Assembly (NCBI GenBank): GCA_038891055.1
Contig: JAWAEU010000001.1
Location: 1,475-65,474 of the forward strand
Reading direction: 5' to 3'
Length of the DNA stretch: 64,000 nucleotides
From: Candidatus Anstonellaceae archaeon
GTDB taxonomy: Archaea > Micrarchaeota > Micrarchaeia > Anstonellales > Anstonellaceae
Part shown: positions 1 through 64,000 of the stretch, piece after piece
How positions within the stretch are numbered: position 1 is the first letter of the stretch
Layout of the letters: each line of letters begins with the position of its first letter
Notes under the pieces: model-generated
What the model saw: the letters and a program-made list of their open reading frames with translations, nothing else
The model's database searches: none
Told to the model about the DNA's origin: nothing
Program-made: the position numbers and the translations under genes

Positions 1-1414
1 TTGCTAGTATTTCTTCAGGTGCTCCTTTAAAATATGCTATAATATTTTTATTTGATTTTCTTATAAAACACGAGTAGCGACGCTTAAAATCAAATGGAAA
101 TTCTGCTATTGCTAGGTTTTCTTTAAAAATATTTTTATTTGTTTGAGTTAGCTTAAAATAAAACTCCGCAATCGCTATTTCCAAGGGATCTCCTAAAGTT
201 GGATTTAAAGTTAGATTTTGACCCTCGTTATTAGAATTTTTTAGATAAACAGAATGATTCTTATCTAAAAAAATATTACAAGAGAGTAAAGCATATTTTA
301 TAATAAATATTAATCTTTCTTTTTGCTCTAAATTTTTGAGGTTTAAGTTTAGGCACTCAAAATCTTTAAACCCACTGAACACTCTAACTAATTTTAATTT
401 GTTTAGAGTTAAGGTTCCTGTTTTATCTGCACAAATTACTGAGACTTTTGCTATAGTTGAGAGTGCAGAAAGTTTTCTCACAATTGCATTTTCTTTTGCC
501 AATCTTCTTACCCCATAAGCCAGTGTAATAGCTAAAACGGTTGGAAGGCCTTCTGGAACAGCAGCTACAAACAATAAAACAGAGGTTATTAAAAGGTCTA
601 TTAATTCTGTTTTTCTGATTATTCCTAAGATAAAAATTAAGCTAACAAAAAAAAGAGAAGATCTAACTAGAAATGAACCGAGCCTCTCTAAATCTTGAGC
701 TAATTGAGAGGACTGCTGTTCTATTGAGGTGAGAGAATTGGCTATTTTTCCAAACTCGCTATATTTACCAGTTGCAATAACTATTGCTTTTGCATCTCCC
801 TTTAGCAAAAAACAACCTGCATAAAGAATATTCGATCTCTCTGCTATATCTATATCTTTTTGGATTATTTGAGTTGAAACTTTTTCTACTGCCTCTGATT
901 CGCCTGTTAGTACAGCTTGATTTACTAATAGGTTATCGCCTTCAATAATTTTACAGTCTGCAGGAATAAGCTCGCCACCTGTAAGTAAGACTATATCTCC
1001 AACCACTATTTCTTCAGCATCAATAATTTGAATTTTTCCATCTCTCAATACTTTAGCTTTTGGCTTTGTGAGACTATAGAGAAATTTTAGTTGTTCTTCT
1101 GCCTTGTACTCTTGAATAAAACCAAAAAACATAGCCAAAATTGCCGCTAGGGTTATTCCAATAGCATCTAAAGAATGCCCGATCAAAAATGCAATTAGAG
1201 CAGCAAGTAACAATATAAAAGTCATTTTATTAAATTGTCTTAAAAATATGAAAAATGCAGAAGGTGTTTTTAGTTCGAAAATTTTGTTTTTATATTTTTC
1301 GCGTTTTTTTACTTCTTCATCACTTAAACCTTTTGGAGAAGAATTTAGTAATTTAAAAAGAGTTTTATTTTCTATAAAGTGAGCTGAGTTTTTTATTTGC
1401 TCTATATCAAACAT
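1..1414 (-). CDS. Cation-transporting P-type ATPase, N-terminal ~470 aa; the C-terminus runs off the window edge
   Basis: Reverse-strand translation gives the TGES actuator motif (…VLTGESEAV…) and the phosphorylation motif ICADKTGTLT. The ATG is at 1414 and there is no stop before position 1. Confidence 0.8.
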   Translation of the reverse strand, partial: MFDIEQIKNSAHFIENKTLFKLLNSSPKGLSDEEVKKREKYKNKIFELKTPSAFFIFLRQFNKMTFILLLAALIAFLIGHSLDAIGITLAAILAMFFGFIQEYKAEEQLKFLYSLTKPKAKVLRDGKIQIIDAEEIVVGDIVLLTGGELIPADCKIIEGDNLLVNQAVLTGESEAVEKVSTQIIQKDIDIAERSNILYAGCFLLKGDAKAIVIATGKYSEFGKIANSLTSIEQQSSQLAQDLERLGSFLVRSSLFFVSLIFILGIIRKTELIDLLITSVLLFVAAVPEGLPTVLAITLAYGVRRLAKENAIVRKLSALSTIAKVSVICADKTGTLTLNKLKLVRVFSGFKDFECLNLNLKNLEQKERLIFIIKYALLSCNIFLDKNHSVYLKNSNNEGQNLTLNPTLGDPLEIAIAEFYFKLTQTNKNIFKENLAIAEFPFDFKRRYSCFIRKSNKNIIAYFKGAPEEILA

Positions 1415-1437
1415 AAAAAGAAATAGGAGGAAGAATT

Positions 1438-2418
1438 TTATAAATTGTTTGGATTGAACTTTTCTGGGTCTAACAAAATTGGAGAAGGCACCCCAGTAAA
1501 TATTACTAAAGCTTCAATAAAATCCTCTCTTGTTTCATCGATTCTAGCTCCCCAACAAACAGATGAGGATTGAGGTAATTTCTCTGTAATTTTTTCACAA
1601 ATTTGCGTAGCATCACCTAATCTAAGTTTAGTGTCACCAGTTAGATGAATTAATGCTCCGCTAGCTTTAGAATAGTCGACATCTAAAAGTGGATTGTTTA
1701 AAACTCTTTCTGGAAGGTCATGAGTTTTTAGAGGTCCAAATTCTGAGGCATAAGAAATCATTCCCAGACCTTTGCCTTTTGTGATAGAGGAGAGATCTGC
1801 AAAATCCAAGTTTATCAAAGAAGGTTCTAATAGGGTGTGTAAAATTCCTTCAACTGCTTTTGCTGCAACATCATCAGCTAATTTAAAAGCTTGGTTTATT
1901 GGGACGTTTTCAGCCCAGTTTACCAATTTATCATTCTCTATTAGAATTAGACTATCAGAATAATCAGACAATTTTGAAACTGCAGTTTGGGCTTTTTTAA
2001 TTCTAGCTCTTTCTAATTTGAAAGGAAAATAACAAAAACTTATTATCAATGCCTCAGTGTTTTCTTTTGCTATTTGCGCAATTATCGGAGAAGCCCCAGA
2101 GCCAGTTCCTCCGCCAACTCCAGTAATTAAAAATATTAGATCTGCATTGCTGAGCTCTTTTTTTATTTCTTTTTCTGATGCAAGTGCAGCTTTTTCTCCA
2201 ATTAGAGGATCTCCTCCTGCCCCAAGCCCCTTTGTGATAGCCTTACCTATTAGTACCTTTTTTGCATTATTAATTAGGTCTAATTGTTTTTTATCAGTAT
2301 TAAAGGCAACAAAAGAAGTCTGCTTAAAATTAACACTCCCTAATCTCAGAATGCTATTACAACCTGCCCCACCTACTCCTGCAATTACAAATTTTAAATT
2401 TCCCTGCTCGTCAACCAT
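1438..2418 (-). CDS. ftsZ: Cell division GTPase FtsZ (tubulin/FtsZ family)
   Basis: Shows IAGVGGAGCN and the tubulin signature GVGGGTGSGASPIIAQIAKE. The track start at 2445 is TTG; the in-frame ATG (MVDEQG…) is at 2418. Confidence 0.8.
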   Translation of the reverse strand: MVDEQGNLKFVIAGVGGAGCNSILRLGSVNFKQTSFVAFNTDKKQLDLINNAKKVLIGKAITKGLGAGGDPLIGEKAALASEKEIKKELSNADLIFLITGVGGGTGSGASPIIAQIAKENTEALIISFCYFPFKLERARIKKAQTAVSKLSDYSDSLILIENDKLVNWAENVPINQAFKLADDVAAKAVEGILHTLLEPSLINLDFADLSSITKGKGLGMISYASEFGPLKTHDLPERVLNNPLLDVDYSKASGALIHLTGDTKLRLGDATQICEKITEKLPQSSSVCWGARIDETREDFIEALVIFTGVPSPILLDPEKFNPNNL

Positions 2419-2580
2419 CACCACACCATTAAATAATAAGAACAAGATTATTTTTATTTTTAACTAAACAACAAAATAAGGAAAAAGATGTACAAAAATC
2501 AAAAAAAGTAGTGGAAAAAACCTCTTACATAAAATTTATTTAAAAGTAATAAATAATAAATTGTATAGGAAAAGCACAGG

Positions 2581-2868
2581 GTGAATAGAATGGTAGAACA
2601 GCAAAGAATTGAAATAGAAGAAAATATTGAAGAGAGTGGCGAGCCTACTGAGAATGTAGAGGGAGTTGAAATTGAAGGAAGTGAAACCACTGGCAGCAGG
2701 CAACCAGAATTTAGAATACTGCAACAAGAATATAACCAAAAAGAAGGGAGAACCACATTAAAAGAAGTGGGAGTTGCATGGAAAAACATTTCTCAAAATG
2801 GCAAGGAATTTTATACTATTAAAATTGGAAATCTTAGGCTTTTGATGTTTAAAAATGAAAGAAAATAA
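2581..2868 (+). CDS. Hypothetical small protein with an acidic N-terminal half and a C-terminal GVAWKN…GKEFYTIKIG motif
   Basis: 95-aa ORF directly upstream of radA with protein-like composition. No homology assignable. Confidence 0.35.
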   Translation: MNRMVEQQRIEIEENIEESGEPTENVEGVEIEGSETTGSRQPEFRILQQEYNQKEGRTTLKEVGVAWKNISQNGKEFYTIKIGNLRLLMFKNERK

Positions 2869-2903
2869 GAAGATAGAAAATCAAGAGAGAAAGGGGGAAT
2901 GCT

Positions 2904-3926
2904 ATGGCTAAAAAAAATGAGGAGGAAATCGAAGAAGAAAAAGAAGGGGAAGAAAAAGTTAACTTTTCTTCTGAAAAAAAATCTAAAATAACAGATTTAG
3001 AGGATTTGCCTGGAATTGGCCCAGTAAGTGCGGAAAAACTAAAAAAAGCAGGCTACACAGATATTGAAAAAATTGCTGCTTCTTCACCTTATGAATTAGA
3101 AGAAATTGCTGAAATTGGAATAGAAACTGCAAAAAAAATAATTGCTGCTGCAAGAGATGCCTTAGAGATGGGCTATGAGACAGCAGATATAATATATCAA
3201 AAAAGAAAAGAGATAAAAAAAATAACTACGGGGTCAAAAAATTTAGATGCACTAATAGGGGGAGGAATTGAAACAATGGCAATTACTGAAGCATATGGAA
3301 AATTCTCTTCTGGGAAATCTCAACTTGGATTTCAGTTGGCAGTAAATGTACAAAAACCAATAGAAGAAGGTGGACTTGGAGAAAACTCAGGAGTACTTTT
3401 CATAGATACTGAGAGTACTTTTAGGCCAGAGAGAATAATGCAAATAGCTCAAGCAAATAAGATGGACCCACAAAAAGTACTAAAAAATATTTATGTTGCA
3501 AAGGCAATAAACTCTGACCATCAGATAATTCTAATTGAGAAAGCAGAGGAGATGATAAAGAAACATAACATAAAATTGATTATTGTAGATTCTCTTACTA
3601 GTCATTTTCGCTCAGATTATGTAGGAAGAGGTTCGTTGGGAGAAAGACAGCAAAAACTAAACAAACATGTTCACTACCTACAAAAACTTGCAGATCAATA
3701 TAATATTGCAGTTTATGTTACAAACCAGGTGATGGATAATCCAGGGATGTTGTTTGGAGATCCAACTACTCCTGTAGGTGGGCATGTATTAGCTCATGCT
3801 GCTACTTATAGGCTCTATTTGAGAAAAAGCAAAGATGAAAAGAGAATAGCAAGATTAATAGATTCTCCATATCTGCCAGAAGGAGAGTGTGTATTTAAAA
3901 TAACTGCTGAAGGAATAAAAGATTAA
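2904..3926 (+). CDS. radA: DNA repair and recombination protein RadA
   Basis: N-terminal HhH region ([20 protein letters not shown]), Walker [10 protein letters not shown] and a RecA-fold core, 340 aa. A GGGGG RBS-like run precedes the ATG. Confidence 0.9.
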
Positions 3927-3985
3927 GTTATAACAAGTAATTAAAAGTGGAAAGATATAAAAATCTTTGCTTCTAAATAATATTT

Positions 3986-5224
3986 ATGTTAGACAGGATT
4001 TCAAGTAGGACTAGCTGGTACTATGAATTACGAAAAGACAAACAACTAGATGTATTTACTAGGATAAAACCAAAAATAGATGAAAAACTAATAAAACAAT
4101 ACGAATATTTTCCAATAAATCTAGCAAAGATAATGTATTTAACAAAAAATGAATTAAGGGCTATAAATTACCTAATAGATTATTGGGAAATAAAGCGAGA
4201 TATAAAAGCATTGAGATTTGCTGCATTATTAACATTCCTCTATTGTGTAAAAACAAAAAAAAGAGAAGAACTAGAGCTTATAAATGAGATAAGAAGAGGG
4301 TTGGAAGAACAACTTCAAATGATAAAGGGGGGCTTTAGAGAAAAAATTTTGTTTTTGATTTATGACTCAGTAAAATATAAAAGAAACATTGTAGATCTTC
4401 AAGAGCAAATAGTGAAGATAAACCCAACAAATATATATGCAAAATATTTAAAAGGAGATATTTACTTTCAGTCTCAATTATTAGAATTAGCCAAAGAGAC
4501 ATTTTTTGAGGCACAAAAAATTTTTGAGAAAAAATACCCTCTTTATTTAAGACATCTTAAAAAAGAAATTATAAAAATGCATTGGACTGCAGATTTAACA
4601 ATAAAAGAAGCTATTGAAATGATTAAAAGTTATACCCAGATCAAAAAAGAACTTGAAAATTGCGGCTTTTGCTTTAGCAAGCCCTATTTCCTAGAAGCTT
4701 TAGATTTAGCAGTAATTTATTTTAAAATTGGAAAATACAAAAAAGCATTGAAACATGCTATTTATGCATATAAGCATAGTAAAAAAGGAAAAAACAAAGA
4801 CTTAGAAGTTCAAAATAATGCCTTTTTAATAATTTTATGGATAATACTCAAGAGCAAATTTCCAAAAAGAAGTTTAGTATATGAAAGATTATATGATATA
4901 ATCTCTGACTATGAAAATATTTTAGAAAAACATGGCAGCACAAATATATTGCTAAACTTTTTTTCTCAGTTGATATTAGCTAAAGCCTCCTGTCTAAAAG
5001 TAAAGGAAAATGAAGAAAAACTTGACGAAAATTCTATTAAAATGCTTAGATTCTATCAAAATGAAATTGAAAACTATATAAATAAGGCATTTGAATACTA
5101 CCCATTCCCACAATTTTTTTATATGGATTTAGAATATACTGTTCATTCTAATTACAAAATTCTTGAAATAATTAAAATACAACAAGATTTGAGTAGTAAA
5201 AATGTATCCTCTGAATTTAGCTAG
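3986..5224 (+). CDS. Hypothetical helical-repeat (TPR-like) protein
   Basis: 412-aa ORF, K/E/L-rich with alpha-helical repeat character. No catalytic motif recognised. Confidence 0.45.
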   Translation: MLDRISSRTSWYYELRKDKQLDVFTRIKPKIDEKLIKQYEYFPINLAKIMYLTKNELRAINYLIDYWEIKRDIKALRFAALLTFLYCVKTKKREELELINEIRRGLEEQLQMIKGGFREKILFLIYDSVKYKRNIVDLQEQIVKINPTNIYAKYLKGDIYFQSQLLELAKETFFEAQKIFEKKYPLYLRHLKKEIIKMHWTADLTIKEAIEMIKSYTQIKKELENCGFCFSKPYFLEALDLAVIYFKIGKYKKALKHAIYAYKHSKKGKNKDLEVQNNAFLIILWIILKSKFPKRSLVYERLYDIISDYENILEKHGSTNILLNFFSQLILAKASCLKVKENEEKLDENSIKMLRFYQNEIENYINKAFEYYPFPQFFYMDLEYTVHSNYKILEIIKIQQDLSSKNVSSEFS

Positions 5225-5624
5225 ACAATTTTTCTAAAAATTCCATTGCTTTTTTTAGGGCTTCTTTTGGATGCGGATAAGTTAAAAGCTTTAGGGCATT
5301 TTCAAATTCCTCCCATCTCCAATCAACATGTTCATCTGATAGTTTAACTGATTTTTGAGTAGTTTTTGCTAAAAATAAGGTTACTTTTTTGTGCCTATTG
5401 TCTGAAAAATCATACTCGTAGCTATAACTAAAACCATCCAAAATTTTTATACTTGAAATAGAAGTTTCTTCTTCTAATTCTCTCAGGGCAGCTTGGAGCT
5501 CATCTTCATTTTGCTCTACATGTCCTCGAGGAAAATCCCAATGCCCTGCCCTATATTTTAAAATTAAAAAATAAAATTTTGAATTTTCTTTTCTAAACAA
5601 AATAAAACCTCTAGATTGCTCCAT
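5217..5624 (-). CDS. Nudix hydrolase
   Basis: Nudix box GHWDFPRGHVEQNEDELQAALRELEEETS (GX5EX7REUXEEXGU). The track start at 5642 is TTG; the ATG (MEQSRG…) is at 5624. Confidence 0.75.
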   Translation of the reverse strand: MEQSRGFILFRKENSKFYFLILKYRAGHWDFPRGHVEQNEDELQAALRELEEETSISSIKILDGFSYSYEYDFSDNRHKKVTLFLAKTTQKSVKLSDEHVDWRWEEFENALKLLTYPHPKEALKKAMEFLEKLSS

Positions 5625-5668
5625 AATAGCTATTTTAGGCAAAAAAAATATAAAATGCTATTTGAAAA

Positions 5669-6130
5669 TTAGTCGTAGAGGCACCTACCAGCTATTGGTC
5701 TTACTCCTACTTGAGAAAGATTAGAAATTTCAGCACTATCATAATAGAGAACAATATTATAGCTAAAATAATCATAGTTTGGGCTGCATTGAGTCAAACC
5801 AGAGATTGAAATAGTCTTTTCTGCCCCTGGGCCAAATGTCCAGCCAGAGCCAAGAGAGGCAGAAAAATTTCCAGCCTTTAGGGATTTTAAAATTAAGCGC
5901 TTAGTATCAGTATTTTTTATTTTTAAATACAGGGTAGAATTTGATTGCACCCACTCTACAATAGCAAATGGCCTTGTGGAACTCCAATAAGTTTTTGATT
6001 CAGATTCCATAGCTGTAGCTGATGAATCTGAAAACCCACTTAAAAGCACAATTCCAATTAAGGAAATGATTAGTACAATTGCTATTAAAATTAAGTATTC
6101 CGCAGCTGCTTGCCCTCTAATATAAATCAC
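5669..6130 (-). CDS. Archaeal type IV pilin-like protein with class III signal peptide (DUF361-like)
   Basis: MIYIRG|QAAAEYLILIAIVLII places a prepilin cleavage motif (R/K-G-Q) before a hydrophobic helix. The C-terminus has two conserved Cys (…TQCSP…GRCLYD). GTG start directly after an in-frame stop. Paralogous to 34772-36285. Confidence 0.6.
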   Translation of the reverse strand: MIYIRGQAAAEYLILIAIVLIISLIGIVLLSGFSDSSATAMESESKTYWSSTRPFAIVEWVQSNSTLYLKIKNTDTKRLILKSLKAGNFSASLGSGWTFGPGAEKTISISGLTQCSPNYDYFSYNIVLYYDSAEISNLSQVGVRPIAGRCLYD

Positions 6131-6193
6131 CTAAAAAGTATTAATAAAAAAAATAAAGAGAAAATTAATAAATTCTTCTGTAAAAATTTAGAT

Positions 6194-7525
6194 ATGGCTC
6201 TTTTTGGTACCTCGGGGATTAGGGACATTTGCCCAAGAAATTTGGACGTTTGGAGTGCTTTTGAATTAGGACAAACAGCTGCCAAATTTTCAAAAAAAAT
6301 AGTGGTTGGATATGATGGCAGGCCAACCGGACAGATGTTATTGGATGCGCTTATAGCTGGAATTACCCAACAAAAGAGCAATTGCTTGAACATAGGAATT
6401 TGTACTACCCCTACTTTGTGTTGGTATACAAAAATAACAAAATCTCTTGGAATTATGATTACTGCCTCCCACAATCCCCTAGAATACAATGGTTTTAAAA
6501 TTTTTCAAAACGGACTTGAAGCCTCAGCTGAGCTTGAAAAGAAAATAGAAAAATCGCTAAAAAATACAAAAAAAAGACCAAAATATTTTGAGGTTGGAGA
6601 AATTAAAATAGAGGATACACAAGCCATCCAGCGACATTTTGAAATATTAAAAAGAAATTTTGATTTTGCAAAAATAAAAAAAGAAAACTTAAAAATATTG
6701 ATAGATTGTGCAAATTTAGCGGCTAGTATAACAAGCGTCTCAATACTTGAGAAATTTGGGATAACATTAATTAAAAAAAATTGCGAAATAGGAAAAAAAC
6801 CTGACAGAAAAATAGAGCCAAATGAGGAGAGCTTAAAAGATTTGACTAAAATCAAAGAAAAATTTGATTTTGCTATAGCTCATGATGGAGATGCTGACAG
6901 GGCAATAATTTTAGACCAAAATGCAAATATGATAGGATTGGATGTCCAACTAGCCATAGCCTCCGAATATTTTTTAAAAAATTTTAGTGAAAAAAAAATA
7001 GTCTCAACTATAGAATCATCTCTAATTTTAAAAGAAGTAGTAAAAAAATACAATGCTCAGCTATATTTAAGTGCTGTTGGAAGTAGGGCAGTTGCACAAT
7101 TGATGAGAAAAACTTCTGCTCCTTTTGGAGGAGAGCCTTGTGGAGAGTACATATTTAAAAACTCTGTTGGATGCCCCGATGGAATTGCTACTGCATTACT
7201 TTTTTGTCAGATATATATAAACGAAGGCAAGCTAAGTAAAATAAAGGAAAAATATAAAGTTTACCCAATAAAAAGAATTAAAATAAAAGTAGAAAAAGAA
7301 GAGAAAAAAATTTTTATGCAAAAAATAGAAAAACTCTGGCCATTTAGCACAAAAATAAAAATAGATGGGCTGAGGGCAGAAGAAGAGTGGGGTTGGATTC
7401 TGGTTAGGCCTTCTGGGACAGAAGATTATATTAGAATTACAATAGAAGCATATAAAGAAAAAGATTTAGAGGAAAACTTGGAGAGAATATTACAAGTGAT
7501 AAGAGATGTTATTAGAAGGAGATAA
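6194..7525 (+). CDS. Phosphohexomutase (phosphoglucosamine/phosphomannomutase family)
   Basis: FGTSGIRD, active-site ITASHNPLEYNGFK and metal-binding DGDADR. The ATG at 6194 (MALFGTSG…) is preferred over the upstream track start. Confidence 0.8.
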   Translation: MALFGTSGIRDICPRNLDVWSAFELGQTAAKFSKKIVVGYDGRPTGQMLLDALIAGITQQKSNCLNIGICTTPTLCWYTKITKSLGIMITASHNPLEYNGFKIFQNGLEASAELEKKIEKSLKNTKKRPKYFEVGEIKIEDTQAIQRHFEILKRNFDFAKIKKENLKILIDCANLAASITSVSILEKFGITLIKKNCEIGKKPDRKIEPNEESLKDLTKIKEKFDFAIAHDGDADRAIILDQNANMIGLDVQLAIASEYFLKNFSEKKIVSTIESSLILKEVVKKYNAQLYLSAVGSRAVAQLMRKTSAPFGGEPCGEYIFKNSVGCPDGIATALLFCQIYINEGKLSKIKEKYKVYPIKRIKIKVEKEEKKIFMQKIEKLWPFSTKIKIDGLRAEEEWGWILVRPSGTEDYIRITIEAYKEKDLEENLERILQVIRDVIRRR

Positions 7526-8252
7526 GGAAAAAAAATTAGAAAAAGGAGAAAAAGAGAGCGATAAAATCTCTCTTACTCCAGGACTTTTAAGTTTTATTAA
7601 ACAAGTTGGATTAAGCCCACAAGAAGCTAAAAGAATACTACGAACAAATTCACAAAGAATAGAAAACCTAGTAGAAGAGCTTGAAAAAAATAAAGGAAAA
7701 ATTATAAAAAACAATAAAAGAGAATTGGGGTTTGTAAATAAAGAGGTGCCAAAAGAAAAAATTGTGGGGTATGTTAAAATTGTAGTTCTTGTAGAAAGTG
7801 TTTTTGGAATTGAAGCAGAATATTTACTTGCGATTGCAACTCAAGAATCTAATCTTAAAAATCCAAAAAATGGGGATGGGTTTTACCAAATAAATCAAAT
7901 AACTATTAAAGAACTAAAAAATAAAAAAAGGTTTGACCAAATAAAAAATAGAATATGTGAAGACAGAAAAGATAACCCCCACTTAAAAGAAATTTTGGAA
8001 AATATATATAGTAAAATTATTATTGGTTTTGAGCCTTCAGCTAACTTTGGAACACAAACTATTTTAGCTATCTTAGTGTTGTACTTAAAACACTTGGAAA
8101 AAAATATACCAATAAGCGATAAAAAAAATTTGGCAAAGGAATACAACGGAAGTAAAAGAAAAGACGAATATGCAGAAGAAGTTATGGAAAGATATTTATA
8201 TTTAAAAAAGATTAGCTTTACAGAAAAAAGAAAAAAAAGTGATGAAAGATGA
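7506..8252 (+). CDS. Lytic transglycosylase (SLT domain, GH23 lysozyme-like) protein
   Basis: AIATQESNL…GDGFYQINQ…EYNGS matches the SLT ES / GLMQ / AYNxG motif triad. No N-terminal signal peptide. Overlaps the upstream gene by 20 nt. Confidence 0.5.
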   Translation: MLLEGDKEKKLEKGEKESDKISLTPGLLSFIKQVGLSPQEAKRILRTNSQRIENLVEELEKNKGKIIKNNKRELGFVNKEVPKEKIVGYVKIVVLVESVFGIEAEYLLAIATQESNLKNPKNGDGFYQINQITIKELKNKKRFDQIKNRICEDRKDNPHLKEILENIYSKIIIGFEPSANFGTQTILAILVLYLKHLEKNIPISDKKNLAKEYNGSKRKDEYAEEVMERYLYLKKISFTEKRKKSDER

Positions 8253-9190
8253 AAAAAATTTTAATAACTGGCTCAAATGGGCAAATTGGCTCTGAACTCA
8301 TAGAAGAACTTGTCAAGCTTTATGGAAAAGAAAATGTTATTGGATTAGACATAACAGAACCAAAAGAAGAAAAATATCAATTTGTAAAATTAGATGCTAC
8401 TGATTTTGAAGGACTAAAAAAAGTGATTGAAAAATATGATGTTGGAGAGATATATCACTTAGTTAGTTTACTCTCTGCAACTGGAGAAAAAAACCCAGAC
8501 CTTGCCTGGCATATTAATATGAGCTCTCTAAAAAATGTATTAGATATTGCAAGAGAGAGAAAAATAAAAGTTTTTTGGCCTTCTTCTATTGCTGCTTTTG
8601 GACCTACCACACCAAAAGAAAATACGCCCCAAAGAACTATATTAGAACCAAATACAATGTATGGAGTTACAAAAGTTGCAGGAGAACTTTTATGCAATTA
8701 TTATTTTTACAAATACCAAGTGGATGTAAGATCAGTTAGATTTCCTGGAATTATTTCTTGGAAAACACCACCTGGAGGTGGCACAACAGATTATGCGGTT
8801 GCTATTTTTTACGAGGCAATACAAAATAAATATTATAAATGCTTTGTTAGAGAGGACACTGTTTTGCCTATGATGTATATGCCAGATGCAATAAGAGCAA
8901 TTATAGAGATTATGAAAGCTGAGAGAGAAAAAATAAAAATTAGAACAAGTTATAATTTGGCTGCAATTTCATTTAAAGCTAAAGATTTAGAATTAGAGTT
9001 AAAAAAATATATTGATTTTGAAATTGAATATTCTCCTGATTATAGGCAACAGATAGCAGATTCCTGGCCAAAAACTATTGATGACAGCCAAGCAAGAAAG
9101 GATTGGGGCTGGAAACACAAATATGATTTGGCTGCTATGACAAAAGACATGTATACAAATTTAACTAAAAAATTAAAATCAAAAAAATAG
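8249..9190 (+). CDS. NAD-dependent epimerase/dehydratase (L-threonine 3-dehydrogenase / UDP-sugar epimerase-like SDR)
   Basis: N-terminal Rossmann motif KILITGSNGQIGSEL and YGVTK (YxxxK), 313 aa. ATGA overlap with the upstream gene. Confidence 0.6.
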   Translation: MKKILITGSNGQIGSELIEELVKLYGKENVIGLDITEPKEEKYQFVKLDATDFEGLKKVIEKYDVGEIYHLVSLLSATGEKNPDLAWHINMSSLKNVLDIARERKIKVFWPSSIAAFGPTTPKENTPQRTILEPNTMYGVTKVAGELLCNYYFYKYQVDVRSVRFPGIISWKTPPGGGTTDYAVAIFYEAIQNKYYKCFVREDTVLPMMYMPDAIRAIIEIMKAEREKIKIRTSYNLAAISFKAKDLELELKKYIDFEIEYSPDYRQQIADSWPKTIDDSQARKDWGWKHKYDLAAMTKDMYTNLTKKLKSKK

Positions 9191-9197
9191 GCAAAAA

Positions 9198-10415
9198 TTA
9201 TAAGTCCTCTAAAGTTTTTTGTTTTTTTGAAAATAATTTAGAAAGAAAAGATTGCTCTTTTTTAGAGTTTTTAGCATTAAAGCAAGATGCTTTTTTGCAA
9301 AGGAAAATAAAAACAAATTTGAATAATGCATAAAAAACTATAGCTGCTGCAACTATAGTTAATAACATATCGATTTGACTAAAAAGATTTGTATTATTTT
9401 CTATCTTTTGAGATAAAGCTGGCTTAGAATCATTTTCCAAAAATTCATTTTGGATTGTTTTGTTATTTATTTCAGAATTATTTTCTTCTAAAGACTTAAA
9501 TATAAACACTGGATTTTCTTCTGAACTATAAATTACAGAAGTATTTGATTGGGTCTTTTTAAATAGTTCAGAATTTTGCTTTATTTTTTCTATTCCCTCT
9601 CTAAATTTTTTATTTTTTATAAAATTTTCGTAGTATTCTTTTAATTTAGAGTAAGAATCAGCCAATACTTCTGAAGAGAAATTTAAATCTCCTGCATAAA
9701 TAATAGAATCTTTTGATTGTATTTTTAGAGAAGAATAGGCAGTAGAATAATGATTTAATTTTTCAAAAAAATTTAAGTAATAATCTAAAATTTCTTGGTC
9801 GGTATAATTATTTAGTCTTTGTCTAAACAATTTTTCTGAATCAATTAAACTTGAAAAAGCCTTTTTTATTTCTGAAAATTCTAACATACCATCTATTATT
9901 TCTGAAGATTTGTACTTATAAGCCTCATAACAAAATAAAGAAGAAAAACAAATTTCTCTACACTCTGAGACAGAGGTGCAATAAGAGTTATTCAAACCTA
10001 ACAAAAAGGAGTACTTTAATTCCTTAAATTTCACATCCTCCAAATACTTATCTATAAGTGGTAGAAGTTTAGCAATAAAATCAGCAGTATTTTCCATAGC
10101 AGTAGGACTAAAAGCAGATCTTTTATATAAGACATTTTCAATTGTTTGATTATCTACTAATGCATCCACTTTAATTGAATTATTATCTATGTTTAAAACT
10201 AATAGTGCAAAGGGCTCAGCATAAGAATAAACCAAAACATATTCTCGCCCATCATAACCAACAAAATGATCCAATCTATCTGAAGAGATGTTATAAGAAT
10301 TCAAAAATTCAAAAGTAGCTTGCTGCTTATCATAAACTGTTATGCCAAAGAAAAATTTAAAACAACACAGAAAATAAACTAAAAACAAAAAAAAATTTTT
10401 ATTATGCCAGTTCAT
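9198..10415 (-). CDS. Hypothetical membrane-anchored protein (N-terminal signal/TM and C-terminal TM)
   Basis: 405-aa ORF with hydrophobic N-terminus (FFLFLVYFLCCFKFFFG), many N-x-S/T sequons and a C-terminal TM (LLTIVAAAIVFYALF). ATG at 10415; the track start is TTG. Confidence 0.5.
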   Translation of the reverse strand: MNWHNKNFFLFLVYFLCCFKFFFGITVYDKQQATFEFLNSYNISSDRLDHFVGYDGREYVLVYSYAEPFALLVLNIDNNSIKVDALVDNQTIENVLYKRSAFSPTAMENTADFIAKLLPLIDKYLEDVKFKELKYSFLLGLNNSYCTSVSECREICFSSLFCYEAYKYKSSEIIDGMLEFSEIKKAFSSLIDSEKLFRQRLNNYTDQEILDYYLNFFEKLNHYSTAYSSLKIQSKDSIIYAGDLNFSSEVLADSYSKLKEYYENFIKNKKFREGIEKIKQNSELFKKTQSNTSVIYSSEENPVFIFKSLEENNSEINNKTIQNEFLENDSKPALSQKIENNTNLFSQIDMLLTIVAAAIVFYALFKFVFIFLCKKASCFNAKNSKKEQSFLSKLFSKKQKTLEDL

Positions 10416-10468
10416 CAAAAATAAATACTCAATAAAATTTTTAAATTATTAACAAGCAACTAAATAAT

Positions 10469-11062
10469 ATGAGAAGGTACAGCTATGATTATAGCTCCTC
10501 GGCTTCCTATTTAGTTGGAATAATTTTTATCGTCTTTTTATTACAAATTGTACTACCAGGATTTACAAAAGAGTTTATGTTAGTTCCTACAAATTTAAAA
10601 CCTTGGCAATTAATTAGCTCGATATTTTTGCATGGGGGATTTATGCATTTATTTTTGAACCTCTATGCCTTATATTTTTTTGGTCAATATTTGGAATATC
10701 AAATAGGTACAAAAAAATTTTTATTTTTGTTTTTTTCTTGCGGACTGGCTGGAAACCTTCTCTATCTATTTACAATTTATCTTAATATTATTCCACCAAT
10801 TCCTGCACTTGGAGCATCTGGAGCTATATATGGAATATTAGGAGCATTGGCAGTTTTAAATCCAAACCTACAAATTTTATTGTTTGGTTTTATACCACTT
10901 AGAATGAAGGAGGCTGCTATCTTATGGTTTGTAATGGAATTTGTTGGTTCATTTGATGTAAGCTCTGGGATTGGTTCTGCTGCCCATTTGGGAGGTTTAG
11001 TTTTAGGCTATTTGATTGCAAAAACTAACTTTTTTAAACTACAAATGGAAAATATGTGGTAA
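10469..11062 (+). CDS. Rhomboid family intramembrane serine protease
   Basis: HGGFMHLFLN, GASGAIYG (GxSG catalytic Ser) and AAHLGGLV (catalytic His), with multiple TM segments. Confidence 0.75.
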   Translation: MRRYSYDYSSSASYLVGIIFIVFLLQIVLPGFTKEFMLVPTNLKPWQLISSIFLHGGFMHLFLNLYALYFFGQYLEYQIGTKKFLFLFFSCGLAGNLLYLFTIYLNIIPPIPALGASGAIYGILGALAVLNPNLQILLFGFIPLRMKEAAILWFVMEFVGSFDVSSGIGSAAHLGGLVLGYLIAKTNFFKLQMENMW

Positions 11063-11111
11063 AAAGTAAAAAGTAGTAAAATTTATAAATTAAAAAAAAA
11101 TAATTATAATT

Positions 11112-12284
11112 ATGAACATTAAAATAGAAAGAGTTAAGCTAAACCCTTCAGATGCAAATTGGTTTTTCAAAACAAAAATAGATTTTAAAAAAGATAAGAC
11201 AATAAGAGCAAGGTTTGATAAAAAGGAAGTTAGACCAGATGATTGGGATGAAACAAAAATTTTAGCTCAAAAATATGTATTGGTGGGAAAAAATTTAGAA
11301 AGCTTTAAGATAATTTCAAATTATGTAGAAAAAAATGAAGAAAATCCAGAAGCATTATATTATTTTTTATTATTTATTTTTCCTTTTATTAAAAATCTAA
11401 AAAGAGATTATTATCACACGATTGAGGAAATAATTGAAAGAGCCATAGAAATAGACCCTTCAAATTATAACCTTTATTTATTGAAAGCTTATTTTTATAA
11501 AAAAATTGGGGAGCGAAAAAAAATAAGAAGGATCTTTGAAGAGATTGAATCAAAGTTTTTATTAGAACCACGCGCTAATATAAAAAAAGCCCTAGAGAAG
11601 ATAGATGAAGGAAAAAAAGAGGAAGCATTAAAATATGTTTATAATATTGAGAAGCTTTATCAGCTACTTTTTTCTCAGATTTTTTGTCTTCTGAAAGATA
11701 CAATAACAAGTACAAATACTTATTCTTGGTATGACCCAAAAATAGTTATAGAAATAATGGAAGAAGAAATAAACGACAAACAACATTTTTTTATAAAAGG
11801 AATAAAATCTTCTGGATTAAATGCTGAAGATTACACAGATTTAGCAATTCAGTATATCAGAATAGATAATTATAAAAAAGCTCAAGAATATGCCCAAAGG
11901 GCTTTGGAAATTAGTGACCCAGCTAGATATGAATATAGGGCTGAAATGATAAATGTGCTAATAAGTATGGCAACTTGTAAAAATTTGCACCAATGCACTA
12001 CAGAGGATTATCTGAAAAACGTTGAAATTTTAAATAAAATAAAAATTCATCTGATGAGTAACAAAGAGATAGATTATGGAGTAGTACTTGCAAGTTTGAT
12101 AAATTCATTAAATGCAATTATAATCGGCGGGGAAAAAGATAAAAAATTAATCAAATTTTTTTTAGACTCGGCTATGGAAGATTTTTATGTTTCTCTTAAA
12201 ATTTATCCTTTTTTTGATAACTTCAATTCGATAACTAAAGCGATTACTGAAGCCCTAACAATAAAGTATGTACTTTTAGAGTGA
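11112..12284 (+). CDS. Hypothetical TPR-like protein
   Basis: 390-aa ORF with helical repeat character (…YNLYLLKAYFYKKIG…AQEYAQRALEISDP…). Confidence 0.45.
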   Translation: MNIKIERVKLNPSDANWFFKTKIDFKKDKTIRARFDKKEVRPDDWDETKILAQKYVLVGKNLESFKIISNYVEKNEENPEALYYFLLFIFPFIKNLKRDYYHTIEEIIERAIEIDPSNYNLYLLKAYFYKKIGERKKIRRIFEEIESKFLLEPRANIKKALEKIDEGKKEEALKYVYNIEKLYQLLFSQIFCLLKDTITSTNTYSWYDPKIVIEIMEEEINDKQHFFIKGIKSSGLNAEDYTDLAIQYIRIDNYKKAQEYAQRALEISDPARYEYRAEMINVLISMATCKNLHQCTTEDYLKNVEILNKIKIHLMSNKEIDYGVVLASLINSLNAIIIGGEKDKKLIKFFLDSAMEDFYVSLKIYPFFDNFNSITKAITEALTIKYVLLE

Positions 12285-12318
12285 TTTGTTTTTTAAACTT
12301 TAGAGCAGAATAACAACT

Positions 12319-13329
12319 ATGACAATTAATATAGTGGTTGGCGGGCAATATGGAGATGAGGGCAAAGGAAAAATTATCTCTTACTTGGCACTAGAAGATA
12401 GACCAGAAGTTGTTGCAAGAGGAGGTGGTGGCCCAAATGCAGGGCATACTGTTGAATATAAATCAAAAAAATACAAAATTAGATTAGTGCCATCTGGGTT
12501 TGTATATAAAAAAGCTACTTTAGTTATTGGACCAGGTGTTTTAATAGATCCAGAGATTTTCTTAGAGGAGATAGAAAATTTTGATGTAAAAGATAGATGT
12601 TTTTTAGATAGAGCAGCTACAATAATAGATCCAAAATACAAAGAAGAAGATGCAAATTCTCAAATTTCAAAAATGATTGGCACTACAAAAAGTGGGATAG
12701 GGCCTGCAACTGCTCATAGAGCATTAAGAGATGCAAAATTAGCTGAAGAAGATGAAAGGCTAAAACCATACTTAGCAGATTGCTGGAAGATTGTAAATTC
12801 TACTAAAAACTTACTTGTAGAAGGAAGTCAAGGATTTATGCTTTCTAATTTGCATGGAACATATCCATATTGTACTGCTAAGGATGTAAGCGCCTGTGCT
12901 ATTTGCTCAGAAATTGGCCTAGGACCAAAAAAAGTAGATAATGTAATTATGGTGATAAAATCATATACTACAAGAGTAGGCCAAGGTCCACTTCAAGGTG
13001 AAATAAGTCCTCAAAAAGCCAAAGAACTTGGGATGGACGAATATGGCACAGTAACTGGAAGACAGAGAAGAGTTAATCCTAACTTAATTTGGGAAGAATT
13101 ACAAAAAGCATCTATAGTAAATAGTGCAACTTGTATCGCCCTTACAAAACTGGATATAAAATATCCACAAGCAAAAGGAATAGTGGAATTTGAAAAATTA
13201 CCTCCAGAGGCAAAAGAGTTTGTTTTTGAAATAGAAAAAAAATTGGAGGTGCCAGTTGGACTTATAGGCACAGGCCCAGATGCTATGGATATAATTGATA
13301 GAAGAGAAGAAGTTGGGATAAAAAAATAG
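12319..13329 (+). CDS. purA: Adenylosuccinate synthetase (short archaeal type)
   Basis: GGQYGDEGKGK and GGGPNAGHTV, 336 aa. Confidence 0.9.
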   Translation: MTINIVVGGQYGDEGKGKIISYLALEDRPEVVARGGGGPNAGHTVEYKSKKYKIRLVPSGFVYKKATLVIGPGVLIDPEIFLEEIENFDVKDRCFLDRAATIIDPKYKEEDANSQISKMIGTTKSGIGPATAHRALRDAKLAEEDERLKPYLADCWKIVNSTKNLLVEGSQGFMLSNLHGTYPYCTAKDVSACAICSEIGLGPKKVDNVIMVIKSYTTRVGQGPLQGEISPQKAKELGMDEYGTVTGRQRRVNPNLIWEELQKASIVNSATCIALTKLDIKYPQAKGIVEFEKLPPEAKEFVFEIEKKLEVPVGLIGTGPDAMDIIDRREEVGIKK

Positions 13330-13347
13330 GAAAATCAAAGAAATTTA

Positions 13348-13755
13348 CTAATCGCCTACACTGTTGCTTTTCTCTTCAAATTCTTTGGCTAAAAAAAATT
13401 CCTTTTCTCTAAAGCCAAACAAGTTGGCTACTAAAATTGATGGAAATTCCTGGAGTTTTACATTATACAAGCTAACTCTTTTATTATATACTTTTCTTTC
13501 ATGAACTAGCTCGTTTTCTATTTGCTTAAGATTATTTTGAAGCATTATAAAGCTTTTATTAGCTTTAAGTTCTGGATATCTTTCTTGAATAATTAGTAGT
13601 TTAGAAAGAGCTGCCTCAAGCATATTTGCATTTTTTATTCTTTCATCTTGTCCTTTACTTTGGCCCCACTGGGATCTGAGTCTAACTACTTCTTCTAAGG
13701 TTCTTTTTTCGTGTTTGGCATATCCCTCCACACATTTCACAAGAGCTGGAATCAA
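13348..13755 (-). pseudogene. LemA family protein, N-terminally truncated fragment
   Basis: IPALVKCVEGYAKHEKRTLEEV…YPELKAN…FPSILVANLFGF matches the LemA core. The ~50-aa N-terminal TM/start region is missing: an in-frame TAG lies 4 codons upstream of the TTG, and the upstream gene ends only 72 nt away. Confidence 0.55.
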
Positions 13756-13827
13756 ATCAAAACTCTACCTACTAAATTTTTTACTCTGATAAATACCAAA
13801 ATGTCAAAATGCTTTAATATTAATTTT

Positions 13828-16800
13828 TTATAAATCAATTAAACCTCTTTTCTTTTTAAGGCCAAACAAAAATACTGCTACCCCACCTCCAATAATAACT
13901 ACAACCAACAGAGCAAAAATCATCCACTCTAAATTCTCTGAAGTTTTTTGAGGAGATGATTGTACTTGCTGCTCTTGAATTGTCTGTCCATAACTTTGTT
14001 CAGCGGGGTAGGATGACTGAGACCTTGATGATTGCTGCCCTTGCTCTTTTTTACTTTCAGGTTGCTGAGGTGGTGTTGGTAAATTAGTAGGTAGCTGAAG
14101 CTGTTCTTTTGATTGCTGGGGTGGTGTTTCTAGAGGTGGTTGTGTTATTTCTTGGCTAAGAGTAGGAGTATTTGTTGATCTTTGAACTATTCCTCCTCCA
14201 GAATAAATTGATGAAGTTGAGGAAGAAGTGGAAGAAGAGCTAGAAGATTGAGATGAAGAAGGTGTATTATCATACAGCCCTAAAACTGAAAAACTATCAA
14301 TACTTACATTTATTGTCTTGGTGGTTGTGTTATAAGAAATAATTGGTACTGAGATACAATTTGAACCATCATCTTGGCATTTTTTAATTATTAGATTGCC
14401 TGCATCTAATAAATTTTCTATTTGCTGTTGCAAAGTTGAATTTAGAGCTGAATAATTAAACTGCACAGTAATATTTGGGCTAAATCTCAATCCAGCAGGA
14501 CCTAATAAAATAGTTAACTCAGAAAAGTTAGAAGCTCTTGAATTGTTAACTGCTAAATCTCCACTGGATAGAGATACATTATGAATGAAAATTAAACCTG
14601 GCGTGTAGTATGAAGAAAAGTTACTAATTGAAGTATTGTTTGCGATGTGGATAGATACAGATGCATTGTTTGATGGGTTATTATAGTGTAGGGCAAATGT
14701 CTGGTTGGTTCTATTCTCTTCATTTAATGACGAATAATTTCCAGCTCCTTCTAAAATAGTTATAGAGATATTTTGTTGTTGGCTAAATAGGTCAAACTCA
14801 TCACTAACCTTTACTTCGCAAGTTATATTATCTAAAGCAGAAAAGTTTTGGCTACTTAAAGTAGCATTGTTATAATCAGAATAAAGAGAGGAGATTAATT
14901 CTCCATTCTTATACCACTTATAGCTATAATTTTTAATAGTGTCATTATCTGGGTCAGATACTTCTATAATACAAGTTAAATTTGTAAAACTAAAAGCTTT
15001 TGGTGGCATTAGATTTAGTGAAGAAATATTTGGAGCAAAATTTGGTAGAGAGGCTGTAGTGGTAGAAGTATTAACAGAGGCCTCAAGATTATCCCTAAAA
15101 GTAACATTGATAGAAAAGTTTTGTGAATTATATATTGTTTCTGGGGGAATCCTACAGAGAAAACTGACATTAAATAAATTATTTGAAGTAGAATTAGAAA
15201 TCTGGGTACAAAATGCTATGGAAGGATCGGAAATTTCCATACTTACATCCACTATATCTATTGCTCCATCCTCATCACTTACCAAGGCATAAAAAATGGC
15301 TTTATGTCCTGGTTGATTTTGAACTAATGTTAGATCATTCACTAAAACAGGTGCACTGTTATTGATACCAAAAAGCACAGAGGTATTTACAAGATTGCCA
15401 CTCTGACCTCCAAAATCTTTAGCATATACCTCTAATTTGTATATACCTCTACCTAATGAAAGATCGGACAATATGCAATTAATTTCATCCCATCCTGGAG
15501 TGGAATTTGTACAATTGGCACTATTGGTAGAATTAAAAAGATAAACAAAAGTATTAAGTGTGGAGCCATTTAGAGCCTTTAGAATAATAGTAAGATTTGA
15601 AATAGCGCTGGAAGTGCCGTTTGCAGTTATATTAATTATAGGAGTAGAAGAATAATTGCTTTTGGATGGGGAGGAAATAGTTATAGAAGGTTCTACTAAG
15701 TCAGAAATATTATAACCTGAGAATTTATTTATATTAATAGTTAAATTTCCTGTGAAGAACCCATAGTCCTGATTAAATGTCCCCTGAGACCACTGGATAG
15801 TACCATCAAATTCTCCTTCATCATAAATAACATTAGGAGTAGAAGAAAAAGGTAAATCATACAAAACTACTCTTGCAGAAGTATTCAAATAAGATGCAGC
15901 TGTAGAATTCACAAATATCCTTGAGGGTTCAAATGAAAATGGCCTACCTATATTAACATGTATTAGATTTCCAATTGCATTAGCTACTGCAGCTGCTTTT
16001 TGAGGAGTGCTTATATCAACAGAACTAAAATTAAACATAGCTACTTTTTTGAAAGTATTGCCCCAAGGTAGAGATTGATTTAATGGACTACAAGAAGCAG
16101 AGCCATTTAATTCAATCACCTTTACTAAATTCACATTTTTAAAATCTAATACTTCTGACAAGTTTGTAGTTTCTTCACCTTCTCTAAAACATAAAGAAAA
16201 TTCTTCTGGTGGTCCTTGAATTGCACCTAAGTTATGTAAAATAAAAGGTATTGAAATGTTGCTCGAATGGCCTGCAGCATCAGTTGCATTTACTACTGCT
16301 AAAGCTACTGTTGGAATGGTAATATTATGAGATTGTATAAAGTCACCTACATTACAGCCATCCTCATTATACCAAAATTCCCCAGAAGCAGCTAAATCAA
16401 TAGGACCACAAATTTGAGTGCCATTTTCAAGCATAAAGATTACTGTGGCATTTGAAATATATGATACATTGTCATTAGCTCCAATTTTTATATGGACTAG
16501 ATTATTATTTTGTGCAGGAGAATAAAAAATATCTTGTTCTAATAGATTGGTAGAAGAATAATTAAAAAAATATGGTGGAGAATAATCTACAAAAAGGTCA
16601 GCTAAATATTCTTCATATGAGCCTCCACTATCAAAATAGGCTGTAATATAAAGGTTATATCTTCCCTCTTGTTGAGGTACAACCAAAGTACAGTTTGTGG
16701 ACCAATTAACTTCACCAACAACTAATTCAGATGTGTTGGTAAAGTTAGCGCCAACAGAGCAGTTTGGTAAACTTATATTATTTACTAGATAAGAAGAGTT

Positions 16801-16962
16801 AGTAGTGATATTTATAGACACTTGCAGTGAAGATTGTGAAGGGTTAGATGCAACCAAAGGAACCATACTAAAACTGCTACCATCTATAATGAAATATTCA
16901 TGTATCGAAAACAAAATATTTATAAAAAAAATAGATAGCAAAAAGAAAAAGTAATTTTTCAT
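13828..16962 (-). CDS. Large cell-surface glycoprotein with signal peptide, >50 N-x-S/T sequons, Ser-rich then Pro/Gln-rich stalk and C-terminal TM anchor
   Basis: Signal peptide MKNYFFFLLSIFFINILFS, poly-Ser (SSSQSSSSSSTSSSTSS), a PPQQ…PTPPQQP stalk and a terminal TM (IFALLVVVIIGGGVAVFLFGL) followed by KKKR. The track start at 17070 lies inside tRNA-Thr; the ATG at 16962 is used. Confidence 0.65.
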   Translation of the reverse strand: MKNYFFFLLSIFFINILFSIHEYFIIDGSSFSMVPLVASNPSQSSLQVSINITTNSSYLVNNISLPNCSVGANFTNTSELVVGEVNWSTNCTLVVPQQEGRYNLYITAYFDSGGSYEEYLADLFVDYSPPYFFNYSSTNLLEQDIFYSPAQNNNLVHIKIGANDNVSYISNATVIFMLENGTQICGPIDLAASGEFWYNEDGCNVGDFIQSHNITIPTVALAVVNATDAAGHSSNISIPFILHNLGAIQGPPEEFSLCFREGEETTNLSEVLDFKNVNLVKVIELNGSASCSPLNQSLPWGNTFKKVAMFNFSSVDISTPQKAAAVANAIGNLIHVNIGRPFSFEPSRIFVNSTAASYLNTSARVVLYDLPFSSTPNVIYDEGEFDGTIQWSQGTFNQDYGFFTGNLTININKFSGYNISDLVEPSITISSPSKSNYSSTPIINITANGTSSAISNLTIILKALNGSTLNTFVYLFNSTNSANCTNSTPGWDEINCILSDLSLGRGIYKLEVYAKDFGGQSGNLVNTSVLFGINNSAPVLVNDLTLVQNQPGHKAIFYALVSDEDGAIDIVDVSMEISDPSIAFCTQISNSTSNNLFNVSFLCRIPPETIYNSQNFSINVTFRDNLEASVNTSTTTASLPNFAPNISSLNLMPPKAFSFTNLTCIIEVSDPDNDTIKNYSYKWYKNGELISSLYSDYNNATLSSQNFSALDNITCEVKVSDEFDLFSQQQNISITILEGAGNYSSLNEENRTNQTFALHYNNPSNNASVSIHIANNTSISNFSSYYTPGLIFIHNVSLSSGDLAVNNSRASNFSELTILLGPAGLRFSPNITVQFNYSALNSTLQQQIENLLDAGNLIIKKCQDDGSNCISVPIISYNTTTKTINVSIDSFSVLGLYDNTPSSSQSSSSSSTSSSTSSIYSGGGIVQRSTNTPTLSQEITQPPLETPPQQSKEQLQLPTNLPTPPQQPESKKEQGQQSSRSQSSYPAEQSYGQTIQEQQVQSSPQKTSENLEWMIFALLVVVIIGGGVAVFLFGLKKKRGLIDL

Positions 16963-17028
16963 ATAAAACAACCCCTTGAGTGTAAAAATTAATAAATAAA
17001 GGCTTTTAAAACTTTCCAAAAGCAAAAA

Positions 17029-17100
17029 AGCCCCCGGCGAGGATTGAACTCGCGACCTCTTGCTTACCATGCAAGCGCTCTACCACTGAGCTACGAGGGC
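17029..17100 (-). tRNA. tRNA-Thr (anticodon GGT)
   Basis: Reverse strand GCCCTCGTAGCTCAGTGGTAGAGCGCTTGCATGGTAAGCAAGAGGTCGCGAGTTCAATCCTCGCCGGGGGCT folds as a cloverleaf with T-loop TTCAATC and anticodon loop AUGGUAA. GC-rich island in AT-rich DNA. Confidence 0.8.
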
Positions 17101-17138
17101 TCAAAACTAAAAAAATAATATGTAAACAAAATTATAAA

Positions 17139-17399
17139 TTAATTTGCTTTTTTAGCCAAATTTTCTTTTAAGTGTATATCTTGATATTTGAAAAAAAGAA
17201 TCTCTCGGAGTTGTAAAAATACCACTAAAAAAATTGCAGCAATAAGCCTAATGCTTCTATCTGGCAAGGCAATTAATAAAAATAAAAAAAAGGCAATAAA
17301 AAATGTGATTGCCCACCTAATAGCAAATAAACTAAGGATTTTCATAAAAATCAATCTTTTTTTGGCTAAGGGTTTATTATCTGTCTGTTGGATAATCAA
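17139..17399 (-). CDS. Hypothetical small membrane protein (2 TM)
   Basis: 86-aa ORF with two hydrophobic helices. An overlapping plus-strand ORF is less protein-like. Confidence 0.3.
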   Translation of the reverse strand: MIIQQTDNKPLAKKRLIFMKILSLFAIRWAITFFIAFFLFLLIALPDRSIRLIAAIFLVVFLQLREILFFKYQDIHLKENLAKKAN

Positions 17400-17468
17400 T
17401 ATATTTTAAAATTTAAAATTGTTTGCCTCAACAAAAATATTTTATAACTTAGGTGTAAAATTCAACAT

Positions 17469-18389
17469 ATGGCCAAAGGCAGCAAAAATAAGTCGATTTT
17501 ATGCGCTGGACATTTGGTATATGATATAAGAGATTATGTTGAGCAAATGCCCCAATTAGATAAAACAACTTTTATGTATATGCCACCACAAGTTGGAGCT
17601 GGAGGTAGTGCTGCAAATGTTGCTCTAAACTGTATTAAATTGGGGCATCAAGCCTCATTAATTTCTAATGTTGGTGACGACAGACATGGAAAATTTTTAT
17701 TAGACGAACTAAAAAAAAGAGGATTAGATACTGATCAAATAAAAATAATAAAGGGCGGAAGAACAGCACTTTCTGTAATTTTAATAGATAAAAGTGGTCA
17801 GGTAATGGTTATAGAAGACAAGGGATGTGTAGAAGATAAACGGGATTTTGACGAAAAGAAAATCGCACAAAGCTCGTGGGTTCATCTGACAGGAACTTCT
17901 CAACAATGGTTAGAAAAAATTTCAAAAATAGCATATAAAAATGGAATAATAATATCCTTTGATCCTGGAAGAGCTGCCTCAAGATTAGGGATAGAAAAAT
18001 TATCCAAAATACTTGAAAGGACAGAATATTTGATAGTAAATAGAAAAGAGTTAGAGGCTCTAACTGGTTCGGCTTCTGAAGAAAGTGCTAAAGAGCTTTC
18101 AAAAGAATTTAATCTTTTTACAATTGTAAAAAATGGGAGCAAACCAGTATTTGTTTGTACAACAATAAACAAAATATTTTATGTTGAGCCTTTTAGAGTA
18201 CCTTATGTAGTCGATACATTAGGGGCAGGAGATGCATTTGCTGCTGGGCTAATATGTGGAAAAATAGAAGGTATGTCTTTTTATGAAGCAATAAAATTTG
18301 CACATGCTGCTGCTGCAGCAAAAGTAATGCACCCCGGAGCTCAAGGTATGCCGGAGAGAAAAATAGTTCTAAAGCAATTCAAGTTTTAG
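17469..18389 (+). CDS. PfkB-family carbohydrate/nucleoside kinase (ribokinase-like)
   Basis: GAGGSAANVA and C-terminal DTLGAGDAFAAGLI (PfkB signature 2). Confidence 0.75.
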   Translation: MAKGSKNKSILCAGHLVYDIRDYVEQMPQLDKTTFMYMPPQVGAGGSAANVALNCIKLGHQASLISNVGDDRHGKFLLDELKKRGLDTDQIKIIKGGRTALSVILIDKSGQVMVIEDKGCVEDKRDFDEKKIAQSSWVHLTGTSQQWLEKISKIAYKNGIIISFDPGRAASRLGIEKLSKILERTEYLIVNRKELEALTGSASEESAKELSKEFNLFTIVKNGSKPVFVCTTINKIFYVEPFRVPYVVDTLGAGDAFAAGLICGKIEGMSFYEAIKFAHAAAAAKVMHPGAQGMPERKIVLKQFKF

Positions 18390-18583
18390 CCTGAACCTTC
18401 TCCTTTTGAAAATGCTCTAAATAAAAACAATAACAATAAAAAGCTTAAAATTCCTACAACATAGGGATAGTAGTATGGATCATAAGGCCTTAGTGTCTTC
18501 CACTCATAATACATACCAAAGCCAAATATAACTGAAATCAAAAATCTTGTTATATCTAATAAAGCCTTTGTTTTAGAAGCCAT
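18386..18583 (-). CDS. Hypothetical small membrane protein
   Basis: 65-aa ORF with two hydrophobic segments. Confidence 0.3.
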   Translation of the reverse strand: MASKTKALLDITRFLISVIFGFGMYYEWKTLRPYDPYYYPYVVGILSFLLLLFLFRAFSKGEGSG

Positions 18584-18696
18584 AATATCATATTAATAGA
18601 AATCTTTAAAAATATTTATCTCCATGATAATTTTAAATATGAAAATTCTAAAAATTTAGAATATTTAAAATTTTTTGATTAATTAGGTGGAGCTAG

Positions 18697-19182
18697 ATGA
18701 GTCTAACAAGAATAGAGCAAGAAGTGCTAAATGCATTAAAAGAGATGAGCCATTGTATTTATTTTGATGAGCCTGCAGCTAAGATATTGACAATTATTTT
18801 TCTTTCATCCAAACCTGTTAGTATGAGCCACATAGTCAAAAAATCCTCTATAAGCAAGACAAATGTATTTTTAAAATTAAAAAAAATTGAAGAAGCTGCA
18901 ATTATTAAAAAAATGAAGCAGCCCGGTACAAAGGAATTTTTATATTATATAGATCGAGATTTAAACAACCTCATAATTGAGCATATGAAAAAAAAGTATG
19001 AAGAATTTATGCTTTCTAGTCAATTGAAAATCCAAGATATTTTACTCAAATACAAAAAAATAAAAGATCTAAGCAAAGAGGAAAAAAACCAAATAAAAAT
19101 CTTAGATAACTATTACAAAAAAAATGTAAAGCTTTTAAAAATTCTTAGAAAATTTTTTGCACAATTGAGTGATAGAATATGA
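18697..19182 (+). CDS. Putative winged-helix transcriptional regulator
   Basis: 161-aa ORF with an AGGTGG RBS-like element upstream. The N-terminal ~80 aa is wHTH-like. The stop overlaps the start of the ABC ATPase (ATATGA). Confidence 0.4.
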   Translation: MSLTRIEQEVLNALKEMSHCIYFDEPAAKILTIIFLSSKPVSMSHIVKKSSISKTNVFLKLKKIEEAAIIKKMKQPGTKEFLYYIDRDLNNLIIEHMKKKYEEFMLSSQLKIQDILLKYKKIKDLSKEEKNQIKILDNYYKKNVKLLKILRKFFAQLSDRI

Positions 19183-19871
19183 AGAAAGAAATACTTACAA
19201 TGGAAAATGTCACAAAGAAATACCAAATGGGACTTCAAGAAATTAGTGCAGTTGAGAATATAAATTTAAAAGTAACAGAAGGTGAGAGAATCTCCATAAT
19301 TGGACCATCAGGCTCTGGAAAAACCACTCTACTCAATTTATTAGGTTTGCTAGATAGACCCACTAGTGGAAAAATCTATATTGACCAAACAGATACTACT
19401 ACACTAGATGATGATGAACTTTCTTATTTTCGTGGAAAAAAAATAGGGTTTGTATTTCAAAACTTTAATTTGATCCCCTCTCTAACTGCCTTAGAGAATG
19501 CATTTTTACCTCTGATGTTTTATAACGTACCATATGAACAAAGGATAAAAAGAGCAACTGAATTATTAGAGAGACTTGGATTAGGAAATAGACTTGAGTA
19601 TTACCCTTCTCAACTTTCAGGAGGACAGAGACAGAGAGTTGCTATAGCAAGGGCATTAATAAATAATCCAACTATTTTATTAGCTGATGAACCTACTGGA
19701 AATTTGGACAGTAAATCTGGAGAAGAAGTTTTAGAGATATTTGATGAATTGCATAAAGAGGGAAGGACTATTATAGTAGTTACTCATGATATTAATGTGG
19801 CTAAAAAAAGTCCACGAATAATTAAAATAAAAGATGGAAAAATAGAAGCTGACCAAAAGGTGAGAAAATGA
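19179..19871 (+). CDS. ABC transporter ATP-binding protein (MacB/LolD-like)
   Basis: Walker A GPSGSGKTT, ABC signature LSGGQRQRVAIARAL and Walker B ILLADEPTGNLD. Confidence 0.9.
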   Translation: MKKEILTMENVTKKYQMGLQEISAVENINLKVTEGERISIIGPSGSGKTTLLNLLGLLDRPTSGKIYIDQTDTTTLDDDELSYFRGKKIGFVFQNFNLIPSLTALENAFLPLMFYNVPYEQRIKRATELLERLGLGNRLEYYPSQLSGGQRQRVAIARALINNPTILLADEPTGNLDSKSGEEVLEIFDELHKEGRTIIVVTHDINVAKKSPRIIKIKDGKIEADQKVRK

Positions 19872-21346
19872 AGAAATTTTTTGTAATATTAGCACTATTG
19901 ATTGGAATAGTAGTTGCAGACATCTCTGTTTCCAATATAGTTACTAACCCAACTACAATTAGGCCCGGGACTATAGGCCTAATAACAATGACAATTACAA
20001 ATACGGATAATTCTGGAATAAATTCTGTTACTGCAGAACCTTCTCCACAATTCCCTCTAAAGGCAGGGCAGAAGTACTACTTAGGAGATTTTAAACCATC
20101 CAGTACCTCTACTTTTTCTTTTCCATTCTCGGTGGAACAGAATACAGATGGTGGAGTATTTTATATAAGCGTTAGGTTTACATGGGTTAATGGCAGTGGA
20201 GCTTTTGTAAAAACAATTCAAATTCCAATAGTTGTTAAAAACGAACCAATATTTTTGGTTGAGTCGAGTATGGAAAAGATAACTACGGAAGGAGAGTTTA
20301 CATTTCCTATTAAAATAACAAACAAGGGAGGAAAGGCAAAAAATATAAGAGTAGAAGTAAGCAGCCCTGATGTTTATGAAATTGGAAAAAACAAAAATAT
20401 TATCGAAAAATTAGAAAAAGATGAGCAAAAGGAAATAAAATTTTTACTATCAATGCTGGAAGATAGGGGTTCTGGTACTTACAACATTCCAATTAAAATT
20501 ACATATATAGATAGTACTGAAAAAGAAAATGAAGTTTTAGAACAAATAAAATTAATTATAATAAAAAAATCTCCAGAATTAAAAATAGAACTTCAACCTG
20601 GTCAGGTTTTAGAACCTGGTTCCAAAAAACCTCTAAGATTTTTAGTAAAAAATACTGGTGAAAAAACAGCATACTTTGTAAGAATAGGAATAGAAAACCA
20701 AACAGTATTGACTGTTTTGGAAGGAAATTATTTGGAGATTGGAGATCTTGAACCGAATTCTCAAAAAGAAATAGTTTTTAATGTTGGAATAAAGGACGTA
20801 ACTCCAGGATACTACACACAGCCATTTTACATAAAAACAAAGGACGAGAAAGGAAATGAAAAAATTCCTCAAATATATAACCTTGGCTTAGACATTTATG
20901 CAAAACCAAAGTTAAATGTATTTGTTTCTGGAAAACCAAGCCCTATGGAAACCAATCAGGATCATGTCCTAACAGTAATAGTTTCAAATGTGGGAATAAC
21001 TCCAATAAAATCATTAGTAGTTCAACTTCAATCGGAGGATTTTATATTGCAAGAAATTCAAAACGAGCAATATATTGGTTCATTAGCCGAAGATGATTTT
21101 TCTTCTGTACAATTTAAAATAAAGGCACCTGCAGAAGAAGGCAAAAAAACCCTTAATGTAAAACTAAAATTCTTAGATAATTATAATAATGAGCAAGTAA
21201 TAGAAAAACAAATAAATATAATGGTATATAAAAAGAAAGAGAATGGATTTAATCCACTTATTGGCCTTGCAGTGTTTATTGTCGCAGTTGTTTTAATTTG
21301 GTATTTCAAGCTAAGAAAAAGGAAAGATAAACATGCTGCCAAATGA
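19868..21346 (+). CDS. Secreted, C-terminally TM-anchored multi-domain (CARDB/Ig-like) protein encoded inside the ABC operon
   Basis: Signal peptide MKKFFVILALLIGIVVA, beta-rich repeated domains (…ITMTITNTDNSG…, …RFLVKNTGEKTAYFVRIG…, …TVIVSNVGITPIKS…) and a C-terminal TM plus basic tail. Translationally coupled to both flanking genes. Confidence 0.55.
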   Translation: MKKFFVILALLIGIVVADISVSNIVTNPTTIRPGTIGLITMTITNTDNSGINSVTAEPSPQFPLKAGQKYYLGDFKPSSTSTFSFPFSVEQNTDGGVFYISVRFTWVNGSGAFVKTIQIPIVVKNEPIFLVESSMEKITTEGEFTFPIKITNKGGKAKNIRVEVSSPDVYEIGKNKNIIEKLEKDEQKEIKFLLSMLEDRGSGTYNIPIKITYIDSTEKENEVLEQIKLIIIKKSPELKIELQPGQVLEPGSKKPLRFLVKNTGEKTAYFVRIGIENQTVLTVLEGNYLEIGDLEPNSQKEIVFNVGIKDVTPGYYTQPFYIKTKDEKGNEKIPQIYNLGLDIYAKPKLNVFVSGKPSPMETNQDHVLTVIVSNVGITPIKSLVVQLQSEDFILQEIQNEQYIGSLAEDDFSSVQFKIKAPAEEGKKTLNVKLKFLDNYNNEQVIEKQINIMVYKKKENGFNPLIGLAVFIVAVVLIWYFKLRKRKDKHAAK

Positions 21347-22562
21347 TATAATTCAATACGTTATAAAGTCTTTTAAGTATAGAAAATTGAGATCTTATCT
21401 GACACTTCTAGCAATTTTAATTGGAGTAGTGGCAGTAGTAGTCATAATTTCCATAAGTGATGGACTTATTGCTCAAATAAACGATCAGCTTCAGGCATTT
21501 GGCCCTAAAAATGGAGTTTTAGTAGCTGGAGATATTAGCAGGGGACCTACAATTCAGTCACAAAATTTTAGAGCTCCTCTAGAAGGAAAGATAACCACTA
21601 AAGATTATGAGACCATAAAAACCCATCCTGCAATAAAATATATAACAAAAAGAATAAATCTAAACACACAATTAGAATATAAAAAAAGAAATTTAACTGC
21701 AAGTGTTTGGGGAATAGAACCAGAGCAATTTTTTACAATGATGAATCTCTCTGTCCAAAAAGGTAGGATTATCTTACCTGGAGAAAAAAGTGTTGCTGTT
21801 GTTGGAGAAGCATTTACAGATAATACTATTTTTAAGGATAATCCCATCGAGATAGGTTCATTTATTTATTTAGGAAAAAACAAAAAAAAATTTAAAGTAG
21901 TAGGAGTGTTAGATCCAACAAACGTAGTAGCAAGAAATGGAATTTTAATAGCATTCGAAGATGCTAGAGATTTGGGGTTAGAAGAAGAAAAAATAATGAA
22001 AGACGAATTAAGTGCGGTTGCCTTTCAGGTTGCAGATGGTTATGAATTAAATGAAGTAGTTAGAGAATTAGAAGAAAAACTAAAAAGTTCAAGAAAGCTT
22101 CCACTAAATAAAAAAGATTTTACTATAGTTACTGCCGAATTTATCCTAAACCAGGTAATAACAATAATTGGGGCAGTAACTTTATTTTTGAGTTTTGTAT
22201 CTGGTTTGGCATTTTTTATAGGTAGCATAGGAATAGCAAATACACTATATATGGGAGTAGTAGAAAAAACAAAAGATATTGGGATCATGAGAGCAATTGG
22301 CGCTAGTAAAAAAGATATTGCAAAATTAGTAATTGTAGAGGGAGCAACATTTGGACTGATTGGAGGAATTTTAGGACTATTGGTTGGCTTTACAATAGCT
22401 CAAATAATAAATCAGTTTGGATTTAAAACAACTCTTGGTTTGCATGTTGCCTTTGCTGCTATCGCAGTAAGCACCTTGGTTGGTATTATTGCAAGTTACT
22501 ATCCTGCTAAAATAGCTGCAGAATTAGATCCAATAAAAGCTATATCTACCAATGTAAGATAA
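21333..22562 (+). CDS. ABC transporter permease, FtsX/MacB family
   Basis: N-terminal TM, large extracytoplasmic domain and a C-terminal FtsX-type 3-TM bundle (…FLSFVSGLAFFIGSIGIANTLYM…). Confidence 0.8.
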   Translation: MLPNDIIQYVIKSFKYRKLRSYLTLLAILIGVVAVVVIISISDGLIAQINDQLQAFGPKNGVLVAGDISRGPTIQSQNFRAPLEGKITTKDYETIKTHPAIKYITKRINLNTQLEYKKRNLTASVWGIEPEQFFTMMNLSVQKGRIILPGEKSVAVVGEAFTDNTIFKDNPIEIGSFIYLGKNKKKFKVVGVLDPTNVVARNGILIAFEDARDLGLEEEKIMKDELSAVAFQVADGYELNEVVRELEEKLKSSRKLPLNKKDFTIVTAEFILNQVITIIGAVTLFLSFVSGLAFFIGSIGIANTLYMGVVEKTKDIGIMRAIGASKKDIAKLVIVEGATFGLIGGILGLLVGFTIAQIINQFGFKTTLGLHVAFAAIAVSTLVGIIASYYPAKIAAELDPIKAISTNVR

Positions 22563-22563
22563 G

Positions 22564-23796
22564 GTGAAAAAATTGAAAATTGAAGATTATTTTTATTACA
22601 ATATAAAGACACTAAAACATTCTAAGATTTTAACTATTTTAACAATTTTTGGAATAATGATAGGTGTTTGGGCAATAATTTCTTTAATAGGGATTAGTGA
22701 AGGTCTAAAAAAAACTGTTGATGAACTAATAGAAGTATTTGGGCCAAACAACATTATAATAACACCAGGAAATACTTTTAGCCAAATAAGCTTTGGACCT
22801 ACAGTTAGGGCGAGTAGAGGAAAATTATTTGAAAAAGATATTCAAGCTATTTCCTCCATTGTCGGAATAAAAAAAATAGTGCCATTCTTGATTTCCCCTC
22901 TAGAAGTAAAATACAAAGATAAAGAAGTTAAAATAACAATTATAGGTTCTTACCCAGAAGAGCTTGACGAGATATATAAAGATTATTATGAAATTGAGGA
23001 GGGAAGAAAACTAAAAAATAATGACAAAAAAGTTGCTGTATTGGGAAGTAATATTGCTAAAGAAGTTTTTGATAAAGAAATCCTAGTTGGTCAAAAGATA
23101 TATATAGGAAGTCAAAAAGAGGAATTTTTTGTTGTAGGTATTTTTAAGAAAAAAGGTGGGCTGGAAGGAGTAGATGTAGATAATTCTATTTTTATAACTT
23201 ACGATGATGCAAAAAAACTTTTTAAATCAATAAAATTACAAAATGAGGTTGACAGTATTTTAGTAAATGTAGAAGAAGGGTTCGATGTAGAGAGCATCGC
23301 ACAGTTAATAGAATACAAATTAGCCTCATTACACAAAGTTAGTTTAGATGAAAAAGACTTTCTGGTCTCTACATCTAAAAATATAAAGGAAAGAATAGAT
23401 ACTATTAGTAATTTGCTATCAACTTTTTTAATAGGAATTGCTTCTATTTCTATTCTAGTTGGTGGAATTGGAATTACAAATACGATGTATTCTTCTATTT
23501 TGCAAAGAACATATGAGATAGGAGTATTGAGAGCTACAGGTGCTACAAAAAGAGACATATTGATTATTTTTCTACTAAATAGTGCAATCATAGGCCTGGC
23601 TGGAGGATTAGCTGCTTTGATAGGTTCTTGGATCTTATTTTTTATACTTGGATTTTTTGGTATTAAAGCGATTCTTTCCCTTCCATTAGCTCTTTTTTCC
23701 ATTCTATTTGGATTTATAATTGGTTTGGTCGCTGGTTATCCCCCAGCAAGGAAGGCGGCTGAAGTAGATCCTATCGAAAGTCTAAGATATGAATAA
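22564..23796 (+). CDS. ABC transporter permease, FtsX/MacB family (second copy)
   Basis: Same architecture as the upstream permease (…ILVGGIGITNTMYSSILQRTYEIGVLRATGATKRDI…). Confidence 0.8.
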   Translation: MKKLKIEDYFYYNIKTLKHSKILTILTIFGIMIGVWAIISLIGISEGLKKTVDELIEVFGPNNIIITPGNTFSQISFGPTVRASRGKLFEKDIQAISSIVGIKKIVPFLISPLEVKYKDKEVKITIIGSYPEELDEIYKDYYEIEEGRKLKNNDKKVAVLGSNIAKEVFDKEILVGQKIYIGSQKEEFFVVGIFKKKGGLEGVDVDNSIFITYDDAKKLFKSIKLQNEVDSILVNVEEGFDVESIAQLIEYKLASLHKVSLDEKDFLVSTSKNIKERIDTISNLLSTFLIGIASISILVGGIGITNTMYSSILQRTYEIGVLRATGATKRDILIIFLLNSAIIGLAGGLAALIGSWILFFILGFFGIKAILSLPLALFSILFGFIIGLVAGYPPARKAAEVDPIESLRYE

Positions 23797-24309
23797 TTAT
23801 TTTTTTAAAAGCTTTTTTAATATTTTTTTAGCAAATTCTTTATTTTTTTTGTTAATATCTAAAAATACTATTCCTCTATTTGGCTGTCCATAAAAAACAA
23901 AATCTTTTTTAGAACAAAAAATTAAAACCACCAAAGTCGCTAAATCCTCTTCTCCATCTACTTCTATAAAAATCTTTTTCTTTTTTTTCAAAGAGTCTTT
24001 TATTGCTCTAAATAGTTCTGGAGAAATAGAACCGGCAACGTTCCTAACTTTGATTAAATTTGTTGAATTAGAATAGATTAGCTCTAAATATTTTTTTGGG
24101 GTTGGTTTTCTTTTTATTTTTCTATCAAATATTGCCAAAGAAGGCACATGGCCCAAAGAGATAATGGAATAAGTAGATTCATCCCCAATAGTTATCAATT
24201 TTTTGTGTGGTTTTGATAAAAGCTTAAGCAACAAAGATTTGCTTTTATAAACTTTCCCATAGGGTTTAGATAATTTTTTTCTCAAAACTCTATCCATAAA
24301 AACCATCAT
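23797..24309 (-). CDS. GTP-dependent dephospho-CoA kinase (archaeal DUF359 family)
   Basis: ITIGDEST…AIFDRKIKRK…VDGEEDLATLVVL…YGQPNRGIV matches the DUF359 conserved blocks. 170 aa. Confidence 0.6.
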   Translation of the reverse strand: MMVFMDRVLRKKLSKPYGKVYKSKSLLLKLLSKPHKKLITIGDESTYSIISLGHVPSLAIFDRKIKRKPTPKKYLELIYSNSTNLIKVRNVAGSISPELFRAIKDSLKKKKKIFIEVDGEEDLATLVVLIFCSKKDFVFYGQPNRGIVFLDINKKNKEFAKKILKKLLKK

Positions 24310-25667
24310 TGGGGTTCTTTTTTCTTTGGAATTGATTTAAATATATCTGATGGCTTTATGTCCTTACCTTTTTTTAGCTCAGAAGAAACATCAGAAGCTG
24401 AAGGTTGAGGGGTTGAAGAAAACTTGTTTTTATAGAGGTAAAAAGCTACAACCATCACTATTAGAACAACAATAAACGACAGTAAAGAAGAAAAATCAAA
24501 TTTTGAAAAATCAAATAGACCTCTAATTGGCCCCTCCTCCTCTTTTGCTATTCCCTCATTTTTAGATGAACCTTCTAAAACAAAAACATCGGAGCTAATC
24601 AAAGTATTTCCTGCTGAATCAGTTGCCTCGATACTATACTTTATATTTTTAGTGGTAGAGTCAAGTTTTAAGATAGCTTCGTAGGTATTATAGCCCACAG
24701 AATACATTGGTAAAACCCTCTCTACATCTGGTGCAGGGTAGTACCTTACGTTTATTTTTGCTTTTGAGCCTTTAAATGATGAGGGATATTTGCCTGGATC
24801 TACAATTACTGCCCTTAATTGAATTAAATTTCCTTCGAGTTTTGTAGAGATATCCTCAATTTTTGGAGGGTGAGTATCCAAAACATAATTTATTGAATTT
24901 GTTTTAGAAAGATCAAATGTTTCAGAAAAAAGATACTTTTGATATGAAATCTCTGCCACTATTTTTGATTTTGTTAAGTTTTCAAATCGCACCAATCCTT
25001 CTTTATCTGTTCTATAAGAAAAAGGACCTACTGAGACTTTTACATTAGGAATTGGTACTCCATTATCATCAATTACTCTAAAATTGCAAGAATAAAGCTC
25101 AACATCTAAGTCCAATACCATATCTTTATTAACTGAAAATTTTTTTTCTTGATCTAAATCAAAAAATATTGGTCTTACAACATGGTCACCTGATGTTAGT
25201 ATAAATTCAGCAACCCCAGAATTATCAGTATAAAGCTCATAGGTAGAATCTATTAAAAGTTTTATTGAGAGAGGATTACGATCTTTAGTTTTTGTAATGA
25301 ACTTTACTAAATATGCGTCAATCATTACAGTTCTAGGCATAGAGCCAACATTTGCTCTAAATTTCTCCGAATAATTTTTTCCTTGATAGGAAACAAATAC
25401 AACATAATCATAATTAGTTAAATTTTGATTGAATTCAGTATTATATAACTTAAAATAAGCTCTTCCCCTTTCATTTGTAAATTGAATAGTAGTTGTGCCA
25501 TTCCCTTTTGCTCTTGAAATTTCCCAAACTATATAAACTACTGCATTTGGCACTGGTCTGCCCATTTTATCCAATACTCTAACCTCAACCTCTTCGTACC
25601 ATTCTGCGAAAATAGGAAAAATAAAAATATTAAAAAGGATTATTAAAAATAAAATTTTACAATTCAT
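24306..25667 (-). CDS. Cell-surface protein with carboxypeptidase-regulatory-like beta-sandwich repeats and C-terminal TM anchor
   Basis: Signal peptide MNCKILFLIILFNIFIFPIFA, repeats of the form V.V.D..G.PVPNA.V…T…G.A.F, and C-terminal TM SFIVVLIVMVVAFYLY. Confidence 0.5.
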   Translation of the reverse strand: MNCKILFLIILFNIFIFPIFAEWYEEVEVRVLDKMGRPVPNAVVYIVWEISRAKGNGTTTIQFTNERGRAYFKLYNTEFNQNLTNYDYVVFVSYQGKNYSEKFRANVGSMPRTVMIDAYLVKFITKTKDRNPLSIKLLIDSTYELYTDNSGVAEFILTSGDHVVRPIFFDLDQEKKFSVNKDMVLDLDVELYSCNFRVIDDNGVPIPNVKVSVGPFSYRTDKEGLVRFENLTKSKIVAEISYQKYLFSETFDLSKTNSINYVLDTHPPKIEDISTKLEGNLIQLRAVIVDPGKYPSSFKGSKAKINVRYYPAPDVERVLPMYSVGYNTYEAILKLDSTTKNIKYSIEATDSAGNTLISSDVFVLEGSSKNEGIAKEEEGPIRGLFDFSKFDFSSLLSFIVVLIVMVVAFYLYKNKFSSTPQPSASDVSSELKKGKDIKPSDIFKSIPKKKEPQ

Positions 25668-25838
25668 AAAATTTTAAAGAAGAAAAATTTTAAAAATAGA
25701 TAATGCTGCTAAATTATCCTGTTAATTTTCTTCTAATAATTTTTAGCATTTTTTGAACTTATTGAATATTGACTAATTTGCTAAAAAAAATATTAAATTA
25801 GAATCATAAAATTAGTGTAGAATAAAAAAATTTAATAT

Positions 25839-25950
25839 GTCAGCAACAACTGGCTTTCCCGCCAGATGGCAGTAACGGCCAGTCACAAGCAGGCTTAACT
25901 TCCGAGTTCGAAATGGGATCGGGTGTTACCCTGCTCTTATGGTCGCTGAC
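25839..25950 (-). rRNA. 5S ribosomal RNA
   Basis: Reverse strand GTCAGCGACCATAAGAGCAGGGTAACACCCGATCCCATTTCGAACTCGGAAGTTAAGCCTGCTTGTGACTGG…GTTGCTGAC contains the conserved CCGAUCCCAUUUCGAACUCGGAAGUUAAGC block, with terminal helix GUCAGC/GCUGAC. GC-rich island. A TATA-like element (TTTATATAA) lies ~25 nt upstream. Confidence 0.8.
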
Positions 25951-25985
25951 AAATATTATTATATAAAAAAAGATTTTTAAATATT

Positions 25986-26450
25986 TTATTTTTCATCTTC
26001 ACTAAAAGTAAATTCTTCCACTATCCTTTTCCAGTGGAAAATTTCATTTTCACTAAAAAATCTTTTTATTTCCTTTTTTGCAGTTTCAATACTATCTGAT
26101 GCATGAATAACATTAAATTGTGTAGAAATAGAAAAATCTCCTCTAATAGTGCCAGCAGGAGCCTTTTTTCCATCTGTTGGACCACAAAGTTGCCTGACGA
26201 TTTCAACTGCGGCTGGTCCCTCCACAACCATTGCAATAATTGGGCCTGACGTCATAAATTTCTCTAATGAAGGATAAAATGGTTTTGTTAGTAGATGTGA
26301 ATAATGCTCTCTGCATAGTTCTTTTGAAAGTTTTAACATTTTTAATCCGATCAATTTTAAGCCCTTTTGCTCTATTCTCTGTATTATGTTACCCAAAATT
26401 GCTCTTTGAAATGCATCTGGTTTTAATAAAACTAAAGTTTGTTCAATCAT
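25986..26450 (-). CDS. ndk: Nucleoside diphosphate kinase
   Basis: TLVLLKPDA and the active-site His motif NVIHASD. 154 aa. Confidence 0.9.
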   Translation of the reverse strand: MIEQTLVLLKPDAFQRAILGNIIQRIEQKGLKLIGLKMLKLSKELCREHYSHLLTKPFYPSLEKFMTSGPIIAMVVEGPAAVEIVRQLCGPTDGKKAPAGTIRGDFSISTQFNVIHASDSIETAKKEIKRFFSENEIFHWKRIVEEFTFSEDEK

Positions 26451-26518
26451 ACCTTCCCCTCACTCTATTTTATCAATAAAAGAATATAAAAACTCTTTTT
26501 TTGCCTACTTTTGTGTTT

Positions 26519-26803
26519 CTACTTTTGTTTTTGTTCTTTTGCTGCTTTCTGCATCTCTTTCTCTTTTAGTTTTTGTTCTATTTCTTTTGCTAATTCAGAT
26601 TCCTTTTTTTCTTTTTCTTTTTGTTTTTTTTCTAAGACGACTGTCTTTTTAGTCCATTTTACTAATCTACCATCTCTTCTTAATTTTATCATATTTTTTA
26701 AGGTTTTTGAATTCTTAAAATAAAAAATAGTTCCGTCCTTTTTTACATACATAATTCCCTTACCGCTGGGAATAAGTTCATTAGAAAATGAATCGTAAGG
26801 CAT
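26519..26803 (-). CDS. Ribosomal protein L24e-like (TRASH fold) with all four Zn-ligand Cys replaced and a long K/E-rich C-terminal tail
   Basis: IPSGKGIMYVKKDGTIFYFKNSK aligns to L24e IEPGTG.MFV.KDG…FCSSKC. Sits in the conserved L7Ae-S28e-L24e-ndk neighbourhood. Confidence 0.6.
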   Translation of the reverse strand: MPYDSFSNELIPSGKGIMYVKKDGTIFYFKNSKTLKNMIKLRRDGRLVKWTKKTVVLEKKQKEKEKKESELAKEIEQKLKEKEMQKAAKEQKQK

Positions 26804-26813
26804 TTTCTCTCAC

Positions 26814-27038
26814 CTATCTTGCCTTTATTTCTTTAGCTTCTCTTTCAGTTTCCATTAGTAAAATGATGTCCCCTACCCTAATTGGACCTTTTACGTTTCT
26901 TCTAATAACCCTTCCTTTGTCTTTTCCCTCTAATATCTTGCACATCACTTGATAAACTTCTCCATGAATACCTGTTTTTGTTTTCTTAACTTCGGTGATT
27001 TCTACTGCAACTGCTTCATCTACCATAAACACAAACAC
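26814..27038 (-). CDS. Ribosomal protein S28e
   Basis: [47 protein letters not shown] matches the S28e consensus. Confidence 0.85.
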
Positions 27039-27053
27039 CTTCTAATAAAATAA

Positions 27054-27509
27054 CTACTTTTTCTTTTTGCTCTCTTTTGGAGCCTTTTGTGCTGATTGCT
27101 CTTTTTTCTCTTCTTTAGTTTCCTCTTTTGATTTTTGTAAATTAACTCCACAAAGAGGAGCAACTCTATTTATTATTGAATCTAAGAGTTCCTGGGCATT
27201 TCCCCCAGATTCAACAGAAGCTGCAGAACAAGGAACTGCCAATCCAAGAGCCCCACCTAAATCTTTTTTTGTAGGTACATATAAAAATGGAACATTGTAT
27301 TCTTTGCACAATGCTGGCAAGTGCATCACTACTTCTTGTGGCTCTACATCAGAAGCTATGACTACCAATAAAGACCTCTTTGCCTCAATTGATTTTGTGG
27401 TCTCATTTGCTCCTTTTTTTACTCTCCCTGATTCAGAAGCTATTGTAAGAGCTTCTAGTGTTTTTGCAACTATTTCTTTTGGGGTTTCATACAAAATATA
27501 GCTTGCCAT
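27054..27509 (-). CDS. Ribosomal protein L7Ae (K-turn binding protein) with Lys-rich C-terminal extension
   Basis: KKGANETTKSIE…LVVIASDVEPQEVVMHLPALCKEYNVPFLYVPTKKDLG matches the L7Ae/L30e core. Confidence 0.85.
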   Translation of the reverse strand: MASYILYETPKEIVAKTLEALTIASESGRVKKGANETTKSIEAKRSLLVVIASDVEPQEVVMHLPALCKEYNVPFLYVPTKKDLGGALGLAVPCSAASVESGGNAQELLDSIINRVAPLCGVNLQKSKEETKEEKKEQSAQKAPKESKKKK

Positions 27510-27577
27510 TTATGGCTCACCTCATTTTATTAGGCTCATAGCTAGAAATGAGCAATAATATTTAGATATATATTTGT

Positions 27578-28057
27578 TTAAAAATCTATCGTGTTGCAGT
27601 ATTTGAGTTTTTCTTTTAGATAATCTTTTACCTCGCTGGAAAAATTCCTATTTTTATCTACTAAGAGTAAATTATTTGAGTCTAGCAATTCTAAAGTGTC
27701 TATAGCTTTTTTAGAAAGTGCAATGTCTAAATCAAAATAAATAAGCCTTTTGATAAAAAATACCAACTTATCTTTTTGGATATCTCCAACAAAATTTTTA
27801 CCATTTTGTTTGAATTCTTTTGCAATATCCTCTAAAGCAGCATTTGCTAAAGAAATATCTGCCTTCCTGGCTGAAAATTTCAAAATAATCATATAGTTTT
27901 CAAATTTTTTAGTTATGCATTCTTCTAATCTGGTTTGCTCTAACAGTGCTTTGTGATAAAAGTAACTCTTAAGAGAAACGGTGTGAGGATTTTTTGGCCA
28001 AACTCCTCTTTTAAAAAGTGCTCTAAAAGAATTTCGATTTGGCCTATACTCGTTCAT
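27578..28057 (-). CDS. Hypothetical protein
   Basis: ORF on the same strand as the r-protein cluster. The track start at 28153 overlaps tRNA-Met; the internal ATG at 28057 (MNEYRPN…) is used. Confidence 0.4.
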   Translation of the reverse strand: MNEYRPNRNSFRALFKRGVWPKNPHTVSLKSYFYHKALLEQTRLEECITKKFENYMIILKFSARKADISLANAALEDIAKEFKQNGKNFVGDIQKDKLVFFIKRLIYFDLDIALSKKAIDTLELLDSNNLLLVDKNRNFSSEVKDYLKEKLKYCNTIDF

Positions 28058-28091
28058 AACACCACCACTTAAATATTTTTGTTTTAACTTA

Positions 28092-28224
28092 TGCCAAGGG
28101 GGGGATTTGAACCCCCGACTTCCAGATTTCTCAACGTGCCAAAAATATATCATTGCAAAAGCTCAACACTCATAAATAAAAATTTATGAGTCTGGCACTC
28201 TAAACCAGGCTGAGTTACCTTGGC
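28092..28224 (-). tRNA. tRNA-Met or tRNA-Ile2 (anticodon CAT), elongator type, with a ~57-nt intron at the canonical 37/38 position
   Basis: Reverse strand reads GCCAAGG-TA-ACTC…GAGT-G-CCAGA-CTCATA[A-intron…GAGAAA]TCTGG-AAGTC-GGGGGTTCAAATCCCCC-CCTTGGC-A. The intron segment TTTATGAGT can pair with the anticodon loop ACTCATAAA, as expected for a BHB splice structure. 133 nt total. Confidence 0.75.
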
Positions 28225-28280
28225 ATATAATTATATATTATCCATTTGGTTTTTTATTTTATCTATTTATAAATTTTAAT

Positions 28281-29759
28281 ATGGATCTTTATCAAAGAAT
28301 TTTTGAAATAGGAATACAGCGGGGATTTTTTTGCCCCTCTGCTGAAATATATGGCTCAATTTCTGGATTTTATGATTATGGCCCAGTTGGCCTTAGAATA
28401 ATTAATAAGATGAAAAACAAATGGAGAGAAAAATTCATAGAAGAACCAGGATTTTTTGAAATTAAAACTTCTTTGATTTTACCAAAGAAAGTTTTAGAGG
28501 CATCTGGGCATATAAAAAATTTTGCAGATCCGATAGTTTTTTGTAAAAAAGAAAAAAAGGCTTTTAGGGCAGATAAACTACTCGAAGAGCAAGAGGAGTT
28601 TCATCATGCAGTAAGCTTAAAAGAAATAAGGGAAAAATTTAGAGAATTAAAAATAACTTGCCCTGATTGTAAAGGAGAATTAAGCGAACCTACTACTTTT
28701 AATTTGATGTTCCAAACTTCCATAGGCTCTATTGATCCACAAGAGGCTTATTTGAGACCAGAAACTGCTCAGGGGATTTTTCTAAATTTTAAAAGAATTT
28801 TTCTTCAAAGCGGTGGAAAACTCCCTATTGGTATTGGACAAATGGGTACGTCGTTTAGAAATGAAATTTCACCTCGAAAGGGCTTAGTGAGATTGAGAGA
28901 ATTTGAACAAATGGAATTAGAATATTTTTTTAGTCCTCAATTCCCCCATATAGAGGGATTTGAAAAAATTGCAAATAAAAAACTTCTTTTTAAGATAAAT
29001 CAAGAGAAAAAACTAATTTCACTCCAAGAAGCACTAGAACAAAAAATTATACCAAATGAAATATTTGCAACCTTTTTGTTTTGGCAACAAGAATTATTTT
29101 TATCTTGGGGAATTGACAAATCTAAATTGTGGTTTAAAGTTATTGATAAAAATGATTTGCCACACTACTCTTTGTGCAATGTAGATGCAGAAGTACAAAC
29201 CTCTTATGGAGAAATAGAGATCTCTGGAACTTCTTATAGAACAGATTTTGATTTGTCTTCTCATCAAAAATATTCATCTGAAAATCTAGAAGTTTTAGAT
29301 CAAAAAACAAATAAAAAAATTATCCCGCATGTAATCGAACCTTCGATAGGATTAGATCGCTCTTTTTATACATTGTTAGAACATTGTTATAGGGGAAAAA
29401 CCAAAGAAAAAGATTGGGAGTGGTTTGCTTTTCCTCCAGCCACTGCGCCATATACTGCCGCTGTTTTTCCATTAATGAAAAAGGATGATTTAGACAATTT
29501 AGCAAAAGAAGTTTATGAGATTTTAAAAACAAATAAAGTTGATTGTTATTATTCTGAAACAGGATCTATTGGAAAGAGATATGCAAAAGCAGATGAAATT
29601 GGAGTGCCTTATTGTATTACAATAGACTACCAATCAAAAGAAGATAAGGATGTTACTATTAGATTTAGAGATGATGGAAAACAAATTAGGGTCAAAATTG
29701 AACAACTACCAAAAACTCTATTTGAATTAAAAGAAAAAAACCTAACTTTTTTAAATTAG
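28281..29759 (+). CDS. glyS: Glycyl-tRNA synthetase (archaeal/eukaryotic-type class II, alpha2)
   Basis: RGFFCPSAEIYGSISGFYDYGPVG, class II motif 2 YLRPETAQGIF and motif 3-like GIGQMGTSFRNEISPRKGLVRLREFEQMELEYF. Confidence 0.9.
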   Translation: MDLYQRIFEIGIQRGFFCPSAEIYGSISGFYDYGPVGLRIINKMKNKWREKFIEEPGFFEIKTSLILPKKVLEASGHIKNFADPIVFCKKEKKAFRADKLLEEQEEFHHAVSLKEIREKFRELKITCPDCKGELSEPTTFNLMFQTSIGSIDPQEAYLRPETAQGIFLNFKRIFLQSGGKLPIGIGQMGTSFRNEISPRKGLVRLREFEQMELEYFFSPQFPHIEGFEKIANKKLLFKINQEKKLISLQEALEQKIIPNEIFATFLFWQQELFLSWGIDKSKLWFKVIDKNDLPHYSLCNVDAEVQTSYGEIEISGTSYRTDFDLSSHQKYSSENLEVLDQKTNKKIIPHVIEPSIGLDRSFYTLLEHCYRGKTKEKDWEWFAFPPATAPYTAAVFPLMKKDDLDNLAKEVYEILKTNKVDCYYSETGSIGKRYAKADEIGVPYCITIDYQSKEDKDVTIRFRDDGKQIRVKIEQLPKTLFELKEKNLTFLN

Positions 29760-29830
29760 AACAAGTTTTTGCAAAATTTGATTTAGTGCGATAAATTTTT
29801 ATTTTATAAATTAGATATAAAATTTGTAAA

Positions 29831-30046
29831 TGGCCCTCGAGCCACTTTCGCTGCCTATTTGGAGGCAGTGAGGAAGCTCTACCCACCAGGTTTTATTAGC
29901 CAACCACATAAAGTGGGGGCATCTTGAGCAGAAACGCTACCCATTTTGGGATGAAACGGCAGGATGCCCTGGCTAGCTGGTGCAAGGCCAGTTTTGGCCG
30001 CTAAGTCAAATGTGGCTTAAAACAGAAGGTAGACTATTGAGGGCCA
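29831..30046 (+). ncRNA. rnpB: RNase P RNA candidate (minimal, ~216 nt)
   Basis: GC-rich island with terminal helix GGCCCUCGA…UUGAGGGCC (P1). The P4 strands UCUACC (after AGGAAG) and GGUAGA (after ACAGAA) match CR-I/CR-V context, and GGGAUGAAACGGCAGG is CR-II-like (GGGUGAAANGGUG). A TATA-like TTTATAAAT lies ~30 nt upstream. Confidence 0.55.
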
Positions 30047-30055
30047 TTTTATAAA

Positions 30056-31726
30056 TTATTTTTTGATTACTTTTAAAAACTCTTTTAGTTCTTTGATTTG
30101 ATTCTCCACATATTCTTCAACTTTGTTTATATCTTCTTGTGAAATAATATCTAATTTACTTAATAATCTGAAGCCCTCTTTGTCTTTTTTCAATAAATCT
30201 AAAAGGAAAGCCGTTCTTTCTTTTTCTGCTATGACTGAATATAAGTTTTTTAGTATTTGTTTTAGTTTTTCTTTTTCAGCTATTAGATCTTGTTCTTGAC
30301 TAACAGCCACAGTTTGGGGGTTTAGTTGTGCGCTTTCAGAAAGTTTTTCTACAGTTTGAGTAGGTTGCTCTTCAATCAGATTAACTAAAGACTGCTTTTC
30401 TTTTTCTCCAAGACCCCCATATTTAAGAATTTTTTGAATTATGTTTTTTGGAATAGAATCAAAAAATCTTGTTTTTTTTACGGGTTTGCCTTCCTTTTCC
30501 AATATTTTTATAATTTTTTCCTTTGCTTTGGAATTTTTTAGGATAGTAGTATCTTTTTTACACTCTTCTAAAATTTCTTTTTTTATTTGTTTGTCTTTTA
30601 TTTTTGAAACTAGGAGTAGTTTAGAATTGAGCCCAAAATCTTCTCTGAAAAATAATTTTTTGTAAAATTCATCATCTGCAGAGATACTTTGTATAATATA
30701 CGATTTTTCTTTTTCTTTTAATTCAACAAAGTTTAGTAGAACTTTTTTTAGAATTTCATTTAAATTTGAGAATTCTGGGGTTTTTTGTGCAGATAATAAG
30801 CTTTCTGAATTCACTTGTTTTTTTGAGCTACTTTTTACTCCTAAGTGGTGCATTATATAACTTGGGACTTTTAAATTTTGTTCTTCTATTTTTTTTAAAA
30901 TCTCATTTTTAATACTTTTTGCTGCAGAAGCAGCTATGTAGGATCTAGTCCAATTTCTTGCATTTGGGTAAAGAAACAAATCCACAAGAATCTTGTCATC
31001 TTTTGGTATTTGTTTTATTTTCTTGATCAAATCAATCTGTTTTTTGTTAGATAGAAAAAACTCATTTAGTTTTTCTTTATCAATTTCTTCTTTTTTGCAA
31101 TTATCCAAGAGTTCAATTATTTTTTTAATATTTTGTTCTACATTAGCTTTAGTTGTATCATCTATAATCTTGTCTGCGAGTTTTGTAATATCAGAATTTT
31201 CAGCTTTTGACTCTAAAACCATCAAAATCCATTGAATGGTTTCTTTTGTCTTTTGATCCAATAATTCTATTTTTTTAGCACTAAGAAGAGATCCCATCAC
31301 TTCGATTATCTTTTTACAATCCTCCAGACTATAGTCTCTGCCGTATCCGATCGCTCTTATTACTGCACCCTTATAATCTGTTTTCAATTCTTTTATTAGT
31401 GTGTTGGCACAAAAGTTAGCTATTTTAGAAGGCTCCTCGCCATTTGCAACCAATTCCAAATAAGAGCGATTAGAGGGAAGAATATGAATATTTTTTTCTA
31501 AAATTTCTTTTGCATTTTCAGATTTTTCTATAGTGTATACTAAGATCGTTTCAACGCATTTGCTCCATCTTTGTGACTCTAAAAGTTCTTTTGCCTTTTC
31601 TTCATTTTTTTGTTCATTAATTTTAATAGCAGTACTCGTTTCTTCTGGTATTATTTCCTTATATTTATCAAAGTTTTCTTTACTTACTTTTAGTTGTTCT
31701 TGCTTTTTTATAATATTGCGTTCCAT
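30056..31726 (-). CDS. Hypothetical K/E-rich soluble protein
   Basis: 556-aa ORF with no TM segment and no recognisable motif. Confidence 0.45.
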   Translation of the reverse strand: MERNIIKKQEQLKVSKENFDKYKEIIPEETSTAIKINEQKNEEKAKELLESQRWSKCVETILVYTIEKSENAKEILEKNIHILPSNRSYLELVANGEEPSKIANFCANTLIKELKTDYKGAVIRAIGYGRDYSLEDCKKIIEVMGSLLSAKKIELLDQKTKETIQWILMVLESKAENSDITKLADKIIDDTTKANVEQNIKKIIELLDNCKKEEIDKEKLNEFFLSNKKQIDLIKKIKQIPKDDKILVDLFLYPNARNWTRSYIAASAAKSIKNEILKKIEEQNLKVPSYIMHHLGVKSSSKKQVNSESLLSAQKTPEFSNLNEILKKVLLNFVELKEKEKSYIIQSISADDEFYKKLFFREDFGLNSKLLLVSKIKDKQIKKEILEECKKDTTILKNSKAKEKIIKILEKEGKPVKKTRFFDSIPKNIIQKILKYGGLGEKEKQSLVNLIEEQPTQTVEKLSESAQLNPQTVAVSQEQDLIAEKEKLKQILKNLYSVIAEKERTAFLLDLLKKDKEGFRLLSKLDIISQEDINKVEEYVENQIKELKEFLKVIKK

Positions 31727-31905
31727 TTAAATCCACCTATTAAAACTTTTGAAATAATATATTAATAAATGGTAAAATTTATAAATTTATGTTTATATTT
31801 TTGATTAACTTGTTGAAAACCATCCTAAGCCTAAGTGATTTTTTACTTTAAAAACCTCTAAAATCAAAAATAAAAAAAAGAAATTAAAAAAAGAAAAAAG
31901 AAATT

Positions 31906-32121
31906 TTAGGCGTTTTTCATCTTTGCCTCATACACATAGCCGTCTTTTCCGATGTAGTACATAAAGCCTGGCTTTTTTTGTATTTTTTCAGTGCCAACTT
32001 TTTTCTTTTTTCCTTTTTTGTTGTGTTTCATCGGAGAGGCCCAAACATAGCCGTCCTTTCCTACATAGTATATATATCCCTCTTCTCTTTGAATTTTCTC
32101 ATTTCCAACTTTCTTTCCCAT
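31906..32121 (-). CDS. Hypothetical mini-protein made of two tandem ~33-aa repeats
   Basis: KKVGNEKIQREEGYIYYVGKDGYVWASPMK and KKVGTEKIQKKPGFMYYIGKDGYVYEAKMK are internal duplicates within 71 aa. Confidence 0.4.
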   Translation of the reverse strand: MGKKVGNEKIQREEGYIYYVGKDGYVWASPMKHNKKGKKKKVGTEKIQKKPGFMYYIGKDGYVYEAKMKNA

Positions 32122-32243
32122 TTCAACAACCTCCTGTTGTCTGTCTTTTAAATGTAGTTATAATTTTTAAAATTTACGCCTAAATTTTTTTATTGACTTA
32201 ACTAGTTTTGTTATTTAAAAATAGGAAAAATTTTTAAACATTT

Positions 32244-34598
32244 CTAATGAAGCAATCCGATTTTCCAACTTGCTGCAATAACAAATTCTCTACAAATAAG
32301 TCCAAAATAATTCGAAGAATAAGAAGCCACTATATCAAAATTTCTTATCAAAAAGTTGTTATAACCAACCTCAACTCCAAAAGTATAATTTGGAGTGATT
32401 CCTCCTTTATTTATATATCTATTAAATTTTGGTTCTAATATATTTTTTTCAATTCCTATAAAACAATTGACAAAAAAATTTTTCTTTTCTGCTTTAGCTC
32501 TAAATTCGCATTTTGGATTTGCATTTAAAAAATTGAAGAAAGAACTAAAACTTAACTTATTTTCAAACCCATAGAGTTGGAAGTAGTTTTCAATACTCAA
32601 CCCAATTTCCATTACAGAATTTTTTTCTAAAAATTTTTCTACTGAAATTCTAAGGCTAGGTTCGACTGTTGTATTTTCCAAAAAGTTTTCAACAAACTTG
32701 AAATAAAAATCAAGATAATAGAGAATATCTTCATTTAGAAAGTCTTGAGGCACTACAAAATTTGTTATGTTTAGATCACCGTATTCAATTTTTTTATTTC
32801 CTCCAATTAAGTACAAAATTCCAAATTCTTCTCTTAGTATTATTTTGTTATTTTCTATCTTCTTTTCATCGGTTCTTTTAAAATTTAGCCCTAATAAATG
32901 GGTATTGTTAATTTCAAAAGTTAAGTTAGAATTCTCTATTTTTCCAAAAGCATAAGGTAAATAGTATGCGCCTATTTTTGTTTTGTCTAATTCTAAGTTT
33001 AAACCTATTGAATTAAAGTATGAAAATAAATTTTTTATAGAGCCAGTTTCATCAACTTTAATTGGGGCAATTACACTTTCTTTTTTGTTTTGAATTAAAG
33101 GATTTTGTGACTTACCAACTAAGTATAAAAATGGTTTTTTATTTTCTTTATAACTCCTTCTTGTTGGAGGGTTAATTTGCGTCTGTAAACCTTCATTTTG
33201 ACTTATAGAATTACTATTTTGAACTTCTTTTATTTTTCTTGAATATTTTTTAATCTCTTCGTTTTTATATATTTCTACTTTAGTGGGAGTATTTAATATA
33301 AAATAGGCTGGAAATAAAATTCTGAAATTAGGATCCAGTATTTCTTTTTTTTCTATTTCTCTATGTAAAAGAAAGATAACGTTAGAGCCTAGATCTCTAA
33401 TTTTAAAAATTTTGAAATCTTCTAACTGGTCACTTTTTTTTAAAACGAGTTCTTTGACTGCCTTTGAGGAGAGGAAAATTCCATTTTCTTCATAATGAGC
33501 TATTAAGACATCTAAAAACATATTTACTTTGTTTTGTGCGTCAAAAAAATTTATATTTTGTGAAGGTAGAGTTACATTGATTTTAATTCTTATTTCTGGC
33601 AATATCAACCCATACCAATGATATATTTTTGCTATTTTTCTTATAGATTTACTTCTTTCTATTTTTTGCCTTAAGTTTTCTTTAAATTTATAAACCTCCT
33701 CTTTTGAAGGATGAATTTTTAATTTATCTAAAAGATTTTTTACCTCTTTTGCATATTCTTGGGCTTCAAAATCTTTCGAGTTTTGAAGTTCTCTTAAAAA
33801 ATTTTCAATTTCTAAAATAATTTTTTCTAAGGGTTTATCTTCCTCTAAGTATAGCACAATTGCCGTTTTTTTTATTTTTATTATTTTAGCCAAACTATCT
33901 GCAATCTCTGTAGCTAATTTGCTATTGTGATATTTTCTCCATTTATTGTATAACCCCAATTCAGAAGCAGAGGCTACGGAGATTATGTTGTCTAGATATT
34001 TACAGTAATTTATATAGATCATATCCTTTTCATCTTTTTCTAATTGTGTTTTGTAGAGAACCTCTCTTACAGCTCTTTTTGAATGAAACAGAAAATCCTT
34101 AGATTCTTTTTTTAATCTATTATAAATCTCTTGCTTTATTTTTCCATACTCCAGCTTTTTATCTTCTAAATCCAATAGAGTTACTCTAGCGACTTTTTCA
34201 AATGCGACAAGCACTGCATCTAAACAAAGCTCTTTCACATTTTCTTCCATTTTTTTTATATTTTCCTCAGATAAAGTATATTTTTTTTCGATCTCTCTAA
34301 ATATTTTAATAGTATCTGCATCAAAACTAATTTTTTCTTCAAATTGTAAAAATGGACTTTCGCCTTCTACAACATAAAAATCTTTTTGATTTTCCACGAC
34401 AAATTTCTTCTTTTCTTTATAACTTTGGACATCCAGCCAACCCTTTTGAGAAGATATTTTATTTTCTTTAGATTTAATGAATTCATTTTCTTTTGAAATT
34501 AGATTTTGATTTGTATTAAAAAAATTAAAAAAAATAGTAAACGCTACTGCTGTTTTTTTAAATTTATTAAATTTCTCTCTAAGCCTTAAGAAATGCAT
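32244..34598 (-). CDS. Hypothetical large protein (N-terminal hydrophobic segment, beta-rich C-terminal region)
   Basis: 784-aa ORF. N-terminal TAVAFTIFFNFF; the C-terminal ~250 aa show an alternating hydrophobic pattern. Confidence 0.45.
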   Translation of the reverse strand: MHFLRLREKFNKFKKTAVAFTIFFNFFNTNQNLISKENEFIKSKENKISSQKGWLDVQSYKEKKKFVVENQKDFYVVEGESPFLQFEEKISFDADTIKIFREIEKKYTLSEENIKKMEENVKELCLDAVLVAFEKVARVTLLDLEDKKLEYGKIKQEIYNRLKKESKDFLFHSKRAVREVLYKTQLEKDEKDMIYINYCKYLDNIISVASASELGLYNKWRKYHNSKLATEIADSLAKIIKIKKTAIVLYLEEDKPLEKIILEIENFLRELQNSKDFEAQEYAKEVKNLLDKLKIHPSKEEVYKFKENLRQKIERSKSIRKIAKIYHWYGLILPEIRIKINVTLPSQNINFFDAQNKVNMFLDVLIAHYEENGIFLSSKAVKELVLKKSDQLEDFKIFKIRDLGSNVIFLLHREIEKKEILDPNFRILFPAYFILNTPTKVEIYKNEEIKKYSRKIKEVQNSNSISQNEGLQTQINPPTRRSYKENKKPFLYLVGKSQNPLIQNKKESVIAPIKVDETGSIKNLFSYFNSIGLNLELDKTKIGAYYLPYAFGKIENSNLTFEINNTHLLGLNFKRTDEKKIENNKIILREEFGILYLIGGNKKIEYGDLNITNFVVPQDFLNEDILYYLDFYFKFVENFLENTTVEPSLRISVEKFLEKNSVMEIGLSIENYFQLYGFENKLSFSSFFNFLNANPKCEFRAKAEKKNFFVNCFIGIEKNILEPKFNRYINKGGITPNYTFGVEVGYNNFLIRNFDIVASYSSNYFGLICREFVIAASWKIGLLH

Positions 34599-34771
34599 AA
34601 AATTTATATTTGAAACTTCTTATATATATAACTTTACATTTTAAGACTATTTTATTAATACTTGTCATCTTGTTATAACATGGAGTTTATACTTATTTGG
34701 GATTGAACTTGAAAAAAGAAAGATTTATATTTTTTATCCTTTTTATCTCTATTAACTAAGGAGGGAAAATT

Positions 34772-35251
34772 ATGGCTTTCAAAAAAGGACAAGGTGCAAC
34801 TGAGTATTTGGTTTTGTTAGCAGTTGTTTTAATAGTGGCAATGGTAGCTATAGCATTATTGGGATTCTTCCCAGGCATGGCATCAGATGCCAAAATTACT
34901 CAATCTGATGCTTATTGGAGAGGACAAGCAACACCATTTGCAGTAGCAGAACATGCCAGAAGCTCATCTGATCAAAACCTAATATTAGTATTAGAAAACA
35001 ATGCAGGAGAACAAAAGCAACTTACAAATATTACAATTTCAGGATCTGGAATTTCTATGACATATAACACCACAACGTCAGAGAGATTCTTCTCTGCCGG
35101 GGAAAGAAAAAAGATTACTGTGAACTTAGGATCCAATTGTACTGCTGGAACAACTTATGAATATAATTTAGTATTTACATACACAAATCCAGATGGCTCT
35201 ATTACAAAGAAACAATTTGGTGAAAAACCACTTGTAGGAAAATGCTCCTAA
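34772..35251 (+). CDS. Archaeal type IV pilin-like protein (class III signal peptide), tandem copy 1
   Basis: MAFKKG|QGATEYLVLLAVVLIVAMVAIALLG, conserved YW(R/K)G and two C-terminal Cys (GSNCTAG…GKCS). GGAGGG RBS upstream. Confidence 0.6.
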   Translation: MAFKKGQGATEYLVLLAVVLIVAMVAIALLGFFPGMASDAKITQSDAYWRGQATPFAVAEHARSSSDQNLILVLENNAGEQKQLTNITISGSGISMTYNTTTSERFFSAGERKKITVNLGSNCTAGTTYEYNLVFTYTNPDGSITKKQFGEKPLVGKCS

Positions 35252-35300
35252 AGAAGGAGCCTCTTTTCCTTTTATTTTTTTAAATTTTTGAGGTGAGTTT

Positions 35301-35771
35301 TTGTTAGGCTATAAAAAAGGCCAAGGTGCGAGTGAATATCTAATTTTGTTAGCAGTTGTTTTAATAATCGGAATTATTGCGATTGCTCTTTTAGGTGGAT
35401 TTACAGAAATGGGAGGAGGAGCAAAAGAAACAGAATCTCGACAATATTGGAAGGGAGTAATAAGGCCATTTACAATCCAAGATTGGGCACAGAGAGGTAC
35501 TAATGTCTATCTTACTATTAAAAATATGGAGCCCACAAAATTAGTAATTAATAACATAACAATAGGAAATGTAACTTATAGCCCACCTGGGGGAATTTCA
35601 TTTGGCGGTGGAGCCTCAAAAACAATTACAATTGGAGGATTTACAGCATGTAATGCAAGTTCTTATGATTATTTTGAATACCCAATAACTATAGTGTATT
35701 CTTCTTCAGATATTTCTGGAAGAATACAAAAGGGAGAAAAACCAATAGTTGGCCCTTGCCAAGTAGAATAA
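35301..35771 (+). CDS. Archaeal type IV pilin-like protein (class III signal peptide), tandem copy 2
   Basis: MLGYKKG|QGASEYLILLAVVLIIGIIAIALLG and C-terminal Cys pair (TACNASS…GPCQVE). Clearly paralogous to copy 1. Confidence 0.6.
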   Translation: MLGYKKGQGASEYLILLAVVLIIGIIAIALLGGFTEMGGGAKETESRQYWKGVIRPFTIQDWAQRGTNVYLTIKNMEPTKLVINNITIGNVTYSPPGGISFGGGASKTITIGGFTACNASSYDYFEYPITIVYSSSDISGRIQKGEKPIVGPCQVE

Positions 35772-35832
35772 AGATAGGACTCCACTAATCTATACTACCT
35801 AATTTTTATATTTTCTTTTTTTAATTTGTTAT

Positions 35833-36285
35833 ATGAAAAAAGCCCAAACTTCTGTAGAGTATATAATTTTAGTAGCAATTATTTTAGTTATTGGTTTGGT
35901 GGTTTTGACATTAAGTGGACTTTTTCCATCTTTTTCTTTTTCTACTGAAGCTTATAGTTCCAAAAGTTATTGGGATAGCGCAATGCCAATTTCAATAGTA
36001 GACAGTTACCAAAGCAACTCCACACTCTATCTTGTTTTAAAAAATAGAGCTAACACCATCATCAACATAAGTTCAATTAAATTGGTTTATGGCTTAAATG
36101 AAATTTATAGCTATTCTCAAAATATTATTTTATTTCCAGCTCAAACTCAAAACATTTCAATTTCAGCAAAAAGTTGCCAAAAATCACAAACAGTTTTTTA
36201 TGATATTACCTTTGTTTATTCTACTACTTCTACAGAAAATCTAACTTATAGAGGTATAAAACCTCTATATATCCTCTGCCAATAA
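35833..36285 (+). CDS. Archaeal type IV pilin-like protein (divergent), tandem copy 3
   Basis: MKKAQTSVEYIILVAIILVIGLVVLTLSG, SKSYWDS and C-terminal Cys pair (KSCQKSQ…YILCQ). Confidence 0.5.
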   Translation: MKKAQTSVEYIILVAIILVIGLVVLTLSGLFPSFSFSTEAYSSKSYWDSAMPISIVDSYQSNSTLYLVLKNRANTIINISSIKLVYGLNEIYSYSQNIILFPAQTQNISISAKSCQKSQTVFYDITFVYSTTSTENLTYRGIKPLYILCQ

Positions 36286-36289
36286 TGGT

Positions 36290-36784
36290 TCAGTCCTTAT
36301 TTTCGTTTTGATATATCCCACAATAAATTGAGGTTGCCTCTTTTTCCAATCTAATAAAAATTAATTGAATAACTTTTGCATTTTTATATAAAATTAAACC
36401 ATTTGGGTTAAATACTACTAAAAGCCCCTCACTTCTTCCACTATAGCCAGGGTCCCATATTGCATTTATAGCGGCTGCCCCTGCTCTAAGAAGAGAAGAG
36501 CGAGACTGTGCAATAGCAATTGCATTCTTTGGTACATTTATTATCTCGTTAAATATTATTTTATATGCTCCTGGTAACAATTTTATTTTATCTTCTTCGT
36601 CCCACTCTATTTTTTTTGTTTTTGGCAATAATCTTTTTTTGTTCTCTCCGTCAATCTGGCCAATGTCCTCAAAAGTATGAATCTCTCTTATAGTTAGATC
36701 AAAACCAGCAGGTTGTTGTTGATGTGAATAAACATAATTTTCTATTAATTTTTCTTGAAGTATTTTTGATCCTTCTATGATCAT
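36290..36784 (-). CDS. dUTPase/dCTP deaminase superfamily protein (dUTPase-like)
   Basis: PAGFDLT, SRSSLLRAGAAAINAIWDPGYSG follows the dUTPase/Dcd motif pattern (S-x-x-R-x-G, xDPGYxG). 164 aa. Confidence 0.6.
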   Translation of the reverse strand: MIIEGSKILQEKLIENYVYSHQQQPAGFDLTIREIHTFEDIGQIDGENKKRLLPKTKKIEWDEEDKIKLLPGAYKIIFNEIINVPKNAIAIAQSRSSLLRAGAAAINAIWDPGYSGRSEGLLVVFNPNGLILYKNAKVIQLIFIRLEKEATSIYCGIYQNENKD

Positions 36785-36871
36785 GTTTCCACCATAGATA
36801 TTTATTTATACTTCAATATAATATTATAATACGCTTAAAAGACAACATTTTAAATTTTTTTGGTGTTTTAG

Positions 36872-38632
36872 ATGTCAATTCGCTCTCCTATTGTATGTAT
36901 TTTAGCTCATGTAGACCATGGGAAAACCTCTTTGTTAGATTATATTAGAGGTAGTGCGATTGCAAAAAAAGAACCAGGAGCTATTACCCAAATGATTGGT
37001 GCTTATTATCTACCTAGAAATACAATTATAAAACTAAGTGGTGAACTTGGTCAGAAAGTAGAAAACACTCTAAAAGTGCCAGGTATTTTATTTATCGATA
37101 CTCCTGGCCATGAGGCTTTTACTTCTATGCGACAGAGGGGAGGTTCAATCTCAGATATTGCTATTTTAGTTATTGATATTACCCAAGGGATACAAAAACA
37201 GACAATTGAATCTGTGCAAATATTACTTAGATCTAAAGTGCCCTTTTTAGTAGCATTAAATAAAGTAGATCTAATTTATGGATGGAAGCCACAGCCGACT
37301 ACATCGATTTTAAAATCTATTGAAAAGCAATCTCAAAAAACTATCGAGTATTTAGAAGAAAAAACTTATTCGATTTTAGGAGAATTGACTAATTTTAATA
37401 TAAAGGTGGAGAGGTTCGACAGAGTTAAAGACTTTACAAAAGAAATAGTAGCGATCCCTTGCTCTGCAAAAACAGGCGAGGGAACTGCGGAACTACTACT
37501 CTATCTCTCCGGGCTAACTCAAAAATATCTTGCCTCCTCTCTTTCTCTAAAAACAGATGGGCCTGCAAAAGGCTCAATATTAGAGGTAAAGGAGGAAAAA
37601 GGTTTAGGGACCACAATAGATGTAATAATCTACGAAGGCAAACTCAAAAAAAATAGTTTAATTGCTTTTGCCTCTCTCTCTGGCCCACTAAAAACAAAGA
37701 TTAGGGGTATTTTTAGACCTCCAACTAACCAAGAAAAAATAGAATCTCAAAAATTAGTTTCTGTAGATGAGGTTGTTGCTGCTGCAGGAGTAAAAATTTA
37801 TGCACAAAATTTAGAAGGTGCATTAGCAGGATCCCCACTATACTCAATAGAAAATGAAAGGGATTTTGAGGAGATTTCTAAAGAGATTTCTAAAACCATT
37901 AGCGATATCTTAATAAAAAAGTCTGACTTTTTAGGAGTTATTGTAAAAACAGATACCCTGGGTTCTGCAGAAGCTTTTTTAAATCTTTTAAATTCAAAAA
38001 ATATAGCTGTTAGAGAAGTTGGAATTGGACCGATCACAAAAAAGGATATAATAGAGGCTGCAGCTGTTTCTAACTTAGACAGATATTTGGGAGTTATTCT
38101 AGCATTTAATGTTGACCTTCCAAAAGAGGTAGAAGAAGAGGCTAAAAGGCGTTCAATAAAAATCTTTAATTCAAAAGTTATTTTTGAATCTTTTGAAAAC
38201 TATCTTTCTTGGCTAGAGGAGGAAAAAGAAAAGCAAAAATTGCAGATTCTCTGCTCTGTCTCTTATCCTGTAAAATTAAAAATTTTACCTCAATGTTTTT
38301 TTAGATTGTGCAAACCAGCAATCTTTGGAGTGGAGGTTTTAGCTGGAAAACTAAAACCAAAGTCTGTTTTAGTTAAAGCAGATGGTACCATCATTGGAGA
38401 GGTAAAAAGTATTCAAAATCAAGGCCAGAGTGTTTTGGAGGCAAAGGCAGGAGAAAAAGTTGCTATAGCAATAGATGATTGTTATTGTGGAAGGACTATA
38501 AAAGAATTAGATATTCTCTTTAGCTACATTAGCCCAGCACAACAAGAGGAAATAAAGAAGCATTGTTTAGATATGCTCACAAAGGAAGAACTTTTAGTTT
38601 TAGAAGAAATAGAAAAAATTATAAAAAAATAA
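36872..38632 (+). CDS. infB: Translation initiation factor aIF5B (IF-2 homologue)
   Basis: G1 AHVDHGKTSLLD, G3 DTPGHEAF and G4 NKVD, followed by beta-barrel domains. 586 aa, no intein. Confidence 0.9.
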   Translation: MSIRSPIVCILAHVDHGKTSLLDYIRGSAIAKKEPGAITQMIGAYYLPRNTIIKLSGELGQKVENTLKVPGILFIDTPGHEAFTSMRQRGGSISDIAILVIDITQGIQKQTIESVQILLRSKVPFLVALNKVDLIYGWKPQPTTSILKSIEKQSQKTIEYLEEKTYSILGELTNFNIKVERFDRVKDFTKEIVAIPCSAKTGEGTAELLLYLSGLTQKYLASSLSLKTDGPAKGSILEVKEEKGLGTTIDVIIYEGKLKKNSLIAFASLSGPLKTKIRGIFRPPTNQEKIESQKLVSVDEVVAAAGVKIYAQNLEGALAGSPLYSIENERDFEEISKEISKTISDILIKKSDFLGVIVKTDTLGSAEAFLNLLNSKNIAVREVGIGPITKKDIIEAAAVSNLDRYLGVILAFNVDLPKEVEEEAKRRSIKIFNSKVIFESFENYLSWLEEEKEKQKLQILCSVSYPVKLKILPQCFFRLCKPAIFGVEVLAGKLKPKSVLVKADGTIIGEVKSIQNQGQSVLEAKAGEKVAIAIDDCYCGRTIKELDILFSYISPAQQEEIKKHCLDMLTKEELLVLEEIEKIIKK

Positions 38633-38634
38633 TT

Positions 38635-39153
38635 TTATTGGTTTTTTGCGATTTTTCCAAATTTTTTATATGGTTTTTGAGTAGGCTGTGCGGTGTAAGA
38701 AAGACAGATTTGACTAATTCGCATTCCGCTGTACAATTTAATAGAATAAGGTGCAAAATTTACTATCTCTAATACTTGCCTGTTAGAACATCCTGGCTGA
38801 ACTAAAGAAGAAGTAACATGTACTGCTAATCCAATTCGAGCATATCTACTTCTGCCCTCCAACCTGCCCATTATATTTGGAGCTAGAGTTATCTTCTCTT
38901 TTGTCACTCCAAGACAAAGTTGGCTTGGTGCAAGGACTACTGAATTAGCAGTTATTTTTTGAAAAATGTCTTTTGACTCTATTTTCTTTAAATCTACTAA
39001 CTTGTTTTCAAATTCTTTTTTTATAAACCAAAATTCATTGGATAGGGTTAGATCGATAGAGCCTGATCCTATCTGATCCTTTTTAAGTCTTGGCTCTATT
39101 TTAATATTGCCATTTTTTATTTCTTTTAGTATGTCTTTGTCTGAAAGTTGCAC
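38635..39153 (-). CDS. dcd: dCTP deaminase
   Basis: LSDKDILKEIKNGNIKIEP…GSGSIDLTLSNEFWF…GRSRYARIGLAVHVTSSLVQPGC aligns to E. coli Dcd MRLCDRDIEAWLDEGRLSI…VDVRLGNKF… Probable GTG start at 39153; the track's upstream ATG at 39288 would overlap the divergent gene. Confidence 0.7.
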   Translation of the reverse strand: MQLSDKDILKEIKNGNIKIEPRLKKDQIGSGSIDLTLSNEFWFIKKEFENKLVDLKKIESKDIFQKITANSVVLAPSQLCLGVTKEKITLAPNIMGRLEGRSRYARIGLAVHVTSSLVQPGCSNRQVLEIVNFAPYSIKLYSGMRISQICLSYTAQPTQKPYKKFGKIAKNQ

Positions 39154-39234
39154 AAATAACTTATAATAAATACTTTTAAATAACTTATCCAAAGTTATAA
39201 AATCTTTTTTTACTATAATTATAATAGTGATTGA

Positions 39235-40026
39235 ATGGTAAAGTTTGATAGAAAAAAATTTCTCAAAAAAGCAGAAGAGGGAGTGCAAAAAGAACTATCT
39301 TCTCCTGACCACCTAATTATTCAAACAGTTAATGCCTTGGATGAGCTAAATAAGATATTCAACCTATGCTTTGAGAGGGTGAGTGAATGGTATGCCATTC
39401 ACTTTCCAGAATTGAAATTAAAAGAACCTAAAAAATATCTACTTGTAGCAAGTTTTTTTAACAGAAAAAATCCAAGTAAAGAAAAATTAGAAGAAATTTT
39501 AGGGCAGCAGGCAAGCAGTGTTTTACAACTTTCAAAAAATTCAGTTGGAGTTATTTTAGATGACGAGGACTTTGAACCTATTAAAGAATATGCTCTTTTA
39601 GGTTTAGAGATCTATGATAAAAAAGAAAAATTAGAAAACTATCTAAAAAAACTTACAAAGAGAGTTGCACCAAACTTGGCTTATTTGTGTGGAGAAATTT
39701 TAGCTGCAAGATTAATAGAAAAAGCAGGTGGATTGAATAAATTGGCAACTTTTCCATCTTCTACTATCCAAGTTTTAGGGGCAGAAAAAGCTTTGTTCAA
39801 ACATTTAAAGTCAGGATCTCCCCCTCCAAAACATGGTATCATATTTCAACACCCCTCTATTAGTGGAACTTCTAAAAAACTTAGAGGAAAAATAGCTAGG
39901 ACCTTAGCCTCTAAAATAGCAATAGCTGCAAAGGCAGATGCTTTCTCAAAGCAATTTATTGCTCAAAAACTCAAAGAAAAATTTGACCAAAGGATAAAAA
40001 ATATTTTAAATAAAGGTGGTGGATGA
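39235..40026 (+). CDS. Nop-domain protein (Nop5/Nop56/58 family), short form lacking the usual N-terminal domain
   Basis: LCGEILAARLIEKAGGLNKLATFPSSTIQVLGAEKALFKHLKSGSPPPKHGIIFQHPSISGTSKKLRGKIARTLASKIAIAAKADAF is a clear Nop (snoRNP) domain. Only 263 aa. Confidence 0.65.
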   Translation: MVKFDRKKFLKKAEEGVQKELSSPDHLIIQTVNALDELNKIFNLCFERVSEWYAIHFPELKLKEPKKYLLVASFFNRKNPSKEKLEEILGQQASSVLQLSKNSVGVILDDEDFEPIKEYALLGLEIYDKKEKLENYLKKLTKRVAPNLAYLCGEILAARLIEKAGGLNKLATFPSSTIQVLGAEKALFKHLKSGSPPPKHGIIFQHPSISGTSKKLRGKIARTLASKIAIAAKADAFSKQFIAQKLKEKFDQRIKNILNKGGG

Positions 40027-40029
40027 GGT

Positions 40030-40665
40030 ATGTATAAATTTTTAGCTTTTTCAGACATCCATGCTAGCGAGGAGGCTTTAGACGCACTAAGAAGAATTAG
40101 TGCTAGAGAGAATTTTGATGCTGTGCTTTGTGTTGGAGATATTACCAACAGAGGACCAGTAGCATATGCACGTGAACTTATTGGGTTATTTGAAAATTTT
40201 TATTTTGTGCATGGAAATATGGATAGTCCAAATGTAATAGACGAAATCCGCAATCATCCAGGATATATTCATGGCAAGAAAGTAAAATTTAATGAATGGA
40301 ATTTTGTTGGATTAGGTGGCTCTAATCCAACTCCATTTTCAACTCCTTCTGAATACTCAGAACGACAAATAGAAGATATTTTAAACATAACAGAAGCTGA
40401 CTATAACTCTATTGTGTTGAGCCATCCCCCTCCAAAAGGAATTTTTGATTTGGTTGGTGAGGGGCAACATGTAGGTAGTGCTGCGGTGCTCAATTTTATA
40501 AAAAAAGTAAAACCACTAATGCTTATTTGCGGGCATATTCATGAAAATGTAGGTCAAAAAATAGTAGATGAAACATTAGTTGTAAAACTTCCAGCTGCAG
40601 AGAATCTAAAGGCTGCAAAAATAACTATTTCAAATAATATAAAGGTAGAATTTTTTTCACTATAA
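40030..40665 (+). CDS. Metallophosphoesterase (calcineurin-like, YfcE/MJ0936-type)
   Basis: FSDIHAS, CVGDITNRG, VHGNMD and ICGHIHEN match the phosphoesterase motifs D-x-H / GD / GNH(D/E) / GHxH. Confidence 0.7.
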   Translation: MYKFLAFSDIHASEEALDALRRISARENFDAVLCVGDITNRGPVAYARELIGLFENFYFVHGNMDSPNVIDEIRNHPGYIHGKKVKFNEWNFVGLGGSNPTPFSTPSEYSERQIEDILNITEADYNSIVLSHPPPKGIFDLVGEGQHVGSAAVLNFIKKVKPLMLICGHIHENVGQKIVDETLVVKLPAAENLKAAKITISNNIKVEFFSL

Positions 40666-40668
40666 TTT

Positions 40669-41226
40669 TTATTTAAGCTCTTTTATAGCAATTCCAATAG
40701 CAATTAGATTTACCATTGAGCCAATTATAGCTTCAATAAGTGCAGCTATCTGAGAGTATGGTTTTGTTGGTATTATATCGCCATACCCAATTGTAAAATA
40801 AGTAACCCCACTAAAATAAAAAACATCTCTTTCAAGGTCTTTGTTTTTTTCCCAAACTTTATATAACGCCCATTCTTTTTCTATTATCTTTTCGTCGATA
40901 TAATAGAATAGGCCAAAACACAATATGATTGAAATAGTTAAAAACAAATAATTTTCTATTAATACAAAAATGCTTTTTTGTTTTTGTCCTATTAATTCTA
41001 TGAATAATAGGATTGCTAATGACATGATAAAAAAAATAATAAAAACAACTGCAAACAAATTTCCCAAAAGGTCTTTAAGAAAATTTGGGGCCAAAAGTAT
41101 CCCGATCAAAATCAATCCTATAGATATTTTTGCTACTAAATAAATTAAAGAAGTATTTTTTTGAAGAAGATCTAAAAACATGAAAAAAGTATTTTCTTTT
41201 CTTTCTTTCTCATCAATTGCTTTCAC
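40669..41226 (-). CDS. Small ion-channel protein with K+ channel selectivity-filter motif
   Basis: VTYFTIGYGDIIPT (TxGYGD) flanked by TM helices. 185 aa. Confidence 0.55.
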   Translation of the reverse strand: MKAIDEKERKENTFFMFLDLLQKNTSLIYLVAKISIGLILIGILLAPNFLKDLLGNLFAVVFIIFFIMSLAILLFIELIGQKQKSIFVLIENYLFLTISIILCFGLFYYIDEKIIEKEWALYKVWEKNKDLERDVFYFSGVTYFTIGYGDIIPTKPYSQIAALIEAIIGSMVNLIAIGIAIKELK

Positions 41227-41276
41227 ATAAAATTTATTTTAAAAATGTTTTTAAATATCACTCTTTTTATTTTTTT

Positions 41277-42233
41277 ATGAACTTATTTTTACTTTTAGGA
41301 TTTTTTTTAGGGTTTGTATTGTTAATTAAGGGGGCTGACTTTCTTATAAGAGGAGGAGTAAGTTTAGCTAAAAAATTAAGAGTTTCAGATATGTTTATTG
41401 GCTTAACCTTGATATCAATAGGCACCTCCCTCCCTGAATTATTTGTTTCGGTTTCTGCTAATAATCATTCTAACTTTGACATATTATTAGGAAACATATT
41501 AGGCAGCAATATAGCAAATATTTTATTAGTTTTAGGTTTGGGGGCTTTTTTTAGAAAAATAATTTTAGAACATAACACTGTTTGGAAAGAAATACCATTT
41601 TCTTTAATTGCAACATTAGTACTTTTTATAATAGCAAACGACATTATATTCAATAATGATCGGTTGAACAGAATTACTTTTTCAGATGGATTGATATTGA
41701 TTTTTTTTTATGTGGTTTTTGTTTATTATCTTTTAAGTGAAAAACACTATAAAGAAGTAGATAACCTTCCAACAGACTTAGTAGAATGGAAAGTGGCTAT
41801 ATTTTTAGTGATAGTTGGTATTTTGATGCTAAACTTAGGGGGAGAATTAGTAGTGAACGGTGCTATTTATATAGCTAACATTTTAGGAGTTTCTCAAGCT
41901 TTTGTTGGACTCACCATAATTGCTATAGGTACTTCTATCCCAGAACTTGTAACAAGTTTGGTAGCCTTAATAAAGAGAAATCAATCTATAGCTGTAGGAA
42001 ATGCAGTTGGCTCATGTATTGTAAATATATTTTTAGTTTTAGGATTATCTGCTCTAAAAAGAGAGATTATATACTCTTCACTTAGAAATGCAGATTTGTT
42101 CATGGCGTTTGTTTCCTCTTTTGTCCTTCTTATAGCTTCTCTAATAAAAAAAGACAAAATGGTTTTAGACAGATTTGAAGGATTTTTCTTTTTGGTTTTG
42201 TATGTTTTATATATAATCTTCCTTATTTATTGA
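41277..42233 (+). CDS. Na+/Ca2+ exchanger family (CaCA, YrbG-like) membrane protein
   Basis: Two alpha-repeats: GADFLIRGGVSLAKKLRVSDMFIGLTLISIGTSLPELFVS and GLTIIAIGTSIPELVTS. ATG at 41277 preferred; the track start at 41217 is TTG. Confidence 0.75.
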   Translation: MNLFLLLGFFLGFVLLIKGADFLIRGGVSLAKKLRVSDMFIGLTLISIGTSLPELFVSVSANNHSNFDILLGNILGSNIANILLVLGLGAFFRKIILEHNTVWKEIPFSLIATLVLFIIANDIIFNNDRLNRITFSDGLILIFFYVVFVYYLLSEKHYKEVDNLPTDLVEWKVAIFLVIVGILMLNLGGELVVNGAIYIANILGVSQAFVGLTIIAIGTSIPELVTSLVALIKRNQSIAVGNAVGSCIVNIFLVLGLSALKREIIYSSLRNADLFMAFVSSFVLLIASLIKKDKMVLDRFEGFFFLVLYVLYIIFLIY

Positions 42234-42248
42234 ATCAAAAATTTGAAG

Positions 42249-42321
42249 TGGGGGGACCGAGATTTGAACTCGGATCGCCAGCTCCCAAAGCTGGTATCAT
42301 ACCAGGTTAGACCATCCCCCC
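42249..42321 (-). tRNA. tRNA-Pro (anticodon TGG)
   Basis: Reverse strand GGGGGGA-TG-GTCT…CCAGC-TTTGGGA-GCTGG-CGATC-CGAGTTCAAATCTCGG-TCCCCCC-A shows the T-loop and acceptor stem. The D-stem has one G-U and one U•U. Confidence 0.7.
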
Positions 42322-42391
42322 TTTTTGCTTGCCTATTTTGAGTTTTAATAGAAATTAAAAATTAAAATCAATAAATATATAAATATTTATT

Positions 42392-43339
42392 ATGCCACTG
42401 GATTTAAAAACTGGTAGTCTTGCCCTTGCCCCAATGGCAGGATATACTAACTATGCATTTAGATTTTTAGAGGGCAGATATGGAGCAGATGTAACTTTTA
42501 GTGAATTTATATCGGCTGAAGAGCTTATTAGGTTAAAAGAGGAAAACAAAATACTAGATCTTTTAAAAGTACCAGCGAACTCTATTAGTGGAATCCAATT
42601 ATTTGGTTCAAATTCAGATACATTTAGAGAAGTTTTAAAACTTATAGAAGAATATAATTCTTCTTATTGTTTAGGGATAAAATTTATAGATCTCAATTTA
42701 GGTTGTCCCGCACAAAAAATTTTAAAAACAGGTGCAGGTGCCTCTCTTTTATATAATAAAACAAAACTTCAAGAAATAGCAAAAGTTTTTTGTAAGTACT
42801 CCTCTATTCCACACAGTGCAAAATTAAGAATTTTGGAAAATGAAGATAAATTTTTTGAAATTTGTGAATTGCTTATAAAAAACAACTTTTCATTTTTATC
42901 AGTGCACTGTAGAACTAAAAATCAAAAATTTTCACAACCCCCAAAATGGGAGATTTGCAAAAAAATAAAGGAAAAACTAGACATTTTTGTTTTTGCAAAT
43001 GGATCTATTTCTTCTGCTCAAGATGTCAATTTTATTTTAAAAAATTTTTCAGATGGAGTTATGATAGGGAGAAAAGCCCTATTAAACCCATTTATTTTTT
43101 TAGAGGCAAAGGGTTATCCTAAAGCTGAGAATATCAATAACTTAAAAAATAAGATAAAATTCTTAAAAGAATATATAAACTTGATAGATGAGAGCCAATT
43201 TTTGTATGCAAAAAATTTAAGTCTAAAACTTTTTAGGAATTTTAAAAAAGCCACTATTATAAGACAAAAAATAACTCTTGCAGCAAATCTCAAGGACCTT
43301 ATAGATATTATTGAGGCTGGTCATGAGGCTTTTGAATAG
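42392..43339 (+). CDS. tRNA-dihydrouridine synthase (Dus family)
   Basis: LAPMAGYTNYAFRFL, FIDLNLGCPAQKILKTGAGASLL (DxNxGCP) and the catalytic-Cys region SVHCRT. Confidence 0.8.
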   Translation: MPLDLKTGSLALAPMAGYTNYAFRFLEGRYGADVTFSEFISAEELIRLKEENKILDLLKVPANSISGIQLFGSNSDTFREVLKLIEEYNSSYCLGIKFIDLNLGCPAQKILKTGAGASLLYNKTKLQEIAKVFCKYSSIPHSAKLRILENEDKFFEICELLIKNNFSFLSVHCRTKNQKFSQPPKWEICKKIKEKLDIFVFANGSISSAQDVNFILKNFSDGVMIGRKALLNPFIFLEAKGYPKAENINNLKNKIKFLKEYINLIDESQFLYAKNLSLKLFRNFKKATIIRQKITLAANLKDLIDIIEAGHEAFE

Positions 43340-43979
43340 GTGGGGGTCTTTGTTTAGTTTCTTCAATTTGTTCTTTTATGATCTCCAAATCAAAAAACTT
43401 AAAGTCACATTTTTTCATTTTCTTAAAAAAAGAAATTTTTTCATCTTCCTCCTTTTTTTGATTTAAAAAATAATCTAAACTTACCCAAATGCTAAACCAA
43501 CCAAGTGGAAGTATGAGATTTGCACCGATAACTATTAGGCTATCTTGTTGATATTCTATATTTAGGTAAGTAGACAAAAACAATATAACAAGCCCGCTAA
43601 CTAAATATAAGAGGTGTCTATTGTCTTTGTGTTTTATTTTATTTTCTAATTGTTTTAATTCTGAATCAAAATATTCCCTTATTCTTTTTTTTATGTTTGC
43701 TTCTATTTTCAAATTTCTTTTCTCTTTTGGTAGATAAAACGCCACTTCAAATTCTCCTTTTGGGGTCTCTCGTATTCTCTTTTTTAGCTCTACTATAAAG
43801 TCATCAGAAACCTGCCTTTTTATATAAGGCCTTGGATCAAAATCAGAAAAAATATCACCATAGTCATCCAACCACAGCCCAAATTGATAAATTTGTCTTT
43901 CGGTTGGATTTTGAACTAATTCTTCTTGATTTTTTTGCTCTTTTTCTATTTTCTCCTTTTGCATCATTTTTAATTTCAA
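43308..43979 (-). CDS. Hypothetical membrane protein (cytoplasmic N-domain + 2 TM)
   Basis: 223-aa ORF. Overlaps the upstream 571-aa ORF by ~116 nt and the Dus gene by 32 nt, so the start is uncertain. Confidence 0.4.
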   Translation of the reverse strand: MKLKMMQKEKIEKEQKNQEELVQNPTERQIYQFGLWLDDYGDIFSDFDPRPYIKRQVSDDFIVELKKRIRETPKGEFEVAFYLPKEKRNLKIEANIKKRIREYFDSELKQLENKIKHKDNRHLLYLVSGLVILFLSTYLNIEYQQDSLIVIGANLILPLGWFSIWVSLDYFLNQKKEEDEKISFFKKMKKCDFKFFDLEIIKEQIEETKQRPPPIQKPHDQPQ

Positions 43980-45579
43980 CCTCTCTTTGCTTATATATCT
44001 TTCTATTTGAAAATCTTAACATTATTTTTGTTTTTTCTACTTTTTTATAATTTAGTGTATATTTAAGAGGCACTATTATAGTGTAGTTATTAGAAAAAAA
44101 TTTTATTCTATTTCTCTCTATTTTCGACGTTTTTGTTATTTTTTTATTTTCTTTTCTTTTTTTGAGTGAAATTATTTTTAAATTTAAAAAATTTTTATTA
44201 ACATCACTTAGAATGCTAGAGGTATTTTTAATTTTTTTATTACTATCTTTTTTTGATAAGCGTGTGATTTTTTGGCTGCTTTTAAATTCTTTTTTTGTTT
44301 TTTTAAGAGGTACTTTTTTTTCTTTTATTTCTATTTCTTTTCTATTTTCTAAGTTATTTATAAAATCCAACTTTTGTTTTTTAAATACTGCAAGATTATT
44401 TTGTTTAATATAGTAGGTTTGGCCAATAGAGCTTTTTAGTTCACAGTTTTTTAATTTAAATTCATTCTCTGTGTTTGTTTTATTATTTGCCTCTATTTTA
44501 TCATTATTAAAACTTAGATTTTTAGCTATAATTTGCTGTGAGTTTATTTTATGATTATAGAAGTGGGATATAGCAGTATAAAATTCGAGGTTGCTTTGAG
44601 TAGAGTTTTTAGTTGAGGAGGTAATTTCAAATTTATTATAATCGGCTTTGTTATAATTAATTTTAGGTTGAAATGTTTTATTAATAAAACTTTTTTCCAG
44701 AGAAGTGTTTTGTTTTTTTGGCCCTATATAATTTTTATTATTTTTAAATGGAGAGGATAGTGGGTGAGAATATAAAATTTTTGGGAATATTGAAACATTT
44801 AGTAAATAGAGATACTTTTTGATGTTTTTTATAGTGTTAAAAAAAATGAGTTCGGGGGTGTCTTTGTCTAAATGAAATCTGTTTTTGTTATATGGTAAAA
44901 AAGTCCCTCTGTTGTTTTTTATTCCAAAATTTTGTAAATAAGTTGTTATTTGCTCATTTATAGTAGTTTGAAATTTTTTGTCATTTAAAATATAGCTTAG
45001 TTTTACATCTGGAAGCTTGACAATACTAATTAGAGATGAATCGATTTTATAGCTATTTTTTACATCCTCTTTGTAATTAGTATATTTTACAATTAGTTTT
45101 AATTCTTTTTTGAAAATAAGATCCACTATTATGTTCTCTAATCCTGGCCTATACTCTAAATTACCATAATTGCAGGTTATAAAATGTGCTTTGTTTCCAT
45201 TCAACAAATAAACTTCAAAACCACAACCACTCTCCCCATCTCTATAATCCTGAAAATACTCCATTTTATAATTTTTATATTTCAGCTCGTTTTCAAAGGA
45301 AGCCTTTCCTTCATACAATTTTATAAATTCATTTTCATATCCTTGCAGCATTGCCCCATAATTTGTCTGCCCAACTTTAAATTTTTGGTGATTTTTGAAT
45401 CCTTCAATTAGTTTTTGCCCCATCTGCAACTCAAGCCGTTCTATTCCAACTAACTCATTGTTCAAACCTCTCACTTCTACTAAGACTTCAATTTTTTTAA
45501 AATCATTAATCCTTTTTTCTATACTACCAAAAGCGTTTTTGATTAACCTAGGTATTCCTCCCATTCGCACACCATGCAA
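43864..45579 (-). CDS. Hypothetical protein with a Cys-containing globular N-terminal region and a long K/N-rich C-terminal tail
   Basis: 571-aa ORF. The first ~250 aa (…DGESGCGFEVYLLNGNKAHFITCNYGNLEYRPG…) look like a folded domain; the remainder is low-complexity. Confidence 0.45.
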   Translation of the reverse strand: MHGVRMGGIPRLIKNAFGSIEKRINDFKKIEVLVEVRGLNNELVGIERLELQMGQKLIEGFKNHQKFKVGQTNYGAMLQGYENEFIKLYEGKASFENELKYKNYKMEYFQDYRDGESGCGFEVYLLNGNKAHFITCNYGNLEYRPGLENIIVDLIFKKELKLIVKYTNYKEDVKNSYKIDSSLISIVKLPDVKLSYILNDKKFQTTINEQITTYLQNFGIKNNRGTFLPYNKNRFHLDKDTPELIFFNTIKNIKKYLYLLNVSIFPKILYSHPLSSPFKNNKNYIGPKKQNTSLEKSFINKTFQPKINYNKADYNKFEITSSTKNSTQSNLEFYTAISHFYNHKINSQQIIAKNLSFNNDKIEANNKTNTENEFKLKNCELKSSIGQTYYIKQNNLAVFKKQKLDFINNLENRKEIEIKEKKVPLKKTKKEFKSSQKITRLSKKDSNKKIKNTSSILSDVNKNFLNLKIISLKKRKENKKITKTSKIERNRIKFFSNNYTIIVPLKYTLNYKKVEKTKIMLRFSNRKIYKQREVEIKNDAKGENRKRAKKSRRISSKSNRKTNLSIWAVVG

Positions 45580-45642
45580 AAATTTTAGGAAAGATAAATT
45601 TAAAATTAATTGCCTTTTATATAATTTTGTAAAGGTGTTGGA

Positions 45643-48600
45643 TTGAAGAAATTAGTCTTTTTTTTATTTTTGTTTATTTTTTTAAATTTTGTTTTTAGTG
45701 AAGCTGTAGAAGATATAAAAATATCCTCACTTAATATAAATGCCACATGTAAAGAATTTTGGAAAAAAGACTTGCCGCCCAAACTTTTTGTGAGTAATCT
45801 TTTAGATGGTAAAAAAATCTACTCCCCATATTTGTTTTATACTTTAGAATCACTAAATCTAATTAATTGGTCAATAGATGAGGCAGATCCTACTACACTG
45901 GATGTTAACATTCCTTCTTCGTTTAACAGAGAAAAGCAATTATTAAAAGACTCATATTCTTTAGCAAAAGAAGCTAAAAATTACTATGAGTTAGCATATT
46001 TAAAATATAAAGAAATTGCACTTACTCTTAAATTTTTTAAATTACTCATGCCCATAGTTTTTCCACCATTACTATTTTTAGGAATTCAAAATGAAATCGA
46101 ATTATTGATTGATTTTTTAAACCAACCATATTCCCTAGATCTAGAGGACGATATTTTAATTTACAATATTTTTCTATTAGAAGACTATTCTTTTTATTGG
46201 GAAAAATCAATTAGTGCTGCAACTTCTTCATTGAAATATTGCACTTCTGCGCTCAACTCTTTTTTTATTTCTGTAGAAAAAAAAGCAATTTTACTTTATG
46301 AAAATGGTATTGAGGACCAAGCTTATTATGGAAAGCCAAAAGAAATTTATAATGAGTGGAAGGAGTTTGTGCAACTATCTAAAAATTATTCTATTAATAA
46401 AATAAGAAGTTCAACTGAACCTGCCATGTATGCTTGGATCTACTTTTTAGCTAACTCTGTCCAACAAACTTGTAATTTAGAAAAAATTTTTCCCTATTTT
46501 TATCCCATGGACTATTTGTTTAATAATGCATGCATCTTAAAAAATGGAAATCTGTTAGACTTTGTAATCAAAATGGATAAAAAAATGTCCATGGCTTTAG
46601 AAAGCCTGCAAGCAGAAGGAGAAGCTGCTTTCAATTCTACGTCTGCTCTAAAAACAAAAGTGGAAGAAAAAATAAAAAAGATCAATTTAGAAGAACCAAT
46701 GAGATTTAGCGGGGATGAAATATTTTCTATTCAACTCTCTGGTATTAAAATCTCAAATATAAGCGGATCTATAGAGGAGCTTTACGATTCTATGAATTCT
46801 TATTTTGCAGAAGGACAATCTTATTTCAACTCTGCTAGCAAATCTAAAAAATTGGTAGAAAAAATCTTACTTTATAAAAAATCATATTCCAGTTATGAAT
46901 TAGCAATGGAAGCAGCAGAACAACTAGAAGAGCTCTTAGCTCAAAAATCAAATATTTCTTGCTCTTATGCAGAGTCTGAATTAAACTCCCTTTCTGCTAA
47001 AATTAAAAAAGTTCAAACACAAAAAGACCATTCTCTTTTGGCAAATTTACTTGAGACTTATAACTCTGCCTCACTATTAATTGACAAAGCAAAAAATTCT
47101 AAAAAGCTTTCTGAGAAATTTTTAAACTGTAAAAAAGCTTATTTGATTATTAGCAACAGTTATAGTTCTGATGCCTCCCTTTCTATTTCTGAAGCTCTGT
47201 TAAAGAAATTTTTAGAATACATCACAGCTGGAGAAAAGATGGGGGCAGATGTTTCATTATACAAAAAAAATTATGAGCAATTTAAAAAATTACTTAGCTT
47301 AAATTATTCCTCTTTGTCTGAAGATATAGAAGCAAATATTCTCTCGATTAAAAGTTATCTTAATAATTTCATGGAAGAAGAAAACTCTCTCCACCAATCC
47401 ATTTTATATTTAGTAGAAAATTCTAAAGATACTCAAAAAGAATTTTTCAATTCCTATAATAAAAAACTAAGCCAATATAGAGAAAATAACCAGTGGAATT
47501 TATACGCTTTTAAAAATAGAAATGCTCTTATTAGTTTTTTAAGATCTTCTTTGAAACAATTGCAACAGAATATTGAGAATTATCTAAAGGATGCGATTTG
47601 TAAAAATGCCAACCTACACAAAACAACTCAAGAGGCAATAACTGTTGATCAATTATTAAAAATTTCAGGTAGTTGGGAAAGTTCAAATCCATTTAATATT
47701 GCATTCCCAAATGGACTTCAGTTTTCTTGTAAGGTAGATTTGGATATATCAAATAATGCTATAAAGTCAAAATCCTCAAACATTGAAAAAGTGATTATAT
47801 CAAATAAAACCCTTCAGATAGTTTTGTCTTCATTAGCTCCGCTTGAAAATATCTACATTAATTTTTCAGAAGATAAAAAACCGTTTTCTTCTTCACTACA
47901 AAATTGCCTTTTGACAATTAGTCCAAACAATAGGATCTCTTTAGACTCAAATTATACTATAAATGGCCTCTATTCTTCAGAAATTGTCCAATTTTTTGTG
48001 CCTTGGGATGTTGTGCTAGATAATACTCAAGCTAAATTATACAATGGATTTTCTTTTTATGATGGTGTTCTGAGCGTCAACAACAATAACTCTCCCGCGA
48101 TAAAATTTATGTTTCCACTAAATTCTCCAAAAAACCAAATTGGGGTTGCAATAAGATCTAACCTTCCAAGAAATTTAGAGAGTAGTGAAGAAAAAATAGA
48201 AGCCCAAAAAGATGGAAAATATCTCAATTCTTATAAATTAAAATTAAATTTCCCACAGTGCAAGAATATTTTTCTACAAAGAACAGAAAAATTTTCCAAC
48301 ATCTCGAATCTAAAGGTAGTATCTTCAGAAGCTAGTGTAAAAAACCTAAAACATTATTCGCTGGGAGAATCTGTTTATTGGGAGGCTTTATTAAATTCTA
48401 AATCAGATGGAAGTATAACAGTAGTTGTATCTTTTGAATTTGCAGATTTAGAGAGGTGGTTTAATTCTTCTTACAGCGAACTTTTGGCTAAGGCTAAAAA
48501 GTACAATGATGAGTATTGTATAAAATTGTTAGAAAGTGCACTTCAATCGTTTAGATCAAAAGATTATAATACAACAACAAAGAAATTAAATGAGGTTAAA

Positions 48601-49752
48601 AAACGCTTAGATTTACTTGAATTAAAAAAAGAAAAAGTGGAACTAGCACAGCAAAAAATAAAACTCATGGGGGAAAGAGTAGAGGCTCTTGAATCGCTTA
48701 TTTCCCAGGACACTAAAAAAATTTCAACCATTAGAAGTTTTGCAAATAATTTAAAAAATGCAATCGAATCTGCAAATAGAACACTGCTTGCAGACCCTGA
48801 TAATTCTATAGCTACTATAGAAAAAGCTAATGCTAAATTAAATTCAGAAATTTTAAAGCAAATAAACACCATACAACCAAAAGCACAAAAAAAGCTTGAT
48901 AATTTAATTTCAATCTACCTAGATGTTGGGTTAGATCAAGAAAATTTATCCTCAATTGCAGATGATATGGCAAAAGTAAGAGAGTTAATTATATCTGATG
49001 ATTTAATAGCCTCCCTAAAACTCCTCTATGCTGTAGAAGATAAAATAGAAGTAGAGGAAAAACTAGCAAATGATCTACTTGTCCAACAATTAGCTGAGAT
49101 GAATACTAAAAAAATCAATTTAGAGAAAATGGCGCAAGAATTAGTATTAAAATTAGATAAATATTTCTTAGAAGCAAAAACATTGGAGGAGGCAAAAACA
49201 CTATTTAAACCCCCCCTAGCAACTAAAGACGTTCAAAACTATAAAAAACCTCTTTTAAATTTATTTAAAGGCTGGGGGGAAGAAAAAACCAATTCCACAG
49301 AAATTTTAGTAAAAAATTTGAAGAAAAACCAAATAATGTTAAAAACTGCCCAAGAAGTAATAAATTCAACTTCCCAATCCTACTCTAAGGCACAAGATAA
49401 GCTGGTCAATAAAGCAAATTCTCTTCTGGCAACTGCAAAGATTCTTCTAAATTCTCCTTCTGCCAAACAAACAGAGTTAGAGGAAAAAATTTCCAAAGCT
49501 CAAGAGCTTATAAATTCTGCTGAATACTCCCAAGCAATAGTTTTATTAGAAAAATTAATGAGGTCTTTTGAACCTAATTCTACATCTTCTGACTTAGAAA
49601 AAGAAAACCTACCATTATTTGAAATAGTAGTATCTGTTGTATTTGTTTTAGCAATAGCATATATTTTGCTTAAGAGTTATAAACCAAAACCACTCCAACA
49701 AAAAAAAGAAATTAAAACCCTAAAAAAATCTCAAGAAGAACAAAACCCTTAA
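45643..49752 (+). CDS. Giant (1369 aa) secreted coiled-coil-rich surface protein with C-terminal TM anchor
   Basis: Signal peptide MKKLVFFLFLFIFLNFVFSEA, long heptad-like K/E/L segments, NxS/T sequons and a C-terminal TM (FEIVVSVVFVLAIAYILL). Confidence 0.6.
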   Translation: MKKLVFFLFLFIFLNFVFSEAVEDIKISSLNINATCKEFWKKDLPPKLFVSNLLDGKKIYSPYLFYTLESLNLINWSIDEADPTTLDVNIPSSFNREKQLLKDSYSLAKEAKNYYELAYLKYKEIALTLKFFKLLMPIVFPPLLFLGIQNEIELLIDFLNQPYSLDLEDDILIYNIFLLEDYSFYWEKSISAATSSLKYCTSALNSFFISVEKKAILLYENGIEDQAYYGKPKEIYNEWKEFVQLSKNYSINKIRSSTEPAMYAWIYFLANSVQQTCNLEKIFPYFYPMDYLFNNACILKNGNLLDFVIKMDKKMSMALESLQAEGEAAFNSTSALKTKVEEKIKKINLEEPMRFSGDEIFSIQLSGIKISNISGSIEELYDSMNSYFAEGQSYFNSASKSKKLVEKILLYKKSYSSYELAMEAAEQLEELLAQKSNISCSYAESELNSLSAKIKKVQTQKDHSLLANLLETYNSASLLIDKAKNSKKLSEKFLNCKKAYLIISNSYSSDASLSISEALLKKFLEYITAGEKMGADVSLYKKNYEQFKKLLSLNYSSLSEDIEANILSIKSYLNNFMEEENSLHQSILYLVENSKDTQKEFFNSYNKKLSQYRENNQWNLYAFKNRNALISFLRSSLKQLQQNIENYLKDAICKNANLHKTTQEAITVDQLLKISGSWESSNPFNIAFPNGLQFSCKVDLDISNNAIKSKSSNIEKVIISNKTLQIVLSSLAPLENIYINFSEDKKPFSSSLQNCLLTISPNNRISLDSNYTINGLYSSEIVQFFVPWDVVLDNTQAKLYNGFSFYDGVLSVNNNNSPAIKFMFPLNSPKNQIGVAIRSNLPRNLESSEEKIEAQKDGKYLNSYKLKLNFPQCKNIFLQRTEKFSNISNLKVVSSEASVKNLKHYSLGESVYWEALLNSKSDGSITVVVSFEFADLERWFNSSYSELLAKAKKYNDEYCIKLLESALQSFRSKDYNTTTKKLNEVKKRLDLLELKKEKVELAQQKIKLMGERVEALESLISQDTKKISTIRSFANNLKNAIESANRTLLADPDNSIATIEKANAKLNSEILKQINTIQPKAQKKLDNLISIYLDVGLDQENLSSIADDMAKVRELIISDDLIASLKLLYAVEDKIEVEEKLANDLLVQQLAEMNTKKINLEKMAQELVLKLDKYFLEAKTLEEAKTLFKPPLATKDVQNYKKPLLNLFKGWGEEKTNSTEILVKNLKKNQIMLKTAQEVINSTSQSYSKAQDKLVNKANSLLATAKILLNSPSAKQTELEEKISKAQELINSAEYSQAIVLLEKLMRSFEPNSTSSDLEKENLPLFEIVVSVVFVLAIAYILLKSYKPKPLQQKKEIKTLKKSQEEQNP

Positions 49753-49849
49753 ATTTAAAAAAGTACCAAAAAATCGACAAAATCTATTTGAAAAGATAGA
49801 ATTTGGGTGAAGATATTCCGACAAACTAGATTTTAGCTAGGTGTGGTAT

Positions 49850-52740
49850 TTTGGTTTAGTAGCAGCAGGCTACACCGCTCGCTTTTGGCTTGCGGCTTAC
49901 ACCTCTGCCCTATCAAACGGATCTGCTATCCGCCCATTAGCCTGACTCGTTTTGAGAGCTGCTTCGACCTTAGATGCTTTCAGGTCTTATCAGCTAGCGC
50001 GTAGCTGCCCGGCGATGCTATTACACAACCGGTACACCAGAGGCGCCGTACCCGTGTTCCTCTCGTACTCATGGGTACTTACTCTCAGTCAGGCAGCACT
50101 TCCAGGAGATACTACCGTACTGTCTCGCGACGTACTGAACCCAGCTCATGTAGGACTTTAATGGATGAACAACCCAACCCTTGGTGGCTCCTACACCACC
50201 AGGATGTCCTAAGCCGACAGCGATGTACCAAACCGCGGGGTCGATGTGTACTCTCGCCCGCGACGAGCCTGTTACCCCCGGGGTAGCTTGTCTGACAGCT
50301 TGGAGCCCCATCAAAAGGCTACCAAGGTTCGTTAAGCCCGGCTTTCGCCTCTGCTCTCCACGCTGTTAGGAGAACAGTCAGCCCAGCATATGTCTTTAAC
50401 CCTTAACAGTGCATTTCTGACGCACCTAAGCTGAGCATTGGGCACCCTTGTTTATTTATCGAGGGTGTACCGCCCCAGCCAAACTATCCACCTGATGCTG
50501 TCTACCCTCTAGGAGTATAAGCAGTACAAGGCAACTAAAATGGTGTTACATCGTCGCCTATCTAATGCCCGAAAGCATTAGCTTAGCGGCTCCCATTTAC
50601 TCTATGTTAGCCACCCTATACCACAACATCAGGCTATAGTAAAGCTCCACGGGGTCTTCGTTTCCCCCTGGAAGTCCACTGCATACTCACAGTGTAGTAG
50701 GTTCACCAGGTCCTGGCATGGGACAGTGGGAGAGTCGTTACGCCCTTCATGCAAGCCACCAATTAAGCGGCGAGGTATTACGCTACCTCAAGAGGGTCAG
50801 AGTTACCCCCGCTCTTTGCCGGCGCTTAGGCCCGTTGTAACAGGCTTTCACGTACCGGTAGTGAGCAGGCGTCACCCGCAATACTAACCGTTTCCGGTTT
50901 GCTGCGAGTTGTGTTTTTGATAAACAGTCGCTCTCCCCTTGTCACTGCGACCTGCTGATGCTTAAAACAACAGCAGGCACCGCTTCTCCCTAAGTTACGC
51001 GGCGAATTTGCCGAGTTCCCTATGCCAAGTTATCCTGCCACGCCTTGGCTTGTTCAGCCAGCAGCACCTGTATTAGTTCTAGGTACGGTTAGCCAAGATC
51101 GCTTTTTACTCTCTTTTCATGGGACCCAGGAATTGGGCAACTTGCGCATTCCTAAGGTTATACCATTTCTCCTGACAATCAGACTCCATGGTATTGCCTT
51201 AGTTAGACAGCCGAAGCTGCTTGCCCTATCCCAAGCCGTCGAGAGTAAAACTTGCGTTACCGCATCTACTTGGCTAGGACCGGAATATTAACCGGTTTCC
51301 CTTTCGCATAGTGGGAATTACCCCTATGCTTAGGACCGCCTAACTCTAGGCTGACGAACATCTCCTAGAAAACCGTGTGCTATGCGGCGTCCAGGATTTT
51401 CACCTGGATATGCTGTTACTAATACCAGGATATTCATAACTGGTCGGTCCATAGGAGCTTACGCCCCTACTTCTATCCAACCAGCTCGCCCCCCTACCAG
51501 CCTTGCACCCATAGAGGTGCAAGCTCTAGGGTATCGGTACTGGGCTTAGTCCCGAGCCTCTTTGAAGATTATACTCTAGACTGGTCCGCTATTACGCGTT
51601 GTTTAAAGGATGGCTGCTTCTAAGCCTACCTTCCAGCTGTTTTTGAGTATAACCTTCTTTGCGATTGACACTTAGCCCAGATTTAGGGACCTTAACCCTA
51701 GGTACGGTCGTTCCCGTAACGGCCTGCTAGCTTACCCAGCAGAACCCGACTCCCTGCTTCTTCGGCGAGTATAGATTCGAGGTTTGACGATCAGGTGAGG
51801 CCTTTCGACCCCGTTCCTGATAATCAGTGCCCTACCCTACACTCTACCTCCGCAGAGGCTATACTGAGATATACTTCGAGGGGAACCCGCTATTGCCGAG
51901 TTCGATTGGACTATCACCCCTACCCGTGGGTCACCCAAGCAGAATATACTAGCACTGGTTGCGGTCCTCCATCCACCTTCAGGTGGACTTCGACCTGCCC
52001 ACGCGTAGATCACATCGGCTTCGGGTCTGAAGGGAGTGACTGCTCGCCATTTCTGACGAGGGGGTAAACCCAACTTGCTTTCGCTTCGGCTCTCGCCTTG
52101 CCACGCCCTTCAACTCCCTGGCCCTTGCTTCGAGAAGGACGATATGACAGTGGGACTGTTCTATCGCGCTTAGCTTCACAGCTAAGCACTTTTAGAACAG
52201 TTATCCTTTCCTGCCATATCAAACTGTAGCCACTTAGTTTCAAGTTCTTTTCACCCCCCGTTTTGGGGAACTTTTCAGCTTTCCCTCGCGGTACTAGTGC
52301 GCTATCGGTCTTGGGTTATATTTAGCATTGGAAGTTGATACTCCCAAATTCACGCCACATACTCAAGTGACGCTACTCTTAAATGGCCTCTTGCCATATT
52401 CTGTCCGCACACGGGGCTATCACCCTCTATGGCTCAGCTTTCCAGCTGATTGTGCTCCAGAACATGGCTAAGTAGCCCCCTACATCTCCAGTCAGTTACC
52501 TGACTTGGATTTAGGGACGTGCTCTTTGGCTTTCACTCACCGTTACTCACCAAATCCCATTTTGGTTTCTCTTCCTGCCGGTACTAAAATGTTTTAATTC
52601 CCGGCGTGAGTTGCCCATCACAGGGACAAGGCCAGACCCCAGGATCGCAGGATTCATGCTCCTCCCCTGGGCTTATCCCAGCTTGACAGGTGGCCATTTC
52701 TACCCAAGCCAAGCTATCCACTAAGTGGCATAACAGCATA
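49850..52740 (-). rRNA. 23S ribosomal RNA (about 2.87 kb; ends approximate)
   Basis: Sharp GC-rich island. The reverse strand contains the sarcin-ricin loop AGUACGAGAGGAAC, domain V GGGGAUAACAGGCU and the 5' domain …CACUUAGUGGAUAGCUUGGCUUGG…GAUAAGCCCAGGGGAGG. It is flanked by a long inverted repeat (49805-49829 vs 52758-52798) typical of archaeal pre-rRNA processing stems. The track ORFs inside it are artefacts. Confidence 0.85.
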
Positions 52741-53030
52741 CCACACCTATTTGCTCTCTAGTTTGTCACTGCAAATGCAATTGGAACTATCTTCACCCAA
52801 TGCCATTGCCAAAAATTGGCAATGGTGAGGCAAAGCCTCTTGCTCTTGGCAGCTGCCAAGATGCAAAAAATACACTAATCTATATGTAAGATAAAATGCA
52901 TCGCAACCAACTTTTTAACAAGCATAGTTGGTGCTGATGTCAGCCTAAAATGGCTGAATTTTAAGTAGAAATAAATATATACCAACAAATATATAAATCT
53001 TTTGGTTGAAAATCTAAACTAATCTATAAA

Positions 53031-54050
53031 CTAATTCGATTTGATGGAAAATTGGTAGCTAATTTGCTCATCAGAAGGAGCAACATAAGAATAGGTTATA
53101 TTTTTTAAAATTCCACTATAATGCATACAGGGATAAAAGAAAGGCGATTCGCAAGAACTCGAACCAAATGAAAGCCAACCTCCAGAATTTGAATAAGTAG
53201 AAATACTATTTACCTCTTCTTCCAAAATTTTTTCTCCATCGAAGAAGAATTTTATAATATTTGCTTTTTTTACAAATACCAAGCTGTGAAAGTTGGTGGT
53301 ATCTACCAAATAAACTTTTTCAATAGAATTCTCACCATCACTAATTGAGATGAATAATTCGTTATCCCCATTAACATATGCCCCAATTTTACTTTGCCCA
53401 TATGGCTCAAAATAGCAAAATATTGTACCTAAATCGTTTGTATCTACAATATTTGGCTTGAAAAATAAACTTAAAAAAAATTCTTCTGAATTTAGTGAAA
53501 AATCAGAATAAAATACTGCCATATCTTTTTCAAATTTTGGATAAGAAAAAAACCACCAATTAAAGGTGTTTTTAACATTTTTTATATTTTTAGGAGTAAA
53601 GGTAGTAGTAGTTTTCTGATGAGCAAGAATAGACTGCTGGAGAGATTTAGAAGAATTTTGCTCCACGGTCAAATTAGATTGATTAGTGGTATTTTCTTGG
53701 AATTGGTTGGCACTTGAATTCAAAATCTCATTAGTATTATTAGTAAACTCAGTAGTATTATTAGTAAAATTAGAAATATTTGAATCAGAGGCCGAGGTAG
53801 AATTTTGGGTCGAATTTTCTAAAATTTGATTATCGGATAGAGAGGTAGAATTTAGATCTTCAGAATCATTTGCTAAATTTTCTTCATTACTTTCAGTAGT
53901 AAAATTAGCAACACTTTGATTAGTTTGATTAGAATTATCACTCAAATTAAAGTCTTGAGTAGTGTTTATTTCTTGCATAAAACAAATAGGAATAACTAAA
54001 ACAAAAATGAACAGCAAAAAAAAATTATTCATACAAAATATTAAAAACAA
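53031..54050 (-). CDS. Secreted surface protein with N/S/T-rich glycosylation region and C-terminal lectin-like (ConA/LamG-like) beta domain
   Basis: Signal/TM MFLIFCMNNFFLLFIFVLVIPICF, ~150 aa of Asn/Ser/Thr low-complexity sequence dense in NxT/S, then a beta-rich C-terminal domain. Confidence 0.5.
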   Translation of the reverse strand: MFLIFCMNNFFLLFIFVLVIPICFMQEINTTQDFNLSDNSNQTNQSVANFTTESNEENLANDSEDLNSTSLSDNQILENSTQNSTSASDSNISNFTNNTTEFTNNTNEILNSSANQFQENTTNQSNLTVEQNSSKSLQQSILAHQKTTTTFTPKNIKNVKNTFNWWFFSYPKFEKDMAVFYSDFSLNSEEFFLSLFFKPNIVDTNDLGTIFCYFEPYGQSKIGAYVNGDNELFISISDGENSIEKVYLVDTTNFHSLVFVKKANIIKFFFDGEKILEEEVNSISTYSNSGGWLSFGSSSCESPFFYPCMHYSGILKNITYSYVAPSDEQISYQFSIKSN

Positions 54051-54056
54051 AAAATT

Positions 54057-54860
54057 TTAAAACCCGATATATTTAAAAATTTTATCAAAGATAGACCTAA
54101 AATCTGGCCTTTTGAATGAAAATAAATTTCCCTGTAATTTACAGCCACCTATTTTTGCTGCAAATTTTTTTAATTGCACTGAAGATTTGGAATTTGGATA
54201 TGCTAATAAAACTGGCATTTTCTCTGCAATCGCTCGTGGAATATTTTGGTCTTCTGGAATTTGTGCGATTATCTTGTCTTCTAAAATTTGCTCTATTTCT
54301 GGGGTTTTTAACTCATAGGATTGGCCTGAAACTCTATTTAGCACATATAAAATTTGCTGGTCTTTTACTTTAAGTTTTTTGATAATCGAAGCAATTTTTA
54401 GAGCAGCGGACACAGATGGGATATCTGGAGTCATTACAACAACTACTATGTTGGAAGCTTCTAGAGCTTCTCTTACTTCTCTTGGAAGGCCTGGGGGGCA
54501 ATCCAAAAAACAACAATTATAGCTCTGAGAGTGAAGAACTCTAAATAATTTTGATAGGGAGGGAAGTTTTAGTTTTTTACTCAAACCATCTTCGGTAATG
54601 GATGGGAATAAACATCTCAAACCAGTAGGAGGATGAATTATTAAAGATTCTTCTAATGTCGCCTTGTTTTTTAAAAAAGAGGAGAGGCCAACATAACTGT
54701 GGGTTAAACCCAGATGAAAGGCTACTGAAGGATTATAAAAATCTAAATCAGCAATTAAACATTGGTTTTTTGCTAGAGCAGCATATATTGCTAAATTAGT
54801 TGCAATAGTTGTTTTTCCAACACCACCCTTACCAGAAACAAAGGAGATCATATGCTTCAT
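54057..54860 (-). CDS. MinD/ParA-family P-loop ATPase
   Basis: Deviant Walker A SGKGGVGKTTIATNLA and Walker B-region LIADLDF. 267 aa. Confidence 0.8.
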   Translation of the reverse strand: MKHMISFVSGKGGVGKTTIATNLAIYAALAKNQCLIADLDFYNPSVAFHLGLTHSYVGLSSFLKNKATLEESLIIHPPTGLRCLFPSITEDGLSKKLKLPSLSKLFRVLHSQSYNCCFLDCPPGLPREVREALEASNIVVVVMTPDIPSVSAALKIASIIKKLKVKDQQILYVLNRVSGQSYELKTPEIEQILEDKIIAQIPEDQNIPRAIAEKMPVLLAYPNSKSSVQLKKFAAKIGGCKLQGNLFSFKRPDFRSIFDKIFKYIGF

Positions 54861-54925
54861 AAAATAAATAACAAAAAAGATTATTTAAAACTTTCATTTT
54901 TAAATTTTTTGTTAAAAAATATATA

Positions 54926-55249
54926 TTGAAAAATTTATTGATGGAGAATATGAAAAAAATACTTGTGATATTTTTGATTTTGTTTATAAATGGGTGTATA
55001 ACTCCCTATAAAAATCCAGATTATATATGCGCTTGTATAGTTAAGCATGAAAATCCAGCCACTCAACAAATTGATGAGTCTTATGCAGGCACTATAGGTG
55101 GAAAAACTCCGCAGGAGGTTTTACAAAAGTGTAATGAAACTGCAAAAAACTCCTATTCTCAAATTTTAGAAATTAAATGCGATACTTTGAGCTGGAGCGA
55201 GTGGAATAAAAAAATTGAAAAAGAAAGGGAGATTAGAAAGGGTTCTTAA
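54926..55249 (+). CDS. Hypothetical small secreted/lipoprotein-like protein
   Basis: Signal peptide with lipobox-like FINGC; 6 Cys in 107 aa. Confidence 0.4.
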   Translation: MKNLLMENMKKILVIFLILFINGCITPYKNPDYICACIVKHENPATQQIDESYAGTIGGKTPQEVLQKCNETAKNSYSQILEIKCDTLSWSEWNKKIEKEREIRKGS

Positions 55250-55317
55250 AATTTTAAGCCTAAATTTTGAGTATATTTAAAAAATAACTTAATAAATTTA
55301 AAGAAGATAAAATATTT

Positions 55318-55950
55318 ATGAATATTTTAAATAGGCTGTTTTTATTGAGTTTTATTTTGTTAAGTGGAATTAGCTTTTCTCAACTAAAGGTTGAACTAAT
55401 AACTCCACAAAATGGACTTTATACAAACCCTGGCCCAATTAGTTTTATTTTCAATACTACAAATACCACTAGTTTAGAAGAATTGGAAGATAAAATTGAT
55501 CCAAAAAATTTAACTTGTTATTTAGTATTACAAATTGGAAATAGATATTTAAAGCAAGGCCCACTAAATTTGCCCTTAGGAGAAAAAGGAGAATTTGAAT
55601 ACAAAAGTTTTCCTCCAAATACATATATTTGGTCAGTGCAGTGCAATGGATTTTCTTCCGAATATAGAGTTTTAATAGTCCAAAACCAAAGTTTTGAGGA
55701 ATTTGTGGAACAACTAAAAACAAATAAAACAAATACTACAGCTAACAAATCAGAGAGAGAGGTAGAAAATAAAGCTCAAACAGAAAATAAAACAAACGAC
55801 CAAGACTACTCAACCCTAAGACAAAATCAAAATCAGCTGATTTTTTATTTTTTAGTTGGTTTAATTTTTTTAATAGTGTTAATTTACTTTATTGTAAACT
55901 CTCGACAAAAGCAAAAAAATCAACAAAAAAATGACAAAGAAAAAAATTAG
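55318..55950 (+). CDS. Hypothetical surface protein (signal peptide, C-terminal TM)
   Basis: MNILNRLFLLSFILLSGISFS, sequon-rich, with C-terminal TM LIFYFLVGLIFLIVLIYFIV. Confidence 0.45.
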   Translation: MNILNRLFLLSFILLSGISFSQLKVELITPQNGLYTNPGPISFIFNTTNTTSLEELEDKIDPKNLTCYLVLQIGNRYLKQGPLNLPLGEKGEFEYKSFPPNTYIWSVQCNGFSSEYRVLIVQNQSFEEFVEQLKTNKTNTTANKSEREVENKAQTENKTNDQDYSTLRQNQNQLIFYFLVGLIFLIVLIYFIVNSRQKQKNQQKNDKEKN

Positions 55951-56006
55951 ACATACAAAAATCTTTTTTAGGCAAATTAATATAAAATTTATATTAAAAT
56001 TAAATA

Positions 56007-58142
56007 TTGATGAGAAAATTATTCGTCTTAATTTTTTTTATTTTAATTATTGAAAATTTTTTTTCTTATTATAGTGTAGGAGATCCAGTAGTTGTTTATG
56101 CATCCACTAGTGGTACTTGTGGAATAAATTGCCCAAAGATAAGATTTTGGAATAGCACATCTAACACTTGGGGCCAAGAAATTGAGCTTGGGCCAGATTT
56201 GGAATTACAGAGTACTGGGGCAGCTATAAGAGAAGCCAGAGTATATATTTCTCCAAATAATCAAAAAATTTTAGTAGTCACTCAAAATGATAATGGGGAA
56301 ATAGATCTCTATGCCAGTTGGGACGCTATTAAATGGTTTCAGACCAGAAATCTAACAAAGCTTTGGACAAGTTCGCCTACCGTTCATTATAGAGGCTTTG
56401 ATTTGGCTTATGAATATAAAACAAATAATGCTATTTTGGCTTTTAGTGTAGTAAATACCTCTACTACTTGCGATGTTGGATATTATATAATACCAGCATC
56501 CAGCCTTGAAGTTAATGGTAGTTATGGCTGTATTGATGACACTACCGTATCAACTGATATTACTTCCAGGTTTGTAAGAGCAGAGGCAAAACCAAATTAC
56601 TCTTCTAGAGAAATAGTAATTGCAACAACAGAAACATCTGAAGATGACGTTAATGCATGGGTTTGGAATGGAAGTGCATGGGGAAATCAAATGGAAGTAG
56701 CAAATTCAGCAACTGCTACAGGAGACTATGAAGCGATGGATATTAAATATTCTGCAGATAATGGCAGTATTTTGATGTTTGTGGCAGGAGATGGGACTGC
56801 TGGAAATGTAAATTATGCTATTTGGAATGGAAGTAGCTGGAGCACTCCTGGTAGTTTTGATATTGACACCTCGGATTTAAATGATGTAAGATGGTTGAGA
56901 CTTGCCCCCAAACCACTCACAGCTAACTTTAGCCTAATCTCAATAGATTCTGGGTCTGATTTGGCTTATTGGTATTGGAATGGCTCTGCTTGGGGGAATA
57001 ATGTTTCAAATGTAGATGCTGCAATAGATATTGCAACCACAAGATGTGGAGATATTGCTTGGGTAAATAACTCTGTTGGCTACTTGATATGGGATACTGA
57101 TACTACAGGAACTACACTTAGTAGAAGAAATATGAGTTCAACTGGAGCACTATCTGCTGCAAGTACATTTTCAACATATGCTGGGACAGGTGCATGGCTA
57201 GATCTCTATCCAAATCCAAATCAGACACATAGGATTAAAATTTTAGGGATTAGAATGAATAACGCCTTTTCTTTAGGAAGTTTTTATTTTAATGGTACTC
57301 CTCAAACCTTTATTAATTTAGGAGATAGCTCTCTAACTACCAATACCACTGCCTCAACTACTGGCAAAAGATTTGGGGCTGATTTTTTTAAAGTTATAGA
57401 TACAGTAGGGCCAACAATAGGAACTACACAGGTAAATACGACTTCTGTCCCTGCTAATCAAAATATTTGTGTTTATGTAAATGCTACAGATCAACTGAGC
57501 GTACCTGTTAGAATAATCGAAGTTTATGTGATTTATCCAAATGGAACAGGGAGGTGGGAAACTCTCTCAGATCTTGGATGTAATGCTGGATCTTATGATG
57601 ATGGTTGGTTTGGGGCTACAATAAACGTAGGTTCAGTTCCAGGAAATCTAACTATTAATACAACCAGAGCATATGATGCCTTTTGGAATTCAAATTCTAC
57701 ATATCCCGACATAAGAGTAGAGGTTACACTTAATTTAATAGTAGACATTTCAATCTCTGCATCTACTCTTAGTTTTGGTTCCCTTGATCCTGGAACAAAC
57801 GACAATCCTGCCTCAGAAAATCCAATAACTCTAACAAACACTCCAAACAGCAATACTGCTGTGGATGTGTACTTTAGTAATACAAATATGACTACTGGAG
57901 TATATTATATGCCTGCTAATGCTCTATCAATAAACACAGTAAATAATGCTGCAACATCTACAAATTTCAATGGTTCAACTTATATCAATGGAACAGGAGC
58001 AAACCAAGGTTATATTGAAAATTTAGCAATAAATAATAATGTAAATCTTTATTTCTGGCATGATGTGCCAAGTGGGCAGAATGCAGGAACATATACTGCC
58101 ACTGTGACAATTCATGCAGTAGCAGATGGAATAACTCCATAA
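56007..58142 (+). CDS. Secreted 711-aa repeat protein (recurring W-N-G-S-(A/S)-W motif; possible beta-propeller)
   Basis: Signal peptide MMRKLFVLIFFILIIENFFS. Repeats WVWNGSAWGNQ / AIWNGSSWSTPG / YWYWNGSAWGNN. No TM anchor. Confidence 0.5.
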   Translation: MMRKLFVLIFFILIIENFFSYYSVGDPVVVYASTSGTCGINCPKIRFWNSTSNTWGQEIELGPDLELQSTGAAIREARVYISPNNQKILVVTQNDNGEIDLYASWDAIKWFQTRNLTKLWTSSPTVHYRGFDLAYEYKTNNAILAFSVVNTSTTCDVGYYIIPASSLEVNGSYGCIDDTTVSTDITSRFVRAEAKPNYSSREIVIATTETSEDDVNAWVWNGSAWGNQMEVANSATATGDYEAMDIKYSADNGSILMFVAGDGTAGNVNYAIWNGSSWSTPGSFDIDTSDLNDVRWLRLAPKPLTANFSLISIDSGSDLAYWYWNGSAWGNNVSNVDAAIDIATTRCGDIAWVNNSVGYLIWDTDTTGTTLSRRNMSSTGALSAASTFSTYAGTGAWLDLYPNPNQTHRIKILGIRMNNAFSLGSFYFNGTPQTFINLGDSSLTTNTTASTTGKRFGADFFKVIDTVGPTIGTTQVNTTSVPANQNICVYVNATDQLSVPVRIIEVYVIYPNGTGRWETLSDLGCNAGSYDDGWFGATINVGSVPGNLTINTTRAYDAFWNSNSTYPDIRVEVTLNLIVDISISASTLSFGSLDPGTNDNPASENPITLTNTPNSNTAVDVYFSNTNMTTGVYYMPANALSINTVNNAATSTNFNGSTYINGTGANQGYIENLAINNNVNLYFWHDVPSGQNAGTYTATVTIHAVADGITP

Positions 58143-58183
58143 GTTCCAAAACATTTAAAAATATAAAATTCTAAGTTAAGGAT

Positions 58184-58987
58184 ATGACCAGCATAAAGTA
58201 CAAATTAAATTTAAGCACTTTTTTTTTATTTTTTTTATTATTTTTTTATCAGTTTTATCAGGCTTTTGCCCAAAGTCCTAGGCCAATGTATGACTTTGGA
58301 TCGATGCAACAAGGAAAAACTTTTAGTGCTGAGCCTGGGGAAACCATAAATCTAAGCTTGTTTTTTTTCGTAGATAAGGAATATGGAAATAGAATAACTC
58401 ATGTTAGTTTAGATGTAAGCGAAAAACCAGAAGGATGGGATATACAACTAATCCCCCCTAAACATAAAGAATTGGTAAATGTAAGTGGAATTTTGGTTGA
58501 ATCTGAAGAAAATATTTATGTAGAACCAAGAGAGATTCTGCCTCAAAAACCACAAGTAGCTGAAGAAGGAATAAGCTATATTTTATCTCCCTCAGGTAAG
58601 GGATATTTGCAAGCAAAAGAAGTTAAGATAGTGGTAAAGGTACCACCAAATGCAAAACTTGGACAGACATATCCACTAAAAATTTCTGCTGAGGCATTTT
58701 GGTTTGGATCTGAAGGAAATATAGCTCTAAGACAGAGCAGAACATTTAGATATGAGATAAAAGTAGTTAGAAAAGAATTTAGTGAAGAGATTGTAAAACA
58801 AAAACCGCCAGTAGAGCAAGAGGAAAAACAAACCTCACCACAGTTTGATTACTACCTAATAGCAACAGTAGTTATTGTAATAGTTCTGTTAGTGTTTGCT
58901 GCATATAAAATATTTTTCTCAAAAAGCAGCAAAGAGAAAAAAACAACAACAATACAAAAAACTAAGAAGAAAAATAAGAAAAAATAA
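58184..58987 (+). CDS. Surface protein (signal peptide, beta domain, C-terminal TM + K-rich tail)
   Basis: Hydrophobic N-terminus (LSTFFLFFLLFFYQFYQAFA) and C-terminal TM YYLIATVVIVIVLLVFAAY followed by KKTTTIQKTKKKNKKK. Confidence 0.5.
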   Translation: MTSIKYKLNLSTFFLFFLLFFYQFYQAFAQSPRPMYDFGSMQQGKTFSAEPGETINLSLFFFVDKEYGNRITHVSLDVSEKPEGWDIQLIPPKHKELVNVSGILVESEENIYVEPREILPQKPQVAEEGISYILSPSGKGYLQAKEVKIVVKVPPNAKLGQTYPLKISAEAFWFGSEGNIALRQSRTFRYEIKVVRKEFSEEIVKQKPPVEQEEKQTSPQFDYYLIATVVIVIVLLVFAAYKIFFSKSSKEKKTTTIQKTKKKNKKK

Positions 58988-59028
58988 AAGGTAGTAAAAG
59001 TGGATAAAAAAAATTTAGGTGAAAAATC

Positions 59029-60816
59029 TTGCAAAAAACCTTTTTATTTATTTTTTTATTTGTTTTTTTTAGTTTTATTCATTTAACTTTTTGCCCACCA
59101 GTAGAACAACAAAATTTTGTTTTGAATGCTTTTTTAGAAGTTTTGGAAAAATCAAATATTATAATTAAAAATTTTTCTCTCAGTCAAACTAAAATTTATA
59201 TTGATAGCCAAGAGCCAGTTGAATTTTATATTCAAATTCAAAATATTGGAAATAAAATAGAAACTATTTCGTCTAAAATCGACATTTATTATTATTACAA
59301 CCATAGCTATGTAAAAACCATAGAGATAGAAAACAGTAGTTTGATAGGCGGAGAAGAAGAAATAAAAGTAGTTAATTTTGAGTATGGAGATTTGCAAGAA
59401 GCAAAATATAGTGCTACTTTAACTATAACTTATGGGGGAACAACAAAAAACTCTACCATAGATTTTGAAGCTGTTAGAAGGCAACAGCAAAACATACAAA
59501 GAGAGGAGGTAAGCGGAGGAAGTGGAGGCGGAGAAATAAAGGTGAGATATAGCCCAACCGTCCCAAAAATAGAGCAAAAAAGTACTATTTTTACACAAGG
59601 TATTGGTCTTTTAAAAAATACTTATTTTAGCCAAGTATACCAAAACGAAAGAGGCTACTTTATACTTACAATAGAAAACCAAAACTTAGAAGAAAAAATA
59701 ATTAAAATAAAATACCCCCAAACTGATGAATTTATTTTTAGTGGTCCAAAAGAAATTGTAGTTGAACCTAAAAGTAATTTGACTATTTTAGTAGGGTTTG
59801 AACCAAAGGAAGCAAAAAAAGAAGGTTATTATGTATTTGATATTGGCTTAGAAGTTGAAAATAGTAGTACAATACAAACATATGCTATAAATTTACTTAA
59901 GGCAGAACAAAAACCAATTTTAATAAAAAGAAATATTGTCATAGATAGGGCAACAAATCAAACAATAGTTTATTTAGAGCTAAAAAATCAACTAAATACA
60001 AAGATTTCTTATTTGGAAATATACGAAAGAGTACCAACTAAATTGTTTGAAAAAATCGAACAGGGGGGTTATAGTGGAAAAAATAGTGTTTTTCCAGCCA
60101 CTCTGTGGTTTGGAATAAAAGATATCTATCCACAAGAATCTCAAATAATAAGTTATAAAATAAATACACTTCTAAGCGATTTGGAGGATTGCACTAAATT
60201 TTCTGTGATGCAAGTTTCCATCTATCAGCCTTCTCAAAAAACTTCTATTTATAGTAGTTTGGAAAAAATAATTTTTAGTCAAACAAAAAATTTGATATTT
60301 AGAGAGGCTGGTAGCCAAACTCTAACTTTTGAACTTCTTAACAACGATTTAAAACAAAAATTAATAGAAATAACAATTAAACTTCCTACTGGTTGGACAA
60401 CAAACAACCCAAAATTAAAAATTTTTCTAGAGCCAAGAAAAAAAACTACTCTGGAAGTGCTGATTTTTAGCCCACAAAAATTAGAGACAGGACAGTATAT
60501 AGGTAATATAGAGATAAGCAGCGAGGATGAAAAAAAAGAAAAAGAATTTGTGATAAATGTAGAGAGCGGATTGTCTGGTCAACAAGTTATTCAATACATC
60601 TACATTCAAAAGCCCCTTGAGCTATACTTAGAGGAAATAAAGGAAAAAATAGTTATTATGAAAGACGCAATATTTTTCCTCACTACCATTAGCTTATTTG
60701 TTTTAATTTATATAATATTGCACAAAAAACAAAAAGAAACAGAATTTGCTGCTATTTCGTACAGTGAGCTTGAAAAATTAAAAGAGAGTATAAAAAGAGA
60801 GATAAGACTACCATAA
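59029..60816 (+). CDS. Surface protein, 595 aa (signal peptide, repeated beta domains, C-terminal TM)
   Basis: MQKTFLFIFLFVFFSFIHLTFC and a C-terminal TM (FFLTTISLFVLIYIIL). Domain style resembles 58184-58987 and 19868-21346. Confidence 0.5.
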   Translation: MQKTFLFIFLFVFFSFIHLTFCPPVEQQNFVLNAFLEVLEKSNIIIKNFSLSQTKIYIDSQEPVEFYIQIQNIGNKIETISSKIDIYYYYNHSYVKTIEIENSSLIGGEEEIKVVNFEYGDLQEAKYSATLTITYGGTTKNSTIDFEAVRRQQQNIQREEVSGGSGGGEIKVRYSPTVPKIEQKSTIFTQGIGLLKNTYFSQVYQNERGYFILTIENQNLEEKIIKIKYPQTDEFIFSGPKEIVVEPKSNLTILVGFEPKEAKKEGYYVFDIGLEVENSSTIQTYAINLLKAEQKPILIKRNIVIDRATNQTIVYLELKNQLNTKISYLEIYERVPTKLFEKIEQGGYSGKNSVFPATLWFGIKDIYPQESQIISYKINTLLSDLEDCTKFSVMQVSIYQPSQKTSIYSSLEKIIFSQTKNLIFREAGSQTLTFELLNNDLKQKLIEITIKLPTGWTTNNPKLKIFLEPRKKTTLEVLIFSPQKLETGQYIGNIEISSEDEKKEKEFVINVESGLSGQQVIQYIYIQKPLELYLEEIKEKIVIMKDAIFFLTTISLFVLIYIILHKKQKETEFAAISYSELEKLKESIKREIRLP

Positions 60817-61001
60817 AAATAATACCAAAAAATTTAAATATCTTTGTATACAAAATATAATGCACTAATACTTAGAATATTTTTTCTAAGATGGGATTTG
60901 GGCTTCTGCTCAAATCGACTTAGAGCACTCTTTGGAGTTCAAATGGGGACAGAAAAGAGTGGTGCAAAACCAAATCTTAGTCGGCCAAAATACCAGCAGT
61001 G

Positions 61002-62528
<1,527 letters not shown>

Positions 62529-62717
62529 AAGCTTTGGAGATGTTTGTGCAAGGCCTTTTTCTGTCCTTGGAATAAATCCAAAGAGTGCTCTGCTTTATCT
62601 ATTTTTGATAAAAAGTCGCGCATCTCCCCTGAACCATGCCAAAAAATCGATGAGTTGCAATTTTTTAAGATAACTTTAAATACTTTTCCGTCGTAAATAA
62701 TATGTAAAAAATTCACG

Positions 62718-63093
62718 GTTAAAAAAGACCTATAGTAGGATTGTGACTTGGGGGGTATATTCTACACCCTCACGGTACCAACCGTTAAAAAAGACCTATA
62801 GTAGGATTGTGACCTCAGAAATGATAGCATAATACTTCAAATATTGAAATAAGTTAAAAAAGACCTATAGTAGGATTGTGACTATGGCCTATACTGGAAG
62901 GCTACAAGATCCCGATACCAAGTTAAAAAAGACCTATAGTAGGATTGTGACCCCAATATCCTCCACCCCCTGTTAGTTTCATTTTTTTCAGTTAAAAAAG
63001 ACCTATAGTAGGATTGTGACGCTAAGAAATTGTGATGCATGGTTATATTTTTTCATAAATTCAGTTAAAAAAGACCTATAGTAGGATTGTTAG
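62718..63093 (+). CRISPR. CRISPR array with 6 repeats and 5 spacers; 30-nt repeat GTTAAAAAAGACCTATAGTAGGATTGTGAC
   Basis: Repeats begin at 62718, 62784, 62853, 62922, 62991 and 63064. Spacers are 36, 39, 39, 39 and 43 nt, all unique. The last repeat is degenerate at its 3' end (…GATTGTTAG), so the AT-rich leader is on the 16S-proximal side (62591-62717). Confidence 0.9.
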
Positions 63094-63150
63094 CTAGAGG
63101 ATAGGCTAAGGCTTTTTCAATAAAAAACTCTGAATTAAGAAAAAGTTAAT

Positions 63151-63759
63151 TTATAAAGCAGCTAATTTTCCAGCATCTGTTAGTTTTACACCATCATCTA
63201 AAACTAAAAAATCTCTTTTTTTTAGTTCATCGATTATTTTGTATAACATTGGGGTTGAGAGGTTTAATTTTTTTGCTAAATCTTTTACTGAAACTTCCTT
63301 TCCTTCTAATTTAGATAGTTCTACTAATGTTTGTTTTTCAGAAGTAGAGAGATAAAAAGAGAGTTTTGGTAAATATAAAATAGAATTATCCTCTTCTTTT
63401 ACATACAAAATCTTTTTTATCCTCTCAATTCTTGCATAACAACCAAATAAAAGACCAAGTGCTTTTGTTTTTCTTGCTGCACTTACATTTGCATAAATTT
63501 CCCAATCCTTTGGCTGAGAATCTATTACTTCTACTACTTTTTTAGCAGTATCAACTACATCATATTGTTTTACAAAATATTCCTCAATTTTTATAACTGA
63601 AGAAAGAACACTTTTTAGTGTTTTTAGAGAGTCTTTTAATTTTGCATCTGGTGTTTCATCTATTAATAAAATTAGTTTATCTGGACCAAGCTTAGTTACA
63701 CTAACCATAACTGGTTCATATTTATATAAGGTGGCAATTAGAACTTTTTTTCTGTCCAT
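63151..63759 (-). CDS. Csa3-like CRISPR-associated regulator (CARF domain + C-terminal winged HTH)
   Basis: N-terminus KVLIATLYKYEPVMVSVTKLGPDKLILLIDETP resembles the Csa3/CARF Rossmann start (…VTLGFDEKF…). C-terminus …LVELSKLEGKEVSVKDLAKKLNLSTPMLYKIIDELKKRDFLVLDDG is a MarR-like wHTH. Lies 57 nt from the distal end of the array. Confidence 0.45.
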   Translation of the reverse strand: MDRKKVLIATLYKYEPVMVSVTKLGPDKLILLIDETPDAKLKDSLKTLKSVLSSVIKIEEYFVKQYDVVDTAKKVVEVIDSQPKDWEIYANVSAARKTKALGLLFGCYARIERIKKILYVKEEDNSILYLPKLSFYLSTSEKQTLVELSKLEGKEVSVKDLAKKLNLSTPMLYKIIDELKKRDFLVLDDGVKLTDAGKLAAL

Positions 63760-64000
63760 ATAAAAAACTCACTTTTTTCAATATAAATTATACAAAAAAA
63801 TATTTAAATGATTTGGATAAATTTTGTTTTTATAAAAATATAAAAAAATTAAATAAAAAGTAGAAAAGTAAAAATTGATATAAAAGCTTACGAAAAAATA
63901 GATTTATAAATTTTTTTGATAAAATTATAAATAAATAGAATGAAACAAAAAAAATAAGGATTGAAAAAAATGTTTGTAAGGTATAAATTAATGTTCAAGA

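Follow-up and report, generated by a model that had tools for sequence, protein, structure and literature searches.

A divergent, signal-less SLT/GH23-like protein family at a fixed chromosomal position in Anstonellaceae archaea

Judged by the conserved motifs and modelled fold of its family, a 248-aa protein encoded within a 64,000-nucleotide stretch of archaeal DNA (hereafter, the window) is a divergent member of the SLT/GH23 superfamily, with an apparently intact catalytic site. Its gene is chromosomal and vertically inherited in Anstonellaceae (Micrarchaeota). The reading we favour, at slightly better than an even chance, is that of an intact family-1-type lytic transglycosylase in which E114 would serve as acid/base on a beta-1,4-linked MurNAc/GlcNAc glycan, with bacterial murein as the likeliest substrate and a non-classical route of export. 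A family called 'hypothetical' in public databases is thus given a fold and a probable catalytic residue; overall, this refines an annotation and does not describe a new kind of system.

A compact locus conserved across lineages

Archaeal 16S, 23S, 5S and RNase P RNAs are encoded in the window, whose GC content is 31.8%. The nearest database relative of the SLT-like protein, P0001, is 96% identical and annotated as a 'hypothetical protein' of Candidatus Anstonellaceae archaeon, and together these observations bear out the archaeal source named in the original prediction. The ATG-start open reading frame and its claimed SLT motifs were re-read directly in the sequence and agree with the earlier description: Q113-E114-S115 lies at 7842-7850, G125-F-Y-Q128 at 7878-7889 with T133 at 7902-7904, and Y213-N214-G215 at 8142-8150 (Table 1). 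Two antisense ORFs (7490..7714 and 7895..8146) were disregarded as F/S-rich mirror images of this K/E-rich gene.

Table 1. Features of the SLT-like gene, its product and its neighbours, in window coordinates
Feature	Position	Strand	Basis
Pilin-like protein, divergently transcribed	5669..6130	-	Sequence; N-terminus RGQAAAEYLILIAIVLII
Phosphohexomutase, best match archaeal GlmM	6194..7525	+	TIGR03990, E=1e-115, 387 bits
SLT-like gene, complete, stop included	7506..8252	+	ORF list, sequence
N-terminal K/E-rich tail, aa 1-19	7506..7562	+	pLDDT <50, hydropathy about -1.7
N-terminal domain, aa 24-76, family-specific	7575..7733	+	AF2 model, block-mean pLDDT 78-95
Predicted SLT/GH23 lysozyme-fold catalytic domain, aa 83-233	7752..8204	+	
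Motif I, E114-S115, predicted catalytic acid/base Glu	7845..7850	+	Invariance of E114, hhalign
Motif II, G125-x-x-Q128 (GLMQ equivalent), with T133 at Q+5	7878..7904	+	Invariance, Slt70 alignment
Motif III, Y213-N214-G215 (AYNxG equivalent), with motif IV, Y222..V226	8142..8183	+	Invariance
SDR-type L-threonine 3-dehydrogenase (TDH)	8249..9190	+	PDB L-threonine dehydrogenases, E=5e-117 to 1.7e-130

The upstream gene encodes a mutase with four PGM_PMM Pfam domains whose TIGR03990 score lies under the 439-bit cut-off; its start is likely ATG 6194 rather than TTG 6110, to judge from homologues that begin MxLFGTSGIRD. A fusion or frameshift with the SLT-like gene was rejected, as the match of the mutase to the GlmM model runs to the model's end (443/444). 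Assignment of the downstream gene as a sugar epimerase was likewise rejected on the strength of its matches to solved L-threonine dehydrogenases, and with it the notion of a 'sugar operon' of mutase, transglycosylase and epimerase. The downstream product being a threonine dehydrogenase, the trio does not make up a single pathway. Further cellular genes lie nearby, the neighbours comprising RadA, NUDIX, GlmM-like, TDH, rhomboid and PurA proteins, and no phage genes were found near the SLT-like gene.

The SLT-like gene overlaps its neighbours on both sides, the mutase stop by 20 nt (7506 vs 7525), as originally reported, and the TDH start by 4 nt (8249 vs 8252). To call it part of a housekeeping operon is correct to the letter but carries little weight as evidence, given the TDH downstream and overlaps at 11 of the 41 gene junctions in the window, ~92% of which is coding. 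In one streamlined Anstonellales genus, 27-43% of genes are reported to overlap (PMC12892359). Since overlaps are common both here and in such genomes, overlap alone says little on function.

Conservation of the block extends beyond this contig. The order pilin-like (-), GlmM-like (+), SLT-like (+), TDH (+) recurs in six of six lineages with enough flanking sequence, in which pilin-like orthologues (59-75% identity) also keep their position, and the overlap of the mutase stop with the SLT-like start is always present across lineages, at 1, 8 or 20 nt. We read the N-terminus of the pilin-like protein, RGQAAAEYLILIAIVLII, as a putative class III signal. On the P0004 contig, which is too short to include most of the neighbours, the SLT-like gene abuts one gene on each side. 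A weak PF04021 match in L006 and L007 belongs to a separate 155-aa gene downstream and not to the pilin-like orthologue.

A divergent SLT/GH23 domain recognized through its family

Taken alone, the window protein matches PF01464 at E=0.01 and 15.9 bits, under the gathering cut-off of 21.3, over profile positions 10-56 only. The IagB model reaches E=9e-4 with 18.8 bits against a 208-bit cut-off, and all matches of the window protein in Pfam, NCBIfam, PHROGs and phmmer searches of the PDB are non-significant or sub-threshold. Its homologues pass the PF01464 cut-off: P0002, 51% identical to the window protein, at 23.4 bits, and P0006, P0007 and P0008, 29-34% identical, at 36.7, 34.7 and 32.8 bits, respectively. 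The matches of these homologues cover profile positions 5-99, third motif included, and links within the family range from E=3e-42 to 2.6e-13 in the exhaustive search. The SLT profile match therefore holds for four homologues, and falls short for the window protein by itself.

Family-1 lytic transglycosylases share the consensus motifs ES, GLMQ..T, AYNxG and Y..V. Nine SLT-like sequences with ~30% identity are invariant at the corresponding E114, G125, Q128, T133, Y213, N214, G215, Y222 and V226, while position 115 holds Thr in P0003 and Ser in the other eight. Motif II has F/Y/P in place of L/M, and in the window protein motif III has E in place of A. When the domain alignment was compared with known enzymes by hhalign, motif II aligned with GLMQIMPGT of E. 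coli Slt70, and E114 fell opposite E505 of the Slt70 precursor, which we take to be mature E478 on the assumption of a 27-residue signal peptide. E114 also lies opposite E64 of MltE, the residue changed in the inactive E64Q crystal forms, and aligns with E115 of the phiKZ gp144 endolysin. PDB profile searches with family alignments gave phiKZ gp144 and LytB as best matches, at non-significant E-values of 0.1-0.4.

Structure prediction likewise depended on the family. AF2 reached a pLDDT of 45 from the single sequence, and 81.8 (pTM 0.82) from the nine-sequence alignment, yielding a lysozyme-like alpha-helical fold. The structural matches of this model, with their scores, were MltF (10.9), a Ralstonia GH23 chitinase (10.1), LytB (GH73; 9.8), FlgJ (GH73; 9.5), g-type lysozyme (8.9), MltE (8.5), MltC (8.5), Slt70 (8.4) and the archaeal chitinase ChiD (7.8); Foldseek agreed, with weak E-values (PDB, 0.15; viral models, 0.02). 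Both the conserved-Glu SLT/GH23 domain and the modelled fold are thus in line with what had been proposed. With a GH23 chitinase and GH73 glucosaminidases among the top structural matches, the substrate does not follow from the fold.

A missing export signal and a family-specific N-terminal domain

Bacterial lytic transglycosylases normally carry an export signal. In the first 80 residues of the window protein there is no hydrophobic stretch, the highest 19-residue Kyte-Doolittle mean being 0.57, and no Cys, lipobox or RR motif, which upholds the earlier claim that a Sec signal is lacking. The same holds across the nine family members, none of which has a hydrophobic N-terminal segment, lipobox, RR motif or membrane helix; sequence inspection found no Sec, Tat, lipoprotein or class III signal in any of them. 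Since no member has an export signal, the substrate would be reached by a non-classical route, or else imported fragments would be acted on. SLT domains being known in DPANN archaea, the missing signal is the sole unusual feature of the protein.

Ahead of the catalytic domain, a tail (aa 1-19) that is predicted to be disordered and is variable in the family alignment precedes an N-terminal domain kept in all nine members. In the AF2 model, this domain comprises helices at residues 25-34, 38-47 and 49-61 followed by a beta-hairpin at 66-75. Profile searches gave it no significant Pfam or PDB match, the top PDB match being the GlnRS N-domain at a non-significant E=0.45. Such a three-helix and hairpin domain probably has a role in targeting or regulation.

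A lineage-restricted family

When 1.84 billion representative proteins were searched exhaustively with HMMER, only six clusters were returned, P0001-P0006, with E-values from 7e-102 to 2.6e-13, and no protein outside the SLT-like family reached E<=0.001. Word-indexed searches recovered no more than six members each; they contributed P0007 and P0008, and even at E<=1 no protein from elsewhere appeared. Members are 240-266 aa long and are 'hypothetical protein' or unnamed in their source databases; all that bear taxon names come from Micrarchaeota/Anstonellaceae MAGs. A scan of genome contigs matched two Micrarchaeota MAGs only. A pattern scan of IMG/VR viral contigs, of a kind that would miss P0006-type members, found no relative of the SLT-like gene, and JGI metagenome contigs gave none either, a weak negative from patterns too narrow for P0006-type members.

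Proposed activity and alternative readings

If the protein works by family-1 chemistry, a MurNAc/GlcNAc-type glycan would bind in a groove whose likely lining is G125..Q128, T133 and Y213-N214-G215, and E114 would protonate its beta-1,4 glycosidic oxygen. With help from the 2-acetamido group an oxazolinium intermediate would then form, and E114 would activate the C6-OH to give a 1,6-anhydro product. The alignment of nine sequences has no conserved acidic residue between E114 and G125, and g-type lysozymes use additional Asp residues; by analogy with these lysozymes, the lack of a second conserved carboxylate in this interval favours the single-Glu transglycosylase route over hydrolysis. The likeliest substrate would be the peptidoglycan of bacteria with which the archaeon is in contact or which it scavenges, reached by cell-cell contact, vesicles or lysis, with action on imported fragments as the other option. 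Several points count against a transglycosylase: the window protein alone stays under the Pfam cut-off, PDB matches to SLT proteins remain at E 0.1-0.4, and the export signal is absent, whereas the bacterial enzymes, and the DPANN SLT proteins in the literature, are secreted or have been described as extracellular. The rapid evolution of the gene is a further point against. Murein is absent from archaea and, to our knowledge, no host is known for this archaeal lineage. Degradation of bacterial murein by the enzyme, if real, would suggest that Anstonellaceae have bacteria as partners or prey.

A protein that lacks a signal, whose model matches chitinases and whose gene is coupled to a GlmM-like gene could instead be a cytoplasmic GH23-type chitinase or lysozyme that feeds amino-sugar metabolism by cleaving imported chito-oligosaccharides or muropeptide fragments, or archaeal glycans that contain GlcNAc. 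We regard this as unlikely, though it is the most serious of the alternatives: the protein shows the motifs typical of a family-1 lytic transglycosylase (ES, GxxQ, YNG, Y..V), a second conserved carboxylate for hydrolysis is missing from the alignment, the gene order is functionally mixed with a threonine dehydrogenase downstream, and no chitin/oligosaccharide transporter or deacetylase was found nearby. Intracellular action, or action on archaeal glycans, would widen the GH23 substrate range.

Less probable again is a bolder reading, in which the enzyme either breaches the murein of a bacterial host after delivery by contact or has a non-murein archaeal glycan as substrate, the N-terminal domain being a delivery or targeting module. 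Contact delivery, if true, would amount to archaeon-on-bacterium parasitism in hot-spring Micrarchaeota, and a non-murein archaeal substrate to a new GH23 specificity.

The nearby pilin-like gene raises the thought of an analogue of the small 'specialised' transglycosylases (IagB, EtgA, VirB1-like), which make openings in the wall for secretion and pilus machinery, or of a non-catalytic glycan binder, working with a type IV pilin-like system or the envelope. We consider this quite improbable: the IagB score is far below its cut-off, the bacterial specialised enzymes are secreted and this archaeon has no murein layer to open, and the pilin gene is transcribed from the other strand, and its proximity may reflect inherited order only. 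Indeed, IagB, EtgA and VirB1 carry Sec signals and act on the murein of the cell that produces them.

Origin of the gene

Signal-less lysozyme-fold enzymes are typical of phage endolysins, and the phiKZ gp144 endolysin is the best sequence-level PDB match of the family, so the remnant of a prophage endolysin, or recent acquisition from a bacterium, had to be weighed. This origin, which the original prediction had raised, is very improbable and largely refuted. The gene occupies the same slot among cellular genes in six lineages, whose divergence has reached 34-51% identity. Phage genes are absent from its surroundings, no relative was found on the IMG/VR viral contigs with the patterns used, and its GC content of 27.2% is ordinary, about 1 SD or less from the mean for the window (30.2 +/- 2.9%); these observations largely rule out a prophage remnant or recent transfer. 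The search of 1.8 billion proteins returned no close bacterial or phage homologue, and the sole PHROG match of the protein (E=0.012) is to a family without assigned function. Horizontal acquisition, as earlier proposed, is consistent with an ancient event only: with no outgroup, no donor can be named, and a bacterial origin, if any, predates the family.

We give the least credence of all to chance resemblance of the motifs in a K/E-rich helical protein with no SLT domain, a reading that the sub-threshold Pfam match and the low-confidence model of the single sequence would allow, and that is refuted by the fold matches, the Pfam scores of the homologues and the hhalign alignments to Slt70 and MltE; with the motif residues invariant or conservatively replaced, four homologues above the Pfam cut-off and a lysozyme-like predicted fold, the motifs go beyond chance.

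Relation to known enzymes

SLT/GH23 domains in DPANN archaea, Micrarchaeota included, are already published, and such proteins have been interpreted as acting on bacterial walls (PMC8204110, PMC9723730, PMC5864196, PMC8561730). The present protein is like them in placing an SLT/GH23 domain in a DPANN archaeon, and in its proposed action on the walls of bacteria. Unlike it, the published proteins reach up to about 3000 aa and/or are predicted to be secreted or extracellular, and were found by standard annotation; in contrast to the very large extracellular Pacearchaeota/Woesearchaeota proteins of fam00969 (PMC8204110), the family described here is small, signal-less and Anstonellaceae-like. What is new is a lineage-restricted, signal-less subfamily with a fixed chromosomal position and an N-terminal domain without detectable relative.

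Against the Slt70 C-domain, MltE and MltC of E. coli and MltF of P. aeruginosa, identity to the SLT-like protein is only 11-17%. Relative to family-1 lytic transglycosylases in general, it has ~30 additional residues between motifs II and III, adds the N-terminal three-helix and hairpin domain, lacks a signal peptide or lipobox and resides in an archaeon without murein. Its motif pattern is closer to lytic transglycosylases than to the GH23 chitinase of Ralstonia sp. A-471 (3w6b/3w6e), a type that pairs its catalytic Glu with a general-base Asp, or to ChiD (5xsv). The phiKZ gp144 endolysin resembles it in having no signal peptide and a small helical N-terminal domain followed by an SLT domain, but the match between them is non-significant, the N-terminal domain of the archaeal protein has no PG_binding_1 match and the gene context is non-viral.

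Evolutionary rate and constraint

The SLT-like protein evolves far faster than its neighbours, with 34-51% identity between the window protein and its orthologues, compared with 54-66% for the GlmM-like protein and 81-86% for TDH, a difference that could mean relaxed constraint. Across two close genome pairs with small substitution counts, dN/dS of the SLT-like gene was 0.34 and 0.56, among the highest in a neighbourhood where computable values for other genes ranged from 0.03 to 0.46. Because both ratios are below 1, the gene is constrained though fast-evolving; purifying selection on it is weak but real, and the motif residues have remained unchanged despite this rapid evolution.

Genes flanking the SLT-like gene

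The pilin-like protein retains 59-75% identity among related loci, and its gene adjoins the GlmM-like mutase gene, in divergent orientation, in every related locus with enough flank. As called mechanically, the GlmM-like ORF opens at a TTG at 6110 and would thereby overlap the pilin-like gene; because homologues begin with the N-terminal motif MxLFGTSGIRD, its true start is probably the ATG at 6194. The mutase scores 387 bits against the archaeal GlmM model TIGR03990, under the cut-off of 439. In the related locus of MAG GCA_038886135.1, both the GlmM-like gene (6590..8020) and an adenylosuccinate synthetase gene (12815..13924) are broken, each into two ORFs; the window and related loci L001 and L002 have unbroken copies of the two genes. 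These splits probably reflect assembly or sequencing error, or pseudogenisation.

Downstream of the SLT-like gene, the best-conserved member of the block (81-86% identity between lineages) carries the Pfam label NAD-dependent epimerase, but its matches to solved L-threonine 3-dehydrogenases identify it as an SDR-type enzyme of that kind. The adjacent 406-aa ORF, which had no match in either Pfam or NCBIfam, differs from its L001 orthologue by 14 nonsynonymous and 0 synonymous changes; its neighbours show dN/dS of 0.08-0.46. Identity of its product between lineages is just 33-48%. We regard the product as a candidate for a surface protein that evolves under diversifying selection.

Other features of the window

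Large lineage-specific proteins are typical of DPANN genomes, and the seven large ORFs (555-1369 aa) lacking a Pfam match at E<=1e-5 may encode such proteins. A run of overlapping genes containing a CARDB-domain protein and two permeases may encode machinery for export or efflux. The rRNA genes are scattered and unlinked; a tRNA match spans 133 nt and probably contains an intron, and an RNase P RNA match extends just 220 nt.

Features annotated in the window
Feature	Position	Strand	Remarks
Pilin-like protein, 153 aa	5669..6130	-	RGQAAAEYLILIAIVLII, a predicted type IV pilin-like (class III) signal of archaeal type
GlmM-like mutase	6110..7525	+	mechanical call
SDR-type L-threonine 3-dehydrogenase	8249..9190	+	E=5e-117 to 1.7e-130 against solved enzymes
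406-aa ORF	9198..10418	-	hydrophobic N-terminus, C-terminal membrane anchor
Overlapping-gene run	18697..23796	+	
CARDB-domain protein	19868..21346	+	within run
MacB/FtsX-type permeases	21333..22562, 22564..23796	+	within run
Large ORFs	13828..17070, 30056..31726, 32244..34598, 43864..45579, 45643..49752, 56007..58142, 59029..60816		
5S rRNA	25838..25950	-	
tRNA match	28092..28224		
RNase P RNA match	29829..30048		
23S rRNA	49837..52745	-	
16S rRNA	61002..62529	+

Follow-up and report, generated by a model that had tools for sequence, protein, structure and literature searches.

A co-conserved beta-sandwich protein in a MacB-type ABC operon of Micrarchaeota: a candidate export accessory

Organization of the locus

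What is a 492-aa beta-sandwich surface protein doing between the ATPase and permease genes of an archaeal ABC system? The question is raised by positions 18697–23796 of a 64,000-nucleotide stretch of DNA (the window) from Candidatus Anstonellaceae archaeon, a member of the Micrarchaeota (Anstonellaceae, DPANN), where five ORFs are arranged on the + strand in the order MarR-superfamily regulator, ABC ATPase, beta-sandwich protein, permease 1, and permease 2. The features of the locus are as follows.

18584..18696, +, candidate promoter/operator region (sequence, inverted repeats, comparison with relative L010)
About 18606–18612, +, TATA-like TTTAAAA box (sequence)
18635–18672, +, imperfect palindrome AAATATGAAAATTCTAAA / TTTAGAATATTTAAAATT, core ATTCTAAA-AA-TTTAGAAT (inverted-repeat search)
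18684–18691, +, Shine-Dalgarno sequence AGGTGGAG (sequence)
18697..19182, +, MJ223-like winged-helix regulator, MarR superfamily, helical extension at the C-terminus, 161 aa (profile match)
19179..19871, +, ABC ATPase of the LolD/MacB subfamily, a separate nucleotide-binding domain (NBD) gene, 230 aa (ABC_tran, 1.3e-37)
19868..21346, +, bitopic CARDB-like beta-sandwich accessory, 492 aa (Pfam CARDB, AF2 model)
21068..21115, +, codons of the signature hairpin QYIGSLAEDDFSSVQF of accessory domain D4, residues 401–416 (conserved columns)
21333..22562, +, MacB-type permease 1, 409 aa, with TM1, an extracytoplasmic MacB_PCD of ~230 aa and an FtsX-type TM2–4 bundle (MacB_PCD 2.9e-23, FtsX 2.1e-19)
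22564..23796, +, MacB-type permease 2, 410 aa, or 407 aa if started at TTG 22573 (MacB_PCD 6.2e-31, FtsX 4.1e-16)
23800..23850, +, candidate intrinsic terminator, an oligo-T cluster of T7, T6, T7 and T8 (T-run scan)

The original prediction, made from the sequence alone, proposed one tightly coupled unit of five genes, and the existence and coordinates of all five ORFs, their domain assignments (ABC_tran, CARDB, and MacB_PCD plus FtsX by Pfam, the winged helix by profile) and the junction strings all agree with it. Consecutive genes are spaced by −4, −4, −14 and +1 nt: the first two junctions are ATGA overlaps (19179 and 19868), the third is an overlap of 14 nt at 21333, and the last reads TAA-G-GTG (22560–22566). 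One refinement concerns the start of the last gene. Its GTG sits within AAGGTGA, a perfect Shine-Dalgarno match to the 16S 3′ end of this genome (GATCACCTCCA), so that translation could equally well begin at the in-frame TTG at 22573; this would leave a 10-nt gap, with the coupling still tight.

Oligo-T tracts serve as transcription terminators in archaea. A sense-strand scan finds no run of seven or more T within 18697–23796 and four T runs within the 55 nt after it; this cluster begins 4 nt past the last stop codon, overlaps the 3′ end of a convergent DUF359 gene, and is a candidate archaeal terminator. With this as the single plausible terminator after the last gene, a single transcript for all five genes is plausible. 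Two further beta-sandwich or large surface-protein genes lie near the locus in the same window.

The segment upstream of the regulator gene is assigned as a promoter/operator with low confidence, the comparison being between just two AT-rich sequences: the window and a relative of 74% identity (L010) have in common the TTTAAAA box, the TTTAGAAT motifs, and TTAGGTG. The palindrome motif shows no enrichment within the window. The regulator itself is weakly matched as a single sequence (MarR 0.03, Lrs14 2.4e-4; below the Pfam cut-off), but a profile built with five relatives matches MJ223 (PDB 1ku9) at E = 4.8e-12 over positions 5–156, revealing a winged HTH core with flanking dimerization helices. 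The same profile matches Lrs14-like and MarR structures, and the relatives match MarR/MarR_2/HTH_24.

The transporter subunits

The ATPase has all of its catalytic motifs intact, with Walker A at residue 42, the Q-loop at 92, LSGGQ at 146, Walker B and the catalytic glutamate at 166–171, and the H-loop at 201. In NCBIfam it matches the MacB NBD and LolD models best; among solved structures MJ0796 is nearest (E = 4.3e-78), with Spr0694, MacB and LolD next. It is thus an NBD of the LolD/MacB/FtsE subfamily, as expected for a type VII ABC system. The permeases also have the type VII layout of an N-terminal TM helix, a large extracytoplasmic domain, and a three-helix FtsX bundle: hydrophobic segments at 18–51 and in a C-terminal cluster fit one N-terminal and three C-terminal helices, with the Pfam MacB_PCD spanning residues 22–248 and 24–250 and FtsX residues 288–398 and 292–400 of permeases 1 and 2, respectively. 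Scores against MacB_PCD (PF12704) are 83.7 and 108.7 bits against a cut-off of 27, identifying a Porter plus Sabre core in each. The best solved match of permease 2 is E. coli MacB (5nik, E = 3.7e-37, residues 16–408), and then Spr0695 (5xu1).

That the two permeases are paralogues, as predicted originally, is borne out: they are 31% identical, and in most lineages the clade of first-position permeases parallels that of the second-position ones, which implies an old duplication and a putative LolC/LolE-like heterodimer. Among the paralogous cassettes of one genome, the permeases fall into two types, and the ATPases and beta-sandwich proteins do not cleanly match this split.

Several characterized systems offer a comparison. 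First, the permease layout of TM1, Porter-Sabre domain and three-helix FtsX bundle is that of MacAB-TolC (E. coli MacB; PDB 5nik, 5lil), the ATPase is of the same MacB/LolD subfamily, and in both systems an extracytoplasmic accessory is operon-encoded; however, the NBD is fused to the permease in MacB and is a separate gene here, and MacB is a homodimer whereas here there are two permease paralogues. A MacA-type (HlyD) membrane-fusion protein (MFP) is not found among the ORFs and Pfam matches of the operon, as had been noted; an outer-membrane channel is likewise missing, and the accessory, a chain of four beta-sandwich domains anchored at its C-terminus, has no fold similarity to MacA-type MFPs. 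Secondly, LolCDE follows the same subunit logic, with one LolD-like ATPase gene and two paralogous MacB-type permeases, but a LolA-like carrier is lacking here, where the partner is a membrane-anchored beta-sandwich protein. The equivalog models set the two further apart, with the ATPase scoring 243.1 bits against LolD (TIGR02211, cut-off 307.75) and the permeases 74.8 and 62.3 against LolC/E (TIGR02212, cut-off 362.45). Thirdly, Spr0693-0694-0695 of S. pneumoniae (PDB 5xu1) and YknXYZ of B. subtilis also operate in single-membrane cells, with separate ATPase and permease genes and an operon-encoded, membrane-anchored accessory, and the solved structures of Spr0694 and Spr0695 rank among those nearest to the ATPase and permease 2; the accessory of these pumps, unlike that in the window, is an HlyD-type MFP anchored at its N-terminus, and the permease forms a homodimer. 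MJ0796 and MJ223 of M. jannaschii, the closest solved homologues of the ATPase and (by profile) of the regulator, are isolated structural-genomics targets, unlike the operon genes described here.

The beta-sandwich accessory and its co-conservation

The 492-aa protein comprises a signal peptide (1–18), domains D1 (19–126), D2 (127–235), D3 (236–346) and D4 (347–456), a TM helix at about 463–485, and a basic cytoplasmic tail. It matches CARDB with 32.9 bits (Pfam cut-off 22.7), and an AF2 model (mean pLDDT 86) contains four beta-sandwich domains and the C-terminal TM helix. A structure search with this model returns beta-sandwich folds only, with no MFP-like fold, and Pfam, NCBIfam and the structural matches reveal no enzymatic, hydrolase, coiled-coil or ligand-sensor domain; the sandwiches are generic, with no channel- or groove-forming feature. 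The combination of signal peptide, tandem CARDB-like domains, and C-terminal TM anchor is that of COG1361/CARDB surface proteins, and NCBI names the homologues 'COG1361 S-layer family protein' (hhalign probability 97.8% to one named member). We note that this 'S-layer' name is a database label, which the papers that we found repeat without evidence.

A total of 49 species-level loci in Micrarchaeota, where the cassette is very widespread, were compared. The ATPase gene is upstream of the accessory gene in all 44 informative loci, and two permease genes are downstream in 40 of 43; recurrence of the same order in 40 of the 43 puts the arrangement far outside what chance would produce. At one locus (L014) the ATPase and beta-sandwich genes are present but no permease gene is, two others have a single permease, and a distant accessory homologue (P0013) adjoins no pump. 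In more distant DPANN lineages the core order is kept at 24–37% identity among unrelated flanking genes. The core of ATPase, beta-sandwich protein and two permeases shows strong co-conservation, and the accessory is a component of it and not an unrelated inserted gene, an outcome that would have refuted the original prediction by its own terms. The proposed five-gene unit fares less well: only four genes form the conserved core, since the regulator is upstream of the cassette in 5 of the 49 loci, and in most relatives is replaced by PadR-like or AbrB/MazE-like genes, or by none. We found no paper in the literature describing such a pairing of pump and beta-sandwich protein.

Within the accessory, the membrane-proximal D4 is the most conserved part and the distal domains, which vary in number from three to four, the least; gathering the loci with a D4 motif inflates the conservation of this domain, but with the motif left out it still ranks first. 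In the D4 hairpin the invariant or near-invariant columns are Q401, I403, G404, L406, D409, D410, F411, S412, S413, V414 and Q415, and a three-domain accessory class, found independently, has FIGTLEADDFDSFK. The basic tail and TM anchor are kept throughout the relatives.

Homologues of the accessory (hhalign about 98%) also directly adjoin RND/MMPL genes in Methanoperedens and at five loci on haloarchaeal plasmids; in Halorientalis one is beside another ABC pump. The RND/MMPL-linked homologues have the same topology of signal peptide, beta-sandwich domains, C-terminal TM helix and basic tail. As in the window, the accessory gene of these uncharacterized pairs adjoins or overlaps the exporter gene, often with a local regulator; unlike in the window, the pump is proton-driven and the last domain lacks the DDF signature, which is found only in the MacB-linked classes. 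The regulators beside the cassettes and the homologue loci are MarR-like, PadR-like, AbrB-like, TetR/AcrR and TrmB. The MarR-, PadR-, AbrB-, TetR/AcrR- and TrmB-type families commonly control efflux and stress-response genes.

Export and its alternatives

The MacB-type permeases with their low FtsX-equivalog scores, the lack of enzymatic, coiled-coil or sensor domains in the accessory, the RND/MMPL-paired homologues, and the efflux-type regulators together point to an exporter with a dedicated accessory. On balance, and by a modest degree, we judge that the locus encodes an ABC exporter of type VII (MacB/LolCDE-like), under local regulation in an archaeon with a single membrane, and with an adaptor-like accessory that is not an MFP. 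Two copies of the 230-aa ATPase would energize a heterodimer of the paralogous 4-TM permeases, each with a Porter/Sabre domain of the MacB type, ~230 aa long, protruding from the outer face of the membrane. As a dedicated fourth subunit, the 492-aa protein would be held beside the pump by its C-terminal TM helix, with D4 and its DDF hairpin presumably contacting the permease ectodomains, and the three variable distal domains forming a stalk that we estimate from typical domain dimensions at roughly 12–16 nm, extending into the space beneath the S-layer or through it. Driven by ATP binding and hydrolysis, the permease ectodomains would move (mechanotransmission) and expel an amphiphilic substrate from the outer leaflet or the cell surface, with the accessory guiding or scaffolding expulsion as a functional counterpart of the MacA-type adaptors without their fold. 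The MarR-type regulator would presumably act as a repressor that lets go of the operon when it binds a ligand, be it the substrate or a stress signal.

The original prediction favored a mechanotransducing surface module rather than an exporter. Mechanotransmission is the expected principle of every MacB-type pump in any case, and the non-exporter reading is not favored. In that reading the ABC complex acts like FtsEX with EnvC, PcsB, CwlO or RipC, members of the same superfamily in which ATP-driven motion is passed to an extracellular partner, and the beta-sandwich protein is the effector or sensor output, for example in adhesion or S-layer remodeling. The strict co-conservation of the partner is consistent with this; moreover, the MacB/FtsX (type VII) superfamily works by mechanotransmission (PMC8277102), CARDB-type domains are commonly tied to adhesion in DPANN surface proteins (PMC5498576), and without an outer membrane to bridge the classical adaptor role is not obviously needed. 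We nevertheless consider it unlikely. The FtsX extracellular domain is smaller and different, and FtsEX partners are coiled-coil regulators or hydrolases, whereas the permeases here have a full MacB_PCD with MacB as best match, and the four sandwich domains of the partner include no such module. FtsX equivalog models give the permeases 30–35 bits against cut-offs of 225–255, and the FtsE equivalog gives the ATPase 212.6 against 264.85. An effector function would fall to the distal domains, and these are the least conserved part; the homologous partners pair with RND/MMPL proteins, which are transporters and not signaling ATPases.

Somewhat more doubtful is that the beta-sandwich protein is cargo, with a LolCDE-like pump extracting the TM-anchored 'S-layer family' protein or releasing it to the surface layer. 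The separate ATPase and two paralogous permeases, the NCBI label, and the peak of conservation beside the anchor, which is the part an extractor must recognize, would all suit this reading. Against it, one gene is strictly paired with one pump, RND/MMPL pumps included, which is unusual for cargo; the tail and anchor are never dispensed with, and inspection of the accessory sequence reveals no PGF-CTERM, lipobox, or other processing signal. The LolC/E models score far under their cut-off, and a structural S-layer protein would probably be needed far above the level of a coupled pump subunit.

We think it quite improbable that the module is a shuttle between host and DPANN cell, in which lipids or similar molecules travel with the stalk as their bridge or carrier. 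MacB/Lol-type and MMPL/HAE-type pumps do handle outer-leaflet lipidic substrates (HAE-2/HAE-3, PMC8277102), the cassette is very widespread in the host-dependent Micrarchaeota (PMC5498576), and the housekeeping genes PfkB and DUF359 flank it both in the window and in a nearer relative (L001). However, the sequences indicate no lipid-binding groove, the accessory family is also present in free-living haloarchaea and Methanoperedens, and the inducible-type regulators suggest stress or detoxification more than constitutive supply. Lastly, that the surface-protein gene is functionally unrelated and merely lies between transporter genes, in keeping with the abundance of CARDB-like surface proteins in DPANN genomes (PMC5498576) and the two other such genes nearby, is effectively refuted by an insertion point that persists in 40 of the 43 informative loci and in distant lineages with different flanks and by the homologues that accompany RND/MMPL pumps.

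A broader pattern may apply. We tentatively suggest, while thinking it somewhat short of probable, that COG1361-type bitopic CARDB-chain proteins are the archaeal counterpart of bacterial periplasmic adaptors: a non-homologous accessory class that docks onto at least two unrelated exporter classes (MacB-type ABC and RND/MMPL), connecting these to the S-layer or through it, with class-specific membrane-proximal domains, such as that with the DDF hairpin, giving docking specificity.

Organization of the operon and its pump components

The operon occupies positions 18697–23796 of the window, and its five genes are all transcribed rightwards.

Genes of the operon, from the ORF listing
18697–19182, forward strand, gene 1, regulator
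19179–19871, forward strand, gene 2, ABC ATPase
19868–21346, forward strand, gene 3, 492-aa beta-sandwich accessory protein
21333–22562, forward strand, gene 4, permease 1
22564–23796, forward strand, gene 5, permease 2

In order, the genes are joined by two ATGA overlaps, a 14-nt overlap and TAA-G-GTG, and in both the ORF listing and the junction sequences these same-strand, coupled genes match the original prediction exactly. The annotated GTG start of gene 5 sits within the sequence AAGGTGA (in the region 22560–22575), which perfectly matches the anti-Shine-Dalgarno end of the 16S rRNA of this genome, and genes 1 and 3 are likewise preceded by AGGTG(A). Because AAGGTGA is thus a Shine-Dalgarno match, an in-frame TTG at 22573, typically spaced after it, is just as plausible and may be where permease 2 really begins.

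The junctions of the operon are too tight for intergenic promoters, a scan for T runs of at least seven on the sense strand found none within it, and tracts of T7, T6, T7 and T8 are clustered no more than 55 nt past the last stop codon. This pattern is consistent with the predicted single transcript and its termination at an oligo-T terminator of archaeal type, although promoters may lie inside the coding sequence. A scan for sigma-70 promoters and hairpin terminators gave sites not above those in shuffled sequence, and is of a bacterial type not applicable to archaea. Upstream of gene 1 are a TATA-like box and an imperfect palindrome, partly shared with the sole close relative that retains this region; because two AT-rich sequences are compared and the window shows no enrichment of the conserved upstream motif TTTAGAATATTTAAAAT, this candidate operator is a weak lead only.

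The ATPase and both permeases are typical of the well-known superfamily to which they belong. Gene 2 encodes an ABC ATPase of the LolD/MacB subfamily with all catalytic motifs intact, its closest solved relative being M. jannaschii MJ0796 (E = 4.3e-78). Genes 4 and 5 each encode MacB_PCD and FtsX domains and share 31% identity with each other; E. coli MacB is the best match of both among solved structures, and both score far below the curated LolC/E and FtsX thresholds. A neighbour-joining tree places the first-position and second-position permeases of most lineages in parallel clades, which indicates that the pair is old and that its members probably form an obligate heterodimer. The gene 1 regulator has only weak matches as a single sequence; a profile including five relatives gives a full-length match to MJ223 (PDB 1ku9), a MarR-like protein of M. 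jannaschii (E = 4.8e-12).

Association of the accessory protein with the pump genes

The 492-aa protein shares 99% identity with one from a Candidatus Anstonellaceae (Micrarchaeota, DPANN) MAG, and a PDB sequence search with it returned no significant match. Homologues with 37%, 29% and 24% identity each have an ABC ATPase gene on one side and two MacB_PCD/FtsX genes on the other, the flanking genes being unrelated at two of these three loci. A locus scan of one genome per species, fished with the motif of the membrane-proximal domain (D4), returned 49 loci, nearly all from Micrarchaeota, in each of which ORFs were called and classified against the window proteins. An ATPase gene is present at all 44 loci with enough upstream sequence, and of 43 loci informative downstream, two permease genes follow in 40, one in two, and none in one. 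Median junction distances are 0–4 nt, values biased towards overlap as they were measured from longest-ORF starts. A shorter, three-domain class of the accessory in other DPANN lineages has the same gene order, and still weaker relatives lie within MacB/FtsX clusters. The proposal that the surface protein is integral to the system is thus borne out by its co-conservation, and its constant placement between ATPase and permease genes effectively refutes the reading of it as an unrelated inserted gene.

The predicted five-gene arrangement holds only in part. The window-type regulator is found at 5/49 loci, a PadR-like gene occupies the same position at 18/49, and AbrB/MazE-like genes are present at both three-domain loci with annotation on record (L062 and L066); other loci show nothing recognisable at the regulator position. 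Since the regulator is not conserved, the conserved unit is one of four genes, with interchangeable local regulators. Three genomes carry two paralogous cassettes each, and among these the permeases split into two types, a division that the ATPase and the beta-sandwich protein do not cleanly follow; distance-matrix correlations are 0.74–0.87, confounded by the species tree.

A few individual loci may be noted. One (L014, 5125–7506) is the sole locus with ATPase and beta-sandwich genes and no permease genes after them, long unrelated ORFs being found downstream. At four others (L039, L047, L051 and L058) the accessory and first permease genes, which overlap in other cassettes, are 280–450 nt apart. 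Three of the four (L039, L051 and L058) are second copies in their genomes, and their permeases group in a clade of their own. A distant relative (L064, 3450–7625) contains an ATPase gene, ORFs of 130 and 160 aa, a 313-aa CARDB protein, an ORF of 152 aa, and a single MacB-type permease, and its accessory may be split among several small proteins.

Within the accessory, D4 is the most conserved domain, with a mean pairwise identity of 0.47 versus 0.32–0.33 for D1–D3 (49 sequences). Because the loci were fished with the D4 motif, identity was recomputed without residues 405–418, and at 0.43 is still the highest. The signature hairpin (DDF; residues 401–416), QYIGSLxxDDFSSVQF, is nearly invariant, and the corresponding hairpin of the independently retrieved three-domain class is FIGTLEADDFDSFK. 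The number of distal domains varies from three to four. Judged by strand order in the structural model, the DDF turn, the N374/G376 turn and the D437/N440 loop would all lie at the membrane-distal end of D4. A homologue search with D4 alone returned only four fragments, and no PGF-CTERM/archaeosortase or lipobox signal is evident on reading the accessory sequence.

The wider accessory family and models of function

An exhaustive profile search of the accessory family yielded 9,050 representatives at E ≤ 1e-3, 4,346 at E ≤ 1e-10, and 677 at E ≤ 1e-30, the NCBI name for members being 'COG1361 S-layer family protein'. On haloarchaeal plasmids, five such genes each have an RND or MMPL family transporter gene immediately downstream; both Haloarcula marismortui pairs have a divergent TetR/AcrR gene upstream, the Haloplanus pair has an HTH gene upstream, and the other two loci have no adjacent regulator gene. 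A Methanoperedens homologue overlaps the end of an MMPL half-transporter gene pair, with a divergent TrmB regulator gene. The RND/MMPL-linked homologues are without the DDF motif. On a Halorientalis marina plasmid (L069, 2266–6044) a 655-aa relative follows genes for an ABC ATPase and a 261-aa ABC permease; the latter looks ABC-2-like by size, which may point to a third class of exporter partnered in this way. These proteins share the topology of signal peptide, beta-sandwich domains, C-terminal transmembrane segment and basic tail, with a hhalign probability of homology to the window family of about 98% over 280–318 columns. One distant homologue (P0013) has no pump adjacent. The pairing is widespread, with MacB-type ABC pumps in DPANN archaea, and with RND/MMPL pumps in haloarchaea and methane-oxidising archaea.

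The best-supported reading makes the locus a MacB/LolCDE-like exporter under local regulation, in which the 492-aa protein serves as a dedicated accessory subunit and for which we infer the contacts, stoichiometry, substrate and regulation. An ATPase dimer and a permease heterodimer would form the pump core, with the accessory anchored beside it and docking via D4, and its variable beta-sandwich stalk would extend towards the S-layer. The accessory would resemble bacterial adaptor proteins in function, but is unrelated to them in fold. The original prediction, in which the complex is a mechanotransducer that drives a surface effector rather than an exporter, is weakened on four counts. First, the accessory lacks any effector module. 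Secondly, the permease ectodomains are MacB-type and not FtsX-type. Thirdly, accessory homologues pair with RND/MMPL pumps, and lastly, the local regulators (MarR-, PadR-, AbrB-like, TetR/AcrR and TrmB-type) are of families that typically occur in operons for efflux and stress response. That the pump extracts the anchored beta-sandwich protein itself as cargo, in a Lol-like manner, seems unlikely, and a role in lipid transfer specific to host-dependent DPANN archaea is more improbable still.

Archaea have a single membrane and a protein S-layer. To our knowledge, how pumped substances cross the space beneath that layer has hardly been studied, and we know of no adaptor proteins for archaeal efflux pumps. 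Pairing of CARDB/COG1361 proteins with FtsX/MacB, ABC or RND/MMPL pumps in archaea was not found described in the literature searched, where mentions of COG1361 only repeat the 'S-layer' label and hits on Clostridium beijerinckii and Thermococcus barophilus have no bearing on the pairing. The window system differs from all characterised MacB-type systems in its accessory, whose family also joins another pump class. We therefore regard the locus as a clear comparative-genomics lead that does not overturn current understanding. If the accessory is a true pump subunit, it would represent a new accessory class, give a large family so far known by the label 'S-layer family protein' alone a function, and offer a possible physiological context for the close homologue MJ0796, a classic structural-genomics ATPase.

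Other features of the window

The window is archaeal in origin, with a GC content of about 30% and archaeal RNase P RNA and rRNA genes. The latter are unlinked and on different strands, and explain the GC peaks of the composition profile.

Ribosomal RNA genes in the window
25838–25950, 5S rRNA
49837–52745, LSU rRNA
61002–62529, SSU rRNA

An Rfam tRNA match on the reverse strand (28092–28224) spans 133 nt, with no ARAGORN call, and is probably an intron-containing archaeal tRNA gene. To the left of the operon, the listed start of a 1080-aa reverse-strand ORF (13828–17101) lies inside tRNA-Thr(GGT) (17028–17101), so that the real start is probably a downstream Met (MKNYFFF..., about 16965). The product of about 1045 aa has no Pfam match, and with its many N-X-S/T sequons, Ser/Gln-rich stalk and C-terminal transmembrane helix is a large orphan surface protein. 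To the right, a reverse-strand gene (24306–25667) overlaps a DUF359 gene (23797–24309) by 4 nt and encodes a protein of 453 aa, in which a signal peptide and a C-terminal transmembrane helix flank beta-sandwich domains that are CarboxypepD_reg/MG4/Big_1-like. It is the second anchored surface protein with beta-sandwich domains here, directly beside the pump operon but convergent to it.

Follow-up and report, generated by a model that had tools for sequence, protein, structure and literature searches.

A compact RNase P RNA gene with a stub P12 in a DPANN archaeon

We identified an RNase P RNA gene of 220 nt at 29829–30048 (+) in a 64-kb stretch of DNA from a DPANN archaeon (64,000 nt, hereafter the window), an assignment confirmed by computational sequence analysis. 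As a whole, the locus is best explained as encoding the RNA subunit of a ribonucleoprotein RNase P of a DPANN archaeon, a reading that we hold with a probability of roughly 94%. RNase P matures the 5′ ends of tRNAs by trimming, and its RNA subunit is catalytic. By family membership, the window RNA would take part in the cleavage of pre-tRNA 5′ leaders together with the proteins Pop5, Rpp30, Rpp21 and Rpp29.

The whole 64-kb window was scanned against Rfam at gathering thresholds, and 29829–30048 was its sole RNase P match. The archaeal family RF00373 (RNaseP_arch) was matched end to end (model positions 1–288; E-value 3e-25) with 95.2 bits, only 11 bits over its gathering score of 84; a covariance model of the clade, R1, scored the same RNA at 209.6 bits. 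A sequence-only reading of this DNA had proposed an RNase P RNA at 29831–30046, and each of its ends lies within 2 nt of those found here. It had named SRP RNA or another ncRNA, with no RNase P match, as the outcome that would speak against it; RF00373 was matched, and neither SRP RNA nor any other Rfam family reached its gathering score at 29829–30048. The GC-rich island noticed in that reading was also borne out by measurement, with 50–55% GC across the locus versus 20–35% in the background. The folding energy corresponded to z = −5.5 relative to 200 dinucleotide shuffles, none of which folded as well. The identification in itself is not new biology, because a standard Rfam scan finds the gene.

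To collect homologues, one genome per GTDB species was scanned for the pattern GAGGAA...CAGAAACG...GATGAAACG with a short CR-II to CR-III spacing; a short P12 was thus required, and the counts cover short-P12 forms. The scan returned at least 119 loci, and about 70 of those listed lie in archaeal genome bins. Among the matches listed, the archaeal bins are mostly labelled Micrarchaeota/Micrarchaeia, Iainarchaeum, Aenigmatarchaeota, Pacearchaeota and Bilamarchaeaceae, others only "archaeon". Bacterial loci were treated as chance pattern matches and left out of the clade-model search, and the loci from Desulfurococcaceae (L001) and Natronomonas (L007), which were searched with the clade model, gave no match to it. 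A regular-expression filter for CR-IV and CR-V kept 19 of the 119 listed loci and was too strict, so nhmmer and a covariance model were used instead. The closest RNAs found by nhmmer among the matches listed were L026, L095, L029 and L079, all from Micrarchaeota-labelled bins, and R1 was built from these four and the window RNA. R1 detected at least 70 matches in DPANN bins, about 65 of them full length, ranging from 187 to 326 nt, with many at 199–225 nt.

The compact RNAs of the DPANN bins (187–240 nt; e.g., L121, L026, L079, L095 and L029) share with the window RNA a common architecture and common module sizes, the same P4 variant GAGGAAG(C/U)UC and the same neighbouring gene for glycyl-tRNA synthetase (GlyRS). 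In these homologues, the distance from P4 to CR-II is 45–55 nt, that across P12 is 10–24 nt and P15 spans 11–16 nt; the modules of the window RNA match these sizes, which makes it an ordinary member of the class and not an outlier. None of the listed matches is identical to the window RNA, which was likewise absent from the metagenome matches, and the GlyRS proteins are only 57–62% identical, so the window represents a fairly distant relative of these bins. The nearest RNAs and the nearest neighbouring GlyRS genes among the matches listed lie in Micrarchaeota-labelled bins.

An alignment of 70 sequences, to which the pseudoknot was added (A2), revealed that 91.8% of cells pair; shuffling the columns lowered this to 63%, and sliding the partners by 1–3 columns to about 39%. 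Changes on both sides were observed at 53 of the 58 pairs. When applied unguided to nine subclade relatives, RNAalifold recovered P1, P3, P4, P5, the P9 hairpin, P10/11, P12 and P15. The same design is found in about 65 listed genomes with abundant compensatory changes, which argues for purifying selection on the structure. The minimum-energy fold of the single sequence was rejected as a helix map: such a fold cannot represent the pseudoknot, so that a nested P4 displaces P2, and a false AGC/GCU pairing is introduced within CR-II.

The RNA gene is located between a GlyRS gene (28281–29759, +), which is class II-like and carries the Pfam domains HGTP_anticodon and tRNA-synt_2b, and a 556-aa ORF (30056–31726, −). 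GlyRS is the immediate upstream neighbour of the RNA in L121 and L079; in L120 it is located about 180 nt upstream, and in L026 and L095 it lies within 1–2 kb. The window's order of an intron-containing tRNA gene, GlyRS and RNase P RNA recurs in L121 and L079. The tRNA gene in question (28092–28224, −; 133 nt) has the anticodon loop CUCAUAA with the anticodon CAU and an intron of about 60 nt; it scored 55.6 bits with Rfam and was missed by ARAGORN. Reading of the flanks points to a putative archaeal promoter at 29798–29812 (+), an A/T-rich, TATA-like tract about 20–30 nt upstream of the 5′ end, and to a putative terminator in the T-rich tract past the 3′ end (30049–30064, +). In close relatives, TATA-like boxes (TTAAATA or TTATAAA) occur about 24–31 nt upstream of the conserved AAUGGCC start, and oligo-T runs also follow the RNA 3′ end in several close relatives.

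A GC-rich structured island over which a minus-strand ORF can be drawn could in principle be another structured RNA, such as SRP RNA, or could encode the 64-aa protein of ORF 29692–29886 (−), and we give such readings practically no chance. RNaseP_arch is the only Rfam family that attains its gathering score at this site. The ORF begins with a GTG start codon inside P4 and runs antisense through the promoter region into GlyRS, overlapping 58 nt of the RNA and 68 nt of the GlyRS 3′ end. Searches against Pfam and NCBIfam returned no match for it. In relatives, the RNA is covered by scattered ORFs in differing frames, none of them consistently placed, as expected because a GC-rich stretch is poor in stop codons. 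We therefore judge the ORF spurious, as the sequence-only reading had done, and retain the assignment to RNase P RNA.

With RNA position 1 set at window position 29829 and all elements on the plus strand, the window RNA contains the five conserved regions CR-I to CR-V in order, together with P1–P3, the P4 pseudoknot, P5, P7, P10/11 and P15. All positions in its helices form Watson–Crick or G–U pairs. The architecture is that of a two-domain RNA, the C-domain of which comprises P1, P2, P3, P4 (CR-I/CR-V), P5, a closed P15 and CR-IV. In P1, AAUGGCCCUC (29829–29838, RNA 1–10) pairs with GAGGGCCAUU (30039–30048, RNA 211–220) at 10 of 10 Watson–Crick positions; the helix is 95.1% paired in 70 homologues, with changes on both sides at all 10 pairs. 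This is the helix that had earlier been perceived as complementary termini at 29831 and 30046, positions 2 nt inside it. P2 is formed by 7 bp between 29839–29845 (RNA 11–17) and 30012–30018 (RNA 184–190), and is 96.9% paired, with covariation at 6 of the 6 modelled pairs in 70 sequences. P3 follows as a hairpin of 7 bp with an 8-nt loop (29849–29870, RNA 21–42; 98.9% paired, recovered by RNAalifold). CR-I with the P4 5′ strand, AGGAAGCUCUACC (29871–29883, RNA 43–55), pairs with CR-V and the P4 3′ strand, ACAGAAGGUAGACU (30022–30035, RNA 194–207), exactly where the two strands had been placed from the sequence.

P5 pairs 29884–29889 (RNA 56–61) with 29977–29982 (RNA 149–154) at 6 of 6 positions; it is 89.1% paired in the family, 5 of its 6 pairs covary, and RNAalifold recovers it independently. 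The J5/15 linker CAA (29983–29985, RNA 155–157), read from the sequence within a conserved GCAAG, occupies the "A anchor" position. P15 is a closed hairpin of 14 nt, with 5 bp and a GUUU loop (29986–29999, RNA 158–171), which is 96.9% paired, covarying and recovered by RNAalifold; distal to it, 35 consensus positions of the Rfam alignment are represented by 4 nt in the window RNA. L15, P16, P17 and P6 are absent, and the C-domain is therefore reduced too. CR-IV (J15/2), GCUAAGUCAAAUG, was located at 30000–30012 (RNA 172–184) by the Rfam alignment and by comparison with relatives. In some close relatives, a further hairpin of about 17–22 nt is inserted between the P2 3′ strand and CR-V (L095:1888–2125, L029:2960–3198, L120:859–1094 and L123:628–861), in a P19-like position and in some cases with a GNRA-type tetraloop (GCAA in L029); the window RNA has no such insert.

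Between P5 and P7 lies J5/7, a 7-nt, A/U-rich asymmetric internal loop GUUUUAU (29890–29896, RNA 62–68) opposite a single G at 29976 (G148); in relatives, this joiner measures 3–10 nt. The S-domain beyond it is reduced to P7, P9, a 10-bp P10/11 and a P12 stub of 4 bp between CR-II and CR-III. P7 pairs 29897–29902 (RNA 69–74) with 29970–29975 (RNA 142–147) at 6 of 6 positions and forms in single-sequence folds of the window RNA and of several close relatives. At the family level it is the weakest element (66–77% paired in A2), because A2 is poorly aligned there. A single hairpin, CCAC-AUAAA-GUGG (29904–29916, RNA 76–88), is placed at P9 by the Rfam alignment, which deletes P8, and was named P9 because of its position next to P10; it is 96.3% paired with covariation at 4 of 4 pairs, and exactly one hairpin occurs between P7 and P10/11 in every close relative folded. 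Most compact homologues have a strongly conserved loop at this hairpin, (U)UUAAG(G) or CUAAGG, where the window RNA reads AUAAA (29908–29912); the conservation in the homologues suggests a tertiary or protein contact.

P10/11 is formed by 10 bp between 29917–29926 (RNA 89–98) and 29960–29969 (RNA 132–141); it is 79.2% paired, all of its pairs covary, and RNAalifold recovers it. CR-II (J11/12), AGCAGAAACG (29927–29936, RNA 99–108), is invariant in the closest relatives and matches the Rfam consensus ACAGAAACG. P12 consists of CCCA-UUU-UGGG (29940–29950, RNA 112–122), that is, 4 bp with a 3-nt loop, 93.2% paired; at this point, 46 consensus positions of the Rfam alignment compare with 4 nt in the window RNA. 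CR-III (J12/10), GAUGAAACGG, was assigned to 29950–29959 (RNA 122–131) from the Rfam alignment and from comparison with relatives. The element GGGAUGAAACGG (29948–29959), which the sequence-only reading had described as CR-II-like, is in fact CR-III, on the 3′ side of P12, the real CR-II being the one at 29927–29936. That reading had further described an RNA lacking much of the S-domain, which holds for the periphery, where P8 is absent and P12 is a 4-bp stub, and does not hold for the core, which is intact. It was right that the RNA is reduced overall: 220 nt compare with 252 nt in Methanocaldococcus jannaschii (M. jannaschii) and with the 288 positions of the RF00373 consensus.

The P4 pseudoknot comprises 8 pairs, with 99.2% of cells paired in the 70 sequences and changes on both sides in 6 of the 8. 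In the canonical register, C49 of the window RNA (29877) stands opposite A205 (30033), a mismatch beside the catalytic bulged U, and oppositions of the C49/A205 type account for the only four unpaired P4 cells (4/66). If the register slips so that A205 takes U50 as its partner and C49 bulges out, P4 is intact in 9 of 9 subclade sequences, and RNAalifold chooses this register; either C49 or U50 may thus be the bulged nucleotide beside the active site. In Iainarchaeum- and Pacearchaeota-type relatives, the canonical GAGGAAAGUCC pairs with GGCUUA, and in Micrarchaeota- and Aenigmatarchaeota-type relatives GAGGAAGUUC pairs with GGACUA or GGGCUA. With the U bulged, as the canonical register has it, the change amounts to two compensatory swaps, A–U to G–C and G–C to U–A/U–G, both within the three base pairs adjoining the bulge; the window and its subclade carry C at the second swapped position, facing A205. 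The near-universal AAAG-U-CC/GGCUU is thereby replaced by AAG(U/C)-U-C/GGACU in the Micrarchaeota- and Aenigmatarchaeota-type RNAs (window 29876–29878 and 30033–30034).

The loss of several peripheral elements and the C–A opposition beside the catalytic bulge in P4 could also be signs of a decaying, nonfunctional relic, in which case tRNA 5′ ends would be supplied by a protein-only enzyme or, as in Nanoarchaeum equitans, tRNAs would be transcribed without a leader. HARP is such a protein-only alternative to RNase P. Genes for Pop5, Rpp21, Rpp29 and Rpp30 were not found among the 30 of 55 called ORFs of the 64-kb window that were scanned (most of the small and mid-sized ones, searched against Pfam, with the no-hit ORFs rerun against NCBIfam), which would fit the same scenario. 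Against it stand the intact CR-I to CR-V with every helix fully paired, the compensatory changes that accompany the compact design across the listed genomes, and the P4 register that remains intact throughout the subclade. In published surveys, HARP was not found in DPANN genomes, and every archaeal genome examined had RNase P proteins (PMC6380272, PMC4919917). We consider a relic very unlikely.

As late as 2026, the literature divides archaeal RNase P RNAs into no types other than A, M and T (PMC13462272). The window RNA is type-M-like without the P12 kink-turn module. By published definition (PMC3579882, PMC7191817), type M lacks P8, L15, P16, P17 and P6, all of which are likewise absent from the window RNA. 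The helix set P1–P5, P7, P9, P10/11, P12 and P15 is the same as in the type M RNAs of Methanococcales and Archaeoglobus fulgidus, as are the small-loop P15, the 3-nt J5/15 and the intact CR-I to CR-V. In contrast, the long P12 of type M, with its P12/P12.1/P12.2 extension, forms a double kink-turn that binds two copies of L7Ae (PMC5499556), whereas the window RNA has 4 bp and a 3-nt loop at this position. Coordinates in PMC7191817 give 235–258 nt for type M, 15–38 nt longer than the window RNA, and about 207 nt for type T from a single coordinate pair, so that on these figures 220 nt falls between the two types. The M. jannaschii RNA, for which a cryo-EM structure exists, has 252 nt (PMC6565675).

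The 7-nt loop between P5 and P7 distinguishes the window RNA from other archaeal RNAs, which are reported without a joiner there (PMC3579882). The hosts also differ, a DPANN lineage versus Methanococci and Archaeoglobi, the only groups from which type M is reported (PMC7191817). Type A, represented by the RF00373 consensus and by Pyrococcus and Methanothermobacter, shares its family, core and conserved regions with the window RNA, but the P8 and the L15–P16–P17 arm with the P6 pseudoknot that define it are both absent here, as is most of P12. The type A RNA of P. furiosus has three mapped kink-turns (PMC5499556), and the window RNA has none of them. At P9, the AUAAA loop of the window RNA contrasts with the GNRA tetraloop that the Rfam consensus leads one to expect of type M.

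With regard to overall size, the window RNA resembles type T (Thermoproteaceae; Rfam RNaseP-T), and both are products of reductive evolution. A minimal RNA of this kind, known from Pyrobaculum and other Thermoproteaceae, consists of a catalytic domain with next to no specificity domain; it would suit a length of 220 nt, close to the 207 nt of one type T coordinate pair in PMC7191817, and would suit the earlier impression of a largely missing S-domain. Type T, however, lacks P11, J11/12, J12/11, CR-II, CR-III and P12 (PMC7191817). Its P2 has 3 bp, its P5/P15 linker is contracted to 2 nt, and RF00373 misses it (PMC3579882). The window RNA has CR-II, CR-III and a covarying 10-bp P10/11, a P2 of 7 bp and the 3-nt linker CAA, and RF00373 matches it above threshold. 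Type T also keeps L15 and P16/17 with a kink-turn (PMC13462272, PMC6565675), whereas P15 is closed in the window RNA, so that the two RNAs show reverse patterns of loss, the T-loop anchor being kept here. Because the S-domain core (P7, P9, P10/11, CR-II and CR-III) is intact, the window RNA is not type T, a reading already refuted by these elements and to which we attach only a minimal residual probability; the type-M-like assignment is maintained.

In archaeal RNase P RNAs, L7Ae is known to bind at kink-turns, which types A and M carry in P12 and types A and T in P16/17 (PMC5499556, PMC13462272). With neither a P12 extension nor P16/17, none of these sites exists in the window RNA. A lenient motif scan of the window RNA gave four candidate kink-turn geometries, all of which use segments of covariation-supported helices or of conserved regions; as none is compatible with the fold, they were rejected. 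From this absence of the motif, we infer that L7Ae is probably not RNA-bound in this RNase P. An L7Ae gene is present in the window (27054–27509), in the usual L7Ae–S28e–L24e cluster. In 13 of 64 related compact RNAs among the matches listed, a kink-turn-like motif occurs at the hinge of P5 and P7, with the form P5-(N)-GA-P7 ... P7-NNN-GA-(N)-P5 (e.g., L081:532–777, L103:3543–3783, L071:4580–4779 and L004:4754–4963; in L081, CAUC-GA-GGGG ... CCCC-GAG-GA-GAUG). The window and its subclade have the A/U-rich loop at this hinge and no kink-turn-like motif. In the relatives that carry it, the motif may represent an L7Ae site moved from P12 to the domain junction.

Open-access literature on RNase P RNA in DPANN, Micrarchaeota and ARMAN yielded no description of the compact form. 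We tentatively propose, at somewhat less than even odds, that the window RNA belongs to a fourth, unnamed structural class widespread in DPANN, with a type-M-like C-domain, a stub P12, no kink-turn and no RNA-bound L7Ae, sister lineages having relocated their L7Ae site to the P5/P7 hinge instead of losing it. The enzyme would most likely rely on Pop5–Rpp30 and Rpp21–Rpp29, encoded elsewhere in the genome, without RNA-bound L7Ae. By analogy with the structure of the M. jannaschii holoenzyme with tRNA (PMC6565675), the tRNA elbow would be stacked upon by an "anchor" of interleaved T-loops formed by CR-II and CR-III, the middle A of J5/15 would stack on the first base pair of the acceptor stem, and metal ions at P4 and its neighbours would catalyse hydrolysis of the 5′ leader. 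Since P15 is closed and L15 is missing, the RNA cannot base-pair with a tRNA 3′ CCA (RCCA); the three tRNA genes in the window do not encode CCA, which fits this absence.

The gene is a routine housekeeping gene, and its compact architecture is common in DPANN among the matches listed. Types A, M and T each have at least one L7Ae kink-turn (PMC13462272), and the compact RNAs lack both arms while keeping the core and the tRNA-elbow anchor; they therefore show how small a two-domain RNase P RNA can naturally become. This makes them a test case both for the dispensability of L7Ae and for the binding of Rpp21–Rpp29 to an S-domain without the P12 arm. The class also lies at the edge of the curated RF00373 model. 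When that model was run against 17 relatives, 12 passed at 89–145 bits, the 145-bit score coming from one Pacearchaeota bin and the other class members above the 84-bit threshold scoring 89–111 bits; the remaining 5 (L026, L029, L032, L100 and L111) fell below 84 bits, yet scored 81–203 bits with the clade model. Some DPANN genomes will therefore wrongly appear to lack RNase P RNA, a practical risk for annotation.

Several further features of the window were recorded. The rRNA genes are unlinked, with 5S at 25838–25950 (−), 23S at 49837–52745 (−) and 16S at 61002–62529 (+); protein genes fill the 8 kb between 16S and 23S, which lie on opposite strands, and 5S is located at a distance of 24 kb. 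In the 16S gene, a 32-nt insertion at 61474–61526 splits the universal GTGCCAGC(C)GCCGCGGTAA site, which reads GTGCCAGCCGC-[32 nt]-GCGGTAATAC. A hairpin can be folded from the inserted sequence, and the insertion would defeat the common 515F primer site.

Several sizeable ORFs have no meaningful Pfam match, among them 30056–31726 (−), 32244–34598 (−), 7506–8252 (+) and 27578–28153 (−). The first of these, the lysine- and glutamate-rich 556-aa ORF next to the RNA gene, gave only a sub-threshold Pfam match (E 0.0095), and an NCBIfam search with 30056–31726, 7506–8252 and 27578–28153, the 784-aa ORF 32244–34598 being left out, returned no significant match. Two dCTP-deaminase-like paralogues, 36290–36784 (−) and 38635–39288 (−), lie 2 kb apart and flank a translation-factor-like ORF (36872–38632). 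Four small ORFs, one at 5669–6130 (−) and three in tandem within 34772–36285 (+), share a similar hydrophobic N-terminal motif; the one at 5669–6130, the only one of the four scanned, gave a weak Class_IIIsignal match below the Pfam cutoff. The shared motif resembles a class III (archaeal pilin-type) signal peptide.

Follow-up and report, generated by a model that had tools for sequence, protein, structure and literature searches.

Three tandem genes and a solitary paralogue for archaeal type IV pilin-like proteins in a Micrarchaeota genome

What do three small tandem genes and a solitary relative encode in the genome of a Candidatus Anstonellaceae archaeon, and is the trio a recent expansion? 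The questions stem from an earlier note on a 64-kb stretch of DNA (64,000 nucleotides, all of it referred to here as the window), which described a tandem trio of type IV pilin-like genes and a fourth paralogue, each with a conserved pair of cysteines about 35-40 residues apart. The arrangement, the gene positions and the cysteine pair were all recovered, but the spacing of the pair is 34-36 residues. The four genes, called here A to D, were delimited as open reading frames. Gene A (34772..35251, + strand, 159 aa) has a GGAGGG Shine-Dalgarno-like sequence 6 nt 5' of its ATG and encodes a precursor with the leader MAFKKG and a mature part beginning QGATEYLVLL; its cysteines are Cys123 (35138-35140) and Cys158 (35243-35245), and it contains three N-X-S/T sequons. 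Gene B (35301..35771, + strand, 156 aa) starts with TTG, preceded by GAGGTGAG; the leader MLGYKKG is followed by QGASEYLILL, the cysteines are Cys117 (35649-35651) and Cys153 (35757-35759), and there are again three sequons. The B protein exactly matches the NCBI protein QXH71_04415 from a Ca. Anstonellaceae MAG. Gene C (35833..36285, + strand, 150 aa), which among the four has diverged most and evolves fastest, encodes the leader MKKA, a mature part beginning QTSVEYIILV, Cys115 (36175-36177), Cys149 (36277-36279) and four sequons. The solitary gene D (5669..6130, - strand) has a GTG start, and the NCBI annotation has the same 153-aa call; it encodes the leader MIYIRG followed by QAAAEYLILI, with Cys115 (5786-5788), Cys150 (5681-5683) and three sequons.

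The trio is preceded by an AT-rich divergent intergenic region (34599..34771), which separates A from a 784-aa gene on the - strand and, judging by its TTTATATTTTTT TATA-like stretch, may contain the promoter of the cassette. T-runs are found 3' of A (35252-35300) and 3' of B (35772-35832), and their resemblance to archaeal oligo-T elements suggests possible terminators or, alternatively, internal promoters. The divergent 784-aa neighbour has matches in close relatives only (31% identity over 754 residues in locus L011 and a short match in L012); as it has neither a Walker A motif nor a transmembrane segment, it was rejected as a pilus component.

The four proteins are homologous over their full length, with BLASTP identities of 29-46% (E 6e-7 to 2e-35). 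With the hydrophobic N-terminus cut off they remain similar, apart from the A-C pair, which BLASTP then no longer reports. Members of the trio are 29-39% identical to one another, and the nearest paralogue of D within the window is B (46%). Exactly four members were found when the 64 kb was scanned in all six frames with a family HMM and with two motifs; the HMM scored A-D with E-values of 5e-74 to 6e-48, and the next match in the window had an E-value of 0.19. All four precursors have the same architecture: a short basic leader of 4-7 residues ending in [KR]-[GA], Gln at +1, Glu at +5 and a hydrophobic helix, with a mature length of 146-153 aa. The earlier note had allowed Gln or Ala at +1; in fact +1 is Gln in all four proteins and the Gly/Ala variation lies at -1, C having KKA/Q (the slash marks the cleavage site). 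A YW(R/K)G block, which it had ascribed to all four, occurs in A and B only, C having YWDS and D YWSS, so that only the Y-W and the following Pro are invariant.

The same note had classified the proteins as type IV pilin-like with class III signal peptides and had named Pfam DUF361 as a check. Against the Pfam family PF04021 (Class_IIIsignal, DUF361/UPF0333; gathering cut-off 23.7 bits), A, B and C scored 25.4, 24.5 and 29.4 bits, respectively, and D fell just short with 19.3 bits. D is nevertheless an unambiguous paralogue, because it matches the family HMM with an E-value of 1.6e-59 (A: 4.6e-54) and is 46% identical to B. NCBIfam assigns no family to A, B, C or D. With A, B and C above the Pfam cut-off, and with the predicted fold and PDB matches described below in agreement, the class III assignment was upheld. 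The sub-threshold score of D could be taken to mean that A-D are ordinary proteins of the Sec route, secreted or with a single membrane pass, that merely resemble class III precursors, but we consider this extremely improbable. A leader of only 4-7 residues is followed at once by G/A-Q...E+5 and only then by the hydrophobic stretch, after which there is no A-x-A type site; the motif [KR][GA]/QxxxE[YF][LIVM] is present in 127 of the 128 family members examined; three of the four proteins pass a curated Pfam threshold; and in relatives, members of the family are linked to type IV pilus (T4P) operons. Ordinary Sec signal peptides were therefore rejected, since the cleavage motif precedes the hydrophobic stretch. 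Archaellins were rejected as well: the archaellin Pfam family (Arch_flagellin) gave no match to A-D at E<=1, and the Pfam analysis of about 50 ORFs of the 64-kb window revealed no fla genes, and hence no archaellum gene context of the FlaB with FlaC-J type.

Predicted structures point in the same direction. The AlphaFold model of B (pLDDT 84.5) consists of a helix (residues 10-52) followed by a beta-sandwich, and that of C (pLDDT 92.3) of helices 8-29 and 34-49, again followed by a beta-sandwich, which bears out the beta domain that the earlier note had proposed to look for with AlphaFold. Both models have the shape of a 'lollipop', with an N-terminal helix of about 40 residues and a beta-sandwich head, a predicted fold that agrees with archaeal type IV pilin-like proteins. 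In Foldseek searches with B and C, the best matches were the T4P pilin of P. calidifontis (8fk7) and the AAP pilin of S. acidocaldarius (8q30), with E-values for C of 3.5e-5 and 7.9e-5, respectively; the top ten for B also included the P. arsenaticum pilin, the S. islandicus pilin and FlaF. Comparison of the family profile with PDB sequences gave 8q30 (E 0.0011), 8fk7 (E 0.011) and 8rey (E 0.071) as the best three matches, all of them archaeal filament subunits. By fold and by profile, the best solved matches are thus archaeal type IV pilins, with modest scores. Taking these results together, we consider it likely that A-D code for the precursor forms of type IV pilin-like proteins, of the archaeal DUF361/UPF0333 kind with a class III signal peptide.

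The cysteine pair is a hallmark of the family. Exactly two cysteines are present in 123 of 128 members and four in another 4, their number being even in 127; the spacing ranges from 33 to 50 residues (median 36), and in 127 of 128 members the last cysteine is located 0-4 residues from the C-terminus. This pattern suggests a putative disulfide between a loop cysteine and the near-C-terminal one. In the solved structure of the P. arsenaticum pilin, a near-C-terminal (penultimate) cysteine is joined by a disulfide to the globular domain, and this pilin is N-glycosylated (PMC7347861). The globular parts of the family are enriched about twofold in N-X-S/T sequons (460 observed versus 219 +/- 12 in shuffled sequences).

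If A-D are pilin-like, where is the assembly machinery? Pfam scans of about 50 ORFs confirmed the observation of the earlier note that the window encodes no assembly ATPase, platform protein or prepilin peptidase, and a Walker-A and transmembrane scan of the window ORFs that had no Pfam match also detected no machinery. The approximately 7 kb past the left end of the window contained no T2SSE, T2SSF or other pilus machinery genes, and a search of 5.8 billion proteins seeded with the ATPase of locus L027 returned none on the 881-kb source contig among the best 120 of 7,822 matches. In relatives, on the other hand, T2SSE ATPase and TadC/T2SSF genes were found (loci L027, L088 and L087). The operon of Ca. 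Micrarchaeum sp. (L027) has the order KaiC, T2SSE ATPase, T2SSF, T2SSF and two family members; in L088/L089 the order is KaiC, class-III proteins, T2SSE, T2SSF, T2SSF and a family member, which has the cysteine pair and an HMM E-value of 8e-46. In the Anstonellaceae MAG JAWBPP, an operon with T2SSE and two T2SSF genes lies on one contig and family pilins lie on four others. Among the 86 loci screened, a T2SSE ATPase was absent within 10 kb of the pilin genes in 83, and the linkage of pilins and machinery therefore rests on two independent cases. A strict T2SSE regular expression gave zero matches in the 86 loci and a relaxed one gave a single match, in L027. T4P genes have been reported in Micrarchaeota including Anstonellales (PMC5498576; PMC8561730), and in Mia14, a member of this phylum, there are two T4P loci and a single FlaK-like peptidase (PMC5498576).

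Pilin-like N-termini are not confined to pilus subunits, as they occur in Sulfolobus sugar-binding proteins and in the archaellum stator protein FlaF. A-D might accordingly form a short pseudopilus or a bindosome-like structure, or be surface proteins anchored by their helix. That most family genes are unlinked to machinery would suit this explanation, as would the occurrence of the beta-sandwich outside the small proteins: 15 matched stretches are found in the 1,771-aa protein P0288, and the segment also lies inside further large proteins, so that the domain is not exclusive to pilins. We nevertheless judge it improbable, because A-D have the size of filament subunits (about 150 aa) and, like them, one small globular domain and an invariant Glu at +5, because the matches ranking best are pilins that form filaments, and because family members occupy the pilin position in two T4P operons. 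Moreover, archaea typically carry pilin genes singly or in tandem away from the machinery operon; such genes have proved to encode major pilins, and for archaeal major pilins an unlinked, stand-alone gene is the rule (PMC4858521). The presence of family members in the pilin slots of two operons would support assembly into a filament for the pilin-like proteins A-D as well.

The second question concerns the age of the trio. The family comprises 1,164 clusters at E<=1e-10, all named members of which are from Micrarchaeota; it is large, phylum-wide and of ancient diversification, with A-D being neither a recent nor an unusual expansion. The order A-B-C recurs in about nine other MAGs (L007, L011, L012, L013, L014, L017, L019, L022 and L028), and in these nine loci each of A, B and C has its own orthologue in the same order. 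The dCTP deaminase gene adjoins the trio in eight of the nine, with aIF5B next to it where the contig reaches that far. In L011 and L012 the cassette opens with an orthologue of A (76-81% identity), and orthologues of C show 51-68% identity in species whose A and B show 72-81%. D likewise has syntenic orthologues of its own, being flanked in L009 by the same genes as in the window (phosphoglucomutase, pilin, NUDIX) and having a 74% identical orthologue in L025.

The earlier note had seen in the trio a recently expanded cassette that allows antigenic variation, and a cassette for antigenic or phase variation is indeed what three tandem genes in the same orientation might suggest. A comparison of strains that differ by about 1% gives 6 non-synonymous and 4 synonymous changes for A, clustered round the first Cys loop; the change N122S in A and the change N62D in C each remove a sequon; and in L023 and L024 the A-type has been amplified to 4-5 tandem copies. 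All the same, such a history is very unlikely. Identities within the trio are only 29-39% (29-46% when D is included), the A-B-C order is kept in the nine loci, and neither repeats nor silent copies nor recombination sites were noted. The nucleotide divergence of A and C is about 2%, at most twice the flank average, and that of B is 0.5%, below it. The amino-acid changes between these strains number 6 in A, 3 in C and 0 in B, whose protein does not differ between the six strain-level contigs, which show only 2-3 synonymous changes, which does not amount to hypervariability. Recent duplication and antigenic variation were rejected because the orthologous order is conserved; from their sequences, A-D appear to be old, functionally differentiated paralogues rather than recent copies. 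In other MAGs, A is the nearest window paralogue of 112 of 146 family ORFs, including the machinery-adjacent ones. The A-type would probably be the generic filament-forming subunit, a specialised or minor role being probable for the subunits of B/D-type and C-type.

For proteins of this kind, the following course of assembly can be proposed. The precursor would insert into the membrane via its N-terminal hydrophobic helix, and a prepilin peptidase of the A24 family (EppA/PibD/FlaK-like) would remove the basic leader of 4-7 residues by cutting after [KR]-[G/A], leaving Gln at +1 and Glu at +5. A T2SSE-family ATPase and two TadC/T2SSF-like platform proteins, which would be encoded elsewhere in the genome, could then extract the mature subunits, which would polymerise into a thin surface filament with the N-terminal helices in its core and beta-sandwich domains of about 110 residues outside. 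The outer domains may be N-glycosylated and each may be stapled by a disulfide between the loop cysteine and the near-C-terminal one. Such filaments might serve in adhesion.

Filaments joining DPANN archaea to other cells are known from microscopy, and to our knowledge most of them have no assigned subunits. A tentative reading, to which we give well below even odds, is that of a Micrarchaeota-specific pilin family combining a DUF361-type N-terminus with an Ig-like domain that is N-glycosylated and a disulfide staple at the C-terminus, in which the A-B-C triad together with D would build a compositionally differentiated filament that has separate shaft and tip or adaptor subunits and would physically link these small archaea to their partner cells, the beta-sandwich module having been reused by recruitment into giant multi-repeat surface proteins. 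Host attachment by an episymbiont, for which the earlier note had made such filaments prime candidates, would be a possible role; the Anstonellales are among the metabolically richer and possibly less host-dependent Micrarchaeota (PMC12892359). The family offers a concrete, abundant and readily recognised candidate for the subunits of Micrarchaeota filaments. Its genes occur as a trio of conserved order with one solitary paralogue, and two relatives tie it to T4P operons; its members are clear targets for proteomics, antibodies and cryo-EM in the few Micrarchaeota co-cultures. For annotation, four 'hypothetical proteins' can now be given the name of type IV pilin-like proteins with a class III signal peptide. 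The present view of archaeal type IV filaments is unaltered by A-D.

How do A-D compare with known systems? With the pilins of the M. maripaludis Epd pilus (PF04021), they share the basic leader, Gly/Ala at -1, Gln at +1, Glu at +5 and Leu at about +9 (QxSxExxxL), a likeness known from the N-terminus alone; in both cases the pilins are encoded at a distance from the machinery locus. One ATPase gene with two TadC genes has been described for clade 1, or System 1, which is reported from methanogens and some DPANN (PMC4858521; preprint 10.64898/2026.04.22.720090), and the Micrarchaeota operons, with one ATPase and two TadC/T2SSF genes, resemble it. They differ from clade 1 in the adjoining KaiC-like gene, which has been reported with clades 2 and 4B (PMC4858521). 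The Methanococcus major pilin family arCOG06620 consists of proteins of about 70 aa without a globular domain (PMC4858521; preprint 10.64898/2026.04.22.720090), whereas A-D, with mature lengths of 146-153 aa and a 110-residue beta-sandwich with its cysteine pair, are not major pilins of this Epd type.

The crenarchaeal pilins 8fk7, 8q30, 6w8u and 6nav resemble A-D in combining an N-terminal helix with an Ig-like beta-sandwich, and in the P. arsenaticum pilin (6w8u) a C-terminal cysteine pairs with the globular domain, as the putative bond of A-D would. However, the identity to crenarchaeal pilins is 11-21% and profile E-values reach only 1e-3 to 1e-2, 6w8u giving no match to the family profile by sequence. 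A-D differ from them also in the DUF361-type N-terminal motif with Gln at +1 and Glu at +5, in their Micrarchaeota host lineage and in the machinery subsystems, which are other ones. Bacterial type IVa pilins (PilA/PilE) are set apart by N-methyl-Phe at +1 where A-D have Gln, by an alpha-beta roll instead of an all-beta sandwich, and by the archaeal assembly machinery of A-D, and sequence homology to them is not detectable. Nonetheless, they have in common with A-D a short basic leader with Gly as its last residue, a Glu at +5 and a hydrophobic alpha-1 helix that is broken by Gly/Pro. The C-terminal cysteine pair, which would staple the end of the globular domain in A-D as it does in the bacterial D-region, is a likeness best read as an analogy.

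The window contains four paralogous genes for type IV pilin-like proteins. According to the ORF listing, A (34772-35251, 159 aa), B (35301-35771, 156 aa, TTG start) and C (35833-36285, 150 aa) lie in tandem on the + strand, and D (5669-6130, 153 aa, GTG start) is a solitary gene on the - strand. The full-length alignment of the four proteins has 22 invariant columns; Gln and Glu of the N-terminal motif, a Tyr-Trp pair, a Pro and both Cys residues are invariant. Pairwise identities range from 29 to 46% (BLASTP E from 6e-7 to 2e-35), B and D being the closest pair, and BLASTP still found the similarity when the hydrophobic N-terminus was left out, except for the A-C pair, which was then unreported. 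The family HMM, run against all six-frame stop-to-stop translations of the window, found A-D only (E 5e-74 to 6e-48; next match E 0.19), and two class III motif scans of the window returned the same four proteins and no others. The presence of four paralogues, claimed in the earlier note, is therefore real and far beyond chance.

The leaders of the four proteins (MAFKKG in A, MLGYKKG in B, MKKA in C and MIYIRG in D) are immediately followed by Gln, with Glu at +5 and then more than 20 hydrophobic residues without a charge. The earlier note had assigned Gln/Ala to position +1, whereas Gly or Ala occupies -1 and Gln +1. Because the cleavage motif precedes the hydrophobic segment, the class III signal can be told apart from a Sec signal. 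In the proposed Pfam DUF361 check (PF04021, Class III signal peptide, formerly DUF361/UPF0333), A, B and C scored 25.4, 24.5 and 29.4 bits, above the curated cut-off of 23.7 bits, whereas D was slightly below it with 19.3 bits. Pilin cleavage in Methanococcus maripaludis is the task of a dedicated enzyme, the peptidase EppA, rather than of FlaK (PMC4858521).

AlphaFold2 models of B and C were built with family alignments. The B model (pLDDT 84.5, pTM 0.65) has a helix at residues 10-52 followed by about ten strands, and the C model (pLDDT 92.3, pTM 0.74) has helices at 8-29 and 34-49, broken at a Gly/Pro-rich SGLFP stretch, and then a beta-sandwich. For both models the first two Foldseek matches in the PDB were archaeal type IV pilins: 8fk7 of P. 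calidifontis (E 1.6e-4 for B, 3.5e-5 for C) and 8q30, the AAP of S. acidocaldarius (E 3.7e-4 and 7.9e-5, respectively); the next matches for B were the P. arsenaticum pilin, the S. islandicus pilin and FlaF. When the family profile was compared with all PDB chains, the top three matches were archaeal filament subunits (8q30, E 0.0011; 8fk7, E 0.011; 8rey, E 0.071). Each of these matches is modest singly, but together the fold and profile matches point one way, to the archaeal pilin 'lollipop'.

The conserved C-terminal Cys pair was confirmed by a census of the mature part of 128 family members, of which 123 have exactly two Cys residues; four members have four, and a single one has three. The spacing between the last two is 33-50 residues (median 36), and in 127 members the last Cys lies 0-4 residues from the C-terminus. 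Residues that are paired, even-numbered and conserved in position within an exported domain argue for an intramolecular disulfide. In the P. arsenaticum pilin a disulfide between Cys139, in the C-terminal extension, and Cys80 has been solved (PMC7347861); the likeness is that a Cys of the C-terminal region takes part, the disulfide of the A-D family being predicted from sequence. The Cys pair is a family hallmark but, given this precedent, no novelty among archaeal pilins. The globular parts contain 460 N-X-S/T sequons, against 219 +/- 12 in shuffles, an excess of the kind that surface proteins of archaea would show if N-glycosylated.

NCBI protein QXH71_04415 of Candidatus Anstonellaceae archaeon (Micrarchaeota, DPANN), encoded on the 881,330-bp contig JAVZBV010000001.1 of GCA_038874715.1, has exactly the sequence of B. 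The corresponding stretch of that record is 99.84%, not 100%, identical to the window, which therefore comes from a sister assembly or strain. A 556-aa ORF (30056-31726, - strand) is intact in the window and in two of the loci fetched around family genes (L002, L005); the GCA_038874715.1 record and L003 have it broken into two genes, of 350 and 208 aa.

When 5.8 billion proteins were searched with a profile, at least 1,409 matched, the best 120 all with E < 1e-40, and among the matches listed every one with a named organism belonged to Micrarchaeota; source annotations read 'hypothetical', 'class III signal peptide-containing protein' or 'UPF0333 family'. When 1.84 billion 50%-identity representatives were searched exhaustively with HMMER, 1,164 clusters reached E<=1e-10 and 2,223 reached E<=0.001. 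Scanning one genome per GTDB species gave 76 loci, nearly all labelled Micrarchaeota, the exceptions being a few labelled just 'archaeon' and one 2.5-kb contig binned as Dehalococcoidales. The family is large and Micrarchaeota-specific, and no description of it as such was found in the literature searched. About 30 of 150 listed representatives from the HMMER search exceed 190 aa; in many of these the pilin match is N-terminal and further sequence follows, which would fit adhesin-type pilins. The beta-sandwich segment (profile positions 63-113) is matched by 15 stretches of one 1771-aa protein (P0288) and also occurs within other long proteins, such as the 778-aa P0341.

Among ~50 ORFs of the window scanned with Pfam, which include translation, nucleotide-metabolism, transport and surface-protein genes, no T2SSE, T2SSF or A24 peptidase was detected, as the earlier note had stated for the prepilin peptidase, ATPase and platform protein. 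An ATPase within 10 kb of family genes was found in one of 86 fetched loci (1.18 Mb screened), L027 of Ca. Micrarchaeum sp., where a KaiC-like ATPase, DUF7504, a T2SSE ATPase (PF00437, E 2e-30), two T2SSF and, last, two family members follow one another in this order. Locus L088/L089 is a second, independent machinery-linked case, in which the genes for KaiC, a 590-aa class III protein, several small proteins, T2SSE and two T2SSF come in this order and are followed by a family member of 161 aa that has the Cys pair (HMM E 8e-46). Upstream of T2SSE in this Micrarchaeota-type operon (L088, 4077-7966), the 590-aa protein (class III-like N-terminus SRGQASMELLL..., HemolysinCabind match, 12 Cys) and four small proteins with hydrophobic N-termini are candidates for minor pilins or an adhesin. 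The Anstonellaceae MAG JAWBPP has an operon of T2SSE and two T2SSF without an adjacent pilin, and its family pilins lie on four other contigs. Type IV pilus genes have been reported in Micrarchaeota generally, including Anstonellales lineages (PMC8561730), and Mia14 has two such loci and one FlaK-like peptidase (PMC5498576). According to Makarova et al., archaeal pilin genes often lie outside machinery operons, as singletons or tandems, and are major pilins where tested (PMC4858521). On the PF04021, fold and PDB matches and the machinery links in relatives, the main interpretation stands: A-D are ordinary, annotatable archaeal type IV pilin-like proteins of the DUF361 type.

The tandem trio had been taken for a recent expansion, and this is contradicted by the relatives. 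When family genes elsewhere were typed by their best hit among the window paralogues, the order A-type, B-type, C-type was found in nine other loci (L007, L011, L012, L013, L014, L017, L019, L022 and L028), some with one or two extra copies, and D-type orthologues were solitary, one of them in the phosphoglucomutase - pilin - NUDIX context seen in the window. Identities to window A/B/C are 76/72/51% in L011 and 81/80/68% in L012. A dCTP deaminase gene adjoins the cassette in eight of the nine loci and in L015, where the cassette is partial, and is followed by aIF5B where the contig extends that far. In the window, dCTP deaminase-like paralogues (36290-36784 and 38635-39288, both - strand) lie on either side of aIF5B, an arrangement shared by L007, a distant relative. 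Of 98 gene clusters in the loci, 36 are tandem arrays of 2-5 family genes; the count takes in strain copies and two duplicate loci.

Antigenic variation, also suggested earlier, is not supported by strains ~1% apart: the B protein is unchanged (2-3 synonymous differences), and non-synonymous and synonymous changes number 6 and 4 in A, 3 and 6 in C, and 7 and 15 in aIF5B. The changes in A cluster at the first-Cys loop, where N122S deletes a sequon, as N62D does in C; in these very small numbers they give a hint of surface diversification. A-B-C was rejected as a variation cassette, its orthologous order being conserved.

Two - strand genes lie near the cassette. A 784-aa Lys/Glu/Asn-rich protein (32244-34598), divergent from A, has no Pfam match, Walker A motif or transmembrane segment; its matches are confined to close relatives (L011, 31% identity along 754 aa; L012, a short match), and so it evolves fast. 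A 71-aa lysine-rich protein (31906-32121), which consists of two repeats …EKIQ..G.(I/M)YY(V/I)GKDGYV… and has no Pfam family, is just upstream of the cassette on the opposite strand in relatives' loci too. Its identity is 96-99% in species whose neighbouring pilins show just 51-81%, and 79% in L019 and L041; it is possibly a small protein of chromatin-like or nucleic-acid-binding type.

Elsewhere in the window, the 23S (49837-52745, -), 16S (61002-62529, +) and 5S (25838-25950, -) rRNA genes are unlinked, on different strands with protein-coding genes between them. An archaeal RNase P RNA lies at 29829-30048 and, like the three rRNA genes, which are archaeal, fits an archaeal origin of the window. 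A 133-nt tRNA found by Rfam (28092-28224, -), with no ARAGORN call, probably contains an intron. Five large ORFs without a Pfam family (339-1369 aa; 45643-49752, +; 13828-17070, -; 56007-58142, +; 59029-60816, +; 53031-54050, -) each have an N-terminal hydrophobic signal, three also a C-terminal transmembrane anchor, and probably encode lineage-specific surface proteins. A protein adjoining phosphoglucomutase (7506-8252, +) matches lytic transglycosylases (SLT) weakly (E 0.01), as does its 474-aa homologue in L009 (4020-5444); a cell-wall-cutting enzyme in a DPANN archaeon is possible.

For 112 of the 146 family ORFs in other MAGs, A is the closest window paralogue; these include the pilin-slot copies of both machinery operons (L027, L088/L089). 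It is also A-type genes that L023 and L024, the latter from Ca. Anstonella stagnisolia, have amplified in tandem, to 4-5 copies. Since A is also first in the cassette and has the clearest ribosome-binding site of the four, we tentatively propose, as a possible rather than a probable reading, that A is the main filament subunit and that B/D and C are specialised or minor ones. Adhesion is the default role of such filaments, and host attachment is a conjecture; the biosynthetic repertoires of Anstonellales rank with the largest in Micrarchaeota, and these archaea are possibly less host-dependent (PMC12892359). M. maripaludis, with its sets of major and minor pilins, would offer the analogue of the roles proposed for A on the one hand and for B/D and C on the other.
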